From: Sporopachydermia quercuum | Lineage: Eukaryota | Length of the DNA: 64,000 nt | Reading direction: 5' to 3' | NCBI GenBank assembly: GCA_001599295.1 | Contig: BCGN01000003.1 | Span: 1,922,001-1,986,000 of the forward strand | Shown: positions 1-64,000 of the stretch, one piece after another | How the letters are laid out: each line of letters starts with the position of its first letter | Position numbering within the stretch: the stretch's first letter is position 1 | The notes under the pieces: model-generated | What the model saw: only the letters and a program-made list of their open reading frames with translations | The model's database searches: none | Told to the model about the DNA's origin: nothing | Translations under genes and position numbers: made by a program

Positions 1-698
1 AAATCTGGGTTTATATGCTTTCAGTCGAGACGAATTTGTATAGATAGTTGCTAACTGGATATTCAATTTGGATTAGTTTGGATGAATTAATGATAAGTCT
101 AGCTTAACCCTAAACTCACTAAAAGTACAATTTTACGACATTTTTTATACGAGATTGAGGTTTGTTTCCCTAAATGAACATTTTCTACCCTAAAATTCAC
201 ATGGCCAAACGTTATTTTATCGAACGTTATTTTATCAACTATACTTTAAAATGTTATCTCCTTCCCATACAAAGAAAATAATACATCCTGCAGAATATGA
301 GCAATCACGAAGTTACGAGGTTCCCATACATCTTGTCAGACATTTATGCAATAGGCTGCAAACAAATGGTTCATTTCATTGGAACAAGGATTCTATCGTT
401 AATAAAATTTACTAAATACATAAGCAAATAGATCAAATACTTGATCATGCTCTTGAATCTGTCAGTCAAGTTTATTGTACGCTATGTCCTAGAATAATGC
501 TCAAAATAACATAAAAACTGCTATTACAGATAACATGAAATTTTAGAAACTTAACAATAGTCGAACTTTCTACCTATTCTATTATTTTCTCAGAGCTTAT
601 TTCAAATGCCGAGAAAAAAGAAAAGAAATAGCAAGAAAGCCAAGTACCAAGAAATTCGATGAGATCATAAATGAACTGAATCTTGGATGTTTCACTAT

Positions 699-2612
699 TC
701 ATAAATGACTGGTAAAATGTCTAGTAACATTATCTCCATACAACAATCTTCGATCGGTGACAAACTGGGTCTCATAGTCCAATTTGCTGTTGTAAGTTTC
801 GTATTCATTGTTAAACTTATCTTTGTGATTAACAGTGTTATGAACCCAGAATTCACTTGTTAAAAGATCCTGCTGAACCATTTCATCACTTACATCATCT
901 CTGTTATTGTTACGAGCATAAAGGTCGATCAACAGATGACAGACAACTAACCTGGCTAATGTCAATGCAATGAATCGTGAGTTCAAAGCAATGTCATTGC
1001 TTTTATCATTCTGATTCAAATCACCATTCAAAAAGAACTTTTGTAGAAGTTCATCCAAGCAATCATGAACTAAACTGTTCATTTCAATAGCCTTCTGATT
1101 ATAGTCCTTCTTAGGTTCGAAGAAGTCTAGTAATGCAGGAATTAATTGATTGAAGTTCCGCAAAAGAACTCTAGTGATGTCGCTGGCAAGAACGTTTGTT
1201 GTTCCTTCCCAAATAGCATTTACCTGAGAATCTTTATATAATCTTGAGATATCAATACGAGGGTCATGAGTCAAATACCCAGGGCCACCCAAAGCTTCCA
1301 TACACTCTGAAATACATCCTACTGTTTCCTTACACACCAATGCTTTAGAAAGGGCAGGAATCAACCGAAACATTGTTTTTTCATTTGCAGAAGCTTTTCC
1401 GACTTCCACTTTACCTAATAAGCTTGGAGCATAGAATCCTATCATGCTGAGCCCTCTTAATGTTCTTTCTAATGTAGCCAACACTCTAACATGAGCATAC
1501 GTCTCACATAGTGATTTACCAAATACTTTTCTATATTTTGAATACTCTGTTGCTATTTGCATGGCTCTTCTGAAAAAACCTAACGAACCAACACTGGAGT
1601 AGATTCTAGTGATTTGCAAAACTGTGGAGATGGTTCGCACGCCGTTACCCAAATCACCAATTCTTTCGGCTCGAACATTTTTCAGTTCCAATTCNGCTGT
1701 AGGAAGTCCTACTGTGCCAAATTTCTCTTTTAGCCTTACAATCTGAGCCCCGCCATTGTGAACGTGAGCCAAAAAACATCCAATGGGCACACGATTCTTA
1801 CCACTTTTATGCTTGTCGAAGAGTTCACTATCCTGAGCTAAAATAATTGCTACCTCGGATTCTGTAGCCGAAGAAAAAAACTTGAACCCATTCACCTGAT
1901 AATTTGTTTGTATCTCGATATCATTCTTGTTTTTATCATTCATTTTTACAACTACTCCTAAATCATCCTTCACAGCAATAGTCTCAGTTCCTGAGATGTC
2001 ACTACCTCCAGGACGTTCAGTCATCCATTGTCCTGAGGTCCATACAAACTCAGGATCTCTGGAAATAAGGTGATAATAAGCAGGATGAATATCATCTCTT
2101 TTTCTCCTTGCTAGCTCCAATGCTCTGGCACAACCGTCCGTCATTGCCATAGGACATGTGACTATAGCTGATGATCCGGTGAATACGTAATCCTTGATGA
2201 ACTGATACACTCTACTATGTTCCTTTTGTTTACGTTCATATCCAATGGCAACAATTCCTTCATTAAGTCCAAAGAACTTCAGTTGTTTCCACCCTTGTGA
2301 AGTCACAAGCTGATTGATACGATTTCCGAAAGTATCAAATGGTTTGACNTACGGTAGATTCTTCTCACAGTCAGCAATCAGTTCAAACATTTGATCAGTC
2401 ATTACTTTTTCCCCAAAAACTTCTAAATCAGGGGATATTTCTTGAGAAATGGAGGTTGGTAAAAAATAATCCATGACCTCCGGGATGAAGTTATCTTGAG
2501 TAAAGGCATTGTTGATCTTGAATGATGCTTGATGAAAACCCCTATCAGTTGTTGCGAACTGAAATTGAGAAGATGAGANGGATGGACGATAGTACTTTTT
2601 TGCGGAATCCAT
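699..2612 (-). CDS. AidB-like acyl-CoA dehydrogenase family protein, probably peroxisomal
   Basis: 637-aa ORF with ACAD/AidB motifs: CPMAMTDG, WTSGQWMTERPGGSD, GFKFFSSA, RLKEKFGT, MEALGGPGY, QVNAIWEGTTNVL; C-terminus -SHL is a PTS1-type tripeptide. Confidence 0.9.
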   Translation of the reverse strand: MDSAKKYYRPSXSSSQFQFATTDRGFHQASFKINNAFTQDNFIPEVMDYFLPTSISQEISPDLEVFGEKVMTDQMFELIADCEKNLPXVKPFDTFGNRINQLVTSQGWKQLKFFGLNEGIVAIGYERKQKEHSRVYQFIKDYVFTGSSAIVTCPMAMTDGCARALELARRKRDDIHPAYYHLISRDPEFVWTSGQWMTERPGGSDISGTETIAVKDDLGVVVKMNDKNKNDIEIQTNYQVNGFKFFSSATESEVAIILAQDSELFDKHKSGKNRVPIGCFLAHVHNGGAQIVRLKEKFGTVGLPTXELELKNVRAERIGDLGNGVRTISTVLQITRIYSSVGSLGFFRRAMQIATEYSKYRKVFGKSLCETYAHVRVLATLERTLRGLSMIGFYAPSLLGKVEVGKASANEKTMFRLIPALSKALVCKETVGCISECMEALGGPGYLTHDPRIDISRLYKDSQVNAIWEGTTNVLASDITRVLLRNFNQLIPALLDFFEPKKDYNQKAIEMNSLVHDCLDELLQKFFLNGDLNQNDKSNDIALNSRFIALTLARLVVCHLLIDLYARNNNRDDVSDEMVQQDLLTSEFWVHNTVNHKDKFNNEYETYNSKLDYETQFVTDRRLLYGDNVTRHFTSHL

Positions 2613-3404
2613 GATGTGGATTCTCAGTCTAATAGAATAACAATAACTACTATAAGGAACACTGCTGCTAATTGCAATTGGAAAAGGCTTCCAAAATGTG
2701 GAAGTAAGAGTCTTTTTGGTTATTCTACCAGAGCAGCCAATGATGTTCCTGGGATCACAAAGATAGGTGGAAATCCGATAGTATAAATTGCCAGTTACGT
2801 CTAATGAAGTATGAAAATTATTCGAGCCTCAAATCACTTGAATTACAGTAATATTATCATGAATGTTCCACTGCTATTTTTTTTTTTTTTCTAAATATCA
2901 AACCAGATAAGGCATCATCGCTCAATTGATTGTCCTTATAAGGAGAATCCTCATGGAGCAAAATTTCCCCACATTTATAATACAATAAAATAGAGTTCAA
3001 CTATTTGTAACTAAGTAAGAACTCTATTTGATATACTAATTGTCTTCCGAGTCTCCCCCAAATCTCTCTCCCCTCTCCACATTAGATTATTATTGATCGT
3101 TCCGAGGATCTTGTGTGCTGAAAATTACTCNTGCAGACCATAATTTGCATACCACAATTGAATCTTTCACGAAAACTGTTGATTTGATTCTGCGGTTCAA
3201 CTCTTGAGCATTTACTCTTACAATGATACACGAAATGGTACTGTACTTGAAGATTTGCATCATCTTTTTGTTTTGCTATTTTACGGCTTGTTGGTGTGTT
3301 ATCGACGTTTGTTTAGTCGCTATTGTATATATAGTATACGGAAATAGTGTTGAAGGTATAGTGTTTGAAATATCACCAACTGGTTTCATTGTAGAATCCA
3401 TAAT

Positions 3405-3690
3405 GTAAGTCAAATAAATCAAATCAAATCAAACAGTAATACGGTACAGTCAATGACTATCAAATCATTTACTCAGTTTATCCATCATGAGTCTTTTGTT
3501 CAAAGGATGATAACGAGTCTTAACGGCTCTATCTTATAAACCCAGCTCGTCGATTAATTTGTTTCACATGAGAAGAAAGTTTATATCTGAAAACACATCA
3601 GACTGATGATATGATAGCATGAGAAGCAGATAGTATTGCTACGATTGGCATAAGTTATAAGTTGACGTCTTGTTACTAACCTTTTCATAG
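3405..3690 (+). other. Spliceosomal intron of an apparently non-coding snoRNA host transcript
   Basis: GTAAGT donor at 3405, TACTAAC at 3674-3680, TAG ending 3690; same architecture as the coding introns in this window; encloses a C/D snoRNA; flanking exons have no recognisable protein. Confidence 0.7.
3499..3595 (+). ncRNA. snR69: Box C/D snoRNA, snR69-like (guides 25S rRNA Cm2948, S. cerevisiae numbering)
   Basis: Box C-like AGGATGA 3504-3510, box D CTGA 3587-3590, short terminal stem (TGTT/AACA), D' TCGA 3550-3553 preceded by TAAACCCAGCTC, complementary to conserved LSU rRNA GAGCUGGGUUUA; the D'+5 rule lands on the C. Ends approximate. Confidence 0.8.
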
Positions 3691-3879
3691 TATAGAGTGT
3701 CCAAGGAATCAGATAGACGGGAAAAATGAGGGGAAAAATGAGAAGAAACACGTGTCGAATGGGTATTCCAATAACCCAAACACATCCACTTAGGAGTTGT
3801 AATAAATAAGATATGTATTATTGTTTTTAAGTCTATTTACAAGAAAGTCTATCCAATCATGTTGTATCATGACATTGTA

Positions 3880-5711
3880 TCAACGCGCTTTTCCTCCGGC
3901 AGCCTTTGTTGAAAGAAGAAAGTTAGTATAACGAACTGAGGACCATGGGCAAACAATCAAACACGAACTCTTTTCAACATACCTTAAACAAAATTATGTC
4001 ACCATCCTCAACAGCATATCCTTTTCCTTCTTTTGCTACTTTTACCTTAGATTTCGCATTTTCAATGGAATCAATTTTTGCCAAGTCCTCGTATTTCATA
4101 ACATGAGCAGATATGAATGTTTTCTCCAAATCTAATAATCTTGTTAATACTTTACCCGTTCCACTTATCCCTACATTTCTTCTTGCTCTATACAGCTATA
4201 GTTCTCAATGACAGCAATACATACGACTATGAATCACGCCAGCAGCCTCCGGTGCTGAAGTACCTTTTCTAATGCTCCATTCACGGGCTTCAAGTGGACC
4301 ACAAGTGAAAAAGCTAATCAACCTAAGATTTTCCCTCATTGTTTGAATAATCTTTGGTAAAACGCTACCACCAACTCCCAAATCATTGTAATAGTCCTTG
4401 GCTTCTGATTTACTCATTTCTGCTATTTTTTCTTCTAAGGAAGCAGAAAACATTAGTAATCTATCACCTGGTGAATTTCTTTCAANCCATTCCTTGATTG
4501 CTTCTAAATAGCTATTATCATTTAACGCATAGTCCTCTTCGCTGACATTGGCAAGATAAACAACTGGCTTCGCTGTTAGCAATGTCAATCGATTGAGAAC
4601 AGCAATTTCCTCGTTATTCCAAACACTATTAGCAATTCTAGCTCCATTCCCCAATACTTCTAATGCTTTTTTACCAACCTCAACCTCTTCAGTAAGCAAT
4701 CGTTTTTCACTCATGTCGTTAGTAAACTTCACTTTCTTTGATATCTTCTCCAAGTGTCTCTCGCAGAACTCCATATCTTTAAGCATTAGCTCATCTCTGA
4801 CAATCTCCATGTCACGTACAGGATCGACAGATCCTTCAATATGAGTTATCTCTTCGTCATCAAAAGCCCTGACTACTTGGTATATTCCATCTACACTTCT
4901 TATATCACTTAGAAACTGATTGCCTAGTCCTTCACCTTTGGATGCACCTCTGGTCAATCCTGCGATGTCCCATATTGTCAATGTAGCTGGTACTTGTTTT
5001 GCTGAGCCATATACTTGCTGCAGTTTGTTTAGTTTTGCTGAGGGAACGTTCACCCTTGCTTCTGCCGGATCAATCGTAGCAAATGGGTAGTTAGCTGGCT
5101 ACGGTGATGTTAGTATGTGAAAAGCAGATCATTGACTAGGAGAGTTTCCCCATAGATTTTACATTATGGCTCGCAATCGACAATGAAACGAGACTTTGTA
5201 TTGAGCTCGATCATAATACCTAATTCTAATGATTGTATGATTTTAATGAACTTGGCAGCGGAAGGTCTACCTGACTTCCTTTACCAGGATTCAACTCATC
5301 ATTATGTTTATCACCGAAGCTCATTTCTCCAAATGACGAAACATTAACGCTTCAAAGCTTCTAATAAAAAGCACATACATTTCCAATCTTTGACTCCGTT
5401 ATTGCCTGGAAGAAAGTAGACTTTCCAACATTTGCAAGTCCTACAATACCAGCCTATTACTGTTAGTAAACCTATTACCATCCATTGATGTTTCAAACAC
5501 AACAATCATCTTGAATTCCATGAATTCCATAAATTCAACATACTGACAGATTATTGCTGAGTCTACCCAAAAACACATGGTCATTGTTTTCTGCACCGCT
5601 TTTCTTTTCTTTTTTACCTCGAGCAGGCGCTGCGTTCACTATGGAGACACTGCTGAAAGGTCTAGTACCGATCAGTCTCTGTCTAAACAGTGAAAAACGA
5701 GCAGTTTTCAT
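3880..5711 (-). CDS. YLF2: Mitochondrial Obg/YchF-family GTPase/ATPase (YLF2-type), 5 exons: 5711-5544, 5453-5379, 5098-4225, 4131-3983, 3903-3880
   Basis: Spliced frame gives Arg-rich leader MKTARFSLFRQRLIGTRPFSSV, GIVGLANVGKST P-loop, PANYPFATIDP, DIAGL, TGS-like domain, end FKAAGGKAR*. All four introns GTATGT...(TACTAAC/TATTAAC)...AG with consistent phase. Confidence 0.88.
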
Positions 5712-6226
5712 AGTTTATACACGTGGGCAAGCGGATTCTATGCAAGATTGGTCTTTCAGTGTATATTCTAAAGATTCTGTTGAAGTGCAATAAATTTTCA
5801 TATTTGGAATGAAAGATCCTGTTAATACTGTGTGCAGCAAAGAGAAGAAAAGAGAGATGATTGAATGGTTGAGAGAGGTGCATGCGAAGTAAAAAGAGAG
5901 GCAGAAAATGGCAAACAAAAACCTGGAAAACAAAGAAACGAGGAGAAGTAACAGCCAGATTAATATATAAAATCTACTATCGGGGTATATAATTGATTAA
6001 TAGAGAATCGATACTCTACGTAGACTCGAGGTGCACTTGTTGAAACTGACAGTTGCACAAAGAACTGTGATTCACTTCGATCATTGTATAATATTCGTAA
6101 TAACCTACAACGTTAATATCCAGACTGCTTCAGGAAAATCCAACGATACTTATATATTAATATATACATGAGTTCAGATATGAAAATTAAACGTTTATAC
6201 TTTTCACTGGCGTTTATATACAGAAA

Positions 6227-7231
6227 TCATTGTTGATTTTGTCTCTCAAGTCCCAATGTTCCTAACAAAGTAACATGCTTCTTCTCCACAGGGGCATCTT
6301 GTGGTCTCTTCCACTGTTCAGGGAAAGATCTACCTCTGAACAAAGGTTTATTTCTTCGTTTATATGCTTGAATATGTCTTGTATCTAAAGGAATATCAGA
6401 GAAATCATCAGATTCATCTTTTGCTTCATTCAAGAGCTTCTTGACAATATTACCTAGGTATTTCATATTCTGAGCTGGTTCAGCAAACATTTCAGAGGAA
6501 ATTTTCACTTCATCTTTTAAAATGTTGTATCTTGTACCAGCTAAAACACATAACTTATGAACTTGCTTATCTGTCAGACCCAAGTCTTTTGGACAAAATG
6601 TGACTACTACTTTAGAAGCAGCGGGATGTTCTTCCCCAAGATAGTTGACAAATCTGAATTGTAGAGGATTCTTCTTTCTATCCCTTGGTACATATTCTGA
6701 CCTAAACTTAGCAAGCTTAGGTAGTTCATAAGCAGCAATACGGTTATATTTTCTTTGCTTTCTATGTTGTCTTACTTGTTCATGAGCCATTGAGGTCAAG
6801 TCTTCCTCTGGAGCCGCAAAAAATTCTTTCTGTCCTACTTCAATGTTTCTTCCATGATAATCCCGAAGGTACTCTTCACCGCCAAAATATAGTTCTTTGA
6901 TTTCTTTTTCGCTGACATTTTCATCAGCAGTTGAAAGCAAGAGCTTCAGTTCATCTTCGTCAAACTTGTAATTCCCTCCTAGTACTAGCTTCCTCTCTTT
7001 GAAGTTTACAAGGATTTCATCTTTGGAAAGTCCTTTCCATGTTGAAGGCTCAAGAACATTTACTGCTCTAGATTCCTTTATCTTTTGTTTAACCTCTGGG
7101 TTTACATCTGATGCAGAAGAGTTGTAATTATGAGTAAATGATCTGGGGATTGGTGTCCTTACTACTATCAACCCTGTAGGGATTGAAGATGCAACTCGCC
7201 TGAATGTATTGCTGACTAGAATGCTGCTCAT
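6227..7231 (-). CDS. RSM24: Mitochondrial small-subunit ribosomal protein mS35
   Basis: First ATG at 7231 (MSSILVSNTFRR, presequence-like); motifs RKYNRIAAYELPKLAKFR, YLGEEHPAASKVVV, HKLCVLAGTRY, DDFSDIPLDTRH, FPEQWKRPQDAP. Confidence 0.9.
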   Translation of the reverse strand: MSSILVSNTFRRVASSIPTGLIVVRTPIPRSFTHNYNSSASDVNPEVKQKIKESRAVNVLEPSTWKGLSKDEILVNFKERKLVLGGNYKFDEDELKLLLSTADENVSEKEIKELYFGGEEYLRDYHGRNIEVGQKEFFAAPEEDLTSMAHEQVRQHRKQRKYNRIAAYELPKLAKFRSEYVPRDRKKNPLQFRFVNYLGEEHPAASKVVVTFCPKDLGLTDKQVHKLCVLAGTRYNILKDEVKISSEMFAEPAQNMKYLGNIVKKLLNEAKDESDDFSDIPLDTRHIQAYKRRNKPLFRGRSFPEQWKRPQDAPVEKKHVTLLGTLGLERQNQQ

Positions 7232-7853
7232 TTTCACCTTCGAGATTCTAAGCTGGAACCGCAAACAATTCTATTGATGATGACGCTTCAACTACAACTG
7301 AAATCTTTGGAACCAGAGTAAAGACCGTAAACCACACTTCTTTCTGTTAGAAAGGTGCTTTCAAGATCAATGGATCTATCACTACTTACGATTTTCATTT
7401 GTACAATTTACTCGTTGACACAAGCGCCAAATCATTTGAGATATCACACCCAGACACCATTCAGAACTTGGTTGATTCAAGTCTCCTCTCGTTTTGCATT
7501 TTTGATTATAGAATACANTAAGATTTTGGACCATAACTTCTATTACACTATATTGTATTACTGCACGTCTCCTCTTGCTCCTTCATAATTTATGTTACAA
7601 AAAGTTATGAATTGAATTCTTCCTATCAAATGCTTACAGCCGTTCTTATGATGGTGTGTAACCAGCTCTTATAAATAATATCTACAGAAAACATAGCACC
7701 ACTTATGAAAACACTCTAGACATACAGTAAAAATCAATATACAATATAAGATAAAATACAATCCTCACAATATCAAAAAGTAGGATGAAGGAAACACAAC
7801 ACAACTATACTAATATAACAATACACATGATACATCCAATGAACATCATATAA

Positions 7854-9009
7854 CTATTTCTCAACAGGAACCAAAGACTTCTTTTTAGACTTCTTTTCTT
7901 TCTTCTTTTCCTTAGGCTTCTTCTTCTCGGATTTATCTTCCTCGTCATCATCTTCTTCAGTCTCTTTCACAGGTTCTTCTACAGGAGCAGGATAAGAATT
8001 ACCTAATGCAGCAGCTACAACTTGTGCAGCAGCTACTTGAGATAAAGCAGCAGATTGAGAATGGACAGAAGCAGGATCAGCAGGAGCACCACGTTCTTCT
8101 GACAACTTCTTCAAGTATTCATCCTTCTCCTTTCTGTATTGCAAGAATTGTTCATCGTAATTTCTTTTAAGGGGGGCTTTAGCTTCGTCTTCCAGATCGT
8201 TCCATTTTTTTGCAACTTCTTGAGTCATTTCAGCGTTTGATAATGGTAGAAGCTTCAATCGTTCTCTTTCTTCTTTGATTTGTTTCCGTGCTTCGGCAGC
8301 AAAAGCAAAGAACATTGTGACAGGCTTCCTAGGGGCATTTGGATCAATAGGTGGCCTTTTAGTCTTCTTTCTTTTCTTCTTGTCAGGTTCACCTTCAGCT
8401 TCTTCACCATTGACAATTGGCAACTCCAATTGTTCATTGATGAGCCCGTTACCATTGACAAATGTTTCGTTTTTACCTAGAACATTGTTGATTGATGTAG
8501 AAAGATTTTGAAACTGTAAAGCAACTTGAGGATTCAATTGTTCTATGTTTACTAGGTTGAAGAAATTCACAACGGCTGTTGATGCTTCCTGAGCTGATTT
8601 TGATAGCTCAAATAATGAGGCCACCAGCTATATTATAATTTTTATTAGTATTAATGCTTGACTTATTATGTTTTGCAAAATGCATGATTTATCTGTGCCT
8701 ATCGTGNTGTTGATAATTGCCCTTCAAATGCTTACCCTCTAACTACGCGTATGGTTTGTGTGCATTATTTCGAACTCCCACCCTCCCTCCGAAAGGATTC
8801 ATTTTACGTCCAAAAATATTTCCTTTTCAATAATACTGCTGATAGTATAGTAAATTCTATATCTTCTATTTGGCATCTCGTAAAAGTTATCTCAACAAAC
8901 GCGAGTCGTATTCTTCATGTAATAATCAGCTTCTTAAAGGACAATTCACCTACTTAATGCATATTCAACATACAGAATCTTTGGCAGCTTTCAATTCAGC
9001 TTGGGACAT
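7854..9009 (-). CDS. HMO1: HMG-box chromatin protein Hmo1, 2 exons: 9009-8974, 8627-7854
   Basis: Spliced N-terminus MSQAELKAAKDS|LVASLFELSK matches the Hmo1 N-terminus; HMG box DPNAPRKPVTMFFAF...KKWNDL; Lys-rich tail. Intron 8628-8973 GTATGT...TACTAAT...TAG. Confidence 0.9.
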
Positions 9010-10125
9010 TGTGTTAATTCAATTGGTATCTTTTTACTTTGTTTTGTTATTATCAATTAATGTAATAATTTCAATGTACCTCATATATAGTTATAGTTAT
9101 TATGATGTGCAATCCTTAACTTTTGTTGCACAGAGTGTTGTGTTGATTCTGTGTGCCAGCCTGAGAAACTGGTGCGGAAAAGGGATGAAAGGGAGAGACT
9201 GGGGAACAGGACTCTCCAGGTATCTGTAATTCTGTGTGAGCCTCTGCACCGAACTTTCAACGGAGACTGTCAGGGAATTGCGCTTTGGGACAGGTAATTG
9301 GCCATGGAATGGAATTTATGAGTCGTTGTTCTGTACCGAAGAACAGAGACCCTTGGATAAAGGTAGGAGTTCTGCATTTTGAGATGAGCTGATAAGGTTA
9401 ACGGAAGGACAAGAGTGGGAATAGAATGAGTATAAGGAGCTGGGAAAAAGAAAGAAAAAGTTAGTNATATTTGACTGGAATAATCTTGTTTCACTGAAAT
9501 GCTTTGCATATATTCAGGACATCGACTGTAGATTCNTCTTTGTTGTTATTATGAGTAGACCCTTATCCTCTCTGTACAGTGGTTCCTCTGCAATACTGAA
9601 ACTAAGTGAAATATACTCATCGTGCCAAAGCTTTGCAGATCGTGGTTCAAGTGCGAATCAAGATCCTCCGTTTGAACTTCGTCTAAATATCAATTCCAGT
9701 TAATAAATACCTGTTTCCAAAAATGCATTCGAATTTTCAACCCGCTAATACCCATCTTCTAGTACAGCCACCATTCTTTCCCTTTGCCTATATAACTGCC
9801 TTTCGCTGTGCTCGTATTTACTCGAAGCGGTAATTACCAGCATACACAATTTCAGTCTCCAGAACAGCCTGTCCGTCACCTTTATTCTCATCGCGCGTAA
9901 TATAACATCACGTCTCTTCTCGAATTTGACGATTACACAATGGCTCTCGAACAAATATATCGAGCACATAACAACTACCTACGGCATTATTATCACATTA
10001 TGCCAGGAATAACTACTATGTAAGCAGTAATGTACCATCAGGCCCCTTCTCGCTCAACAGGTCTTGTCAGGTAATTTCCAGTGCTACAGGAACTAAGTAC
10101 ACCATGAAATCTTCATGCCGAAATT

Positions 10126-11931
10126 ATGCATTTACGTTGTGATCTCACGAAACTCCATAGAGCTCTCAACTCTTCATTCTACGTCACTTCAGCATTACAC
10201 GTCCGACATGAGCTGCGGCGGAGCCATGTGCATCCTTTGCGCTGCTTCAGCAATATTCGATATCCCAGAGGAACTGGAATCTGCATTACAAAATCTGGTG
10301 ATGCCAGAAATATTTCAAGCGTGCGAGAACTCTATTCAACCAGCTTACGCAGAATATCATCTACCTCATCACAAGTCAAGGAATTTTCACCTTTAAACGG
10401 ATCAGATTATGAATCAGACAGTTCTACCGAGCCAGCAATCCAATACCGGATTCCTGAGGGTGAAATCCGTTTTATTCTTGTCCCAATAGGCTATATAGCT
10501 TGTGGGAAGACAACCATTGCCAATTCCTTGCACCAACTCTTCGGCTGGCCTGTTGTTGACGACGATCCTTCGCAGAACCTCCCAGAGTACTGCATGAGCG
10601 TTGCCAGTGCTCTGATGTCCGAACCTGTTGTTTTTTGCGATAGAAGTAATCATCAGCAGAGCAATAGAATAGATCTGTACAACTGCATGGCCTCCATGCT
10701 GGAACCAGACTCGTTCAAGAGATTGAGGTTTATAGCGTTGTCTTTTGATCTTTCCGACGTTGAGACCGTAATGGATGTTGCGAAGAGACGGATTCTGTTC
10801 CACGGGGTGAACGTTGAAAGCGCGGACACTTCAGATGCATCCACAGCCTCAACAGTCTCAGTAGGAACCTCTACAGGAACTTCCGTATCTACAAAACCCT
10901 ATTACCTGAGAAAAAAAACGTATGATCTCAACACAGATTTAGCTATTGGAACTGTTAATTCAATTATNGAGAGATACGTACAAGCCTTTGAACCATATTC
11001 GTTCCTAGACAATCAGATCTTTGCAATGGTCATTGATCTCTCTTCTTCTACGTCAAACTCTTCGCTATCAAACGTCTCCCTTATCATAAACCTGATGAGA
11101 ACGTATAATCCCAGTTTGATCCCATGGGGTATTTCTGACGAGGAAATAGAAGCTGCTGTGTCTGCCTCCTTGGTCATCCCAGAGACGGCAAAGCTGGACC
11201 CGACACCTGAAGGGTTTACCCTGCTACCACCGCAGAGCCAAATCTCGGTGATAGTAGACAATGAGCTGCAGATCCCTCCCAGCTACTATTATCTGCGCAT
11301 CAACGTGTGGAAAGACGTTCTCCGATCTGAGATCTACAAGCTTTTTGACGCTCCAGAGATGCATTGCAACCCAGGAGCCAGAGAGGCCTTTGATACCATG
11401 TCTATGACCCAAGGCGACTTTGAATCTAAGCTTTTGGACGTGAATTCTGCTTGGAAGAAGCCAGACGCCTGGCTGTATTTACGGAAACAGGAAAGGAGAT
11501 CCTTTGTTGACTACTACGTTACGCGAGAGCACCTGGCCAGCAAACTGGCTGTGACCCTGGCCGCTCCGCGGTCTCTTCGGGGCGAACTGGAAGTATGTAG
11601 AGTGTCAGCAATGCTCCAAAGTGTTATCTGGAACGAGAGAGTTGCCATCGTGACGATTGGAATTAGAACTCCTCAGCGAACACTGCGGATTCGTGATAAG
11701 CGGATCTTTTTCGTCTTTGGTCATAAATCCAGTGTGAAGGATCCATACCGAGAGGGAGAAGCTCTTCTGGAAAGGTGGAATGGAATGAAACGACAAGGCC
11801 GAGGGCGGACAGGAACGTTTTTGTATGAAACGGAGGAAAAGGAGGAAAGTGAGATTAGTTGTATGGAATGGAGGCAAGAGAAGCCAGTTCTGTTGGATGA
11901 TTTGAAGGTGTTTAGTAAGCCTATGGTTTAG
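10126..11931 (+). CDS. Trl1 (fungal tRNA ligase)-derived polynucleotide-kinase-like + degenerate CPD-like protein lacking the ligase domain
   Basis: 601-aa ORF; FILVPIGYIACGKTTIANSLHQLFGW..DDD and VFCDRSNHQQSNR resemble the Trl1 kinase module; downstream part is positioned like the CPD module; no KxNG ligase motif; Arg/Ser/Leu-rich N-terminus. Confidence 0.7.
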   Translation: MHLRCDLTKLHRALNSSFYVTSALHVRHELRRSHVHPLRCFSNIRYPRGTGICITKSGDARNISSVRELYSTSLRRISSTSSQVKEFSPLNGSDYESDSSTEPAIQYRIPEGEIRFILVPIGYIACGKTTIANSLHQLFGWPVVDDDPSQNLPEYCMSVASALMSEPVVFCDRSNHQQSNRIDLYNCMASMLEPDSFKRLRFIALSFDLSDVETVMDVAKRRILFHGVNVESADTSDASTASTVSVGTSTGTSVSTKPYYLRKKTYDLNTDLAIGTVNSIXERYVQAFEPYSFLDNQIFAMVIDLSSSTSNSSLSNVSLIINLMRTYNPSLIPWGISDEEIEAAVSASLVIPETAKLDPTPEGFTLLPPQSQISVIVDNELQIPPSYYYLRINVWKDVLRSEIYKLFDAPEMHCNPGAREAFDTMSMTQGDFESKLLDVNSAWKKPDAWLYLRKQERRSFVDYYVTREHLASKLAVTLAAPRSLRGELEVCRVSAMLQSVIWNERVAIVTIGIRTPQRTLRIRDKRIFFVFGHKSSVKDPYREGEALLERWNGMKRQGRGRTGTFLYETEEKEESEISCMEWRQEKPVLLDDLKVFSKPMV

Positions 11932-13692
11932 CTTGTATATAGATGGGAGGCGAGCANAATGAAAAGAATAGAAAAGGAGACAAAGGNGATAAAAGAATAG
12001 AATAGAATAATACCAATTGTAGATTGACTACACGCTGAATTTAAACATGAAATGTGAACTCCCCAGGCTCAACCTTATCACACGGTTCAGCACCAGCAGT
12101 AACTACGTCAAATGATTATCCCTTATGAAAAAGGTAAAGTAATACTAATAACATAATGATAGTATAATAATAACATATTAATAACATAACAATTACATGG
12201 TAGTCGCAACCGCACAACAACAACANCATCATCATCATTATACTGCCAATTAAATACATCAACTTACAAGTATCAAGTTCAAACTATTAGGGTGAGCTTC
12301 CGGCGTTTTCTCTCAAATTGAACAACTGGATTCTTATACCTACTCTGGGTTTAAAGAGTCCGTTCTATATTCATGCTATTGTTTATATAAATATTATTAA
12401 TCCTTTAACAGGTATTTCATGTAATGGAATCAAATATGTTGTATACTCTCCGTCCTATAGATAACCCACTTGCTATTAGCCTCTGCACTTCGGGCTCTGC
12501 TCTGTGAAGAGTATTAGCTACATATGCATGTTTCTAATTATGATTGACTAGAGAATAACTATGATTCTTCGATTCTTAGGTGCAACTTATCGTAATATAG
12601 AATATTTTGTAACTAAGAAAATATTATACAATATAGTATAAATCTGTATAAGTATGATTTCTTGTCAATTCGCTATTCATAATTCTTCACTCACAATCCA
12701 CAATTCAGTCATTTAATCTCAATTGATAGAAAAATTAGCGCTANTCTTTTTCGCTCATGTTCTCTTTCTTTCCTGCGCTTGATGATTATAGATTGAATCC
12801 TTATCACCAGATCTTCCGTATTATTCGACATAAATCAATAAAACTTCAACTATAACCTCATGTCTAATAAGTTGAGAGATGTAATCCCATTTTATGAGAA
12901 GCCTGGAGAATGCATCATCAACACACNTTTCTCTTCATTAATAGAGCCACTAATACACATCTANCTATTATATTTTTATTGCAGATTCGATGAGGTATTG
13001 TTTTCAATGANAGTATTGCAATTCTTGAGTTCTGCCGAAGACAATAAGGATACTTTATCCGAATCATTACAAGAGTTGGATGAACTTCATTAGAAGCATG
13101 GAATTCGAGCTTATTCAATGAAAATACTTATTTCATAAAAAAGCTATTCAGACGAACGTAATATCATGATTTATTATAATGTAGTCGAACATCTCAACTT
13201 TCTGTGTGCTTGTGTTTGCATCGTATTGTATTGTACTGTATTGTCATTCTCACAAGAATCAACAACTCCTTTACCTCCTTCTAAAGGTATGATTTGACTA
13301 ATTAAACGGATTGGATTATAGTATGATTTTACTATGATTTTACTATACAAAAATAGGATAAATAATAAGTACTTTCAATATATTCTTGGTAGGGTGGTGC
13401 GTCACATTCCAAAGAATCAGAACCTAGTAGAGGAAAATGGTTGAGTTGTTGGGAATTGCTCTTTGCTCGTGTATCGGAAGAAACCATGCTTTCGATTGAA
13501 CCTGTTGCCTTGCTCGTTCATGTCAGAGAGCACTTAACTTGATAGTAATATCAAAGTGATATGTAATGCTCACTTGTATCAAGAAGGGAATTCTGTCTTG
13601 GTGCTTCTACGTAAAGTAATAGTAAAAGTAAAAGTTAAAGTAAAAAGTAATAGTATAGTACAGTAGTAACAAATAGAAAACATCTCTCGTAA

Positions 13693-13737
13693 ATCACCAG
13701 GACTAATATCATCAGGACTAATATCACCAGGACAAAT
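13693..13737. repeat. Tandem 15-nt repeat x3 just downstream of RAS
   Basis: atcaccaggactaat atcatcaggactaat atcaccaggacaaat. Confidence 0.8.
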
Positions 13738-13764
13738 TCTCTGCATTCAAAATAATTAATCTTA

Positions 13765-14976
13765 TTACATAATTGTACAGCATCCACCACCAGATTGTTT
13801 TGTTGGCTCAGTTTTATTAACAGCAGTTCTTCCTGAACTTGCGGTTGCTTTATTTCCTGCATTACTGGCTTTTCCACTAGTTGCACTCTTATCACCATCA
13901 GCGACATTCTGCCCTGCTTTACCACCGTTTTCACCAACAGCATCCTCAGCAGCGGGTGCTTCAGCAGGAGGGTTCTCATATACTCTGATTTGTCTCACCA
14001 ATCCATAGAAAGCTTCTTCAACATTGATTCTCTGCTTAGCAGAAGTCTCCAAAAAAGGGCAGTTGTACTGCCTGGCTAATTCCTGGCCTTCTGAAATAGA
14101 CACTTGACGTTCCTTCTCTAAATCGGATTTATTTCCTACTAAGACAACAGGAAAGTAATCTACATCTTTTACTCTGAGAATCTGTTGTCTAAAAGTTGCA
14201 ATCTCTTCAAAACTGCTTCTTGAATCAATGGCATAAACGAGAATGAATCCTTCGCCTGTTCTCATGTATTGTTCTCTCATAGCAGAATATTCTTCTTGGC
14301 CGGCAGTATCCAAGACGTCTAGAATGCAAGTTTCATCATCGATTTCGCACTGTTTTCTGTACGAGTCTTCAATTGTAGGGTCGTATTCATCAACAAAGTG
14401 TGATTGAATCAGTTGGATGGTCAGTGCTGATTTTCCAACACCACCACCGCCAACAACGACAAGTTTATAATCTCTGGGCTATAAAAGAGATACTGTTAGT
14501 ATTGATACGGGAACATTAAACAGAAACTTCAAAGAAGCATTTGTTGCAGAGATTGATGATTGTTACCTGTAAAAATGTTCATATAAGTGCTGTTGATAGA
14601 TATAGTGTTCGAGATATTTACTGATAGCCTGAACAAATAGTTTGATTTGATATGTAGAACATGAAGTATGATATCACAACTGTACTGTGACAACTACAAC
14701 NATCACAACAACCACAACATCAACAGCAATCCATCAGAAAATGAAATAAGTGTAATAATACATTCTCAAAATATCAACGTATAAAGCCCTTTTTCCCACT
14801 TGCATCTTTGTATTTTTTATTCTCCTATTCCACTCCTAAACACNTTGCGCGTTTGATCACCACTCGTCCCATCTCATTCAAGCAGCAAACACAACACAGA
14901 TCTTCCACATAGTTCATTAATCAGAATCACCTTTCTCCATTCTCACTTAGCAATCTCTCACACATACCTTTCCCAT
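13765..14976 (-). CDS. RAS1: Ras small GTPase, 2 exons: 14976-14968 (9 coding nt, MGK), 14478-13765
   Basis: Spliced [32 protein letters not shown] effector loop, [18 protein letters not shown]-terminal CCTIM CAAX. Intron 14479-14967 GTATGT...TACTAAC...TAG. Confidence 0.93.
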
Positions 14977-15570
14977 TCTTGCTCACAATCAATTGTAGCC
15001 AAGCTGTCAACCAAATTGAAGAACAACCACCAAGCAATCAATCGCAACTATACTCCTGAAGCAACCAGCAATACGCTATACACTCAAGCAACACCACCAG
15101 AGGCAGAGGTCAACCAATACACACAACAAACTCAAGAAAAGTTACTACTGCGTTTATTCAACATCAGCAAAGAATCCAGTATTCAATCGATTTCCCAGCT
15201 GCTTCTTACCTCCTTTTCTTCTATTCTCCTGAATCATGTAACAACTTTTGTATCGAACTTTACNTCTATCGAAGGAAGGAGAAGTACAATATCTGCCTGT
15301 TTTGCTTCTCAGAGACCCAACTGTGGAAGCAATAGGGTGTTTCAATATGTCCATGTGTCTTCGAGGCTGGTAATGCATAGAACATGCATGAATGACGCAA
15401 CAGGTTGGGACACTAAGCAGTGGAGAGCGTCTGAAAAGGGAAACTGGCAGTGCACAGAGCGACCATGAAAGTTGGGAGATTAAACTTTCTGGCACAGAAG
15501 GAACGCGGTGAGTTTGTGAAGGGACTGATGCACAAGGTCTTTGTGGGGCGAAGCGAGATGAGGCTGACCA

Positions 15571-15620
15571 TGAAGTTGAAGTTGAAGTTGAAGTTGAAGT
15601 TGAAGTTGAAGTTGAAGTTG
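15571..15620. repeat. (TGAAGT)8 microsatellite
   Basis: Eight perfect hexamer copies. Confidence 0.95.
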
Positions 15621-17075
15621 AGGTTGATTTATAGTGGATTATGTCGATAGTTGGAAACTGGTATTGAACAATTGGACAAGATAATGGAACATTTGCGAAC
15701 GCTATCAGTTGGGTTGAACTGAGCTAATAGGGGAATCATGGAGGTACATGTAATGAATGACTAGAAGAGCCGTTTTAGATGGTCCCTGAATAGCAAGACC
15801 AGTAAGGACCAAGGAACGAGACGAAATGGAAGGAAAATAGATAGAATCTAAAGGTAACGGTTGGCATCGCAGCATCTTGAGGTGCACTGGCCTTCTGTTC
15901 TATAGTGTTGTTCTTCGTAGGAGAACCGGTGCCCAGTCATCGAATTGATGCTGTTTATATTGCCATCTGAGGTCAATCACTTCACCACTGAATAAACTGA
16001 TATTTCATACATTAATTGCAGTATGGTAAACCAAACCTGCTGAAAAGCTATCAAATTCCATAAGAAGGATTCCAATTATGTGTATGTACCAAGTAAGAGG
16101 AACCTTGGTGGGAGATTAGTAAAATTGGGCCCCTACGTTTATGTAAGGAAGAAGTTGTAACACAAGAACGCTGCATTAGTTCACCATTCGTTCATTTCAT
16201 CCTTTACTGTGTCTACACGCTTCTATCTTTGCTTATTTCCTCCTTGAATCAGCGTCCTCTAGTGTTTTTTCTTCTTTCTGTTGGTCCTCGTTCAATTTCT
16301 TCACTTTTCTCAATCACAACATTGCTAACAGTCAGAAAATAATCCCCAACTGAATCTCTGTCCATCAGAGCTTATATCCTCGTGGAATCATACTGAAACA
16401 TATTCAATTCACATTCACATTCACATTTGCATTTACATCTATATTTACAGTATAATTGTTATCTCTATTAATTCTCTATTATCCATTATAGACATTATTT
16501 ACAAATACAAGATAATNCATTTGTCTGGACGCCCATGATAACGTAAAACATTACGATACAATTAAGTGTTTGATAGTTTGCTAGTTTGCTAGTGGAGTCT
16601 CCCTTATAAAATAATTAACATTAGCCAAATTCCAGATCAACCATATCAAAAGTCTGTAATGCCGTATAATGTCCTATATAAAGATAGGTTCCATAGCAAT
16701 TCAAGAAATGTCTTAAAATACATATTTCAATTAATAGACGACTTCCATTCATTCTGAACTCGTAGGCTATCAATTGTTGATCATATATCGGGCTATTGTT
16801 TAACATCAAACTGCCCATTAACATAACAATCCAGTTTTCCCATTGTCCATATATCTAAACCCTTAAATTTTATCTGTAATCAGGACCCATTCTATGAATG
16901 GCTAGTATTTACTAGCATGCGCGATAAAATAAATGATAGCATACTTGATTTTATCAAATATTCTCTTCTCTTTCTTTCCTCTTTCTTCATTCTTTCAGCA
17001 TTTGGTTATCATCACAGCTTATGCTCTTCACATTTCCATTTTCTAAAGCATCACTGCGTACTTTCCTTCCTTCCT

Positions 17076-19013
17076 TCAAACTGGAACAGGAAGGAACATT
17101 CTTCTAATAAAAGAAGCAATTCCCTTCCCCTGCAATCTCTGAATCGCCAGGCTTCCGTCCTCAACTGCTTCGTGGCTCTTTCTCTTCAGTTCCAGCTCAC
17201 GGGCTTCCTCCGCAATCAGCTTTCTCACCGTGGCTTCTCGCAACAGCAATAGCATCCCACAGGATACCATGAAGACGCATCCCACGTACAACTGGGGCCC
17301 TATAAATATATTCTGGTGCACCAAAGGCTTCTCCGGATTGGGGTCCTTCTTTATGACTAAAGCAACCACTTCAGAGAACAACGAGGGCACTCCCAAAGCT
17401 ATACACGCCAGCGAAAACGCACTGGGAAGTTTCTTCAGGCCTGAAAGATCTGCTGTCATAGCAGCAAAGGTAACCCAGATGGCCCCCATAGATAAACCTA
17501 CGACAGCCGCAAAGCCAATGACGCCAGCGTAGGTTTTCACCTGGGTCCATACCACAAGGCAGAAAAGACCAGTGAAGAAATTCAGGAGGCAGGTNAGACT
17601 GACTCTGCCAAACTTATCAGCCAGAAATCCAATAAAAGGCCGCGCGACAGACTGGGATGCGTTGATTACTGACACCGCAACGGCTCCTTTATGTGCCGTG
17701 AGTCCCAGGCCTTGCGTGGCATACGCACTCAGGGAATACAACAGGATCACGAACCCGGACTGCGAGAAGAAAATTACAGCATACAGTATTAGCAAAGGAT
17801 GGTTTTTCATGAGGGAATAGTCCCATAGTTTGATATCAGGCTTTATGATGTCGTTCCTGCTCCGGATAAGCAGGATCGCTATCACGCTGAGCACACAGTT
17901 GACGACCGCCATTACTCTGTAAGCCCATTGGACGGAAATGCTCTGGATCAACGCCTGGCTGATCCAGGAGAAAACTATGCCCCCAATGCCAGTCCCAGCG
18001 GCGGCGATCCCGTTGGCGATGGCCCTCCGGGTGAAAAACCATTGGGGAATAATCATGGTGCTGGGGATGAAAGTGAAGCCAATGCCAATGCCTACTGTGA
18101 GCCCTTGCGCTAGGTACAACTGCCAGATTCTCTTACTGAAGCTGGCAGCAATATAGCCACCAACCTGCAGCACCAGGCCTAAACTGAGAGTGGGCTTGAT
18201 GCCCAGGACACCTACGGTTAGAGAGACAAAAGGAGCTATCACGCAGCTGATGCCAATGACTAATCCGCCAATGAGAGCGAAATCCACTGTTGATGCATCC
18301 GGGTACTCCTTGTTACTGAGAAAATAGCTGAGATACACAGCAAAGGCCGAATTGGAGCCCCAGGCAGTGAAATTGAGCGTCATGGCGCATCCAACGCACA
18401 CCCAGCCGTAGCCTCCATCAGGAATGCTGCTGGCGTTGATGGTGGAAGTATTGGTTTCCAGTTTCTGAAGTCTCTGCATTTTTGAGTCCTGCGATAGGGC
18501 ACTTGACGGCCTCCTAGAAGCAGAATTAGGATGCTGAAGGCCTATGGGACCATCAGTAAACTCATTTTTCCTTTCAGGATACCCATTGTAGTAATAGTAG
18601 GTGTCCTCTGGTTCGTATTGTTTCTCGTACTGATTGACAGTGTTAATTCTAGAAATGGTGATAGGATCCAAGTCGTTGGAAAGAAATAGGTTATTATTAT
18701 TGTTGCTAGCCCTACTTTTGATCTTGGTTAGAAGACTCATACTGTCAGTTCCAGCGCCGGTTATTATTGGAATTTTGATAGAGCTGCTATTAGGATGAGA
18801 ATGAGGACTGGAGATAAAACTAGGGGAATTGCCGATGGTCTGCCTGCCATTGCTGTTTANTAGCTGTACAGGAATTTGCTCTTCGTTTAATTCATCTGAT
18901 GAATCAAAAGCGTTATCGAATGATATATCGGAAGAGGCCACAGAAGTGGCCACCGGAGAGATCACCGAAGATGTTTCGTTATTGCCGTTTGATGGGGGAG
19001 TTATCACGGTCAT
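17076..19013 (-). CDS. MFS monocarboxylate-porter family (MCH/ESBP6-like) transporter, paralog 1
   Basis: PDGGYGWVCV signature, IPQWFFTRRAIANGIAAAGTGIGG, GFLADKFGRV, about 12 hydrophobic segments; long Ser/Asn-rich N-terminus. Confidence 0.92.
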   Translation of the reverse strand: MTVITPPSNGNNETSSVISPVATSVASSDISFDNAFDSSDELNEEQIPVQLXNSNGRQTIGNSPSFISSPHSHPNSSSIKIPIITGAGTDSMSLLTKIKSRASNNNNNLFLSNDLDPITISRINTVNQYEKQYEPEDTYYYYNGYPERKNEFTDGPIGLQHPNSASRRPSSALSQDSKMQRLQKLETNTSTINASSIPDGGYGWVCVGCAMTLNFTAWGSNSAFAVYLSYFLSNKEYPDASTVDFALIGGLVIGISCVIAPFVSLTVGVLGIKPTLSLGLVLQVGGYIAASFSKRIWQLYLAQGLTVGIGIGFTFIPSTMIIPQWFFTRRAIANGIAAAGTGIGGIVFSWISQALIQSISVQWAYRVMAVVNCVLSVIAILLIRSRNDIIKPDIKLWDYSLMKNHPLLILYAVIFFSQSGFVILLYSLSAYATQGLGLTAHKGAVAVSVINASQSVARPFIGFLADKFGRVSXTCLLNFFTGLFCLVVWTQVKTYAGVIGFAAVVGLSMGAIWVTFAAMTADLSGLKKLPSAFSLACIALGVPSLFSEVVALVIKKDPNPEKPLVHQNIFIGPQLYVGCVFMVSCGMLLLLREATVRKLIAEEARELELKRKSHEAVEDGSLAIQRLQGKGIASFIRRMFLPVPV

Positions 19014-19812
19014 TGTATAGATCTAAGGTGCGAATAGCGTAGAATTGTGCGTAAAATGTAGAATCTAGCTAATANTGGGGCTCTAATGGTGCTCACTGAT
19101 CTAGTTGTATGCAATTCTTTCTTAATGTGACGTTTGATGTGGTCTTTTCACCTCTATTTTCATTCATATCTGTAAAACTTGTCTAATAGTATTCATACTA
19201 GCTTGATAACAAGAAACCATACAAGCAATAGGTACAAATGTAGTTATATTATGAGGATGAGCATGAATTAAAGCATAAACATAAAAATAACGGCAGAAAT
19301 AGCAACCGTAAATTATCACTACAATGAATAGTACAACTGTTTCCCCAGTTTCTGGTTCCTGTACCTCTTAACAACTGAACAGATAGTAGCAGTTACAGTA
19401 GAATAATTACAGTATATCTTCAATTCACCAAATCAGGTCAAAATGTCGTTCTTGTTTCCTTTTTATCCTTCATTTATATATTTTTTAGTAAATATTTCTG
19501 TAAATATTCTGATAAATATTTTAATGAATCCTTTAATAAATGCCATATGTTTCTTTATGTTTCTCTTGTTTCTCTTGTAGATCTTATCAACCAATCTAAC
19601 GACTGCTCCACGGTGTACCTATTAAATCAATACTCAATAATACTCTTGCAAAACAGCTGGAAACACCAGAAAGCAGCAGAAAGCACCTGAAAATATCTAC
19701 AGAAACAATAACAAAAAACAACAAACAAATCCCTATAAAATGAGTATGAAAAGGAAATGATAGCATAAAAGAAAAGCCAGTAAATTTCTTTCCACAGTTA
19801 GGATTTTTCTGT

Positions 19813-19933
19813 TTGACTCATTTGATGCGAATTGACATTTTCTCAAAACTGAACATTGTTAGCAACCATGACTCATAGTTATTCTAAATTAGGTAGTCGT
19901 AATCTTATCCATATCGGGGTATTTATGAGTCAT
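19813..19933. promoter_or_regulatory. Cluster of three Gcn4/AP-1-type sites upstream of MCH paralog 1
   Basis: TTGACTCAT 19813-19821, ATGACTCAT 19868-19876, ATGAGTCAT 19925-19933. Confidence 0.6.
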
Positions 19934-20428
19934 CATTATAGATGGAGACGAATACGGTTCGTTCGGACCATAATCAATACAAAGCCGATCTGAACGGTGT
20001 TTAATAAGTTCAATTTATTGTATCACAGATAAAAAATGAAAACAGTTTTGGATACAACTGGTTCTCAGTGGCCATCCGAAAGGCTTTATAGTCTCAACAC
20101 ATCACACACTATGACAGTGTAACGACAAGTATAATTTTTCTTACTTCAATATTATAGTTATAATACTTCTATTATTGATATTATATGTGGTAATGTGAAA
20201 AATATGCTATGCTGCCGAGGCTGTCCTTATAAAATAGACAGTTCTCATGCTTCAGCATAGGTCTCCAGAAATATGCTTGTTAATATAATGATTCAGCAAA
20301 TCAGTACTCTTTTTGCTGATTATGAAAATATCAACATAATACCAAACATCAAATTAAGGCTTGCAGGAAGAATAATCAGTAATAACAGTGTGAAAGTATA
20401 ACCAAACAACCAAAAGATGCTAACAAAA

Positions 20429-22120
20429 TCATATACTCATGATACAGAACATTCTTCTGAAGAAACAAACAACCCCTTGCTGTAATAAGGCATTTATTCC
20501 ATCCAATTCTTCCCTCAATTCCTTATTGACTTTCTCATTTGACTTCTCATCGTTCACATCTTCTAATTTAATGTCCGACGTTATTTTTATTTGAGATGAC
20601 TCATTTTTCTCACCAATATCAGCTTCCTGAAAATTCAATTTGCCAAGTATAATATCTTTCCTTTCTTCTAATATCTTATTGACTTTATGTTCCCTGGTTA
20701 ATAATAGCGATAAACTACCAACGATAAAAGCTAGACCGGCAAACAGTTGAGCATGCAAAAACACATTTGAAAGTGAACTATCACGTAATTTATAAGCAAT
20801 AAGTTGGCCGAAAGTAGTGGCAAACATACAGCATATGCAAACATATGAAAAAGCGCCTGGAAAGTCCTTCAAGCCTGCAGAATCCGCTGTTAAAGCAGCG
20901 AAACTTGACCACACTATTCCTAACACTAAACCAATAAGAATAGCAAACATCAACAAGCCAGCGAAGTTGCGAACGTTTATCCACATGCAAAGGACAAGAA
21001 CACCGTTCAGAAACGAAGCTAGAAACGTGATATTGATTCTTCCATACTTATCACAAGCAAATCCAACTAAAGGTCGTCCAACTGCTTGGGAAGCGTTTAA
21101 TATTGCTGTGATGATAGACGCTTGCTTGAACGTTAGGCCTGCAGTGTCAGTAGCAAAAGTTTGTAAGGAGAAGAGAACAATAATAAAGCCAAATAACGAT
21201 ATCACAGCCCAGCAAATGATAGTGATTAAAGCATAATTCACCAATACTGTTAATCTGAACATANTACGGTTAGGTTTTACCAGGTGATTTCTACTTCTGA
21301 TGAGAATTGTTGATGCAATGCCTAAAACAAATATGACTATGGCCATCATTCTATAGGCCCAATTGATAGAAGAGTTTCGGATAGTTNNCTGGCTTCCCAA
21401 GGCAAAAATAAGCCCACCAACACCTGTACCAGCTGAGGCAATGCCGTTAGCTAATGAACGTCTTTTGAGAAACCATTGAGGAATAATTAAAGTTGCAGGA
21501 ATGTATAAACAGCCAGCGCCAAATCCTACTAACAGTGCCTGTATTACAAACAGTTGCCACTTTTTAGTAGCGAATGATACTCCAATGTACCCGCCCGTTT
21601 CAAATGCTACACCTAATAGTAAAGTAGCATGAATACCAATAATGCTAGAGATGATATTGATTAAGGGTGCTATACCAACAGATATACCAATCGTGAGACC
21701 AAAGAGCAAACAATAGTCTGTCATAGTTGTGTCAGGATGAGTGTCATTATTCATAAAGTAGTTTAGATACACACCAAATGATGCGGCTGGACCCCATGAT
21801 ATGACATTGAGAACGAACGAGCATCCAGCGCATACCCATCCGTACCCGCCATCGGGTGGTGTCACATCAACCGGCGGTAAAGAGGCTGCCGTAGACCCCT
21901 CTGGAGATGCTGATGCGGATACCGATGGTGACGACGACAGAGCTGACAGCACTCTTGATGTTTGTCGGCTGGGGATGAAGAAAGAAGCGTTTTCTTCTAC
22001 TTCATGTTGATTTAGGTCTGGTAGATCTGTGTATGATTGTATAGGGCTCTGTAGGAAATGTATAAGGGAGGATTCTGATTTATTTGAACGGTGAGAGGAT
22101 GTTCTTGAAAGATCATTCAT
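20429..22120 (-). CDS. MFS monocarboxylate-porter family (MCH/ESBP6-like) transporter, paralog 2
   Basis: PPDGGYGWVCA, IPQWFLKRRSLANGIASAGTGVGG, GFACDKYGRIN; collinear with paralog 1 up to the C-terminal RRMF. Confidence 0.92.
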   Translation of the reverse strand: MNDLSRTSSHRSNKSESSLIHFLQSPIQSYTDLPDLNQHEVEENASFFIPSRQTSRVLSALSSSPSVSASASPEGSTAASLPPVDVTPPDGGYGWVCAGCSFVLNVISWGPAASFGVYLNYFMNNDTHPDTTMTDYCLLFGLTIGISVGIAPLINIISSIIGIHATLLLGVAFETGGYIGVSFATKKWQLFVIQALLVGFGAGCLYIPATLIIPQWFLKRRSLANGIASAGTGVGGLIFALGSQXTIRNSSINWAYRMMAIVIFVLGIASTILIRSRNHLVKPNRXMFRLTVLVNYALITIICWAVISLFGFIIVLFSLQTFATDTAGLTFKQASIITAILNASQAVGRPLVGFACDKYGRINITFLASFLNGVLVLCMWINVRNFAGLLMFAILIGLVLGIVWSSFAALTADSAGLKDFPGAFSYVCICCMFATTFGQLIAYKLRDSSLSNVFLHAQLFAGLAFIVGSLSLLLTREHKVNKILEERKDIILGKLNFQEADIGEKNESSQIKITSDIKLEDVNDEKSNEKVNKELREELDGINALLQQGVVCFFRRMFCIMSI

Positions 22121-22489
22121 TTTATATGGTGATTTGAATTGATATTTTTATGATATGAAGTGTAGTGAGAGTTTAGTTTGATATCTGTTTTCAGATATTG
22201 ATCTTATATTGAAGTGCTCCAGTGTTCGAATGATAAAATGTATAAGCTGCATAATAAGAAGTAGGACTTTTCTATATCCATCTATGATCCCAATGTTCTA
22301 TCTAATGTTATATAATCCTACTAATTGGCTGATAAGCAACAGTANCATTAATATTAATGCTGTCTCAACAATCAAGGATCACTGGTACTTGAAGTACTTA
22401 TATTAGAATAACAATGCAAGGTAGCAAACATGAATCTGTCGATAAAAGCACCTTTCAGTTAATTTCTATTCGCATGCAACCTCTTCCGT

Positions 22490-22498
22490 ATGACTCAT
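22490..22498. promoter_or_regulatory. Gcn4-type site upstream of MCH paralog 2
   Basis: Perfect ATGACTCAT about 370 nt upstream of the ATG; another TGACTCAT at 23221-23228. Confidence 0.45.
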
Positions 22499-24309
22499 TT
22501 GATGTAAAAAGAACTATCCTTCTTCAGTTAATTAGCTTCAATATCTGTAGTCGAATCTGCAAACATCTTTTCCCAGGATACAAATTTTCATCATTGCAAG
22601 AAATTCTATGACAATTTCGATACTTCACGAAATGTTTTTTTTTTTTACTTATCTTCACATTGCCTTTCTTTATGTCTGAATGGATGAATGATCCATTTTA
22701 CTGTGTTTTGCTTACTAAAGAAAGCAATGTGGGGTAGATGTCACTTCATTTCAGGGCTAACTGTTAACAGAGAAGGTTCTGATGAATCGGGAAACAGTAA
22801 AATTAGGTTTAAAGAATGTAGGAGATTTGACCACAGGGTGATATTATTATCATGATATTATGATAGGATTACATTTATAGTGATGATGATTCGATAGGAT
22901 TAGATGAATAATGGTAATGGTCTTTTCATAGGGAACAGGAAAAGAGAAGAAGAGGGATTTTGTTAGTATTTGGTTCTTCTTAGTGTTGGTAGAATGTTAC
23001 TATTTTTGTAGTTTGTANTCAAATAGGCTCTGTTGTACAATGACATTATTCCAAGAGAGTGATCAACTTGATAATGCTCAATTAAAGGTATATCAGAGAC
23101 ATTCCAATGACATTTCAATGTCACTTCAATAGTCATAATAATGAGATAATTGATGATGACTGGTGCTGATTGAATGCGAGCTATGATTTTGTAAGGAAGA
23201 ACTTATGAGGCATAATTTGCTGACTCATTCATAGGTAACACAAGGTAAACTTACAATCAGCAGCATGATTTGATAGGATGAAGGAATTGATGAATGCTAC
23301 GAAATGTGCTGTTTGTTTACTGATTTAATGAGTCGACGATAGATTTTCAGAGGCGGAGTGAAACAGCATCATCAAATCGTTTATAGACGGATAATGTAAT
23401 CCACCTGGCATTCTGATTGCCACTCACCCAACTATTCTAAACCTTCCAACGAAATGTTCTCGGTACTATTGGCCCTTTCTACTACAATCTACACGTTATT
23501 AATCAGCTCTATTGTAGGTTCAATGTGCTTTGATCCCACTTAAATATCAGGTAGATGAACCTGAGCTTTTGAGTGCAGAGCGGTAAATTCAATGTATATT
23601 ATTTTCATTTANTTGTTAAAAATTATACAAAACCAAAACCACAAGTAAAACAAAAAATGATGTACTGGTGAATAACAACTGCTGCCTTCTTCAATAGCGT
23701 CTGTCTCAAATATGATGGAACATCTGTTTCTACAGCTTTTTATTCATTGTAACCAAGAATAGATTTGATCTTATTTATTATTTCAGTAAAGACACCTCCC
23801 ATTTACAGAGAATTACCAGCGTTCCAATTGTGACAGCAATTATTGCAACAATCAATCTTCAAACTATCAAATGGCCATAAATCTACCTTCGCTCTTTCAT
23901 TAAAGATTCAGATTCGTCATCTGTCTTATGCCAATGTTGTCATTATCAAACAATAGCACCATCATCGTTAGGTAATCTCCTATTTAATTATTTCCTTCTC
24001 TAGTGTATCTGAACCAGTTACGTCCATAGAAATCATACAATCAAATAACCGCTTACATGCTTTCTATTCATGTTCATTCCTTCATCCATTCTTGTGCTTA
24101 TTAGTCATGACAAATTGCCTAGATGCACTATTATGACAAGCTTCCTATAAATTCTTCTTCTTCAGCACGCACAACAAACATATTATCTCATTTTGATCAA
24201 ATTATGCATATACTCATTTAAACATTCTATTATGATTAGTATACAGCACACGCACATGCACAAGCACACACTGTACGATCAGTTAATCACCCTAATGAAC
24301 GACAATCGA

Positions 24310-25644
24310 CTAAAAGTCAACCGAGAATAAAAATCTACCTAAAATACCAAAAACTGTTAACCCGCAGAAATAGAAACTTGTAACCCAGATGATAACTGCA
24401 ACGTATTTCTCATTCCAAATGTCAGGCGCTGGGAAGTTTTCTTTGTCAAGAGTTGTTGTGACAATGAACGTAAAGAGTATCGCGACGCTTGAAGCAACCA
24501 AGAAACCGTTCCTAGTTCTATCAAATAGAATCCACATTCCAATATTGAATAATGTCCAGCTTAAAGCCGCTTGCATTGAAGATGTCCAGCTTACTTGTCT
24601 GATACCATAAGAAATCCCCAGAAATGCAACAGCACCTCTTAAGACAAGCACATTTGTTGATGTATTATTTTTGCTTTTCTCTACTGTTTCTTCAGTATTG
24701 CCATTAGTACCGCCATTGTTGTTGCCATTGTCAGTGACATTATCATAGTTTTTGCTGCTTTTAGNCGGTAAAAAATGATCTATTAATGGTAATAAAGCAC
24801 CAGCAAAAATACCTTCCAAACCAGCGATTATATACTGTGGAAAATCAATATTCAAATAGCTGGACAACATAATAGGCTGTGCAATGTATTCAGGGGTCAA
24901 ATAGTGATTGTCATGTATGTTTCTTGCCATTTCAGTATACCCAATGCCAAAGATAAATAGTATGGCAATCCGTGGTAACAGGTAGGTAATGAAGTACGAT
25001 GAGAAGTCAGTTAGAGCTTCAATAGCTGAAGAAAAATCACTGGGAAACCTCGATTTGTCATTTCTAGATTGAACATGGGCCAGTGTATGTTTGGTTTCTG
25101 GGTATGTCATGGATGATGTGTATTTATGACTTGTGACATTGCCATTTCCATTCGCCAGGTCACTTAATCGACTGTTCAGAGATCTGAGGGAATCACCATT
25201 TCCTCTGGTATTATTACTGTAATCAGAATCATTTCCATGGCTTCTGGTCACATCGAGGTTCTTCCTAGTGAAATCAAGAATCGAATTGTAACTTGATAAT
25301 GTCCCATTTTCATTATTCCCGTTCTCTGGGTCATAGAATTCACTGCTTTCATAAATTCCATAAAGAGAAGGCGTTGTTAGATTGGCAACTGAGTCGTTTC
25401 TCTCCATTCTTGCTGACAGGAAAAAATCCGCATCGTTATCATCTGTTGATGATGATGATGACGATGTCACATTTCTGGCTTGTCCATTACCGTTAGCATG
25501 ATCTACTAGCCAGGTTGGTTTATTGTTTGCTGAATTCCCACTTGATCGATGAAGAAAAACTTCATTTTCATGCAGGGCAGATATTCTAGCATTAGGAGAA
25601 GAAGATCTACCTCTTGCTGATTGTCTTGGTGCCGTTATCTCCAT
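24310..25644 (-). CDS. INSIG-family ER membrane protein (Nsg1/Nsg2-like)
   Basis: ATG at 25644; S..NLTTPSLYGIY motif, LFIFGIGY...IHDN, LRGAVAFLGISYGIRQVSWTSSMQAAL, LFDRTRNGF, FYFCGLTVFGILGRFLF typical of fungal INSIG. Confidence 0.85.
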   Translation of the reverse strand: MEITAPRQSARGRSSSPNARISALHENEVFLHRSSGNSANNKPTWLVDHANGNGQARNVTSSSSSSTDDNDADFFLSARMERNDSVANLTTPSLYGIYESSEFYDPENGNNENGTLSSYNSILDFTRKNLDVTRSHGNDSDYSNNTRGNGDSLRSLNSRLSDLANGNGNVTSHKYTSSMTYPETKHTLAHVQSRNDKSRFPSDFSSAIEALTDFSSYFITYLLPRIAILFIFGIGYTEMARNIHDNHYLTPEYIAQPIMLSSYLNIDFPQYIIAGLEGIFAGALLPLIDHFLPXKSSKNYDNVTDNGNNNGGTNGNTEETVEKSKNNTSTNVLVLRGAVAFLGISYGIRQVSWTSSMQAALSWTLFNIGMWILFDRTRNGFLVASSVAILFTFIVTTTLDKENFPAPDIWNEKYVAVIIWVTSFYFCGLTVFGILGRFLFSVDF

Positions 25645-27708
25645 ACTCAATTGAAAAGTGGGTATATGCAAGAATATTCTGGTGGTAGAAGTGATTGAAT
25701 GATTGGTCAAATAATATGCATAGAATGAATGAACGCTAGAAAGTAAGACTTCAGAGTCACAAAAAAAAGTTCTCTAGGTATAATTGTCAGAATCTTATCC
25801 CGTAAATATTCGTAGAATCTACAAGAAGATGAAAACTGAACTGCGGTGATCTGGGGGCCAAATGTAACAGTCGGAGACCTTATTGAACGATAGATGAATC
25901 GTATATGAATCTTTCTGTTGTATTGACTGACCTCTGTCTGCTGAAAAATGTATTGTTCTCGTTATTGAAGTTATTGTCACTAGTTTGGTGTTTTTATGCT
26001 TCAAACCATAAAAGAGTACAATGGAGCCATGTACCGTTACACCAAGCAGGGAAGACAGTTAGATATACAGTTCTGTTGGGAAAAAGAACAAATCAACAAA
26101 TGAGATAAATAAGAAAGATTGACAACCAGAGCAAATAATTGTTCTTTGATATCCAGTTGCTTCGATAGCTGTTAAACACAGCAGCTCTGTCGGTTCATCA
26201 AGGCGTGGTTGGAGGTGGTGATGAACAATATGGAGAAAATGTTTATTCGTTTGTGTGTCAAATATAGTCATCCAATTTTTCTTTGGGACAAACGAATGTC
26301 AGACAAGAAATTCCTTTTATTTTGAGGTGCGTCACACAAGGTGCCAAGATGAGATACTAAATAGTGTTCTGTTGTCATGTTAGAACAGATAATNGTAATA
26401 GGGAAGTAGTATTAACGAAAAGGATAACCAGTAGTTATACTAATATCCCTTATTATCATGTTTTAATTATTATTAGGAAGTTATGGTACGATCCGTATAT
26501 ATTCCTTTTTTGAGGTGGCAACCTATAAATCAGTTATTGCATACATCTGGTCCTTTGTCCAACTTTCACGTTGTACCCAAACATGATTCCTGACATTCTA
26601 CCAAATACTAGGACACTATGTCATTTTTGAATATGTGGAGATCATTACTACCTTTTAATGACGAAGAATATAAACAAATCCTCCTTTCATCTGGCTACTT
26701 AAAATGAGATTTTCACTAGGATTTTCTATTTCTTTCAGCAATTGAATCCGAATGGCTACCAGTTGAATCAGCTAATATTTCAGCGGCATATTGCAGGTGT
26801 TTCGTTATCCGAGACATCATTGAGGTTTTCTCCTCAGCAATTGGGACCTTCTATCATCATCAAGCAGTGTGATGGTCTAATTGTGTATAGTATTAAAACA
26901 GCTATTGACTGTGCTTTGTTATCATTCCTTACGAATCAGTAATTGAATAACGAAATTATTGGAATGTTTTGTAACCTCATCTTATCCGGAGTTTTCTCCA
27001 TGGGCTCAGTCTTTTCATTTATGTTCCTTATGCTTTCTATACCGCTTAATATCAAGATACCCAGAGACGTGGATTCCATTTATGTATTCCCAATTGAATT
27101 TGTATTTTTATTTATTGGTATTACTGTAATTGAGGTTTCTGTTTAAGAGCCAGGCAACTGCATAGAATGACTATCCAGCCATTGTTACTTCCATATTCTT
27201 TCATTGACAACTATCATTTCATGCTTTTCTTCACATTTTCTACATATCAAACCTACATATATATATATATATATATAACCATTTTCACATTCATTTACAA
27301 GTAATTACATGGCAAGAACAGACTAAAAAATAAAAATAAAAAAGACAGTAAACACACCANGCAACCAATCAACCAATCAATCAATCAATCAAAACACCCA
27401 TTTAATTCCAATTCGCAACCAATCATACCCGCTCAATAGATCAAATGCCATANGAACAAATGAAAACAAAACCTAAGGATGGTGAAATGTTTGCTGTTAT
27501 ACAGCTTATGATTAAAGAAACAGCTCGCCCTGTAAACCAGCAAACAAAGGAGTGACAATTATGAGACACATCCTTGTATTTCAATTACCCACTTATTCAC
27601 TGCAAAAGCTTTCGTTACGATCAACATTAATCCCATACCTTCAATCAACAATATCCTCCTCAGGAAATAATCGAATACCCTCTTATACTCCAAAATCCTA
27701 ATTGCCAT

Positions 27709-28702
27709 TCATTGATCATTCATTTCCTTATTTTGTTCATTATTTCTAGTCCTATTGCTACTCCAATTTTTGCCGTCGTCTTCTTCACCTCCTCCGCTTA
27801 TTAAATGAGAAGGATTAAGAGGCAAAGCACTTTCTGGCGATATAGAGGCTCTGGGTGATTTCAACTGAGGGCCTGATATAGAACCTGCTCTACCAGGGTG
27901 GAACCTAGGGATTTTTTCGGGACTAGGATGTTGAGACCCGGCTGTGAGACCAGGCACCTGGTTTAGTTTACCGGCCTGGCTTAAAGCATAGTCACCAGAA
28001 TCAAAATATTTTCGTTCCTATACATATGTTAGTAAATAAAAAGATAAGTAGATACAACATGAATAGATGAACATGACACGATGATATCGGAGATATAAGG
28101 ACAAGAATGTCATCTACCATACTTGATGGGTGTATATTCTGACTGGGAAAGTGTTGATGCTGAAACAGGACGTATGATGGAATAGTATTACGGAAGCATA
28201 AGAGCTTCATGACTGTCACTCATAAAATGGCATANTGTGGATCCATAATCGATTTCATACAATCAAGTCCTTTTGTATCCAATATCTTCCTTCCTCCATA
28301 CATCGTCTTTACTATCAACGGCTGTCTTGAAAAATTACGGCAGTTCCTTCATAATCCATACAATCTGCCAAAAGCTAATAATAAAACACTAGTTCCATAG
28401 CTCGACATCTTATCCCTATTTCTGTTCATATTCGTATTCATTTTCCTATTTTTAAATAGTAACGTACCTTTAACCTATTAGCTAGTAAGTCTGAACGAGA
28501 TGGCAGTTTGCCATACATTTTAAAGATCCGTTGTTCATCAGGAGATAATTTCTAGATGCTTTGTTAGTACAAATTACCACTTTGATTAGATCACTATGCT
28601 AATCAAGCATTTTGATAACCCTACAAAACAATGTTAGGCAACTTGTTTGGACTTTTTAATACTTACGCTGATATCAACTGGTTGGCTTTTAGGATCGGTC
28701 AT
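27709..28702 (-). CDS. IGO1: Endosulfine/ARPP-19 family protein (Igo1/2), 3 exons: 28702-28667, 28551-28468, 28017-27709
   Basis: Spliced MTDPKSQPVDIS|KLSPDEQRIFKMYGKLPSRSDLLANRLK|ERKYFDSGDYALSQAG, containing the Greatwall/Rim15 site YFDSGDY; phase-0 introns GTAAGT and GTACGT, both with TACTAAC and TAG. 142 aa. Confidence 0.92.
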
Positions 28703-31700
28703 TCTGCTATGTGCTTGACGTTGACTGTTATGGAGATATTAGAAACTCAAGTTTGATGATTCTAATAGCCTATCTTATGGTATTGTTTAAACGATAAAAA
28801 AATTGTTCGAACAAGCAGAAACAAATTAACTGTTGGTATACTGCTACTGGTAGGATAGTTAGAGATGAGCTGGCTATTGATATAATAGTCCTCAGCAACT
28901 AAATAGTTTCACTATGTTGAGATGTTCGGCTTTTCTGTCTTCCTTCTATCTTTGCTTTACAAATAATTGATCTTTCCAGTTGGTCGGTCAGTATATTATT
29001 CAGATCCTTGCCTCCCTTCGCACTTCTACTATTCAACGCCCTCACTTTCAGTTACAGCGATGATGGTATCAATCAATCAATTAATTCAGTATTCGTTCCA
29101 AAACCTGTTTATTATGATGATTTGATTTGAATTCTATAGTCAATACATTAATATAATGTCAAATAATATTATACTATTGTACTGAAGCAGTCAGATCTTC
29201 ATATTGACTTGTATGCATGTAGGCGTTAATACAGACAGTTCTGGCCCTTGTTGGAGATTAGTCTGTCATTGGGACTTCTTATGAGACGGTTATCACGTGG
29301 TGTCATAGGTTGTCAGGGGAGATTCAGAAATTGTCATACGTGGAGAAATTGTGAGAATGATTCGAGATTGGTTTGATAATTGGGGATTATGAATGAAGTA
29401 TTAAGTTGGTAATTGAATGAGAAGAAGAGATATCTAAAAAAAAGATCCTTTCTTAGAGTACTGTACAGGCTCAATTATAATTAAGTGTAAGTTTCATGAG
29501 GTAGCTGAAAACGATTATTGGAAGAACTGATTGAATAGTATTATATGGCGCGATTCTTAATGTCAGAATAACGTAACTGTCCATAGATCAAACTTTATGC
29601 TCTAATTTGTCAGAAATACAACTAATGAACCAATAGCTGTAACAAAAAAGAAAATTCATTAGTCTTATTTTTTTCTTCTTTTCTTTGCAGTATTAATTCT
29701 TCTTTATTTGATAGTTAGAACTTGAGAATCATTGTAGCTAAACAAAATATATAACCATGTAGCAAGAATAAAAAGCAGCAATTAACGCCTTCATGACAAT
29801 GTCTCATAACAGGAAACAAATTTTGGCAGGAAGCTCTTGAGAAGAAAGACTAAAGTTTTCCCANCCCCCTAATTCAATTGCTTTGAATGTAATAATTCTC
29901 TTTTCTTATCATTTGGATTGCAAGTAGCTGATGCCATATTAAAACTGTGTTGTTGGATTAATAACATAATATCACCAATCTTCAACANATGGTCATTTTA
30001 AATGTCTTTTCAGTCTAATTATGCAATCATTGCCTGTGGTTTGAGGGTTCCATCGTCATGTATTGTCATGCACCATAATGTATCTTTCTGACATTTCAAA
30101 TCAAGTTTCAACAACTGCCAAAACAATTGGTTTCTTTGCATTTTTTCTCCTTTCTTTGCTTCATCCTCTCTCAATAATGAAATCGAGTCCTCTAAATGTT
30201 CGAAGAAGCTCAATCGTGAGTCGCTGTCGTGAATGAGAATCATCAGTTCATTTAAAGCTATTCGAAGGGAAGCGTTGTCTCGATAGCAGATTCACTACTT
30301 CATCTTCCCATCATCTGCCCCACCAACTTACGTCTCTGTTTGACCATCCATCCAGGTAGATGCGCAAATAGATCATGATCAACCATAGANACGCTTAGTT
30401 TCTTTCAAGTGCGACAATATGATCACGCGTCGAAAACAGTGTACAGGTAACCCCTTTCTCTTTCCTTCCTATCGTATGGGGTATTCTGTTTTTGTTCTCT
30501 GGTCTTTGTTATTCATCTTAATACAGTTGCCTTTCTTTATTTCTACGTTCTTTCAATTGCTCCTTATTTTATATGGGCTTCTTCTCTTACGACCTGAATA
30601 AGACATCTGGAGCAACTTGAGAATTATACCAAAACGTATGAAAAGCTCTTATGTGATTTTTGTCGAATACTCTCTCAATTAGTTATCTTACTGTGCATTA
30701 TTCTTCCTATATTGGATTCGATAGAAGAAACTCACTCATCCATTGGTGTATGGGTACCATGCTATATTTCTTTTAAATAAACCATCGAAATTGGGTTTAC
30801 TAACTGCCATAACATGATAATAAACTGCTCTTAGTGATAAAACCTGAGTCCGGGCATTCTACAGTGTACTGTTATCTACTATCTTTTATAACTAGTAGGT
30901 CATTGGAGATACCTTTCTTATAATTCGATGATTCATGGATTGACTACTGATGATTGAGAGTTTTCGAACAAGTGCGAAGCGGGTATTTCCATCAGTAGCA
31001 ANTGTTTGAGCTTGTCAATTAAGCTCTGAGGGTTAAATAATCTAGTGATAGAACGTATCAAAACTATCAGAGTATGTAGTAAAGTAAAACATAGTTAAGA
31101 AAATGACCATTTGCTAACGTTGTTGATGGGAAAAGTCTGATTGCCTGTTGCAGTATAAGTCATAGTGACATAGTACTGTTTGTTCGTGTACAGCAGTAAA
31201 ATACGCCATACGAATGCAAATTTTTCTCAGGTATGACTAACGAAATCATTAATGAGTTTAAAAAACATTCTAGTAGTCTTAAGTGCTTCCAGTTGATAAT
31301 AAAAAAGGTATAAATAACCAATAAAACTGTAAANAAACCTTTCAAAGAGCCGATGAGAAGCTGCAAGAAACGTAAAGTTTGCCATATACATCAAATTTCT
31401 TACCAATTTGGCAACTGACTGTACTACTTAGCAGTGAATAAGGTTACCGTCTATAACCCTATTTCTCAAAGTAACTCTAATCCTATTTTTATCAGCCACC
31501 TAATCTTTCTCCTCTAATACAATCTCTAAGCAACCAATAAGCAGTCTCCTATACTCCCTAAATCCTTTCCATATACTTCTAAAATATTCCTCAGTTTTGT
31601 TCTTATNTTGATAAATAATTCCACTGGAACTCATTTGGAGAACTTGACCTACCGTCAATCTTCCCATTGGCTACTCATATAAAGTTCTCCTATTTTGAAA

Positions 31701-32136
31701 TTAAACTCCAACAGACTTCTACTTTAAACTCTATACCGTATACTAGCCGTGTTAAACTTCAGCTTTTAACGTAAACCTTGTTAAGCATTGTGCATCTCTT
31801 CCAATTATAAAACCTCTTTCGGCTGTCATTTCCTCATGTCTTTCTCAGTTTACATTCTCGTTTATTATTCTGTTGATATTCCTTATTTTTAATGATTTAT
31901 TAATACTATCACGAAGTACTTTTATGTCAGATTTGAAGTATATTTGCTTAACCACTGAATAGTTGATAGAATTGGTGTTAGTTTCATTCTACACCCTCTT
32001 TGGGTTTTCAAACTGATTATCATTTCACATCCTCATCAATTGTTCGTTCTTTAATAAATTATTCTATTGATTCTAATTCGGAGTTTCTGGAAGATTTATT
32101 AAAAAAAGTAGTATTAGCGAATCAACAATAGCTAAT

Positions 32137-33444
32137 ATGACAATTCAAGAGTTCTTTTTTCCTGTACCAGGTTCTGACCTGGTGCTGCGCAATATCACCG
32201 ATAAACAATCTATACAACTTACACACTCCATAAACTCTGGGACATGGGCGGGAAAACTCACACAGGAACAATATGTTGCCCGGGAGGCTTTTTTGGGCTC
32301 AACAGAAGCTTGTGCAAACGGCTTGTTGACATATTGGGTTCTTACTGCAAAAGATACGCTAGAGATCACCGGGGATACTGTATTGTCTGCATGCGAAACT
32401 CTTCTCCGGAGGGGCCTAAGATCCACACCAGAGAAGGAGTATAAAGTGTGCCCCAGTTATGTTATTGGGGGTGTTTTTACCTCCCCAAAATTCCGTGGCA
32501 GAGGTTATGCGAAGATCATGATCTCTCAATTGAACCATGCCTTAACACAGGTAGGCGATAGGATCTTTAAACATGTTTTCAAGCCTAACGAGAAAGAATA
32601 CTCTCCAACTCATACTGTTGTATTATATTCCGAGGTAGGTGATTATTATTCTCAGTTTGGGTACAGAATTAAAGATATCACCACCACGCATATTTCTGTG
32701 CGAGCCTCTGCAGCCCCTGTTGGGGGAACCGGTACAGGATTTACTCCAGGCACTAAAAGCGCTGGTACAGAGAATGACATCAGAAAAAGTGCTAGTGGGA
32801 AGAACATTTCTGCCACAGGAATAACTCTTTTGAAGAGAGGTGAATTCAAAGAAGTGTGTGCCAGAGATTGTGAATTTATTATCAATCAGTTTGTTAAGGA
32901 CATTTCTCATCAGAGTCCTTCAGCCAAGTTTATTCCTTCAGTAGCTGTTCTTCCTGACTATCAAACGATCGATTGGCATCATGCAAGGGCAGATTTCATA
33001 CACGGCTTCTTCAACAAGCCAAAGCCAGTCATATTTGGTGCAATCACTGGGAAAGGCAGCTACGCAATATGGAATTTTGACTACGCAAATGACGCTCTTT
33101 ACATTCTTCGTGTAAATGTTTCAGAAGCTTGCAAGAACAGTTTCTGCCAGGAAGAGCTTCAGCAGCTTTTCACAGTTGCCATACAGCAAGCTCGAGAGGC
33201 TGGACTGAAGGAGGTTGCTCTTTGGGACGATGATCTAAACGTCACTGTTGGATATCATTCNACCAACTGCGACAAGTCTCATACAGAAACTCTAGCAGAG
33301 CTGTTTGACGGCGTGCAGCTAGGCTGCCTGCCAAGTAGTTTACCTGCTGTTAGAGATGGTTACCAAGACAGCAAGGAGCAAGGAGGTCGCGAAGGTAGTG
33401 GGGAGGCCTATTGGCTGTTCTGTGGAAAATATGCTTGGTTTTAG
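32137..33444 (+). CDS. GNAT-family N-acetyltransferase (LYC1 lysine acetyltransferase-like)
   Basis: 435 aa; W...LT.EQY..RE, YWVL, LSACET, acetyl-CoA motif IGGVFTSPKFRGRGYA, LYSEVGDYYSQFG, C-terminal KYAWF. Confidence 0.82.
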   Translation: MTIQEFFFPVPGSDLVLRNITDKQSIQLTHSINSGTWAGKLTQEQYVAREAFLGSTEACANGLLTYWVLTAKDTLEITGDTVLSACETLLRRGLRSTPEKEYKVCPSYVIGGVFTSPKFRGRGYAKIMISQLNHALTQVGDRIFKHVFKPNEKEYSPTHTVVLYSEVGDYYSQFGYRIKDITTTHISVRASAAPVGGTGTGFTPGTKSAGTENDIRKSASGKNISATGITLLKRGEFKEVCARDCEFIINQFVKDISHQSPSAKFIPSVAVLPDYQTIDWHHARADFIHGFFNKPKPVIFGAITGKGSYAIWNFDYANDALYILRVNVSEACKNSFCQEELQQLFTVAIQQAREAGLKEVALWDDDLNVTVGYHXTNCDKSHTETLAELFDGVQLGCLPSSLPAVRDGYQDSKEQGGREGSGEAYWLFCGKYAWF

Positions 33445-34738
33445 AAACTGTGAAAAATGTGACAGAATTTAAAAATATATGTGTATGGAAATAGAAATAA
33501 TGGCAGGTCGTGACAGGGAGTAATAGCTGCTGAAGCAAAACTGTAAGAAAGTTTGAGTAGGAACTGGTTTCCCGTGGTAATTCTTGGACCGACTATCATA
33601 CAGAAACTGGAATTCTTGATAGATTTATGATATTAATATCATGAATAAATCGTGCAAAGGGCCTATTGGGAGTATCGTTCTTCGAGGCATCTTACATTTT
33701 TTTACATTCTCCAAGCCTAATTTTCTACTCAGATCATTCGGCAAACTGATTGGTATTTCTAGCGGCTGTAGAACGTATTATTAGCAATAAATTATCATTA
33801 AAAAACTGCAAGTTACTAATTAACTGAAATAAGCTGTGGAATAAACAAAAGAGTCAATACGAAGATAGTTAAAAGCGCTGGGGAGGAGTTCATTGGTTCG
33901 TGATAAGTTCAGAGGAGAGAGCCGAGATCATTCATTAGCAAAATTGTTGAACTATCAAAAAGTACCGCTGAATAAGGTTTCTTAACTCGTATAATTATGC
34001 ATAAATGAAACCTTATAATGTATAGCTTTCCAACATTAATTATAAAGGAGCTTGGACGCTTGAATAGTTGTGTTTACTTAGTTTCCTTGTTATCACGATT
34101 AAAGAGAGTTAAACCCCCGGGAAGTGTATCATTTTATTTATTTTATCTTCTAGTATTTCCTATAAATGCCTATAGTTAATTAGACATTGAAAAACGTAAT
34201 AAGTATGTAAAAAGAAGAAAAAAAACAACCTATCTCTCGGCTACAACTAGACTCATAAACTTTATTTGAGGATATCTTACTTCACTGCCTCATTAAATGG
34301 TGAGTATTCAGTTTTATGAAAAACCATAAATTTATTGAATGGATAGCTGTGATAAATAAACAATTTTTTTGCAGTAATTACAGCTTTACTTATTACATTT
34401 TATCTGTAAAATATGGCACTTACCACTCTCAAAATTCAGTGATTTGTTTTGAGGAGAGAAAGGTTTAATTTCATTCAGCATATGTTTCCGCTATGTTCCC
34501 GCTATTACTCTCTTTGTCTCGGACTGATCTCAAAGCTTCGGATATTCTCTCCGTTTTTAACTCTTCTGCTTACTATTTGGACTACGTTGTCACTTCCGTA
34601 ATTACCTTTATTGACATTAGTATACATTAATATTAGTATCAACTAGTCTTCGTTAGTATATTTTTCCCCATTATCTTCCCCGATTCGTCTATACTACTTT
34701 TTGATATATTTTCCTATATTCTTATTATATCCTCTTTT

Positions 34739-36316
34739 CTAACAAACTAGTTTTGTTGTGGTCTCCTCTTTACCCCTCTTTGTCCGCTCGCTTATTTCTT
34801 CCTTCCGGAAACCTTCCTCTTCCACTCGCGGGGAGCTCTCCCACATCTTTTCTTCACTACTGTCGTTTTTCCCGTTCAACATTGAGCTAATTGACACCAA
34901 TTTTGAAGTGCGGGGGCCAATTCCTGTACTGGAGACCGTGCTGCCTGGTGGAGTTGATAGTGCCGCTAGCTGAATTGTCACTGGTGCTGTTGGAGGTGTC
35001 AGGGAAGCGGATGTACCAACTCCTATGCAGGAGATTCCTTCGGCTTTCGGGGTAGGCAAAGAGCTTCCTGTGCCGGTCCCGCTTCTGGTTGGAGAGTCAG
35101 AACTGGACCCATTTGCCAGAGCCGTTGGTGGTCTCAATAGATCGTCCACCGGCGGCAGGTGTGTATGCGAAAGGCCTTGCGCATGGCAGTGTGCGTGGGC
35201 AAATGAGGGCAGATGTGCTGGTTGCAGGGGAGGCAGAATCGACGGAGCTCCGGAACCAGGTGCTGTGTGTGGCCTGGGTAGAGAAAATGGTACTGTGCGG
35301 CCAAAAGAACCAGTAAAATCAATCGCAGGAGGAGCAAATGTTGATGCTCTACCCTCCGGCACATGGTGAGACTGTAGCACGTTCAATGGTGGTAAGGGAA
35401 ATGTTTGGGGAGCTCCTGGTTGCACTGTGTATAGGTTCAGTGGTACTGAGGTGTTACTAGGCACGTAAGAGCTTGCAGTGGCTGCGGGAATGCCTGTTGG
35501 GGATTCTACGATTGGAGGGAACAACGGCGATTTACTTTCTGGGTCAGGCTTAATTCCTGTTGTCGTTGCCGTTGCCATTGCTGCCACTGGTCCTGCCGCA
35601 GTTTTACGGTCTTCGGAAGTGCCAAGAAGAGGCTTTCCCACACCGGAACCTGTGGTGACGGTCCCAGTGACATGGCCTGCAGCGTTCCTCCTCCGCCGTT
35701 TGATCGTAGGCCGCTTCATATTTACCGGCCTGTGCGCGCCATGCAGCCTGTAGTACAGCCCGCAAGCATTACAGATAGTGTTTCCCATATCATCTCTACG
35801 CCAAAGAGGTGTTACTGTCGTGCCGCAGTTCTGACACGCGACAGCCACCACGGTTTCTCCGTGCCCCAAGTGTGATGAATGGGAAGAGACAGACTCTGGA
35901 GAGGATGCTGGGGAGTCTCCGTGTCCGGATGATTGTAAATTTGGGGACGAGGGGTTGCTGAATCGTTTATTTCCCGTAGCAAAGTGTTCGGGGCCTGTAT
36001 TCACACCAGGCGTAAATGTACCTGACCCTCCGTTAGAGCCATCAATAACTACTCGGTTATTAAATGCAGGGCATCCTTTGCATGCGGCGGATCCTCCGGT
36101 GCCGTTACAACGGCCATCACCTTTGCAAGTGCCGGATTCATTGTCGTTGTCCACCGGTACCACCACTGGCGGCCGTTTCAGGTTTACTGGCCGTTGCGAG
36201 TTGTTTGCCCGGAGATATAATCCGCACGCGTTGCACACGAGATTCCCCTGCGCCGAGCGTCTCCAAAGAGGAGTTTTTGTTGTTCCGCAGTTGGAACATA
36301 CTTGTCCTGGCGACAT
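34739..36316 (-). CDS. SFU1: Iron-responsive GATA repressor (Sfu1/SreA/Fep1/Urbs1 family)
   Basis: Two CxxC-x17-CNAC GATA fingers flanking the Cys-rich segment [32 protein letters not shown] motif near the C-terminus. Confidence 0.9.
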
Positions 36317-39300
36317 GTATTAAGCTGAGGTGATGAGGTTATGAGTTGTGTGTGCGGAGTGAAATTCTGGTTGAAGTTCTGTGTGAATGAATAAATTCTG
36401 TGCTGCCGAGATGTGATGAGCTGTTTGTTAGTTACCATATCATACTGAAAACAGTGGGCACTGTGTTGTGTGTTGTTTGCTTTCCTGGCGGCTATTTATT
36501 TCCTAGAGCAGCTCTTCTCGCTAGCTGTAATGGTTAAGGGTAGTAAAATGTTTGTTGGTCTGCTTGAACTGAATTATCGCCAATTATGCGCTGTTTGTTG
36601 TAGGTGTCCAAATTCTCCTAATTCCCAGATTTTCCTGTTTTCATTACAGTGCTAATTGCTCTGTTCACTTCCAGTAATTCAATAATTGGGCGTTAAATTG
36701 TAACTTTGCCGGTAACAGTGATTTCTTGCCCGATTCCCCGTATTCTGGACCCTTCTGAAAATCCCTTTTGTCGTGGTTTTATTCAATTGAAGGTCTAACT
36801 GTTTGGCTGTTTAAACCTGTGAGTTAGATGTTTCTGAGAGAGTTATTGCTATTGTGTATTATAACAAATTGCCATGAAATGTCAAAGGAAGAAAAGACGT
36901 ATTCTTTTATTCCTTTTCTTAGTTTTTCCGGTGTTGATGAATGATACTTTTCTTTTATTTGTTTCGAGAAGGATTGGTTCTTTCAAAACTGTTATCCTTT
37001 GATATGAATCTTACAAGTGGTTGTAATTCAATGCCAGATATTCAATGGCGTCAATACTGGATATTCAATGCTCGTCAATGCTTGGACCTAATAATACACT
37101 AATTGTCGTCCGTTGATAGGTCTTGATAACAGAAAAAAGGTCGAAATAACAACGTTTATCGTTTCTTATAGCTGTTGATTCCTTTACTTTCGCTGTTTGG
37201 TTTTGATTTCAGTCTCTATTTGATTGATCCTAAATGCTTACTATCAATCGCTTGCTATTGCTTGGATTGCACTACGAATAGTCTGATTTCGAAATGAGCG
37301 GAAGAGCAGCGTAAATACGTAATAAATCTGTTATAACAGAAGTAGTAAAATGTCTGATAAACAAGCTGGCTCCGTATTTTCTAAGGCCGCTGGGAAGTGG
37401 TTTGATAGGCTAAAAGAGAGGAAGTGTTTATAAATGTGGTTATTGAAATAAGTTGATGTGGGTTTGTTAATGAAATAAATAAAGTTAGAGTTGTAGAGCA
37501 TTAGTTTTGGGATTAACGTTAGAGTTAAGCACTCATAGGTGGATTATAAAATATAGTCTGACATGCATGAGAGAAATAAGCTCCAATCGTGATCTGTGAG
37601 TAAGCCTAGAAGAATTTTTCCGGATGAGATTGGAAATTGAAAATAGAAATATCTGCATTTGAAGAAGAATGGTTAAAGTAAACTGTAAAAAAAAGGAGTG
37701 TTATTGTAGTATTTTATTCAGNTATAATCAATGATTATTTTATCGCTACTTTTTACTATTCAGTGTCTCACGTTGACATTTGAATCATAGTAATAGAGTT
37801 TGTCAAACAAACTAAGATTTGTTCCATACTATATAAACTACTGTTTTCCATCCCAATTTGGAAGTTAAGATAGATTAGTTTTGCAAATCTGGAATTACAA
37901 GGCAGGACATAAATTTGTCCTAAGGGGTTCTGGATCAAACGCATTCAACTAATATATTAGTTGTTGACGTGAACACAATATTAACTCGGAGTCCCAACCA
38001 TTTGATGGGTTCCAGTCACTTTTCAAATGGTGGGCATGCAAAAATTCCATACCTGTTTACTTATTCTGCAATTAAAATAAAAAAATTATTTGATTCATCC
38101 GCAAATATCTCTCGGTGATTCAGCATAAGCTATTTAGGACAATGTGGAGTGATAGAAAATGTCTTTCGTAGTTAAAAGTTGAAAGGAGTTCGTGGTGTTG
38201 ACTCAATTAGGCTTTTTTCATGAGACTGCTGGGAAGGAAGTAAGACGAAGAATCTTGTCTTCCAGAAAGGACCATTAGTTGCCAAAAGTTGATAAAGCAT
38301 TCTAAGAGAATTAGTAGCAAATTATTGAATGTTGGCCTTCTGTCAGTGCTCACCTTTACTCAAGTTGGCAAAAGATCAATCAGTTGTGTGAGATAGGATG
38401 AACTGATAAGGTAATGCTATTATGTGATACAATCTAATCGGCAGCAAAACTATTTGTTCATTGATCCGAAGGAGATAGGTCAAAGAATGAATAGTTTTAA
38501 TATAGATCTTAATTTACAAGTAAACAAACACTAGCTGGTCATAAAAAATTAGTGTAGCAATAAGATGAGCAACTTGAGGTAGGAATTCCCAAATCCAAAC
38601 ACATCTACAACTATATAACCATATAGCTCTTGATCATTTCTTCAATATCATCTAATAGGTAAGCTCAACCCCCGTTTCTGGCGTTTTTTTATTAATTACA
38701 TTTTGACTACTGTTCACTTGTAAGTTTTTGAGGTGCATGTTTTTATATTTGATCTGATCATTGATAAGCCAGACCTAAGATCAGATCTGCACATAACTAT
38801 TTCCACCAAACATAAATTTTATTCAAAATTTGAATTTGGAATCTCAAGCTCTCATATTCTATAGAACTAAAGTAATGAATATATATTAATATAGTTGATC
38901 TTCCTTCTATGTCTTTAAATAAGTAAAAACATGATAATCTCATTACCCTTATGCGAATCATCATAAGTACCATATCTCGCCTAAAGTAAACATTTACGTA
39001 AAATGAAACATAGTCACCATGAGATATGAGACAAGGGATGGATAGTTTAAATAATCTGCAAACTCTATTACCTCATTGTTACCAAAGCACATGAAAATGG
39101 GGGAATTGATTACATTTGGGAATTCTCTGATTGGCTGAATCAGGTTATCTACTGAGTTGTTCTCAATCATTGTGTGAATAGCGCAAACTAGAACTATTAC
39201 TCTAATCCATTTAAAGTTAAATTTGTCATGAACCTTAACAATATTTTATTTCCGTCCGATTGATATCAGACATTCAGATATTTGTCATTCCTTCATCTGT

Positions 39301-39948
39301 AATTGCTTTCAAAACTTTCCATTTACTATGTTTATTGCTTCTACCAGTTATAAGACTTTCTTATTATACGAGATTGTTGATCGTTGGACTTCTTTAAATA
39401 AATTTAGTAATGAAAGTGATCCTATTATAGTTAGATTTTACTATTCCATTAGAAATCAACTCTACCTACTATAGGGAAGTACCCTGGACTATGAAGAAGG
39501 AAGAGAAAAGAGAATGATTTGATTTGATGTTCTTCACATCGTAGTAAGTGAAGTGCAATGAAAGATTATGTTGAAGGAAATAACTCTATAGGAAGATATT
39601 AACAACTAGGAGTATATTCATGGCTTTCAATGCAATTAATGTAGTCATAATTGTAGACATTGGAAAGAGTCCATAATATAAAAATAAGTAATGTAGCGAG
39701 ATTGCTTAAAATGGATATATAAGCTTACTTCACGTAACTACATTGCTTTTATCACTTATTAAAGAGTTTCATTTTCATTACCAGACAGACTCTACCTTTC
39801 AGATCCTTTTCTTTCTCAAAGGCCTAAATATACCATCTAAAGTCTCTCTCTTCATAACTTTATAATAGTTTATTGAGGCCATCTACAGTTTATCCATTGA
39901 TTATTTCAATTAGTTTACTCATCTTTCATGAAACTAATACACTTTTTC

Positions 39949-40660
39949 TTATTTGAAGAACATATCATAGTCAGTAGGAACAAATCTATACTAGATATCT
40001 CCTTTCTGTATACGCTGCCAGGATTGGGCGATATGCTCCTCACTGATATCAATAGTCTCAATCCAAAGCTTGGTGTTACGTTCTGATGTTAATTTAAGCA
40101 TGCGTTCAATGTCCTTAGGTGGGCCAATGGCAGAGCCACCAATTTTATAGTTACTCATGAGTTAGGAAATTGGTGCAAACTTCACTGTTTCTCCAGAAGT
40201 ATTGACGATAAGGTCGAAAGAGTCAGCATATTTCTCTTTGTAATGTTCCTTATAGGAACAATATAATGATCAACTCCCATCTTCAAAGCAACTTCCTTTT
40301 TTAGATTGCTTCTGGAAATAACCGTGACTTTGGCTCCTAAAATCTTGGGAAATAAGATAGCCATATGTTCAGTACCACAGATACCGGAAATACCTACTTT
40401 GCTGCTTTACCAATTTTTGCTTGGAATTGAGGCAACAATGCAATGAGACCACTACATAACAGAGGAGCAACATCAACAGAGCTAAGACTATGAGGAAACT
40501 TGAAGGTGAATTCGTTGCTGACTCTAACGTGAGAAGCATTCCCACCTTGGGTGTTGGATCCTGACGGATATTGACTGAAGATTTTTTGCCAACCATTTTC
40601 TTTCAACTGTTTTGATGATCATCATGGCATCTTTGGCATCTATGACAACAGTCATGCGCC
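39949..40660 (-). pseudogene. Decayed NADP-dependent medium-chain alcohol dehydrogenase (ADH6/ADH7-like), 5'-truncated
   Basis: Fragments in shifting frames: CCHRCQRC zinc loop, TQGGNASHVRV, VAPLLCSG, LGAKVTVISRS.LKKEVALKMGVDHYI, GSAIGPPKDIERML, KGDI*YRFV; internal stops and frameshifts; no N-terminal GHE region seen. Confidence 0.85.
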
Positions 40661-43461
40661 AGAGACAGTAGATACATCGGAACTGCAGATACCACAACAC
40701 TCAAATTTAATATCTATACCTTCTCTCCTTTATCCTTTTATACTTAAAAACCTTTGGGTTTCAACCACTCATCGAGATCCTGGGCACCAAGTGCTATAAG
40801 TTCATCAACCATTGTGAATATCTGTTTACGTAATGTAATACTTTGTCAAGTGCTACTGTTGATCAATCGTCAATTGCAGTTGTATGTAGTTCCTGCCAAC
40901 ATAAGCGCTTTGCGAGAATTTACTGAAATTACTGTACAACTCAAAAAATAACTAATTCAGAAAATTTTATCAACGGCAATAGGAGAAAACTGTTTCTTAC
41001 ATAGTTGAGATACGAATTCATTGTCTATTCTTTCTCTTCCCATGATGGAACCCCAATCTCAATTACCTTGAGTTATCAGGTTTTCTGTAGTTTATAAATA
41101 CTATATGAGTTTCCGTTGGGTTGCAGGAATAAATGTTAAAACTCATTCTATTTTCTCTGGTGGATTTCCGTAGTTTTATCATATCCTTGAATACGAAATG
41201 AAAGAATGAACTGAGATGAAGTGGCTAGTATTAAAGTTGAGTTGAGTTCTAAGACATCGGGTATTCTATTTAAGTTAGAATTTTCAATCCATCAACCTTA
41301 TTTGTGAACTTTAATAGGTGAAAATTGATTAGCCGCTTCTCTTGCGACAAAAAAAAACTGAAGATTGAAGTGTTCAATCTCAAGATATTTATTAATGACG
41401 TGTTTATTTCTCATTGTTGATGATTTCAGTAGAACTTAGAGTGGAACGCTTCTCAGTAAGGAGAGCGAAAACGGAGGTTTGATGATTTTTCTTACTGAAG
41501 AAGTTGGAGTTCAGGCGACAAAAGCAGAGGCTATGAAATTCTGTGGTCGCAATAGCTCTTGCTTTGCTAGTAATTCTGAGTAATATAAAACATTTTATCG
41601 TAGATCTCTTTGAAAATAAACTACTCCTATAGTTAGCTATTAGAAATTGAAATCTTAATGAATTTATCAAAGAGTTTTATTGAGGCATATCTGGAATTGT
41701 TGGTTAGCTAAAGGAGAGACAACGAGTAAACTTTTATACTANCTGAACTTCAAAACTTTTAAGGTTTAGGATAGAGTGTGAATATGTTGGTTGACAAACT
41801 TAAAAGTGACAGAGCTTCAGATGTATTCCTGAACTGTGAGAGCTCCCTGAAAATAAGTAATAACTGAATAGCTAAATACAAGGGAGAAAAACAGTGTTTT
41901 GACTTATGAGATATTCTCTAGTTCAACAGTCTGCATAGAAAAAAAGAAAAGAAAAACTCCTGAAGCTCTCTCAACCAGATCTTCCTAAGACATTGTCTTC
42001 CTATGAACACTGGAACCGGGATTAATCTCAAATTAAGCTACCGAGAGTCAAATGAGATGGAGGAGACGTGCAATGACGCATGGAATCAATTGCGTTCCGA
42101 GTCTCTTTCGTAGTAGCTTCTTTCGTAGTAACTTCTTCCGACGCTTTGTTACTCCATCGAATAGAAAAGTATATATCATCAGCAAGACAGAAAGGCTGAT
42201 TGTCAATAATAATAGTAAATAATAATAGGGTTGATTCTTGAACCAACTTCTTCAACAACTGCCACACAATAACTATTGAGCTTGNGGTCCTAGTCAACAT
42301 TACTGCCCGGTGAAGTTATCATATTGACTATTACATTATAATATTTATANTCTTAAGAATCAGATTTATTTAACCTAGAGCAATTCTTAGCTTTATATAG
42401 ATTTACTAGGATATAATATAANGCAGATTAGGTAGAAAACACTTCTGCTGACTCTGTCTTTTTTTATGATAAAGCCTCTTGGACTTTAAAACCCTTGTTA
42501 TCTCCTATTTGAATACCGTTAAATCATTGAATCTTCCACTGAAGCATTCTTTTTCTTTTTCTTTCTCTAAAACACCATTTTGGGAATTTACTAGTAGTTG
42601 AGTAGTTGAGCCAGGTCTGAGTATTTTCTCAATTCTCCTTCGCTTTCCTTGGTTGTCCTAACGCACCAACCTGATAACCTGCCACTTCAATGAATTACTA
42701 AAGTTATAGAAACGATACTCAGCCTTCTGTTCATATTCATATTGATGAGATCCACGNTTCTATTCCATTGTTTCTATAAATACCTATAATTCAAATAGAG
42801 CCTGANTTCAGATTAAAACTGGAAATTAAGCGCATGTCGTACTGAAATCTGATTCACTTTCACAATACGTTGGAAAAGCACTCTATAATTTCTTGTGAGC
42901 TTCCTCACCAGATATAGACTACTAGATAGTCGGAGCCATTACATGCTATGTTGTTCACCTAGAAGCAGAACCAGACTAGAGTATCAAAATCCTTTTATAG
43001 GAAGAATGTTTGATCTCAAGTGGATTCGTTATCAAAGGTGAACTAAAAGAAAGCAATATTAACGTAAAGCACCAACTGCTGGCAATGATAGGAATAAGTA
43101 GTATAATTCCACTTAGTCAGCAATCGGTCTCCCAACTTCTTGTTGTTATAATAAATAAATGCAANAATAGTAGCAATAGCTATGATAATAGTGGGAGTTG
43201 ACGTTCAGATAGTTAGATTAGCTTCTAGTAAGCTACTACTACACACATTACAATCTTATTTTCTTTTTAGTAAAGGAGATGTAACGCGCTATAACACCTT
43301 GAAATCAACAATAGTCGGAAACATCTTCAGTATCAGTATTGTAACTTCAAATCAAATAGGAGTTAATCCCACATGCTACTTGATTTCTCGATACAGCAAG
43401 CATTTGGTAAGTCATCTACAAACTTTGGTGCTTTTAATAAAACTCTGCTACTAGGAGTAGT

Positions 43462-43462
<1 letters not shown>

Positions 43463-43519
<57 letters not shown>
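43463..43519. repeat. (AGT)19 microsatellite just downstream of the WSS1 stop
   Basis: 57 nt of perfect trinucleotide repeat. Confidence 0.95.
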
Positions 43520-43534
43520 CAAAAGGTAGATTAA

Positions 43535-45626
43535 CTATGTAAGATCAATGATTTTATTGGTATTACCGTTAGCCGTATTTTTGTTGCTATTGCCAGAAAT
43601 GCTGACATTTCTTATCTTTGAATGCCTTATCTTGTAATCTTCTTCATCGTCACTGATAATTATGACACTGTTGTTGCTATTGCTATCATTTACCATACTC
43701 CTGTTGGTAAGTCTATCAACATTCTTCTGTTCATGCTTATTGGAACTGCTATCATGCTTATTCCTATTGCTCGGTTTACTCCCACTCCTATTTCTATTGA
43801 TATTGATATTGATATTGACATTGACATTGGCATTGCTATTGCCATTGTTATTGACGCCTGTACCATCGTTGTTCCTATTACTGTCATTGCTATTAGGCTT
43901 GTTCTTACTGCTCCAACCACGATCTTCAATAGTTGCATCATCATAATTGTCATTATCATTATTTTGCTTCCTCTTTATCTTATCCTTTGCATCCTCCTTG
44001 GGATTTCTCTCGTCAACGATCAAATCATCTTCATTTCCATCTTCCAGCCCCAGTCGTTCGTTATCAATGCCCATTTTAATTTCCTCGTTGTCGACACACC
44101 AAATTGAGTCCTTAAATCTTCTTTCTGCTGCTTCTCTTATCAGTTCTTTCAATGGTTTATCTCTATTCTTATTGCCGCTATTTTCACCATCTCCTCCTAG
44201 CTTAAAAGATCCTGANTGATANTTGATACTTCTTGCTTCAATTGACTTAATCATTCTCTCACGTAGATCGCTTATCGATATGTCATTCGTTCTTTTAAAC
44301 CTATTGATAGTGCTGTTGGATCCTAGGACATTCCCACTGGAAAACAAATCGTTACCAGGGAATCCAACGTTCGAAATGACAGCATTTTCGTATTCCTGTT
44401 TTAGATTATCAAGAAATGAATAAAACGATGCATTATGNGGTCCAATTTCTAGTTATATAGTTAGTATTAACTTGGAGAATTAATGGGATGACCGACCGAT
44501 GAATGCATGTAGATAATAGAAAGGCGCTGGAAATAAAGACAGTAAGCNATAAGGCATAAGAGAAAAGATGAAAACAAGTGTGAATGATACGACGATCGAC
44601 AGGACTGAAAGATACAGGCTGTGAGTGAATTGAACCGTCGTTTGAAATAACAGCATCAAAGAGAAAGAGATTCTTTGATCCTCTATAACATACTGTTATG
44701 AGTTAATCTGTTTGAACGTTAGTAACAATGGTAAAGGGAAGTGCTAGTACCTGTGATAATATTATGGCAATTGTATGCTGGTGATAATGATAATGGTTAT
44801 AATAAATAGAAATCCATTGACGTTTCTGACGTTTATTGCCAGCCCAGCTTTTCTGATGGTTGGCTTCGAAATGTCATAGTTTTTACAGTCGCTGTAGCTA
44901 TAATAAGGTGTAGCTGCTCTAAGACTGTTCAACGCTGTTCAACGCTGCTGAAGAGTTATAATCTTTTTGGTTGTTGCAAATATTCAAGCTATGACTATTC
45001 GTTTTTTTGCCATTGCAATTGTCATTGGAACTGGTATCAGAATCACCATGCTTAACAAATAGTGAAGCAAACTACTATAATCATCAGCCAAATCGCCATC
45101 AACTAAATCGTTTCATTGTATAGATCACATGTCATCTATCATGTATATTCAAGTCATACTCGGTCATACTCTTGTTTTCATATCATATCATTATTCATAT
45201 TATATCACTCTTGATATTTCTTAATACTTACTCGTGCAGCATAACACTCACGCAGTGTTCTAAATCATAAAACGAATTCTCATCAAAACTCTTCCTCAGC
45301 CGTAAACAAATCTTTCCTCCATGATTAACATTAAGTCCTAATAGATTAGCATTCTTAGGATAGAACTCACACAGGACCGTCACTTTGAAACCATGCTTTT
45401 TCATAATTGGTGATACTAGGTATCCTATTTTTAATAGCATGTATTGAGCTTCATCACGGTTTGGTTTTCTTTTCAACGCAGTTACTGTTTGGATGTAAGG
45501 TGATGAACTTGTAAGACTATTTATATAAGAAGATGAAAAGCCTGATGTTGAGGAGGAGGAAGAGTTTGAGAGGGAAGAGTTAGACGAGTTTGGTAGCTTT
45601 ACACGTTTANATCCTTTCACTACCAT
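43535..45626 (-). CDS. WSS1: WLM-domain metalloprotease Wss1, 3 exons: 45626-45232, 44707-44694 (14 nt), 44448-43535
   Basis: WLM motifs PIMKKHGFKV..LCEFYP...NLLGLNVNHGGKICLRLR; spliced HELTHNKIGPH zinc motif; FKLGG (SHP-like), LIREAAERR (VIM-like), SIM-like VIIISDDEED and terminal IIDLT. Phases of both introns consistent. Confidence 0.9.
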
Positions 45627-47265
45627 TTGGTTCAGTTTAGGAAAGAAGTGGGAACGCTGTTGTTCGTTTGGTAGATTTCGAACTTCTAAGTGCTTGGTGA
45701 NAGTAGATTCGATGACAGAAGAAGAAAGATTAGTAATAGAAGATAAGGAAAAGCGCAGTAAGAACGGAAACAAAAAAAAAGAAGGAAAAATAAAGTTTGT
45801 TTTTTAGTTGCTGGATTCGGTTTGTAAGTTAGGGTTTAATGTATATCTATGCAAGTTTATAAGTAATGTTATGAGTTCAGAGATGCGATGGAAAGTGGTA
45901 GAATGTATATCTTTGAAATATAAGGATTGATCGGATCAAAAAGCTGTAACCAACTGAGTTATATATTATTTCTACTGGAATGAACAGTTCTATTTAAACG
46001 CTGACACTTTTTGCTAGTGTAAATGAGGCAGTATTAGGGGAAGAAGCGAACACCTGCAGTTCCGGCACGTAAGTGCATGATAGTGCAGAACNTTGAACAA
46101 CCTTATTCTCAATATATTGCCTAAGAAGATACTCCATTCAACTCAACGATAATTGCAATGATCTTCAATGCAAAAGATTCGTTTCTGTTCTGCAATTATT
46201 CCAAAACTTCTCAAATAATTAATTCCATTAATGTGCCAAAAAGATCTTAAGCTAGAGGTACGATAAATCAAATCTTCCTCTTTTATCTTTGGACTTACAA
46301 TATTGAGTTTATATCAGCTTTTCAGTCTACATACTAGTGCATATACTTTAAAACCTTCGGGTAACGGTATGCAATAAAGTTCAAAACCTAGTACGAACTT
46401 TACTTGGATACTCTCTTCGAAAAAACCGTTCTAATCTGAGTGAAAATGAACAACTATCCCTTTTCTTCTCGCTTTTTCATTAATATCAAAAAGAATTTAA
46501 AAATCATAAGCTTCAAACTTTGCAATGGAATTGTTAAGCTTGGGTTTGAAGCCTGACTAATGTTATTCAACTCTTGAGCACAATTGGTTTCATGATTAGA
46601 CATGCTATCATAAAGCAGATCGAAAGACAATAAATCAATTGACTGGCTTTTAATATCAATGGTTGCTTTCTTTTCTTCTTTTATGCCTTTGTTATAACTT
46701 CTAATTGGGTTTTGAATTTTATATATGCTACTTCATATCATCATATCATTACCTTCTTTCATTGAATGTATCTGAACTGAANAAAGAGTAGCGCTTCATT
46801 AGATATACAATATTGTTATGCTCATTCTTTAGAAAATTTAATATTCATAATAGAATAACAGAAGTTGTCTGNTTTTGCTTACAACTAAAGCAGATTCTTT
46901 CTATTGGATGTTTCTNTCAGTTTATAGCATCTAGGTGTACTACTATGTTGACAGTATGCAACTATCTCTAATATTCTATCCCTGTATAAAGAATTTCAAC
47001 CTGCGGCCACNGTACTATATACGAACATATCAAAATTCTACTAAGTCCCAGATATTACTTTTATATATTCCTTAATTCTGGATTATCCGACACATTGTTC
47101 AGTTCCAAATAAAAGTNATTTGTAAAACAATAAACCTCTTCTCCCCAGTAATAATCTAAATACATAAACTACATTCTGTGATTTTTTTTTATATCAGATA
47201 TACAATTTATTGATCAACAAATAAAAATAAAAATAAAAATGAAAATAAGTGCTCCAGAGTCCTAT

Positions 47266-48738
47266 TTACACCTTCCCATCTACTGAACCCTTAACCTCCT
47301 CTACGCTACCTTCAGCACCACCAACTCTACCGTTACTCACACTTTCTCCTGATCCTTCGAAAAAAGAGATTCGGTTATAGCTGTCGCTAAATTCATCAAC
47401 AGTATCAGCTAGTTCAGCCAAATCCATTCCCATGTCTTCTTCATCTTCAGAGCATCTCATCTTACAGCCAGGAATCTTATCAATCAAGAAACATAAAGCG
47501 TAAGTAACAACAAAAGTCCAAGCAGTAATTGAAACAATAGCGGCAAGCTCATGGCCCATTTGAATCCAATTATGCCAAATCCAACCTCCTTTGATTTCAG
47601 TAACACCGTCCATACCTGCAATGTTAGGAGAAGCAAATACTGCTACGCATAGACCTCCAATAATACCACCAATACCGTGCAAGTTGAAGGAATAACTGAC
47701 ATCATCAATTCCAAGCCATTTGTTGCAATCATAAGTCAATCTGCAAACAGCAGCAGTAAATATAGCAGAAATAGCAGCTCCCCAAGTGGTAACAAAACCG
47801 CAAGAAGGTGTAATAGCAACTAAACCTGCAATAGCACCATCGCAAGCGGCGAACATTGACCATTTGCCTGTGATAAGTCTATCAATGACAGTGAAAGTGA
47901 AACAAGCAAAAGAGGCTGCAATATGAGTATTTGCCATAATATATCCAGTTCTAACATTGACTGATAACAGTGTACCTGAATTGAAGCATAGCCAAGCAAA
48001 CCAAATCAATGAAACACCAATCATGGTTGTCACAGGACTATGAGGTTTATATTTTGGCATTTTACCAGTTTCCTTCCACTCCTTTCTCTTACCTAAGAAC
48101 AAGGAGTATGCAAGGGAAGCAACACCACTGGCGATATGAACTGGTCCTCCACCAGCAAAATCCAAGGCTCCTAAAGTATATAACCAGCCGTTTCCATTCC
48201 AAGTCCAATAAGCAAATGGACAATAGCAAATAGTAGCCCAAGCAAAAACAAGCACCATAGAAGGTAAAACTCTACCTCTTTCACAGATAGCACCAGCAAA
48301 AATTTGGCAGGTAGCAACCGGGAAAAAGCAAGAGAATGTCCAATAGACAACTGCAGGAATAGATCCTCCTTCACCAAGAGGCTGTGTGCCCATATTCATC
48401 ATGGCTCCCATTCTAAAATTACCCAACATAACAGAAGCACTAGTATCGGAGCATGCAAGAGAGTAACCAAAAAGATACCATTGGATAGTGACAACAGCAG
48501 TTGTCATGTAAGATTGAAACATTACTGATAATGCTGATTTTCTCTTGATCATACCACCGTAGAACAAACCGATAGCAGGTGTAATAATGAAAACCGCGAC
48601 TGTACAGAACATAACGTAGCCGATATCAGCTGCGACAAAAGTTGAACTATCTTCAGCTAGAGTGTCTAAATTTCTGCTTGCTAATTCTTTTGCTCTGATC
48701 AGAGCTGCTGACCCGAGGCCAGAATTAGCGTAACCCAT
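47266..48738 (-). CDS. Ammonium transporter (Mep/Amt family)
   Basis: GLFYGG, GAICERGR, W..NGWL..LGALDFAGGGPVHIASG, WLCFNSG, GAIAGLVAITPSCG, LGIDDV....LHGIGG; 490 aa, highly hydrophobic. Confidence 0.95.
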   Translation of the reverse strand: MGYANSGLGSAALIRAKELASRNLDTLAEDSSTFVAADIGYVMFCTVAVFIITPAIGLFYGGMIKRKSALSVMFQSYMTTAVVTIQWYLFGYSLACSDTSASVMLGNFRMGAMMNMGTQPLGEGGSIPAVVYWTFSCFFPVATCQIFAGAICERGRVLPSMVLVFAWATICYCPFAYWTWNGNGWLYTLGALDFAGGGPVHIASGVASLAYSLFLGKRKEWKETGKMPKYKPHSPVTTMIGVSLIWFAWLCFNSGTLLSVNVRTGYIMANTHIAASFACFTFTVIDRLITGKWSMFAACDGAIAGLVAITPSCGFVTTWGAAISAIFTAAVCRLTYDCNKWLGIDDVSYSFNLHGIGGIIGGLCVAVFASPNIAGMDGVTEIKGGWIWHNWIQMGHELAAIVSITAWTFVVTYALCFLIDKIPGCKMRCSEDEEDMGMDLAELADTVDEFSDSYNRISFFEGSGESVSNGRVGGAEGSVEEVKGSVDGKV

Positions 48739-49159
48739 TGTTGGAAAGGAGGAAGGTGAGCTATTCTACTGTAAAGCGGTCTACTACGTGAAAAAATACT
48801 ACCTTCTTTAATTCTTTACTTCGGTTTTAAAGTAAGATTTTCTTAAGGATGTATATTACATAAAATGGGAATACTGACAGAATAGTAGTAAATTCGAAGT
48901 GGAAATCAAGATGTATTTATAATAAGAAGAATGATCATCAAACCATGTGTTTGGAAGATTTGAATATATTTGTACGTAAAGACCCTTTGCAAATGACTTG
49001 TACCCTTTTTTTGATTTTAACTTGCAGTATAATGAAAAATACAGGGATTTATTTCATGAGTGTCACTTAAGTACTTGATGTATATGACAACTGTTCAGTG
49101 ATGAAAAGCTTGAATCGGATATAATGGGTAGATTAGAAGCTCACATCCGTATAAGAAGA

Positions 49160-49760
49160 GATAGAAAGGATAAACCTTAATAAAGTTTAACAAATGTTGA
49201 GGAAGGAAAAATAGCTTATCTCAACAACTATTAACCTTAGTTTTATCTTCAACCTTCTGTAAGATCTGATAACACTCTCGGAGGTAAAAACGGCTATGAA
49301 ATACAATTTAAATGCCAAATTATATGCCAAAAAGAGCTAATCAGTTGTGATGCATCAATCAACATATAGTTAAAAAGGTATGGCTGCACGAGGATTGAGT
49401 AAGTATCCTGTCGAATCAATAGTTATCGGATGCTCCTCAGTAAGATATGCCCTACCATTTAATTTCCAATGCTTTCCTATGGTACTCATGTTAATTTCAG
49501 TAGCAGAATGATTATAGGGAAAACGTACATATTTTTTCAAACATATGATCAAGCTCATTTGATAACCAGTTTTTCTCGTTTAATTACTTCTTGGCTTCTC
49601 TTGTTTACTTCAATTCTCATTGAAACTTGATAAGAAGAGGAAAATAAAACGGTGAAAAATAAGGTTTGGGATATTTATTGCCTTAACCTGCGAAGAAATA
49701 CAGAGTTTCATAAATTAGTCAAACTTTAAGTTATCTATCTGTATATTTGAATTATCTGGT
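49160..49760. promoter_or_regulatory. GATAA/TTATC cluster upstream of the ammonium permease (putative nitrogen GATA-factor sites)
   Basis: About nine GATAA/TTATC occurrences in 600 nt, including CTTATC near 49215 and GATAAG near 49629. The AT-rich background weakens significance. Confidence 0.4.
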
Positions 49761-52700
49761 TCGATTAGATTTAATTCTAAGTAGAGTGATAGTGATGAGG
49801 TAGATGAATAATGAGAAAGATGATTCAATTAGCGCTTTCTTACTATTTTACTTAAGGGCGGTAATTTAATAGGAGTTAGTGGAATATGTAGGAACGGTTT
49901 CTTGCTCGAAGAAAAAAGTGGGTAATGACAGTGTACTGAAACAGATCTCGCAATGAATTATCGAAAGGCTCAAATCAAATGATACTTGTAGCAGATGCTA
50001 TTCTAACTAAAGAAACTTTCCGGGGTTTAAGGGGCAGAGAGAGTAAGTATTTGAACCACCTTTAGTATATAGATTCTTTCAGGAAGAGCTCTTGTCCAGA
50101 CGCTGACTCCTATTGATAGAAACTTTCCAAGTCAACTAGTGAAGTGATATGTGGATGACAACACTTTGCCATCGACTAAATGACTGATAGTCAGCAGGTA
50201 TTCACTGAAACTCAATTAGATACCTGTTACGCATAAATAAACTTCTTGTATTCTTTGAACATATCAAATAATCAAGTTATAATTACTTGTAATTTTATGA
50301 ATGGTCAGATTATACTTGTAGTTTGATGTTGTCTTTCTTTATGGTTTCCTTTAAGATTCTACTTCAAACTTAATCAAAGCTATATTGTTCCACCAGTTAG
50401 AATTTCGAGTATCTAAAACATACATAGTAATATTGGAGATAACTGCCATTTCCTACAATTACTCAGTAAGCAGTCTACCCTTGTAGAATACATCATTTCG
50501 GATAATTGCAACACCTCCACCTCAATGTGAAAGGGTTCTAGTGAAGGAAGAAACTCAGTCACTTGTATCTTTCTTGCTTACTGGATTCTCCAAGATCCGA
50601 GAAAGACTACAATAGATAACTTTGTTGAAAGTTATTTATGGTCTTATAATTCTCTAAACCATTTATCTTGAGTACAAGTAACTGGTGACTAACTATATTT
50701 TCACATTTCTACATGTTCCATACTCTTCTCGCAATGAATTGTTTCTTCTAATGCATAAAGATGACTCAAATTAATATGCGGTAAATTCTAGAATAATGAC
50801 AACTTATTTACCTTATGTAGTGAAAAAATGAGTCTTACGTTTCTGATATGATAGATAGTAGAGTACTTGTACAGAAAAGGGGAATTTATGATACTCTATA
50901 CTTTTAGAAATACAAATCAACATATATCTGTCTTGCTGCATTAGAAAGATAAATAGTTAAATCAAAAAAGAATGACAAATAAACCGGTATTAGCTCTCAG
51001 GCTTTTACTGTATTTGGTTTCTGTTGTTTTGTCAATCAAAATGATCAAACTATAAGGAGCAGAATCAGTAAAGGGCAAGCGTATCATAATTGAAACTGTT
51101 CAGCTCAACTAACCAAAGTTTACGAATAAGATAACTATTGAATAATTATGTATTTTGAAACTCTGATACACATGCCAAGAAGAAAAAAGTATTTTTGGTG
51201 ATAATTATTTATTCTTCATTTAATTGCTTTACAATTTGTACCTTCTTATCCAGCCAGTCCTTCTTCACAGAACCATTTCTCAGGTACACAGTTCCACCGT
51301 TAGCAATGCTTGATTCTTTTTCCTTTTTTTTTTGATGAACATCTTTAGATAACTCTAACTAAGTTTAACTTTCAACTATCAATGAAAACTGGATCAATAG
51401 CCAGTATTTATTCCTGATATAGAGCTTCATGAACCACACAAAATAGCTCCGTGGATGTTCTTTAATGACTAAATTGGCGAGCAGTTACGAAAACCGTTCT
51501 CTATAATCTTATTCCCCTTCCATTCTCACTCATAACTTATTCTTTCTCCACATTTTCGAAGACTTTTTGAGAACTAAGCAGGCTAAATGAATAAATAGTA
51601 AGATGTTTGGTGATAAGGAAGAAAAAGCCTATTTATTGTTCGCTTATGTTTTGAAGTGCTTGATGTTACCAAAATGACTCCGCTTTTGGATTATAAATCC
51701 CCAAACGTTAATATAAAGTTTGTCAAAAGATTGATATATAGAAACTTTAAACTATGTACGCATGAATGAAACTGTCAATAGAGAATATATATAGTCAACT
51801 AGTGAAATAAGAGTTGACGAGATATATAGGATCCAATATGCTATATATTCAAGGTTCAAGGTACATCCGGATATTGAAGGCAAAAGAGATACTGAGACAT
51901 TTACATTATCTGTAGCTATTTATATTGAGGAAGATCCATTTCATTAATTGCCGGTCGGTACCTTTGGATTGTTTATGTATATCTATCTATTGTTCGATAA
52001 AAAGATCCTCTTATTTCATTCCCGGAAGTACACCCCGTCAACGATGGTAGTTGTTGAAAAGAAAGCTTGTTTTCAAACCTTTTAATTAAGCTAAGAGGTC
52101 CTCCTACTTTACTTCTTGTTTGAAGAAATGTTGATCTGTTATGTAATGCTGGTCAAGTCTTGCAGCGGGCTCGAAAAGCCGAGGCGTCTAAAGTTGAATA
52201 ATCGATCACGTGAAGAATTCTACTTCAGGTAAAGCATTCAAACCATACTACGTTGAGACACGACTTCTGGAAATCATTTGCATACTTCTATACTGTGTAA
52301 ATTGCAATATTGTTCAAAAAAAAATTGCAAAAATAAAAAAGTTTGATACATTTCGGCTTTATGTATTTTTGAACATTGCGTTCGCAATTATCCGTGGTTT
52401 AGCTTTTGAAGTCCTTTGCCATATGTTTATTGAGACATTCAAAGCTTTGTACCTATGACCAGAATGAAAATCGTTTATTCGATCGATATTCTTCGTATTT
52501 TCTGATAACTATTCAAATATAAATGCCAAATTGTGAAATAGTACCTCAGTTTACGGCACAAAATGGTTACTATAAGTAGAAATTAATTTTTTTCTCTGCG
52601 ATCGCTACGACTTTAAATGGTTCCTGAAATTGAATGTTCAATTCAGTAGCAGTATGCACAATAACCTAGAAATAAACTTCAGAGAGGACTAATCAATCTT

Positions 52701-53373
52701 ACATAAGTGTGCATATAAATTTCCTATTAGGTAAATTATGTTTTCCTCTACAAATTTACATTTATTCCCCAGTATAACCTCTTCACTAAACTACTGAATT
52801 ACTTATGTCTGGGCTATTATATAATTCATTCTTGATTCAAACATTCTCCCACATTGAATTCAGATCGGATTCAATGTAATACTCTAGAAACTCAATTGCA
52901 AGACAAAAAATTATACTACTATTACGGTATATTTCTTCTCCACGTCAGAATTTACAGCCAATGTGTTTACGCGCTTAAAGTTCCTAGAAGCAAATCTCGA
53001 AGTGAAACTTTGCTAAAGAAGTGAAACCAGGACCTGGAATGAGATTATTGTTTCATAGCAAACAACAATGCCAAGTGCCTAATCCAACCTGTTCAAAAGA
53101 ACAAAATACGATACAGGATAAAAAAAAGAAATATTATTGCCACCACTAAATACAAATAAAATATCAATTGAGAAAAAAGAAACCAATGGTATACAAAAAG
53201 AGGGAAGAAAAAGCCCAAAGACTGTAATACATAAAGAAGCAAAGTGAGAAGTGTATGAGCTATCTACTATACCACACCCAGTACCCCCTCGCAGCTAACT
53301 AAACATTGTATCATAATCTAAGAAGCCCTCTTCCTTTTCAATCCCGTCGAATAAAATTTCTAATTCAAACAGA

Positions 53374-55551
53374 CTAAATAAAATCATGAGAAAGATAATA
53401 ATGGAATACTCTATCTTTGGCAACTATCTCTCCCATCTTGAGCCTACCAAATTTCCTTAGCTCTCCATATTCTTCCCAAACTGGAAAGTAATCATTCACT
53501 AACTTAACGTGGCCTTCAACCCTCAATCGTAACTGGTGTAATCTCAAGCAGTTAGTTATTATTAGTTCTCTTTTATCGTTATCCAAAGGTAATGGGACTT
53601 TCAATCTTTGGAAGGAGCCCTTAATTGATTCCATTGGTGAAGAATCGACTTTCTTCTTAGCTGCTAACAATGATTCACTGTATTCTTTTATCCGTCTAGA
53701 TTCCTTCTCATCGTCAGGAAGTTTTGTCGACTTGGTTATCGGAGTTTTTATTTGCTTGTATTTTGAGAAAGTTGAGTTGGCAATCAAGAACCATCCGTCG
53801 GGAATTTTATTCAAAGCTGGCAGACAGTACTTAGCAAGCTTTGAATTATGAACACTGCAGTTATGATTATAATTAGCATGCCATAACAGACCATCAGCAG
53901 AATAAATAAAAGCATGAGATGAGGGATTGGCAAAAATCCATCTACTGTAGTTTATTGCATCATCATCTTCATCAGGTGTAACTTTCTCTAATGGAAATCT
54001 TAGTCCATCAATGAATCCAAAGCAACCAACTACGCTAGGAAAATCATTGACAATCTTTCTTGCACTTTCGTTCATTTCACTTTCAGTGGGCCAAGTGATT
54101 TCTGTTTCTGGCATCATTAAAAGAGTTGCCTTCAGTATCTTCAAACTACTATAAATATGCTCTTTCAAACAAGCTATGTTAATATTGAACAAATTGGCTA
54201 AAAGTTCTTCTCTCATACTAGAACTAAGGTAGTGAAGCGCTAATGCCAAAGCAGTTGTAGGGTTTAATTTGTTTGCTTGATCAATGGTTGGAATTTCAGT
54301 TCTATCATAGTCATATGCAAATCCTGAATTAAGAATTTTGTAAAACAGCTCTTTGCTTAAACCTGTTAATACTATGGATGCCTCTTCAGTAAAAGCTGTA
54401 TCAAACAACCTTAACCAAGGATACATATTTGGTTGATCAGCATACTTGGTTTTCAATTTTGATCCTAGAGATAGATAGTCACTGTTTCCTGACCAAATAT
54501 TTGTCAAAGAATAAATTGCTGTTGAGTTTGAACTATTATTTCGAGGGAGTTTTGCTTTAGATATCTTATTTGGTCGTGAAAAGAAAGCTGTGTTGGAGCG
54601 GCCTAGAGCAACTCTTGACATGTTATTTCTATTAGACTGCTCAGTTGTAGTAGCAGACAGTGTAGCAACAGGATTAGAATTATAGTGGTTGAAATTAGAA
54701 CCATAATATTGGTTATCAACTGCTCGTGGACTTCCAAAAGAATTGTAAAAGTTAGCATGAGAACTTGCATAATACTGCTGCGGAGGTAAGGAAATCATAT
54801 TTGATATTTGGGGCTTTGGATAGTTAGAAGGTATGGGTGATCTTTCTGAGTATTGATAGATTTCATGATCAGATGGTGGTTCACTTGGTGACTCTGAAGG
54901 AACAAGAGTGCCAACACCTGTTAATTTTGTAGCACTATTGGAAGGTGAAATTAAATTAGATGATGTAGATACACTATTACTCAGAGATCTTTGTATATTG
55001 GAATGCTCCAGATGATATACCGATCCTGTTCTATTCATGTCTTGTCTGTCTTCATATTGTTGCTGTGTTTCTGGAACATATTGAAACGAGGATGGTGATA
55101 TTGTAGAAGGGATTGCTAAGGCCTCTCCATTGTGGGGGTGATCTTGTGATGCTAGTTTGGAAGAGTAATACCCACCTTCTGTTACTGTTATGTTGGCCGT
55201 GGTGACAGCATTACTTATATGTGCATGATTATATGCATCATGAGAATAGGATAACTTGTACTTTATGGATTGAGGTTTATACATCTGATTTGCTGCTGCA
55301 TAATACGACGACGACGATGATGATGTTTCTCCCTGAGTTAAAGTAGTTGCGGTATTGGGCAAGTTCAGCATGCTGTTTTCGGTTGATTTATCAGATAGAT
55401 GACTAGTAGTTACAATCGATTGTAATTGTTCTCCTGAGATGTTATCTTCGTGACCAGTATTACCGGGATATAATGAAGGATCATTTAGTGATAAATACGG
55501 ATCAAGATTAGGTGCGTAATCATCGTAATGTTGTTCCATAATGAAATTCAT
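53374..55551 (-). CDS. PIF/Harbinger (DDE_Tnp_4/HARBI1-like) transposase-derived protein with long low-complexity N-terminus, probably nuclease-dead
   Basis: First ATG 55551; C-terminal half has HTH-like LALALHYLSSSM...LANLFNI, ITWPT, GCFGFIDGLRFP (first D), SVHNSKLA, WFLIANSTF, IKGSFQRLKVPL, CLRLHQLRLR; N-terminal ~360 aa S/N/Y/P/Q-rich. Confidence 0.75.
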   Translation of the reverse strand: MNFIMEQHYDDYAPNLDPYLSLNDPSLYPGNTGHEDNISGEQLQSIVTTSHLSDKSTENSMLNLPNTATTLTQGETSSSSSSYYAAANQMYKPQSIKYKLSYSHDAYNHAHISNAVTTANITVTEGGYYSSKLASQDHPHNGEALAIPSTISPSSFQYVPETQQQYEDRQDMNRTGSVYHLEHSNIQRSLSNSVSTSSNLISPSNSATKLTGVGTLVPSESPSEPPSDHEIYQYSERSPIPSNYPKPQISNMISLPPQQYYASSHANFYNSFGSPRAVDNQYYGSNFNHYNSNPVATLSATTTEQSNRNNMSRVALGRSNTAFFSRPNKISKAKLPRNNSSNSTAIYSLTNIWSGNSDYLSLGSKLKTKYADQPNMYPWLRLFDTAFTEEASIVLTGLSKELFYKILNSGFAYDYDRTEIPTIDQANKLNPTTALALALHYLSSSMREELLANLFNINIACLKEHIYSSLKILKATLLMMPETEITWPTESEMNESARKIVNDFPSVVGCFGFIDGLRFPLEKVTPDEDDDAINYSRWIFANPSSHAFIYSADGLLWHANYNHNCSVHNSKLAKYCLPALNKIPDGWFLIANSTFSKYKQIKTPITKSTKLPDDEKESRRIKEYSESLLAAKKKVDSSPMESIKGSFQRLKVPLPLDNDKRELIITNCLRLHQLRLRVEGHVKLVNDYFPVWEEYGELRKFGRLKMGEIVAKDRVFHYYLSHDFI

Positions 55552-58500
55552 TTGTTCATTTCTTTTCTGGTTTTTTATGAAAACCAAAAGTTCCTGATTT
55601 TGGTATCGTTCTTTAGACAAGACAAACGATAACTGTAGTCTCAAAGAAAGGAGTGTAATAGTGACCTGATATGATATTGAAAACTGGATTCGATGTTTAA
55701 CTTGAGGAATATAGCTCCTTTGAAATACATCTCAGTATTCTCTTGTTTTTACCTTCCTATTGGTGAATGGATTTGGTAACGAGTAATGAGCTTTGAACCA
55801 CGGTTGCCATACGAATTCAATTGTTTTGGTTTAATTCTTTTCAACAATATTCTGCTCGCCTTTCTTCTTCCTTTGCTATTATTTGTCAATCCTCTACAAA
55901 GATTTTATACATTTATAGTTTCATAAGCAATCTCCAAGAGTAGTGTCTAGCTAAGCTGGTGTTACACTTTTAAGATGAAAGAGTCTAAGGGGTAGCAGAA
56001 AATTTCACCAATGATACTTGTAATCGATTCTTAGTAATTACTTACATCCATAAATACGAGCCAATTCTATTAAGAATTAGAAGAAATCAGAATGAAAGAA
56101 GACATTTATTGAAATCCAAGAAATGTACCTTTTCTGTCTCCAATTAACTCGATACTTTTGATAAGAGAAAAGAAGAGGATGAAAATACCGGCAACTGGTC
56201 AATTGAAAAAGTATATCAATTCCAATTCAATCACACTAGTTGTAGAGTTATCTTTCCGAGTTCAAAAAGAAACAAGATTGCCCATTTTGCTCACTTTCCG
56301 CTCTACTCTTGTACCACTTATTAGCATAAGCAAAAAACCTGATTGAATCAAAGTTGACGGATTAGGTTTAGCTTTATTTTTTAACATTTTACCTTTTATT
56401 GTCGTGATTAGGGAGAGGAAAAATAAGATTGATAATCTTAACTTTAAATTTTAATGAAATTAGTTGAAAATTAGCTTGAAGTTTAATAATGAGTTTCACT
56501 ACATTATGCCAACCATGCTTTTGGTATCTTACTATATGAGGTTAGTTACTTTCAATATTCAAGTATTCGGATAAACAAAAACAGCAAAAACTACAAACCA
56601 GAAAATATATATTAAGAAAACGATATTTTGTTAAGTTCCATTACTCTCAAATTTCAGTAAAGTTTTCTGAAATATAGAAAGCGTGACAGCGTGTATGTAA
56701 CCAAGATTCATAATCGTTCTTGGAATGTATGTCTCGTATGAAAAAGGTTGTATAGAATTTAGTCAGCCAATATGCACGGCAACATTAAGTTTCTTCAAAT
56801 CCAAGCTCAATGTTTAACTTTAATTATTAAACCTTAATGCTGAATACGTAGACTTAGGATATTCAGATCAACTACCAGGTTTGGTGAGTTGTTGATGTAC
56901 TGAATGCTTGAATCACCCTTTTCCATTTGTTACAACCGATAGATGATTTTGAAATTTGCTTCACTTTTCAACAAAAAAGGATGTTTTTGTTTATAATTGT
57001 GAGAGCACTTACATTTTTCTAGATATTTCATCATTGAGTTACTTAACATTCAGTCTTATTCGATGTACTTTTATTACGAAAAAGATATAGAGTGTGGTGT
57101 TTGAGAGTATCGGAAATTGAGAGTTGTTTCATTTGGAATAATACTTGGTTGAAATAATGCTATAACTTAAAAGTATAAATTAGCTCACCAATTAAGTTCA
57201 AAGGGTATTCTTATTTGGAAACCGAACTTCCACATGCAGAAAACTCTGTGTCAAAATGTTTCTAAAAAAACAAAGTTCTTCCTACATGATCTTGAACGAA
57301 GTCAATACCAGCTTCAGAGTAGAAACAATTCAAAAGCAATGCTATATAGTTCTGCAAGCTTCATGTATATGTCAGTAGGATCAAAATCCGGGAATTAATT
57401 AGTATGTCAAATAATATTCGATCTGGAAATAGAGTTCCCGTAGTTTGATTTACTGGAAGAAGAAATTCAAACAAAATAAGAAAAATTACCAAAAATCATA
57501 CAGGCAGCAAGAGTTCTGAAATTCAGTTAAGAGAATTGTTATTGATCTTTCCTTAATGTTGCGCTCGTAATTATTATTTACAGTCTTTTTTGGCGCCTGA
57601 AATATCGTCATAAGTTCAATTGATCGGTTATTTGAAACTAGGATGGAGAAATACTATGGAAGACTAAACTGAGGAATAGAAACGACAGTCGTAATCACAC
57701 TTGAAAGCTGAATATTGAATCAATGCAAGTAAGTGAGTATTATATTTTCACTATACCCGTCAGAAACCAAAGGAGTTAGTACTCCAGGCTACTCAGTATA
57801 TCAGTTTACTTGACACATTTTCATAGACACGACACTTATTGTATTAAGGGTTTCATGTACACTGCTATTTGCTATTACCTGTACGAACCTCATANATGGC
57901 TACATTTTTTAGAAGATAGCTCCATATTCTTTATCCTAGTTCTGATATAACATTTCAAATAATGAATTTTACTTTCCAAAGATCCAAGCCACGTTCGTGA
58001 GGGATTTCTACTGATGAATTTGAAAGCCGGATCTTAATGTTCTCGAAAGATAATCAGTAGTAACTTGATATTGTCAGAATAATTCTAGAATTATAATTTC
58101 AATGGAAGCATGGAATTCTGAGACAATTGGCTTCCATAATTTTATGGAACCACCAAACCTAGAACCAAAACGAGAAATATACTATTTTCTTTATCGTTCG
58201 TTTTCTTTTGGTTTGTTTAAGTTTAAGGTTTAAAGTTGGCAGATTAGATAAACTTTTTTTAACTGGCTATGAAGGAGTTTTGGTTATTCAAAACGAACTA
58301 TTAATCCGGTATTGGTTTAAAGTTCTAAATACACTATACTTTATATGGCTTGCTCTAGCAAACTGATGATAAATCCTTAATCTAATTCTAAATCTTTAAA
58401 GTTTGATGGAAGATTTAGAATAGTTTGGTTCCTAAACACATTGTCAAGTGTTCTTCTTGAACAAGAGAAGGACTGCACGTATGAAATATTCTTTTAGTAA

Positions 58501-61500
58501 ATTAACTTACTGACACACACAAGTTCTAGAAGTGGAGAAGGATGAACGTTAATAATAAAGAAATTGGAGTTTTGTTCTTTGCAATGTTGAAGCAAAGAAT
58601 CCTGATTTAAGGAACCATAAACCAATTGAGTTTTATTTCCATGAAACTTTTTGCTTGAATAATACCTGAGAGGCTAGCAATACACAAAATATGATTTCAA
58701 AATTGCTCGCCACATACACAAAGGAGTTGGCAGTAAGATATCTATTAATTACTTGATAAAAACTGTAAATGAATCAAAGTTTTATATTACTCTTACTTCT
58801 ATTAATTATTCAATGTCAAGAGAATCCCCATTTGCCTCGTACGGTCTCCTGCTCATAGATATAACTACATACGTATGCAATTCGGATCTATCTACCTCCT
58901 GTTTAGAAATCAACTTGGGAGAGAAATTTCAAATTCCGCCAGAAGATAGGGAAGTGAAATATAACAGATAATTTTATTCATGGAAGAGAAATTCTAATCT
59001 GTGTCCTTATTCGAACCTAATAGAAGATAGACAGACACATATCAATTTTAGAATGAAAAATTTACTCAGGAATAGGTCTGCCGACTTTTCCTAAGTCGGT
59101 GATTTCAGATTCATCATTTTTACGAGTTATTTGTTCTTTCAATAGGCAACCCAAGAGATTCTAGAGTACATACAAAAAAAATGAGTTGATTCTCCTCCTA
59201 GGGACCTTTCTAAATTAAAAGTTCCAAGAACTTTTATCATAAATAAATCATATATAATATGAGATTGCACTTAATGAAACTCATTCGAAGTTACCTTTCA
59301 CATACAGACACACATAAGAAGAATCTCATTCGCTAAGCTCCCCAACTTTCAAATTAACGTTATAGTTAGCTTGAGCTTTTACTGTCACAATGAATAAGTT
59401 TGAACCCCATTTGAGCACGTTCCAATTGGGTAAAAGGTTTTGAGTTTATCAAACTTTAATTGTCTCCCTTTACTCCTCTTTTTATTGGCGCCATTGCCAT
59501 TCCCTCATCAGAGGTTGTTATGAAATTGAATTCATGAATAGATTACTTTCTATCGTTTCAGCCCGTACTAAAAAGTTCATGTTATGGGAAAGGAAAAGCT
59601 ATGTATTGAGAATGTGATTATTGGGAATGCGATTATTGAGAATGTGATTTAATTTTACTCAGCCGTAAACTATACTTGTTTTGATTTGCTTCTTGAATTT
59701 CATGATGTCCCCCATAATTTCCAGAATTTGACAGGTGGAAAACTCAAGGAAAGTTGAATGAATGAAATTCTTAATGTTTACTTTTTTAGGTACACAACCA
59801 CAGGTAATCAAAACTCTTTTGTTGCCTACTGAAAGTAACAACCATCGTATTTTTACATTAAAAAGGATTATCTACAAAGTACCAAAACTGTATATTGCTT
59901 TGGTTCGGTAAATTATGCTTTTTTTACGGATTCTTTCTAGCTTGTTTGGAGAATTCGCTGACTTGAGTTCATTAAAATTACCAAAACATTTAAGCTGGAT
60001 AAGTAGGATGGCCACTAAGAATGTCAAATCTCAACACAAGTGTCGTATTTGTAGATGACTTAATTGAGAACAGTAGATTGACTCAAGAGACCCCGAAAAG
60101 AGCTTTATCTTCTTTTAATCTTTTATTTTTTTGTGCGTCGGAATTTGAAAGGAGAAGAGCAATTGATTTTAGAATAGAGTTAGTAACAACATAATATGTT
60201 ACTTCAATTGTGATTAATTTAGTAAATTTCAATTGCAAGTATCAGCTGAATTTATAAACTTAGTTTGACTTACATTTTGGGATCTCTAGAGAACAAAGAC
60301 CTTTCTTGCTGTCAAAGTGAAGATAGAAACGAAGATTACTAAACGGATGATTATAGCGAGTTTCTGGAAGCCTAAAGGTAAACCAAATTTTTATCAATAC
60401 CCTATTGATTGATTGCCTAGTAATTACGAGACAAAAATGAAACTAAGGCGCTAGTGCTCAATGTTTTATCTTTATTAGTAATTATTACATGTTTGCTCAA
60501 GCTGATAGCGAATTTTGCATTACAGGTAGTGCCAGATATTCATTCAACAGACTGAGATTTGTGCTCTCCGTATTTGATTAAATAAATTGTCAGGATGCTA
60601 GACTATTTGCTTTCAATAAATGTTTCTGAAATTTTAAATTGCTGAAAATATGTATAACTTATAATGGGGAACAATTCCGGGCAGCATTTATCGATAATCA
60701 AAGTAATAATAATTATTTCTGACAGAAACAACAAAACTCTTTTCTTCTTTTGTTTTCACCTTGAAATTTGAATTACCAATGGCTTAAACACACTAATAAT
60801 AAAAACAATGAATTTCTCAGCGGAGTTACGTTATTCCAAATGAGCGATGTAAGGGGAAAATACTTTTATTGTGTGGAGATAATGGACAGATTGAGCTGTC
60901 AAATATTGTTTGGCGATTCAATTCTATTGAATCTTCGAATCAAAACTACACATTGCTGTTTTAGAATGAAGATTAAAGTTAAAATTAAGATTTGGCTGTA
61001 ATTAGTGAAACGTTAATAAGGTTAGAAAATTAAATATAAAAGTTTCTTATTTTAATATTAGACTCAAATAGCAAAGTTTGGAAACCTTTTTACCTTAGTC
61101 GTATCAACAATGATAAAGGTATGCCAACTAATTTAAGTTAGAACTAGTCTGAATAATAATACCATTTTTGGCAGTTAGAAGGCTGAAACATGGTTGAAAT
61201 AGATATTGAAGCATAATCATCCTTTCACCAAAGTTTTAATATTAATAGGGTTATTAAATCAGTTAATCACACTTATATAGTAACGAATGTTTAACTTATG
61301 AATGGAATACAGAAAGAACCCGATTTTAGTAACGCTATAACAATCGTACTGGGAAACAAAGGTAACTGATTATTATGTAATAATCTGTTATATATTCCTT
61401 CTTGAGTAGTAAATATCTATTAAACAGCTTGTAGATCGTCTGAAAAACCGAGGCTATTTGAGATTAAATCTTGAAATAAGATGGTAGCTTTGTTTATATA

Positions 61501-64000
61501 TAATATATATTTAAATATGAGATGCACTCAGGACATGATACAACAAGGACTTATACGTTGTCTCTAGCTGTCTATCAATCGGTTGTGAACCATCAAATAT
61601 CATCAATTGTATAAAAGCAGTAAGAAGACAAAGAACGTCCTTCAATTCGACTTCATATAACTAAAACTTTTTATGCTTGTAGAATTATAGCATATTTCCT
61701 TGTAGATATTGTTCTTAAATTATTTTGGGTTTTTCCTTGATCTTATTGAGACCGATTTGAGCAATCTTGGAACCTTAACAAATCAAAAGATCATGATCTT
61801 AATGCTTATTCATGCATTTTCGGTGAAGGCGATTATTTGGACTTGAACTAAACTTGTTGAATTTTAATTAGTTGTTGAAATGTTCAGTTGTTCAAGCAGC
61901 TAGGGACAAGGTATGTGTGAAAATAAGTATTGAGTTCTTACCTGATGTATGTCATGTGATTGTTCAATCGAGCAATTGCTTGCAGAAAGAATGCCATCAC
62001 CTTTTACGAGAGGAAGGATTCTAAGTAATTTAACGATCTAATTATGTAATTAAAAAACAATTGTTTATTCTCTTTCCTTTTGCTGTGGTCATAATATTAC
62101 AGTGATATCCTAAAAAAGCAAATAATAAAATGTACCTCTGATCATCAAAAGCTTTAACTGGCTTCGGATCTGCTTATTACCAAAAGCTTATATTTTTAAT
62201 TGCCGCAATAGCATCTTAAGATTTGAACGAAATAAAAGTACAAATTATTTTGCAACTTATGATGAAACCTGATAACTTATTATTCACCTTCTATTGTTCC
62301 AGAGTAGGACAATATTTCATCCGACAAATGCTAAATCTGCATCATATGGAAGCTGAGTACCGGAAGGTAAACGTATAAGTTTAATGCTTTCTTTATAAAT
62401 TCCAATAAAGATATATCATTGAAATAATTGGCATTGCAAATGAGAAAGCGAGGATCTCAATCTTATATCAAAAAGGAAAGATCACTGCCACTGAGAACGT
62501 AAGAATTCACGGAGTTTTAGGGTCTAGGGTTTTCAATCTTCTCAACAGGTTTAATATTTGACTGATGGAAGTATATATTTTATCGATTGTGATGCAGTGT
62601 CACATGTAGTAATTAAAGTGATGACCTTCGCCTAGTAAACTAGCCGGTCTTTTGTTCGATTTGGACTTAAAGAGGAACTTATCGATATAAAGTTACTCCT
62701 GTTGTCATGGAAAAACTTGTTTCTTCACTAATCTCAAGTGTTAGGGCAAGTTATGTGCTAAGTATAAAACAAAGGCCCAATTATTTAAGCTGGAAACCCA
62801 GAGGAGTGAATCAAAGAAAATGGTATTCTTTGAAGACAGGAGATGAAGCATGTTGACCACCTTCATTAGCGGTTAGCTGTTGTCTTAAAAATTAACTGCC
62901 TCCATAATGGAAATGATCTCCATTACCGCTTCTGAATGTTAAACGAAATAATATGTTAAAACATAGGAACTCAAGATAACTGATTGTTCTTTGTTACAGA
63001 AAAAGGGGAAAAGACCAATCATTCCTCAAGAGACATTCTTGAGTAAGTAAAGCCATATCCATTACAGGCCATGCAATATCCAGATACTTAAATAAAGAAC
63101 AGATAGAAAGTCGTAGTGGTTATTAAATGAAGTATATAGGTTGATTGACTAGATGTTCAGATCTAAAGAAAAAGGTTTGAAGTACGTCATAGCAGCTTGT
63201 CTGAACAATGGCTATTATAAATATCATTACTAATCTTGTCAGCTTTGTTTCCTCCATGCAATGATCGTACAAATGGTGCGTCTATACTAAAATGACTATT
63301 TAGAAGCAATACATTACTTTAAGCATAAATAACATATTATTTGAGCCTGGCAGGGGTTATTTCACCTTTAGTTCCGAAATGAATGAGTAGATACCTTACA
63401 GTTGAAATAAGGCAAAAGGAGCTTTCTGCATCCTATCGAAAGCGTTTATGAGAGCCAGAACAGGAAGTATTAGAAAGGAGATAGATATTAATATTCTTGT
63501 TTATGAAGACCTAGGTGTAGATCCGGCTTTGAAATTTATCTTGGAATTGCTACTGATTTGAATTGCAAGTACCCTGGAACATTATTACCTGAACAATGGT
63601 ATTAACAGGTCTCTGACTTGACTTTTAATTAGGTGATTTTCGGCCCCATTCTTGAATTAAGTAATTGCATGATACTACAATGCTGTCAATATTTCAGTAG
63701 TATGCTCTACAATAGTTAGTTGACTGAAATATCTCAATCTGAAGTTAACAAACTATTTCATGCATCAATCTCTAGAACAGGAGAAATCAGAACTCAGCAT
63801 TATTAAAGAATAATACGACACCTTCACTTTATGATTATAAAAAAGAGAAGCTGCTTATATTCTTATATATTATCCTACAAGTTTAAGAAGGAAGCCAAAC
63901 CAAATCATTGTTGGCCTTCCTATTATTCTCTTACATTTTCAACGTCTAAGGCTTTGAAATGTTGATAATCCAGCTGGCCATATATGGTAAAATCACTACC

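Follow-up and report, generated by a model that had tools for sequence, protein, structure and literature searches.

The locus and the ancestry of its protein

The stretch of Sporopachydermia quercuum DNA analysed here (64,000 nucleotides, hereafter the window) carries on its forward strand an open reading frame (ORF) present exactly as the original prediction had described it, which is shut by an in-frame stop six codons 5' of its ATG. Its product, designated P0001, resembles part of fungal Trl1, an enzyme usually regarded as single-copy and composed of three domains. The motif strings quoted in that prediction were all located in the translation, and their positions are given with the other features of the locus:

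10104..10117 (+), two out-of-frame upstream ATGs (uATGs) shortly 5' of the start codon
10126..11931 (+), whole ORF, a single exon encoding P0001, a putative Trl1 paralog lacking the ligase, 601 codons plus stop
10126..10305 (+), residues 1–60, basic His/Arg/Ser-rich, presequence-like leader with no detectable homology, predicted disordered
10306..10455 (+), residues 61–110, remnant of the Trl1 pre-kinase segment (end of the ligase C-domain plus linker)
10456..11184 (+), residues 111–353, Trl1-type P-loop polynucleotide kinase domain (PF08303; model)
10489–10515 (+), P-loop GYIACGKTT, with K128, T129 and T130 kept
10558..10569 (+), DDDP where Trl1 has QNDN, with the general-base Asp147 kept and the changes Q145D and N146D
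10639–10653 (+), DRSNH
10789..10935 (+), lid, with R222 kept and the lid loop RGDNHQ replaced by HGVNVE
11263..11835 (+), residues 380–570, cyclic phosphodiesterase (CPD)-like domain of 2H fold without catalytic residues (PF08302, own profile, hhalign, model)
11410..11439 (+), site of HxT motif 1, QGDFESKLLD, with Q429 kept and the changes H433E, T435K and H438D
11695..11724 (+), site of HxT motif 2, DKRIFFVFGH, with the changes N-to-D524, Q-to-R526, H528F and T530V, and G532 kept

No differences and no indels occur between 9900 and 11950 across the DNA contigs of three runs, which represent two studies and possibly the same strain; residue 281 of P0001 reads X owing to an N at 10968. The uATG at 10104 opens a uORF of 12 codons and that at 10115 a 93-residue ORF overlapping the P0001 frame; the base at -3 is A at the main ATG and T at ATG 10115. 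A horizontal origin was considered from GC content and rejected, as the ORF (GC 0.465, GC3 0.48) lies inside the range of 14 other ORFs of at least 150 residues (GC 0.36–0.54, GC3 0.28–0.55). CTG is the commonest Leu codon of the ORF (19/55) and is also common in nine other ORFs of the window (64/427); the standard genetic code, with no reassignment of CUG, most likely applies.

P0001 is a descendant of the end-healing half of fungal Trl1, that is, of its kinase and cyclic phosphodiesterase. Pfam scanning detected tRNA_lig_kinase (PF08303) at residues 117–237 (E 1.5e-18, 67.9 bits, cut-off 22.7) and, as a marginal pass, tRNA_lig_CPD (PF08302) at residues 312–570 (E 1.5e-5, 25.1 bits, cut-off 23), but not an RNA ligase domain. 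The PF08303 match covers only positions 1–129 of the 168 in the profile because the lid has been replaced. P0001 scored 13.6 bits against a CPD profile of our own (best of 200 shuffles, 6.8), and hhalign recovered the CPD with a probability of 71% (E 3.6e-5); a CPD-only alignment scatters the N-terminal ~88 residues of that fragment across Trl1. The AlphaFold2 model fits the Trl1 fold, as residues 112–600 match, with Z 23.5 and 365 residues aligned, the KIN-CPD structure of Candida albicans Trl1 (6U05), whose two domains follow one another as they do in P0001, and the kinase domain alone matches C. albicans Trl1 KIN (VIA) with Z 24 and an rmsd of 2.3 Å over 199 residues at 29% identity. The predicted kinase core has a pLDDT above 90. 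The proposed derivation from the Trl1 kinase and CPD was thus borne out by Pfam, by an alignment with 63 Trl1 proteins and by the model. ESM Atlas searches linked the N-terminal piece to one tRNA_lig_kinase cluster and otherwise to unspecific clusters of P-loop kinases, none reaching 0.9, and returned for the X-free C-terminal piece only retrotransposon-gag noise (at most 0.90, low recognition). P0001 and Trl1 KIN-CPD have in common the P-loop, the general-base Asp, DRxN, the base-stacking Arg and the G-loop Ser-Ser; unlike Trl1, P0001 lacks a ligase domain, has its HxT motifs and lid-loop Arg/His replaced, contains a much longer S/T-rich lid stretch and is extended at its N-terminus by 110 residues that include the basic leader.

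The missing ligase domain and the N-terminal leader

The claim that P0001 lacks a ligase domain stood up to both the Pfam scan, which gave no match to RNA_lig_T4_1 (PF09511) in P0001 at E<=1, and a tblastn search of the window; neither revealed for P0001 an adenylyltransferase/ligase domain at the N-terminus, with its KxNG lysine. With five full-length Trl1 queries, tblastn detected no ligase-like coding stretch in the whole 64 kb, both strands included. The sole ligase-domain matches, at 5794–5904 (E 0.83 and 2.8, two queries), sit in a 32-codon frame between stops and were rejected as chance.

That the gene model is an artefact, with the ligase domain encoded on upstream exons and the "leader" being intron or untranslated sequence, is almost certainly wrong. 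Introns do occur in this yeast, an OLA1-like gene of the window having two with GTATGT...TACTAAC...AG signals, but apart from the negative tblastn result GTATGT is absent from the forward strand between 5113 and 11593, as is TACTAAC between 3674 and 21527, and the upstream neighbours of the ORF are two genes on the opposite strand. Upstream exons supplying a ligase, a possibility raised in the original prediction itself, thus have as counterpart neither a ligase stretch nor canonical intron signals near the 5' end.

Homology to Trl1 begins at about residue 61, within the pre-kinase segment: a BLASTP HSP against the relative P0020 (see below) starts at query residue 61, and a phmmer stretch against the same protein spans residues 66–231. 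In the AlphaFold2 model, residues 61–110 comprise a predicted helix (62–78) followed by an acidic linker. The entire ligase domain may have been lost via a 5' truncation that left only the last pre-kinase segment.

The leader is modelled with a pLDDT of 31–41. Its first 40 residues include six Arg, one Lys, six His and, in keeping with the paucity of acidic residues noted in the original prediction, only two acidic residues (D6, E29), for a net charge of +5; an R-3-type motif (RCF↓S) lies at residues 39–42. According to home-made composition heuristics only, its maximum hydrophobic moment (0.45) is similar to that of other ORFs, and the N-terminal signal of another relative, P0007, is weaker than that of P0001. 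Yeast tRNA splicing takes place at the mitochondrial surface. The basic leader may direct P0001 to mitochondria or to their surface, which is the weakest step of the explanation offered here, the leader being presequence-like but not decisively so. One isoform of vertebrate CNPase, CNP2, likewise has a signal at its N-terminus, in its case for mitochondrial targeting (PMC7246452).

Active-site residues of the two domains

The original prediction held that both HxT motifs of the CPD were gone (GDFESKL, KRIFFVFG), and the alignment with 63 Trl1 proteins agrees: the motif 1 columns are 100% His and 100% Thr and those of motif 2 are 97% His and 98% Thr, and the P0001 sites read E-S-K and F-F-V in place of the two HxT/S motifs of 2H phosphoesterases. 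Among the CPD columns conserved in at least 80% of these proteins, 4/9 are kept. The roles of the HxT residues are taken from work on Trl1 in which the distal His-to-Ala CPD mutant of the C. albicans enzyme is lethal (PMC7145591). Since columns conserved at 97–100% are replaced, the 2H phosphodiesterase is predicted to be dead, and by alignment and model the domain is a putative pseudo-member of the 2H superfamily that has kept similarity of fold and lost its catalytic dyads. Every phosphate-binding residue of the CPD is gone, so P0001 cannot cleave 2',3'-cyclic phosphates through 2H catalysis; nor can it seal RNA. The dead domain could provide a platform for structure or for RNA binding.

These losses bear on whether P0001 might be this organism's healing enzyme for tRNA splicing, acting beside a separate sealing-only ligase. 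Mucorales possess such a stand-alone ligase together with a stand-alone Trl1-like kinase (PMC10946435, PMC11571804), and the window contains no ligase gene. A division of this kind is nevertheless very unlikely here: the CPD is unworkable without the HxT dyad, whose distal His is indispensable in C. albicans, P0001 has diverged well beyond any Trl1, and a full three-domain Trl1 was found in every named early-diverging yeast among the hits that was looked up (Lipomyces japonicus, Myxozyma melibiosi and Kuraishia capsulata). The RNA 5'-OH kinases of Mucorales (MciKIN, RazKIN 9D8A, LcoKIN 9DRZ) are, like P0001, of Trl1 type and separate from a ligase, and the P0001 model shows related folds (Z 14.5 and 13.7). 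They are single-domain proteins of 163–208 residues with a functional lid Arg and a proven part in tRNA splicing, as described in PMC11571804; P0001, unlike them, has a dead CPD attached and no lid Arg.

The kinase domain has fared differently in its several elements. Of the kinase and linker columns conserved in at least 80% of the 63 Trl1 proteins, 24/39 are retained, among them K128, T129, T130, D147, D172, N175, R181 and R222. Asp147 is the equivalent of C. albicans D445, in a column that is 100% Asp in the Trl1 alignment, and HMMER aligns S312-S313 with S589-S590 of C. albicans Trl1, the vicinal G-loop Ser-Ser that reads guanine O6/N7 (the Asp583 equivalent falls in a gap). P0001 has Ala125 at a P-loop position where Trl1 is 100% Gly. 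In the lid loop the changes are R226H, H230V and Q231E, the first two in columns occupied by Arg and His in 63/63 Trl1; next comes an S/T-rich stretch, predicted disordered, that exceeds its Trl1 counterpart by ~38 residues, and alignment with Trl1 resumes at its end (TDLAIGTVNS).

The suggestion of an RNA-end kinase, made in the original prediction, fits the retained P-loop Lys/Thr and general-base Asp but had overlooked R226H and H230V. It is uncertain because the residues replaced match R511 and H515 of the Saccharomyces cerevisiae Trl1 lid, which are essential (R511K/Q and H515Q/N are lethal; PMC7145591). Such residues are not uniformly essential, since in C. albicans Trl1 R532A is sick but alive and H536A is benign (PMC7145591). 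With lid Arg and His lost beside a long disordered S/T-rich stretch, the P0001 kinase may be inactive.

P0001 could accordingly be a pure pseudoenzyme in which kinase and CPD are both non-catalytic and which, inside or outside mitochondria, binds nucleotide and/or RNA ends as a scaffold, sensor or regulator. This alternative is a substantial one, if improbable on balance. It is favoured by the replacement of both essential lid-loop residues, by G125A, Q145D and N146D, and by the disappearance of all four HxT residues, and it has a precedent in vertebrate CNPase, which joins a PNK-like domain without PNK activity to a CPD (PMC5434554). It accords less well with the persistence along a very long branch of Asp147 and Arg181, whose roles lie in catalysis and in binding the acceptor, not the nucleotide, with the complete kinase motifs of other ligase-deficient paralogs, and with the lid mutants of C. 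albicans that still function. CNPase, like P0001 as proposed here, lacks a ligase, descends from a PNK/CPD healing module and has lost one of the module's two activities (PMC5434554); its catalytic domain was matched by the P0001 model in Foldseek (E down to about 5e-4). CNPase pairs an active CPD with a dead kinase, whereas P0001 has a dead CPD and a retained kinase core, and direct orthology is unsupported.

Ligase-deficient relatives and putative function

Among 103 tabulated proteins, four are ligase-deficient Trl1 relatives, namely P0001 and the following:

P0020, Myxozyma melibiosi XP_064766935.1, 728 residues, in which the ligase domain is degenerate and the lid a perfect RGDNHQ
P0086 cluster, 421 residues, with an RGDSHP lid
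P0007, 635 residues, with an N-terminal extension of ~130 residues and an altered lid

GxGKT and the general-base Asp are present in all of them and neither HxT motif in any (4/4), and the full RGDxHx lid is kept in two (P0020 and P0086). These two are much less diverged than P0001 and appear to be lineage-specific duplicates, probably from separate duplications, since P0020 groups with its own species' Trl1 (SH-aLRT 93) and P0086 with the Trl1 P0011 (support 85). P0007 resembles P0001 in layout (N-terminal extension, altered lid, about 600 residues in total); its C-terminal half shows no detectable CPD likeness at the sequence level, reaching 7.8 bits against our CPD profile (best shuffle 6.8), with an hhalign probability of 3%. 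A 36-row LG+G4 tree places P0001 and P0007 in one clade, with a support of 50 and a long-branch warning, so a common origin of the two is at most tentative. Word-indexed searches with P0001 and with a P0001+P0007 profile returned the same three full-length Trl1 and missed P0007, so they are uninformative on distribution. No description of a ligase-less Trl1 paralog in yeasts was found in the main texts of non-subscription journals.

P0001 forms the longest branch in every tree built, with 1.35–2.68 substitutions per site on its terminal branch against a median of 0.5–0.57, or 2.5–5 times the median Trl1 branch. Its best match among 1.84 billion representatives reaches 68 bits, and none of these is an orthologue close enough for a direct measure of selection. 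On this account the gene could be a leftover duplicate that has ceased to function and is on its way to becoming a pseudogene, and the catalytic residues lost in two domains, the inserted low-complexity stretch and the out-of-frame ATGs upstream of the start would fit such a fate. It is nonetheless unlikely: the 601-codon frame is intact, with no indel in the three contig sets, the kinase core is confidently predicted, the eight active-site and core residues named above are kept despite at least 1.35 substitutions per site, and so much neutral change should have brought in many stops. Purifying selection on P0001 is suggested by the survival of frame and catalytic core over such a distance.

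The reading tentatively preferred, at somewhat under even chances, is that P0001 is a stand-alone, non-ligating, NTP-dependent RNA 5'-OH kinase or 5'-end binder with a remodelled lid and a dead CPD. It is favoured because the kinase core is kept and the ligase domain and CPD residues are lost; from ancestry, fold and this pattern of loss and retention, which are observed, it extends to a presumptive activity, substrate and localisation. Selection would have kept the phosphotransfer core (P-loop Lys/Thr/Thr, Asp147, Asn175, Arg181, the base-stacking Arg222 and the G-loop Ser-Ser), and the protein would use NTP, probably GTP, to phosphorylate 5'-OH RNA ends or at least to bind them. RNAs with 5'-OH ends could thereby be steered away from ligation, for instance into 5'-3' decay, in the manner of excised tRNA introns marked by the Trl1 kinase; kinase-mediated decay of these introns via Xrn1 is a precedent for a non-ligating role (PMC10275265). 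The altered lid Arg/His, G125A, Q145D/N146D and the two out-of-frame uATGs count against the kinase reading, as do the tentative kinship with P0007 and the C-terminal half of P0007, which is not CPD-like by sequence.

[quoted passage not shown] P0001 and its three ligase-deficient relatives indicate that some early-branching yeasts do possess paralogs derived from Trl1. The bearing of P0001 itself on redundant healing is limited, because its CPD cannot supply the activity and its kinase is doubtful. The pattern common to the four paralogs, a kinase core kept while CPD and ligase are dead or gone, points to a ligation-independent task for a Trl1-type kinase, and such proteins are natural separation-of-function variants. 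A bolder proposal, to which only a small though not negligible chance is given, is that early-diverging budding yeasts repeatedly spawn ligase-dead, CPD-dead Trl1 copies that act as non-ligating RNA 5'-OH kinases, with P0001, the most diverged of them, having gained a presequence-like leader that would put it in mitochondria or at the mitochondrial surface, where it would handle 5'-OH ends for decay. If this were true, the 5'-OH ends of excised introns, cleaved tRNAs or mitochondrial RNAs would be phosphorylated or captured by P0001 for decay and not for repair, and paralogs of this kind would be candidates for the redundant fungal 5'-healing activity inferred by recent work.

Gene model and genomic surroundings

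P0001, a protein with a Trl1-derived kinase and a cyclic phosphodiesterase (CPD)-like half, is encoded among the following features of the window:

3500-3592, + strand: C/D-box snoRNA snR69 (Rfam 60.5 bits, gathering score 50)
4205-5711, - strand, upstream of P0001: OLA1/YchF-like GTPase gene with two introns (GTATGT...TACTAAC...AG)
upstream of P0001, opposite strand (-): MRP-S28-family mitoribosomal protein gene and HMG-box protein gene
ATGs within 10104-10117, + strand: uORF of 12 codons and overlapping ORF of 93 aa, both out of frame with P0001
10126-11931, + strand: P0001 ORF, uninterrupted from ATG to stop, 601 codons
17076-19013 and 20429-22120, both - strand: two adjacent MFS transporter paralogs of markedly different GC3 (0.55 vs 0.35)

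Rfam families other than snR69 were not found in the window. The best named relatives of a neighbouring acyl-CoA dehydrogenase-like protein (Lipomyces, Myxozyma, Sugiyamaella, Yarrowia, Tortispora, Nadsonia) are only 40–47% identical, so the window comes from a budding yeast with no close annotated relative, probably of an early-branching lineage. The OLA1-like introns show that classical intron signals are in use in Sporopachydermia quercuum. TACTAAC occurs 16 times in the whole window versus 8.2 expected, a count reached by 1 of 100 shuffles and consistent with many spliceosomal introns having an S. cerevisiae-type branch site. Because its N-terminus is strongly basic and acid-poor (net +9 in 40 aa), the OLA1/YchF-like gene may encode a mitochondrial YchF paralog.

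All sequence strings quoted in the original prediction were found in the P0001 ORF where it had placed them. The frame is open for just 6 codons 5' of the ATG; after the start, no in-frame Met occurs before residue 157, C-terminal to the P-loop, thus the long N-terminal extension is part of any product with an intact kinase domain. The start codon has an A at -3 and is preceded by two out-of-frame ATGs (22 and 11 nt upstream), which could lower or regulate translation if the transcript begins 5' of them. GC content (0.465) and GC3 (0.48) lie inside the range of the window's other ORFs, and CTG is the commonest Leu codon. Residue 281 is X owing to a single N at 10968; isolated single N bases number 63 in the window (others at 11957 and 11987, for example), with a median spacing of ~470 bp in genes and spacers alike, and could represent heterozygous or ambiguous positions that were masked. 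Contigs from three public runs (two studies, possibly of the same strain) show neither differences nor indels over 9900–11950, therefore the frame is not an assembly accident; a mis-modelled gene is one of the less likely explanations of P0001.

The proposed kinase-CPD architecture devoid of ligase is borne out by Pfam, which matched tRNA_lig_kinase (E 1.5e-18, 67.9 bits, residues 117–237, profile positions 1–129 of 168 only) and tRNA_lig_CPD (residues 312–570, E 1.5e-5, 25.1 bits with the cut-off at 23) and gave no RNA ligase domain at E≤1. An upstream ligase exon, which would have contradicted that proposal, was searched for with five full-length Trl1 queries (tblastn, both strands, 64 kb): no ligase segment was found, matches being confined to the kinase and CPD region (10462–11679) apart from weak ones at 5794–5904. 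The latter, the sole ligase-domain matches (E 0.83 and 2.8), sit in a 32-codon frame bounded by stops and were rejected. On the + strand around P0001, the stretch from 5113 to 11593 is free of GTATGT, and TACTAAC is absent from 3674 to 21527. Homology to Trl1 begins at about residue 61 (BLASTP against P0020, a ligase-deficient relative, from 61; phmmer from 66), which in Trl1 corresponds to the segment immediately N-terminal to the kinase. These alignments would be most simply explained by 5' truncation of a formerly full-length Trl1 copy.

Kinase and CPD-like modules

Residues were compared in alignment A3 (P0001, the ligase-deficient P0007 and 63 Trl1), with roles taken from the Candida albicans Trl1 structures (PMC5728400, PMC7145591). 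The kinase keeps P-loop K128, T129 and T130; the general base D147 (C. albicans D445; column 100% Asp); D172, R173, N175 and H176 of the DRNNH motif; R181; the base-stacking R222 (100% conserved); and S312-S313, aligned with G-loop Ser589-Ser590. Changes include G125A (column 100% Gly), Q145D, N146D and a lid loop converted from RGDNHQ to HGVNVE (R226H, H230V, Q231E; columns 100, 100, and 98% conserved). Past the lid loop, an S/T-rich stretch exceeds that of Trl1 by ~38 residues and is predicted to be disordered. Of 39 kinase/linker columns with at least 80% conservation among the 63 Trl1, P0001 retains 24.

With lid Arg and His lost, P0001 as a pure pseudoenzyme stays nearly as likely as an active kinase or NTP-dependent binder. 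According to PMC7145591, R511K/Q and H515Q/N are lethal in S. cerevisiae Trl1; in C. albicans R532A is sick yet viable and H536A benign, and the authors caution that structure-activity rules are not transferable among Trl1 orthologues. Judged from its residues, kinase activity is less clear-cut than the loss of CPD function.

The CPD-like half keeps Q429 and Y387, whereas motif 1 (H433E, T435K, H438D) and motif 2 (N to D524, Q to R526, H528F, T530V) are replaced, in agreement with the predicted loss of both HxT motifs (E433/K435 and F528/V530). Conserved CPD columns are kept at 4 of 9 positions and phosphate ligands at none of 4. Since the scissile phosphate in Trl1 is held solely by two His and two Thr (PMC7145591), and a distal His-to-Ala mutant is described as lethal in the same source, 2H-type phosphodiesterase activity can be excluded on the residues present. 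CPD ancestry of this half is supported by our own CPD profile (67 Trl1 rows, paralogs left out; 13.6 bits versus 6.8 for the best of 200 shuffled controls) and by hhalign (probability 71%, E 3.6e-5, score 35.3; best of 15 shuffles 21.1).

The AlphaFold2 model obtained from A3 has a mean pLDDT of 70.6, with values mostly above 90 in the kinase (110–230, 280–350), mostly 75–90 in the CPD-like part (380–570) and below 50 at 1–62, 78–96, 230–269, and 354–377. Its top Foldseek match is 6U05, the C. albicans Trl1 KIN-CPD structure (E 8.1e-19), with structures of the Trl1 kinase ranking next, a fold match not independent of the sequence evidence because the input alignment is dominated by Trl1; CNPase catalytic domains are also among the matches (E about 5e-4). 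VIA-align gave Z 24 with Trl1 KIN (199 residues, rmsd 2.3 Å, 29% identity), Z 23.5 with 6U05 (365 residues, model 112–600) and Z 14.5 and 13.7 with Mucorales stand-alone kinases (158–159 residues). That P0001 is part of a Mucorales-like split enzyme is a less likely alternative.

The N-terminal leader

With 6 Arg and 1 Lys against two acidic residues (D6, E29), residues 1–40, which also include 6 His, carry a net charge of +5; an R-3-type motif (RCF|S) lies at 39–42. Residues 41–85 are likewise basic (8 K/R versus 2 D/E) and 86–112 acidic. The maximum hydrophobic moment is unremarkable. Of the window's ORFs, only OLA1-like exon 1 (+9), the mitoribosomal protein and a zinc-finger-like ORF (both +4) have comparable N-termini. 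The N-terminus of P0007 is less basic (net +3), and the ligase-deficient P0020 and P0086 have no leader of this kind. Such a composition would fit a presequence without proving that there is one, and on this basis mitochondrial targeting is possible though somewhat doubtful. According to the literature, the mitochondrial outer membrane is the site of yeast tRNA splicing (PMC10275265), and the CNP2 isoform of CNPase, like P0001 a ligase-less PNK-like/CPD protein, has an N-terminal mitochondrial targeting signal (PMC7246452). These facts make a mitochondrial link plausible, with nothing proven.

Ligase-deficient paralogs and proposed function

An exhaustive phmmer search over 1.84 billion representative proteins gave 99 matches at E≤0.001, 10 at ≤1e-10 (best 68.4 bits) and none at ≤1e-30; neither P0001 itself nor any close orthologue is present in this set. 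Pfam scanning covered 46 of the 99 matches and the motif table 103 proteins, among which three besides P0001 are ligase-deficient and HxT-less. P0007 (635 aa) has a ~130-aa N-terminal extension, a Pfam kinase match only and the lid EKHLNS; CPD likeness in its C-terminal half was not detected by our CPD profile or hhalign. P0020 (728 aa, "tRNA ligase kinase domain-containing protein," Myxozyma melibiosi) has a degenerate ligase motif, a perfect kinase and no HxT; M. melibiosi also encodes a full Trl1 (P0008). P0086 (421 aa) begins at the kinase, whose motifs are intact, with the lid RGDSHP and no HxT; its cluster (P0086/P0226/P0227) and full-length Trl1 P0011/P0224 share contig sizes of 7898 and 10391 bp, and these equal sizes alone suggest neighbouring genes.

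A kinase tree of 36 rows places P0020 and P0008 (SH-aLRT 93), and likewise P0086 and P0011 (85), as sisters, pairs which indicate that ligase-deficient Trl1 paralogs arose on more than one occasion. P0001 and P0007 were joined there with a support of 50, subject to a long-branch warning, and stood apart in a 101-row tree. P0001 has the longest terminal branch in every tree (1.35–2.68 versus medians of 0.5–0.57), along which its general base and acceptor-side residues have been retained; decay of the gene into a pseudogene is less likely.

In all four ligase-deficient paralogs CPD and ligase are dead but the kinase core survives, and on this pattern, with catalytic residues kept in P0001, we conclude that its selected function would lie in the kinase module. 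Most likely, P0001 would be a non-ligating 5'-OH RNA kinase or an NTP-dependent RNA-end binder, a role analogous to what the Trl1 kinase does when tRNA introns undergo kinase-mediated decay (PMC10275265). In the literature searched, yeast paralogs of this type were not described, and a 2026 preprint presents fungi as being without close Trl1 paralogs (10.64898/2026.08.16.745097). P0001 does not solve the missing-healing-enzyme question; its interest lies chiefly in being a Trl1 form with naturally separated functions and in exemplifying a recurrent pattern.

Follow-up and report, generated by a model that had tools for sequence, protein, structure and literature searches.

A probable host-maintained gene derived from a Harbinger transposase, with an altered catalytic centre, in the yeast Sporopachydermia quercuum

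Does a long open reading frame (ORF) that resembles a transposase belong to a mobile element, living or dead, or has it become a gene of its host? The question is raised by positions 53374–55551 (minus strand) of the window, a 64,000-nucleotide stretch of Sporopachydermia quercuum contig BCGN01000003.1. A sequence-only reading had proposed here an uninterrupted ORF of about 725 amino acids, descended from a PIF/Harbinger transposase, with an inactivated catalytic centre and recruited by the host. The ORF lies exactly at these positions, with 725 codons and a TAG stop within a stop-to-stop frame of 785 codons (53374–55731), and it is the sole ATG-started ORF of at least 80 aa overlapping 51000–58000. 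The longest of 1766 flanking stop-to-stop frames has 97 codons (mean 13.3), and the chance of 725 open codons, computed from the composition of the flanks, is about 4e-26. GC3 of the ORF is 0.29, which is host-like, the host being AT-rich. A comparison of synonymous codons with nine host ORFs was set aside, as it did not discriminate (host −0.03 to +0.08 bits per codon, ORF −0.02).

The proposed descent from a PIF/Harbinger transposase is upheld by three lines of evidence, namely phmmer, the presence of PF13359 in the matches tested and a homolog profile, and the homologous region, shared with transposases bearing DDE_Tnp_4, covers residues 373–719 (53395–54435, minus strand). Searching 1.84 billion representatives with the C-terminal 385 aa, phmmer returned 537 matches at E ≤ 1e-3, including 160 at ≤ 1e-10 and 6 at ≤ 1e-30. 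The best match had an E-value of 2.3e-36 and 33% identity; no relative above 33% identity and no orthologue was found in that search. PF13359 was present in 30/30 tested matches, and a profile of 150 listed homologs, from which the query had been left out, recovered the ORF at E 8.2e-78 (247.9 bits, residues 373–719). Language-model features of the ORF pointed only to DDE_Tnp_4 clusters (score 0.96, 204/256 features). The check that the sequence-only reading had set itself, a match to the PF13359 HMM, failed: none was obtained at E ≤ 10, whether the query was the whole protein, its C-terminal 385 aa or the core of 211 aa. The ORF thus stays below the Pfam gathering score of DDE_Tnp_4 (PF13359) while being homologous to the family by sequence, and it was probably missed because the motifs lost in the query carry much of the signal of the model. 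A word-indexed search with residues 340–725 returned no homologue either. Judged by the more sensitive searches, homology to Harbinger transposases is established despite the Pfam miss.

Twenty phmmer matches were looked up, and the eight that carried an organism name all came from Basidiomycota; the gene could thus have reached this yeast fairly recently. No placement of the query in a clade was supported in trees. Its pairing with homologs P0123 or P0078 was flagged as long-branch attraction, and we therefore do not assign it to a domesticated lineage in common with them. The end branch of the query is about twice the median (1.97 versus 0.87 and 2.01 versus 0.92 in two trees).

The active site of the ORF departs from that of most homologs. 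The first catalytic Asp, said to be kept within GFIDG, is indeed D515 (GAT, 54007–54009, minus strand, as are the other parts of the ORF given below), which aligns to the family motif at a column that is D in 142/145 filled homolog rows. Both proposed Asp-to-Asn changes were confirmed in the alignment. The family motif GSxHD (GSWHD) reads CSVHN, with N569 (AAT, 53845–53847) at a column that is D in 124/132 filled rows, and ADSAF reads ANSTF (IANSTF in context), the second catalytic Asp being replaced by N592 (AAC, 53776–53778) where D occupies 123/129 filled rows. The region of the catalytic Glu had been described as altered, which is correct in that the family motif RQAAEWG reads KKKVDSS (K632 K633 .. 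D636 S637 S638; 53638–53658), but it is not simply erased. The catalytic E column of the homolog alignment aligns with an Asp, D636, and the triad therefore reads D-N-D. Conservation of this motif among filled homolog rows is high (R 119/121, Q 115/121, E 120/122, W 116/122, G 114/122).

Altogether, seven of the nine near-invariant active-site positions (DHDDRQEWG) are changed and an intact D-D-E triad is lacking; all nine positions are present in 85 of the 150 listed matches, many of the others being truncated. The homologs have 45 columns conserved at 80% or more, of which the query keeps 30, and the changes fall on 12/22 columns in active-site motifs versus 3/23 elsewhere (Fisher p 0.0045, with a motif grouping made post hoc). 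From motif alignment and column conservation, the catalytic centre appears rebuilt and is almost certainly inactive, in agreement with the non-catalytic centre that had been claimed.

Outside these motifs, the transposase part is predicted to keep its architecture. The putative RNase H-like DDE core with the altered active site occupies residues 488–688 (53488–54090), as judged by the order of strands and helices and by structural matches. It is preceded by a helical, helix-turn-helix (HTH)-like subdomain (residues 399–481; 54109–54357), the helices of which are modelled at pLDDT >90 and which retains all of its conserved columns (L435, L437, L439, L442, L451, F455, L473, L477). Model residues 59–141 resemble HTH domains of the sigma-factor region-4 type, with weak Z values of 3.9–4.0. 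The AlphaFold2 model built from a 95-row alignment reached a pLDDT of 87.2 and a pTM of 0.88, a confidence owed largely to the alignment of homologs, given that the single-sequence model has a pLDDT of 36. The five best structural matches among 48161 chains are all DDE transposases (Tn5, Z 8.4; piggyBac, 8.3; ISCth4, 7.2; Tn4430 TnpA, 7.2; piggyBat, 6.2), and retroviral integrase cores match the DDE core at a Z of about 5.3. Foldseek against the PDB returned nothing at E ≤ 0.001 with the model, and searching PDB sequences with the family profile gave no chain at E ≤ 1. Since these Z values barely exceed the level deemed common, there is moderate support for a C-terminal domain of the DDE transposase fold, with an RNase H-like core after a helical DNA-binding part.

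The N-terminal extension (residues 1–370; 54442–55551) is of a different nature. It is of low complexity and presumably disordered, and the S/N/Q/Y/P-rich N-terminus of about 360 aa that had been noted is borne out at 370 aa (S 65, N 37, T 28, Y 27, P 25), with 58% of residues in the set STNQPYG and 18% hydrophobic. Across these 370 codons there are no stops in the ORF frame compared with 20–38 in the other five frames, and none of 20000 shuffles remained open; an open frame of this length is far from what chance would give. A word-indexed homologue search with residues 1–370 gave 5519 candidates, none at E ≤ 0.01, and neither a Pfam scan (no family) nor an Atlas search (no usable match) detected a relative of this region.

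Signs of mobility were sought around the ORF. The sequence-only reading had seen no terminal inverted repeats (TIRs), and none rises above chance: when the 3-kb flanks are aligned locally in inverted orientation, the top score is 28, which 81/100 shuffles also reach. One TIR candidate (53146–53234 and 57571–57641) was rejected, as its arms are co-linear at first and give no alignment past a 26-nt core. No element boundary could be defined around the ORF. No ORF for a Myb/SANT partner had been seen either, and this stands, with no match in 145 stop-to-stop frames of at least 45 aa (36.4–64 kb) or among 13 of the window's larger ORFs. According to the available text of one source, this second ORF is absent from some Harbinger lineages (PMC12730594). 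Beyond the ORF itself, a tblastn search of the 64-kb window with the query and 150 homologs gave no match with an E-value below 0.065. Positions 50000–60000 are spanned by one contig of about 44 kb in each of two sequencing runs from two studies, with no break and no difference; being identical to the window, these runs may be those from which the assembly was made, and they therefore provide neither polymorphism nor independent support. Two further runs, from a study shared with one of the two matching runs, gave no match at 80% likeness. The lack of TIRs, of other copies in the window and of assembly breaks suggests that the ORF is single-copy and immobile in the data examined.

These observations bear unequally on the ways in which such an ORF could arise. 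It might encode the transposase of an element that is still or was recently mobile, working with an unusual D-N-D centre or mobilised in trans, and the kept first Asp, the conservative change of Glu to Asp and the intact HTH-like subdomain would fit. We consider this very improbable given that Asn stands in for the second catalytic Asp, with substitutions at five more near-invariant residues of the active site, that the locus has no TIRs or second copy in the window and is recovered as unique sequence by the assembly of two runs, and that a single triad mutation in PING drastically reduced transposition, as reported in the accessible part of that study (PMC4671723). The single uninterrupted frame that links 370 homology-free residues to the transposase part may also be read as a fusion in the manner of SETMAR, in which a pre-existing yeast gene captured a transposase domain and the function lies mainly in the N-terminal region. 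No homologue, Pfam family or Atlas match was obtained for that region, and its low-complexity make-up fits a de novo extension equally well; we consider such a capture improbable.

An ORF stranded as a fossil after a Harbinger invasion, vertical or horizontal, would need no host selection at all: its frame would be open because the element died recently, and its odd residues would have been present already in a non-autonomous source lineage. Consistent with this, no orthologue was found, the eight named relatives are all transposon proteins of Basidiomycota, and the ORF sits by itself in a stretch devoid of genes, close to a decayed alcohol dehydrogenase (ADH) fragment. Inactive centres also occur elsewhere in the clade, as in P0101 of Ramaria rubella, a short-branched homolog in which both D-to-N changes are present as well. 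A recent insertion should however have TIRs, and none is above chance within 3 kb on either side. The changes cluster in catalytic motifs and leave structural columns in place, which is not expected of random decay, the homology-free 370-codon N-terminus is open as well, and GC3 fits the AT-rich host. Moreover, the end branch at about twice the family median implies that much change accrued without one stop in 725 codons. In neutral simulations of substitutions only, which ignore indels and assume that the active-site changes postdate the end of selection as a transposase, the frame stayed open in 30/1000 runs at 5% amino acid divergence, in 1/1000 at 10% and in none of 1000 at 20% or 33%. As modelled here, neutral decay cannot explain the substitution pattern and the open frame together, and we regard a fossil as unlikely.

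The loss of the cutting residues and the gain of a long, floppy front end make the product look like a transposon protein reused by the host. The recruitment put forward in the sequence-only reading is supported indirectly, by an intact frame with a non-neutral pattern of change. On balance, the ORF is probably a selection-maintained, catalytically dead gene of a Saccharomycotina yeast, derived from a Harbinger transposase and of the ALP1/HDP1 kind. Its ancestor would have been the transposase of a fungal PIF/Harbinger element that lost DNA cleavage, after which selection would have kept the gene intact. The product could then act as a non-catalytic adaptor associated with DNA or chromatin, in which the HTH subdomain and the dead core would form a scaffold for binding or dimerisation and the disordered S/N/T/Y/P/Q-rich N-terminus would be an effector, activation or condensation region. 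A Myb/SANT-type partner might be encoded elsewhere, as in ALP1-ALP2, HDP1-HDP2 and HARBI1-NAIF1. A specific role in chromatin or transcription, drawn by analogy with HARBI1, ALP1 and HDP1, is a tentative suggestion. More speculative still, and doubtful as a whole, is that budding yeasts have here their first domesticated gene of Harbinger origin, in which a dead scaffold joined to a prion-like low-complexity region would still recognise relic DNA resembling transposon ends, with or without a Myb/SANT partner, and bring in the transcription or chromatin machinery; a lineage-specific, transposon-born regulator would then have arisen in a subphylum nearly without DNA transposons.

Active fungal PIF/Harbinger transposases (matches from Sanghuangporus weigelae, Ceratobasidium and Rhizoctonia solani; 26–33% identity over about 340 residues) have the same domain order, with the DDE core after a helical HTH-like part, but keep the DHDDRQEWG positions, measure 300–480 aa and do not have the long N-terminus. 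HARBI1 of vertebrates is a single-copy host gene derived from a Harbinger transposase and without TIRs, as the yeast ORF appears to be; HARBI1 retains its catalytic residues, whereas the yeast ORF has lost them. To our knowledge, budding yeasts have no PRC2, and we know of no low-complexity N-terminus of 370 residues in ALP1.

Another parallel is with ALP1, which the available portions of the literature describe as bearing DGA in place of the DDE triad (PMC4671723). Both ALP1 and the yeast ORF derive from a Harbinger nuclease and have a mutated triad (DGA and D-N-D), and ALP1 is a single immobile gene, as the yeast ORF appears to be. As summarised in those same sources, ALP1 is found conserved throughout land plants, where it serves as a PRC2 accessory with Myb-derived ALP2 as its partner (PMC4671723, PMC7282668), while no orthologue of the yeast ORF was found in the protein search; HARBI1 likewise pairs with Myb-derived NAIF1 (PMC4671723). 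Domestication of PIF/Harbinger proteins is recurrent in the surveyed excerpts and often involves the transposase and a Myb-like protein together (PMC9710019, PMC9129072). The yeast ORF would share such a domestication with Drosophila DPLG and with other insect or plant genes of Harbinger origin (HDP1/HDP2, PANDA). Phenotypes, or orthologues evolving under purifying selection, support those cases, and a single sequence the yeast ORF.

Mating-type switching by Kat1 and alpha3 involves DNA cleavage. These domesticated DNA-transposon proteins of a budding yeast, hAT-derived Kat1 and MULE-derived alpha3, drive the switching in Kluyveromyces lactis according to the available text and show that domesticated transposases gave budding yeasts key machinery (PMC5499181). 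They belong to other superfamilies, whereas the yeast ORF descends from a Harbinger transposase and no longer has the catalytic residues.

Saccharomycetes have fewer than 20 transposase-bearing copies of DNA transposons, from three to four superfamilies, in the summary available (PMC5751038), and the literature surveyed, largely abstracts, describes no Harbinger-derived gene for Saccharomycotina. The same partial literature describes chromatin regulators of Harbinger origin as arising repeatedly, in plants, insects and vertebrates alike. If the ORF is indeed a host gene, Harbinger domestication would extend to budding yeasts. It would also offer a compact and genetically tractable pseudo-nuclease scaffold joined to a disordered region. 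Were it a lone fossil, it would record a Harbinger invasion of the host yeast lineage.

The ORF stands alone in about 15 kb without another ORF or family match, and this region may be one of weak selection. The same stretch holds the decayed ADH copy that had been noted from sequence, recovered here as an ADH_zinc_N fragment (40185–40406, minus strand; E 1.2e-6, below the Pfam gathering score). In agreement with a Saccharomycotina host related to Ascoidea, a neighbouring ammonium transporter, on the side at 47–49 kb, has its best named matches in two proteins of Ascoidea rubescens, at 72% and 68% identity.

The open reading frame (ORF) proposed by the sequence-only reading was recovered at 53374-55551 on the minus strand, with 725 codons and a TAG stop, and no other ATG-started ORF of at least 80 aa overlaps 51000-58000. 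Its stop-to-stop frame comprises 785 codons and reaches 55731. The flanking DNA has a G+C content of 32%, and its stop-to-stop frames (n = 1766) average 13 codons, the longest being 97; computed from flank composition, the chance of 725 open codons is approximately 4e-26. A three-codon upstream ORF (ATG AAC AAA TGA) at 55549-55560 (minus strand) ends in a stop overlapping the first ATG of the ORF, codon 5 is a second in-frame ATG, and TATAAA-like sequences lie approximately 360 nt upstream.

No DDE_Tnp_4 (PF13359) match was obtained at E ≤ 10 using the full protein, its C-terminal 385 residues, or the 211-residue core. Despite the absent Pfam match, homology to Harbinger transposases is secure as judged by sequence comparison. 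When the C-terminal 385 residues were compared exhaustively with 1.84 billion representatives by phmmer, 537 proteins matched at E ≤ 1e-3; of these, 160 reached 1e-10 or lower and 6 reached 1e-30 or lower. The best match (E 2.3e-36) showed 33% identity over residues 38-379 of the query. PF13359 was present in 30 of 30 matches passed to Pfam, drawn from 150 listed of the 537, and a profile of these 150 homologs with the query left out matched residues 373-719 of the ORF (E 8.2e-78, 247.9 bits). A protein-language-model search found solely DDE_Tnp_4 clusters (best 0.96, 204/256 features). Organisms were named for 8 of 20 matches looked up, all eight being Basidiomycota: Sanghuangporus, Ceratobasidium (n = 3), Rhizoctonia (n = 2), Ramaria, and Puccinia.

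AlphaFold2 with a 95-row alignment gave a pLDDT of 87.2 and a pTM of 0.88, and a pLDDT of 36 without the alignment. In a structural search against representatives, Tn5 transposase ranked first (Z 8.4, rmsd 6.5, 259 aligned), followed by piggyBac (Z 8.3), ISCth4 (7.2), Tn4430 TnpA (7.2), and piggyBat (6.2), with retroviral integrase cores after the DDE transposases (Z approximately 5.3). Model residues 59-141 are similar to sigma-factor region-4 HTH domains (Z approximately 4). On this modelling, the protein has a normal Harbinger-type transposase body, with a helical HTH-like part and an RNase H-like core. Foldseek with the model gave no match at E ≤ 0.001, its weak matches being transposases, and the family profile had no match by sequence among solved structures.

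The active site was assessed in an alignment of 151 rows, with counts over filled rows. The triad columns are those that we take to be catalytic in this family. This assignment agrees with the triad description in PMC4671723. The first catalytic Asp is retained (D515; D in 142/145 rows), the second is replaced by Asn (N592; D in 123/129), and the catalytic Glu is replaced by Asp (D636; E in 120/122), thus giving the triad D-N-D. The HD motif reads HN (N569; D in 124/132). Both Asp-to-Asn changes had been noted from the sequence alone; the E region, described there as altered, is indeed changed, but specifically from Glu to Asp. Around it are R632K (R in 119/121 rows), Q633K (Q in 115/121), W637S (W in 116/122), and G638S (G in 114/122). 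Forty-five columns show conservation of 80% or more across the homologs. The ORF keeps 30 of them, including 16 of 16 in the segment that starts with the helical N-terminal part and ends at the Tyr of YNGW. Twelve of the 15 changed columns sit in the motifs YNGW, N.PGS.HD, DSAF, and RQ..EWG (12/22 in motifs vs. 3/23 elsewhere; Fisher p = 0.0045, with columns grouped after the data were seen). Judged from this alignment, the loss of conserved residues is selective.

Two of the phmmer matches, likewise members of this fungal Harbinger clade, also have degenerate centres: P0123 (455 aa), which has the longest branch of the tree and is changed at 8 of 9 active-site positions, and P0101 (Ramaria rubella), which carries the same two Asp-to-Asn changes as the ORF on a short branch. 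These may represent independent inactivations or domestications.

Residues 1-370 consist of 58% S/T/N/Q/P/Y/G, 18% hydrophobic, and 14% charged residues, compared with 33%, 31%, and 25% in the C-terminal part. The S/N/Q/Y/P-rich region of the previously suggested fused disordered domain is thus real, its disorder being deduced from composition. The 370 codons contain no stop in the coding frame vs. 20-38 in the other five frames, and none of 20000 shuffles of these bases was open (mean 22.6 stops, minimum 8); the extension is therefore a maintained coding region.

That the ORF belongs to a still-active element is considered highly improbable. As in the sequence-only reading, no TIRs were seen: the best inverted alignment of the 3-kb flanks scores 28, which was reached by 81 of 100 shuffles, and unrelated control pairs score 29-39. 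A single co-linear TIR candidate around the ORF was rejected as it does not extend. The Myb/SANT partner was likewise absent from 145 frames of at least 45 aa at 36.4-64 kb and from 13 larger ORFs. A tblastn search of the window with the query and 150 homologs gave 155 segments inside the ORF and, outside, none better than E 0.065. One contig of approximately 44 kb in each of two sequencing runs (two studies) is unbroken and identical to the window across 50000-60000, which argues against near-identical repeats, even though the assembly may itself have been built from these runs. Fusion of the transposase part with a captured host gene would account for the extension and is improbable; residues 1-370 matched no Pfam family, no homologue at E ≤ 0.01 among 5519 candidates, and no Atlas neighbour.

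A stranded Harbinger fossil without host function is an unlikely alternative. Set against it is the state of the frame. Of the columns most conserved in the family, 33% are altered in the ORF, and two trees give it a terminal branch roughly double the family median (1.97 vs. 0.87 and 2.01 vs. 0.92), so much change accumulated without one stop. In a neutral simulation (substitutions only, local base composition, 725-codon frame, 1000 runs per level), an amino-acid divergence of 2% left the frame open in 274 runs, 5% in 30, and 10% in 1, and no run kept it open at 20% or 33%. On the alignment, changes cluster in catalytic motifs and structural columns are spared, a pattern which random decay does not produce. 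This fits an ORF whose integrity remained under selection once catalysis had been lost, and speaks to past, not present-day, selection. We therefore regard a selection-maintained, non-catalytic Harbinger-derived gene as the probable explanation. The earlier domestication proposal is partly borne out: it holds for the homology, the altered centre, the long N-terminal extension, and the lack of TIRs or Myb/SANT nearby, and the PF13359 match that it proposed as a check is absent. Tentatively, the protein could be a scaffold or adaptor. Binding to DNA or partner proteins would then fall to the HTH-like part together with the dead core, with the low-complexity N-terminus as its effector region.

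Excerpts of PMC4671723 describe ALP1, a domesticated Harbinger-derived protein in which DGA replaces DDE, as a member of PRC2, NAIF1 as the partner of the likewise domesticated HARBI1, and PING transposition as drastically reduced by mutating one triad residue. Domesticated Harbinger cases in insects and rice also appear in the abstracts of PMC9710019 and PMC9129072. For budding yeasts, passages of PMC5499181 describe the domesticated transposases Kat1 (hAT) and alpha3 (MULE), and those of PMC5751038 report that Saccharomycetes have under 20 DNA-transposon copies with a transposase, which belong to three to four superfamilies. Consistent with the sequence-only reading, which knew of no such gene, no gene of Harbinger origin is described for Saccharomycotina in the excerpts returned by a full-text literature search; per-genome counts of Harbinger copies in yeasts may be given in the supplementary tables of PMC5751038. 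The ORF, a candidate resting on one sequence, would add a catalytically dead domesticated Harbinger transposase to a lineage without a described example.

The adjoining ammonium-transporter gene (47266-48738, minus strand) is closest to two proteins (72% and 68%) of Ascoidea rubescens (Saccharomycotina, Ascoideales), then to Pichiales yeasts. The window is therefore assigned to a budding yeast with Ascoidea as a relative, and identities at this level make A. rubescens itself an improbable source. The annotated A. rubescens proteome was searched, and neither this nor another yeast is among the 8 organism-named matches (20 looked up, 150 listed of 537); the active site is kept by 12 of 12 top matches. 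For these reasons, and judged from that subset, an annotated A. rubescens orthologue seems unlikely. Both CTG codons of the transporter gene fall in Leu-dominated columns (38/40 and 22/33 filled rows), as does one of eight in the ORF (codon 473; 121/140), which is consistent with CTG decoding as Leu in this very small sample.

The approximately 15 kb around the ORF (48800-53300 and 55800-64000) contain no frame above 97 codons, Pfam match, tRNA, or Rfam family, which is unusual for a yeast with assemblies totalling approximately 17 Mb. The decayed ADH copy reported earlier is present as an ADH_zinc_N fragment at 40185-40406 (minus strand; E 1.2e-6, below the Pfam gathering score) among broken frames. 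The window has 63 N letters, seen as X in translated frames at approximately 42.0-45.8 kb, making gene models there unreliable. A WLM-domain (Wss1-like metalloprotease) gene in this stretch, where an Asn/Asp-rich low-complexity tail is present besides N letters, is split into two open frames (43538-44452 and 45231-45803, minus strand) approximately 780 nt apart, with profile positions 3-90 upstream and 97-189 downstream; the split may reflect an intron or faulty assembly, or mark a pseudogene. The protein at 34739-36316 (minus strand) has two GATA zinc fingers with a Cys-rich linker between them, presumably resembling iron-responsive repressors of the Sfu1/SreA/Fep1 type. The C/D-box snoRNA snR69 lies at 3500-3592 on the plus strand (60.5 bits vs. 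a gathering score of 50).
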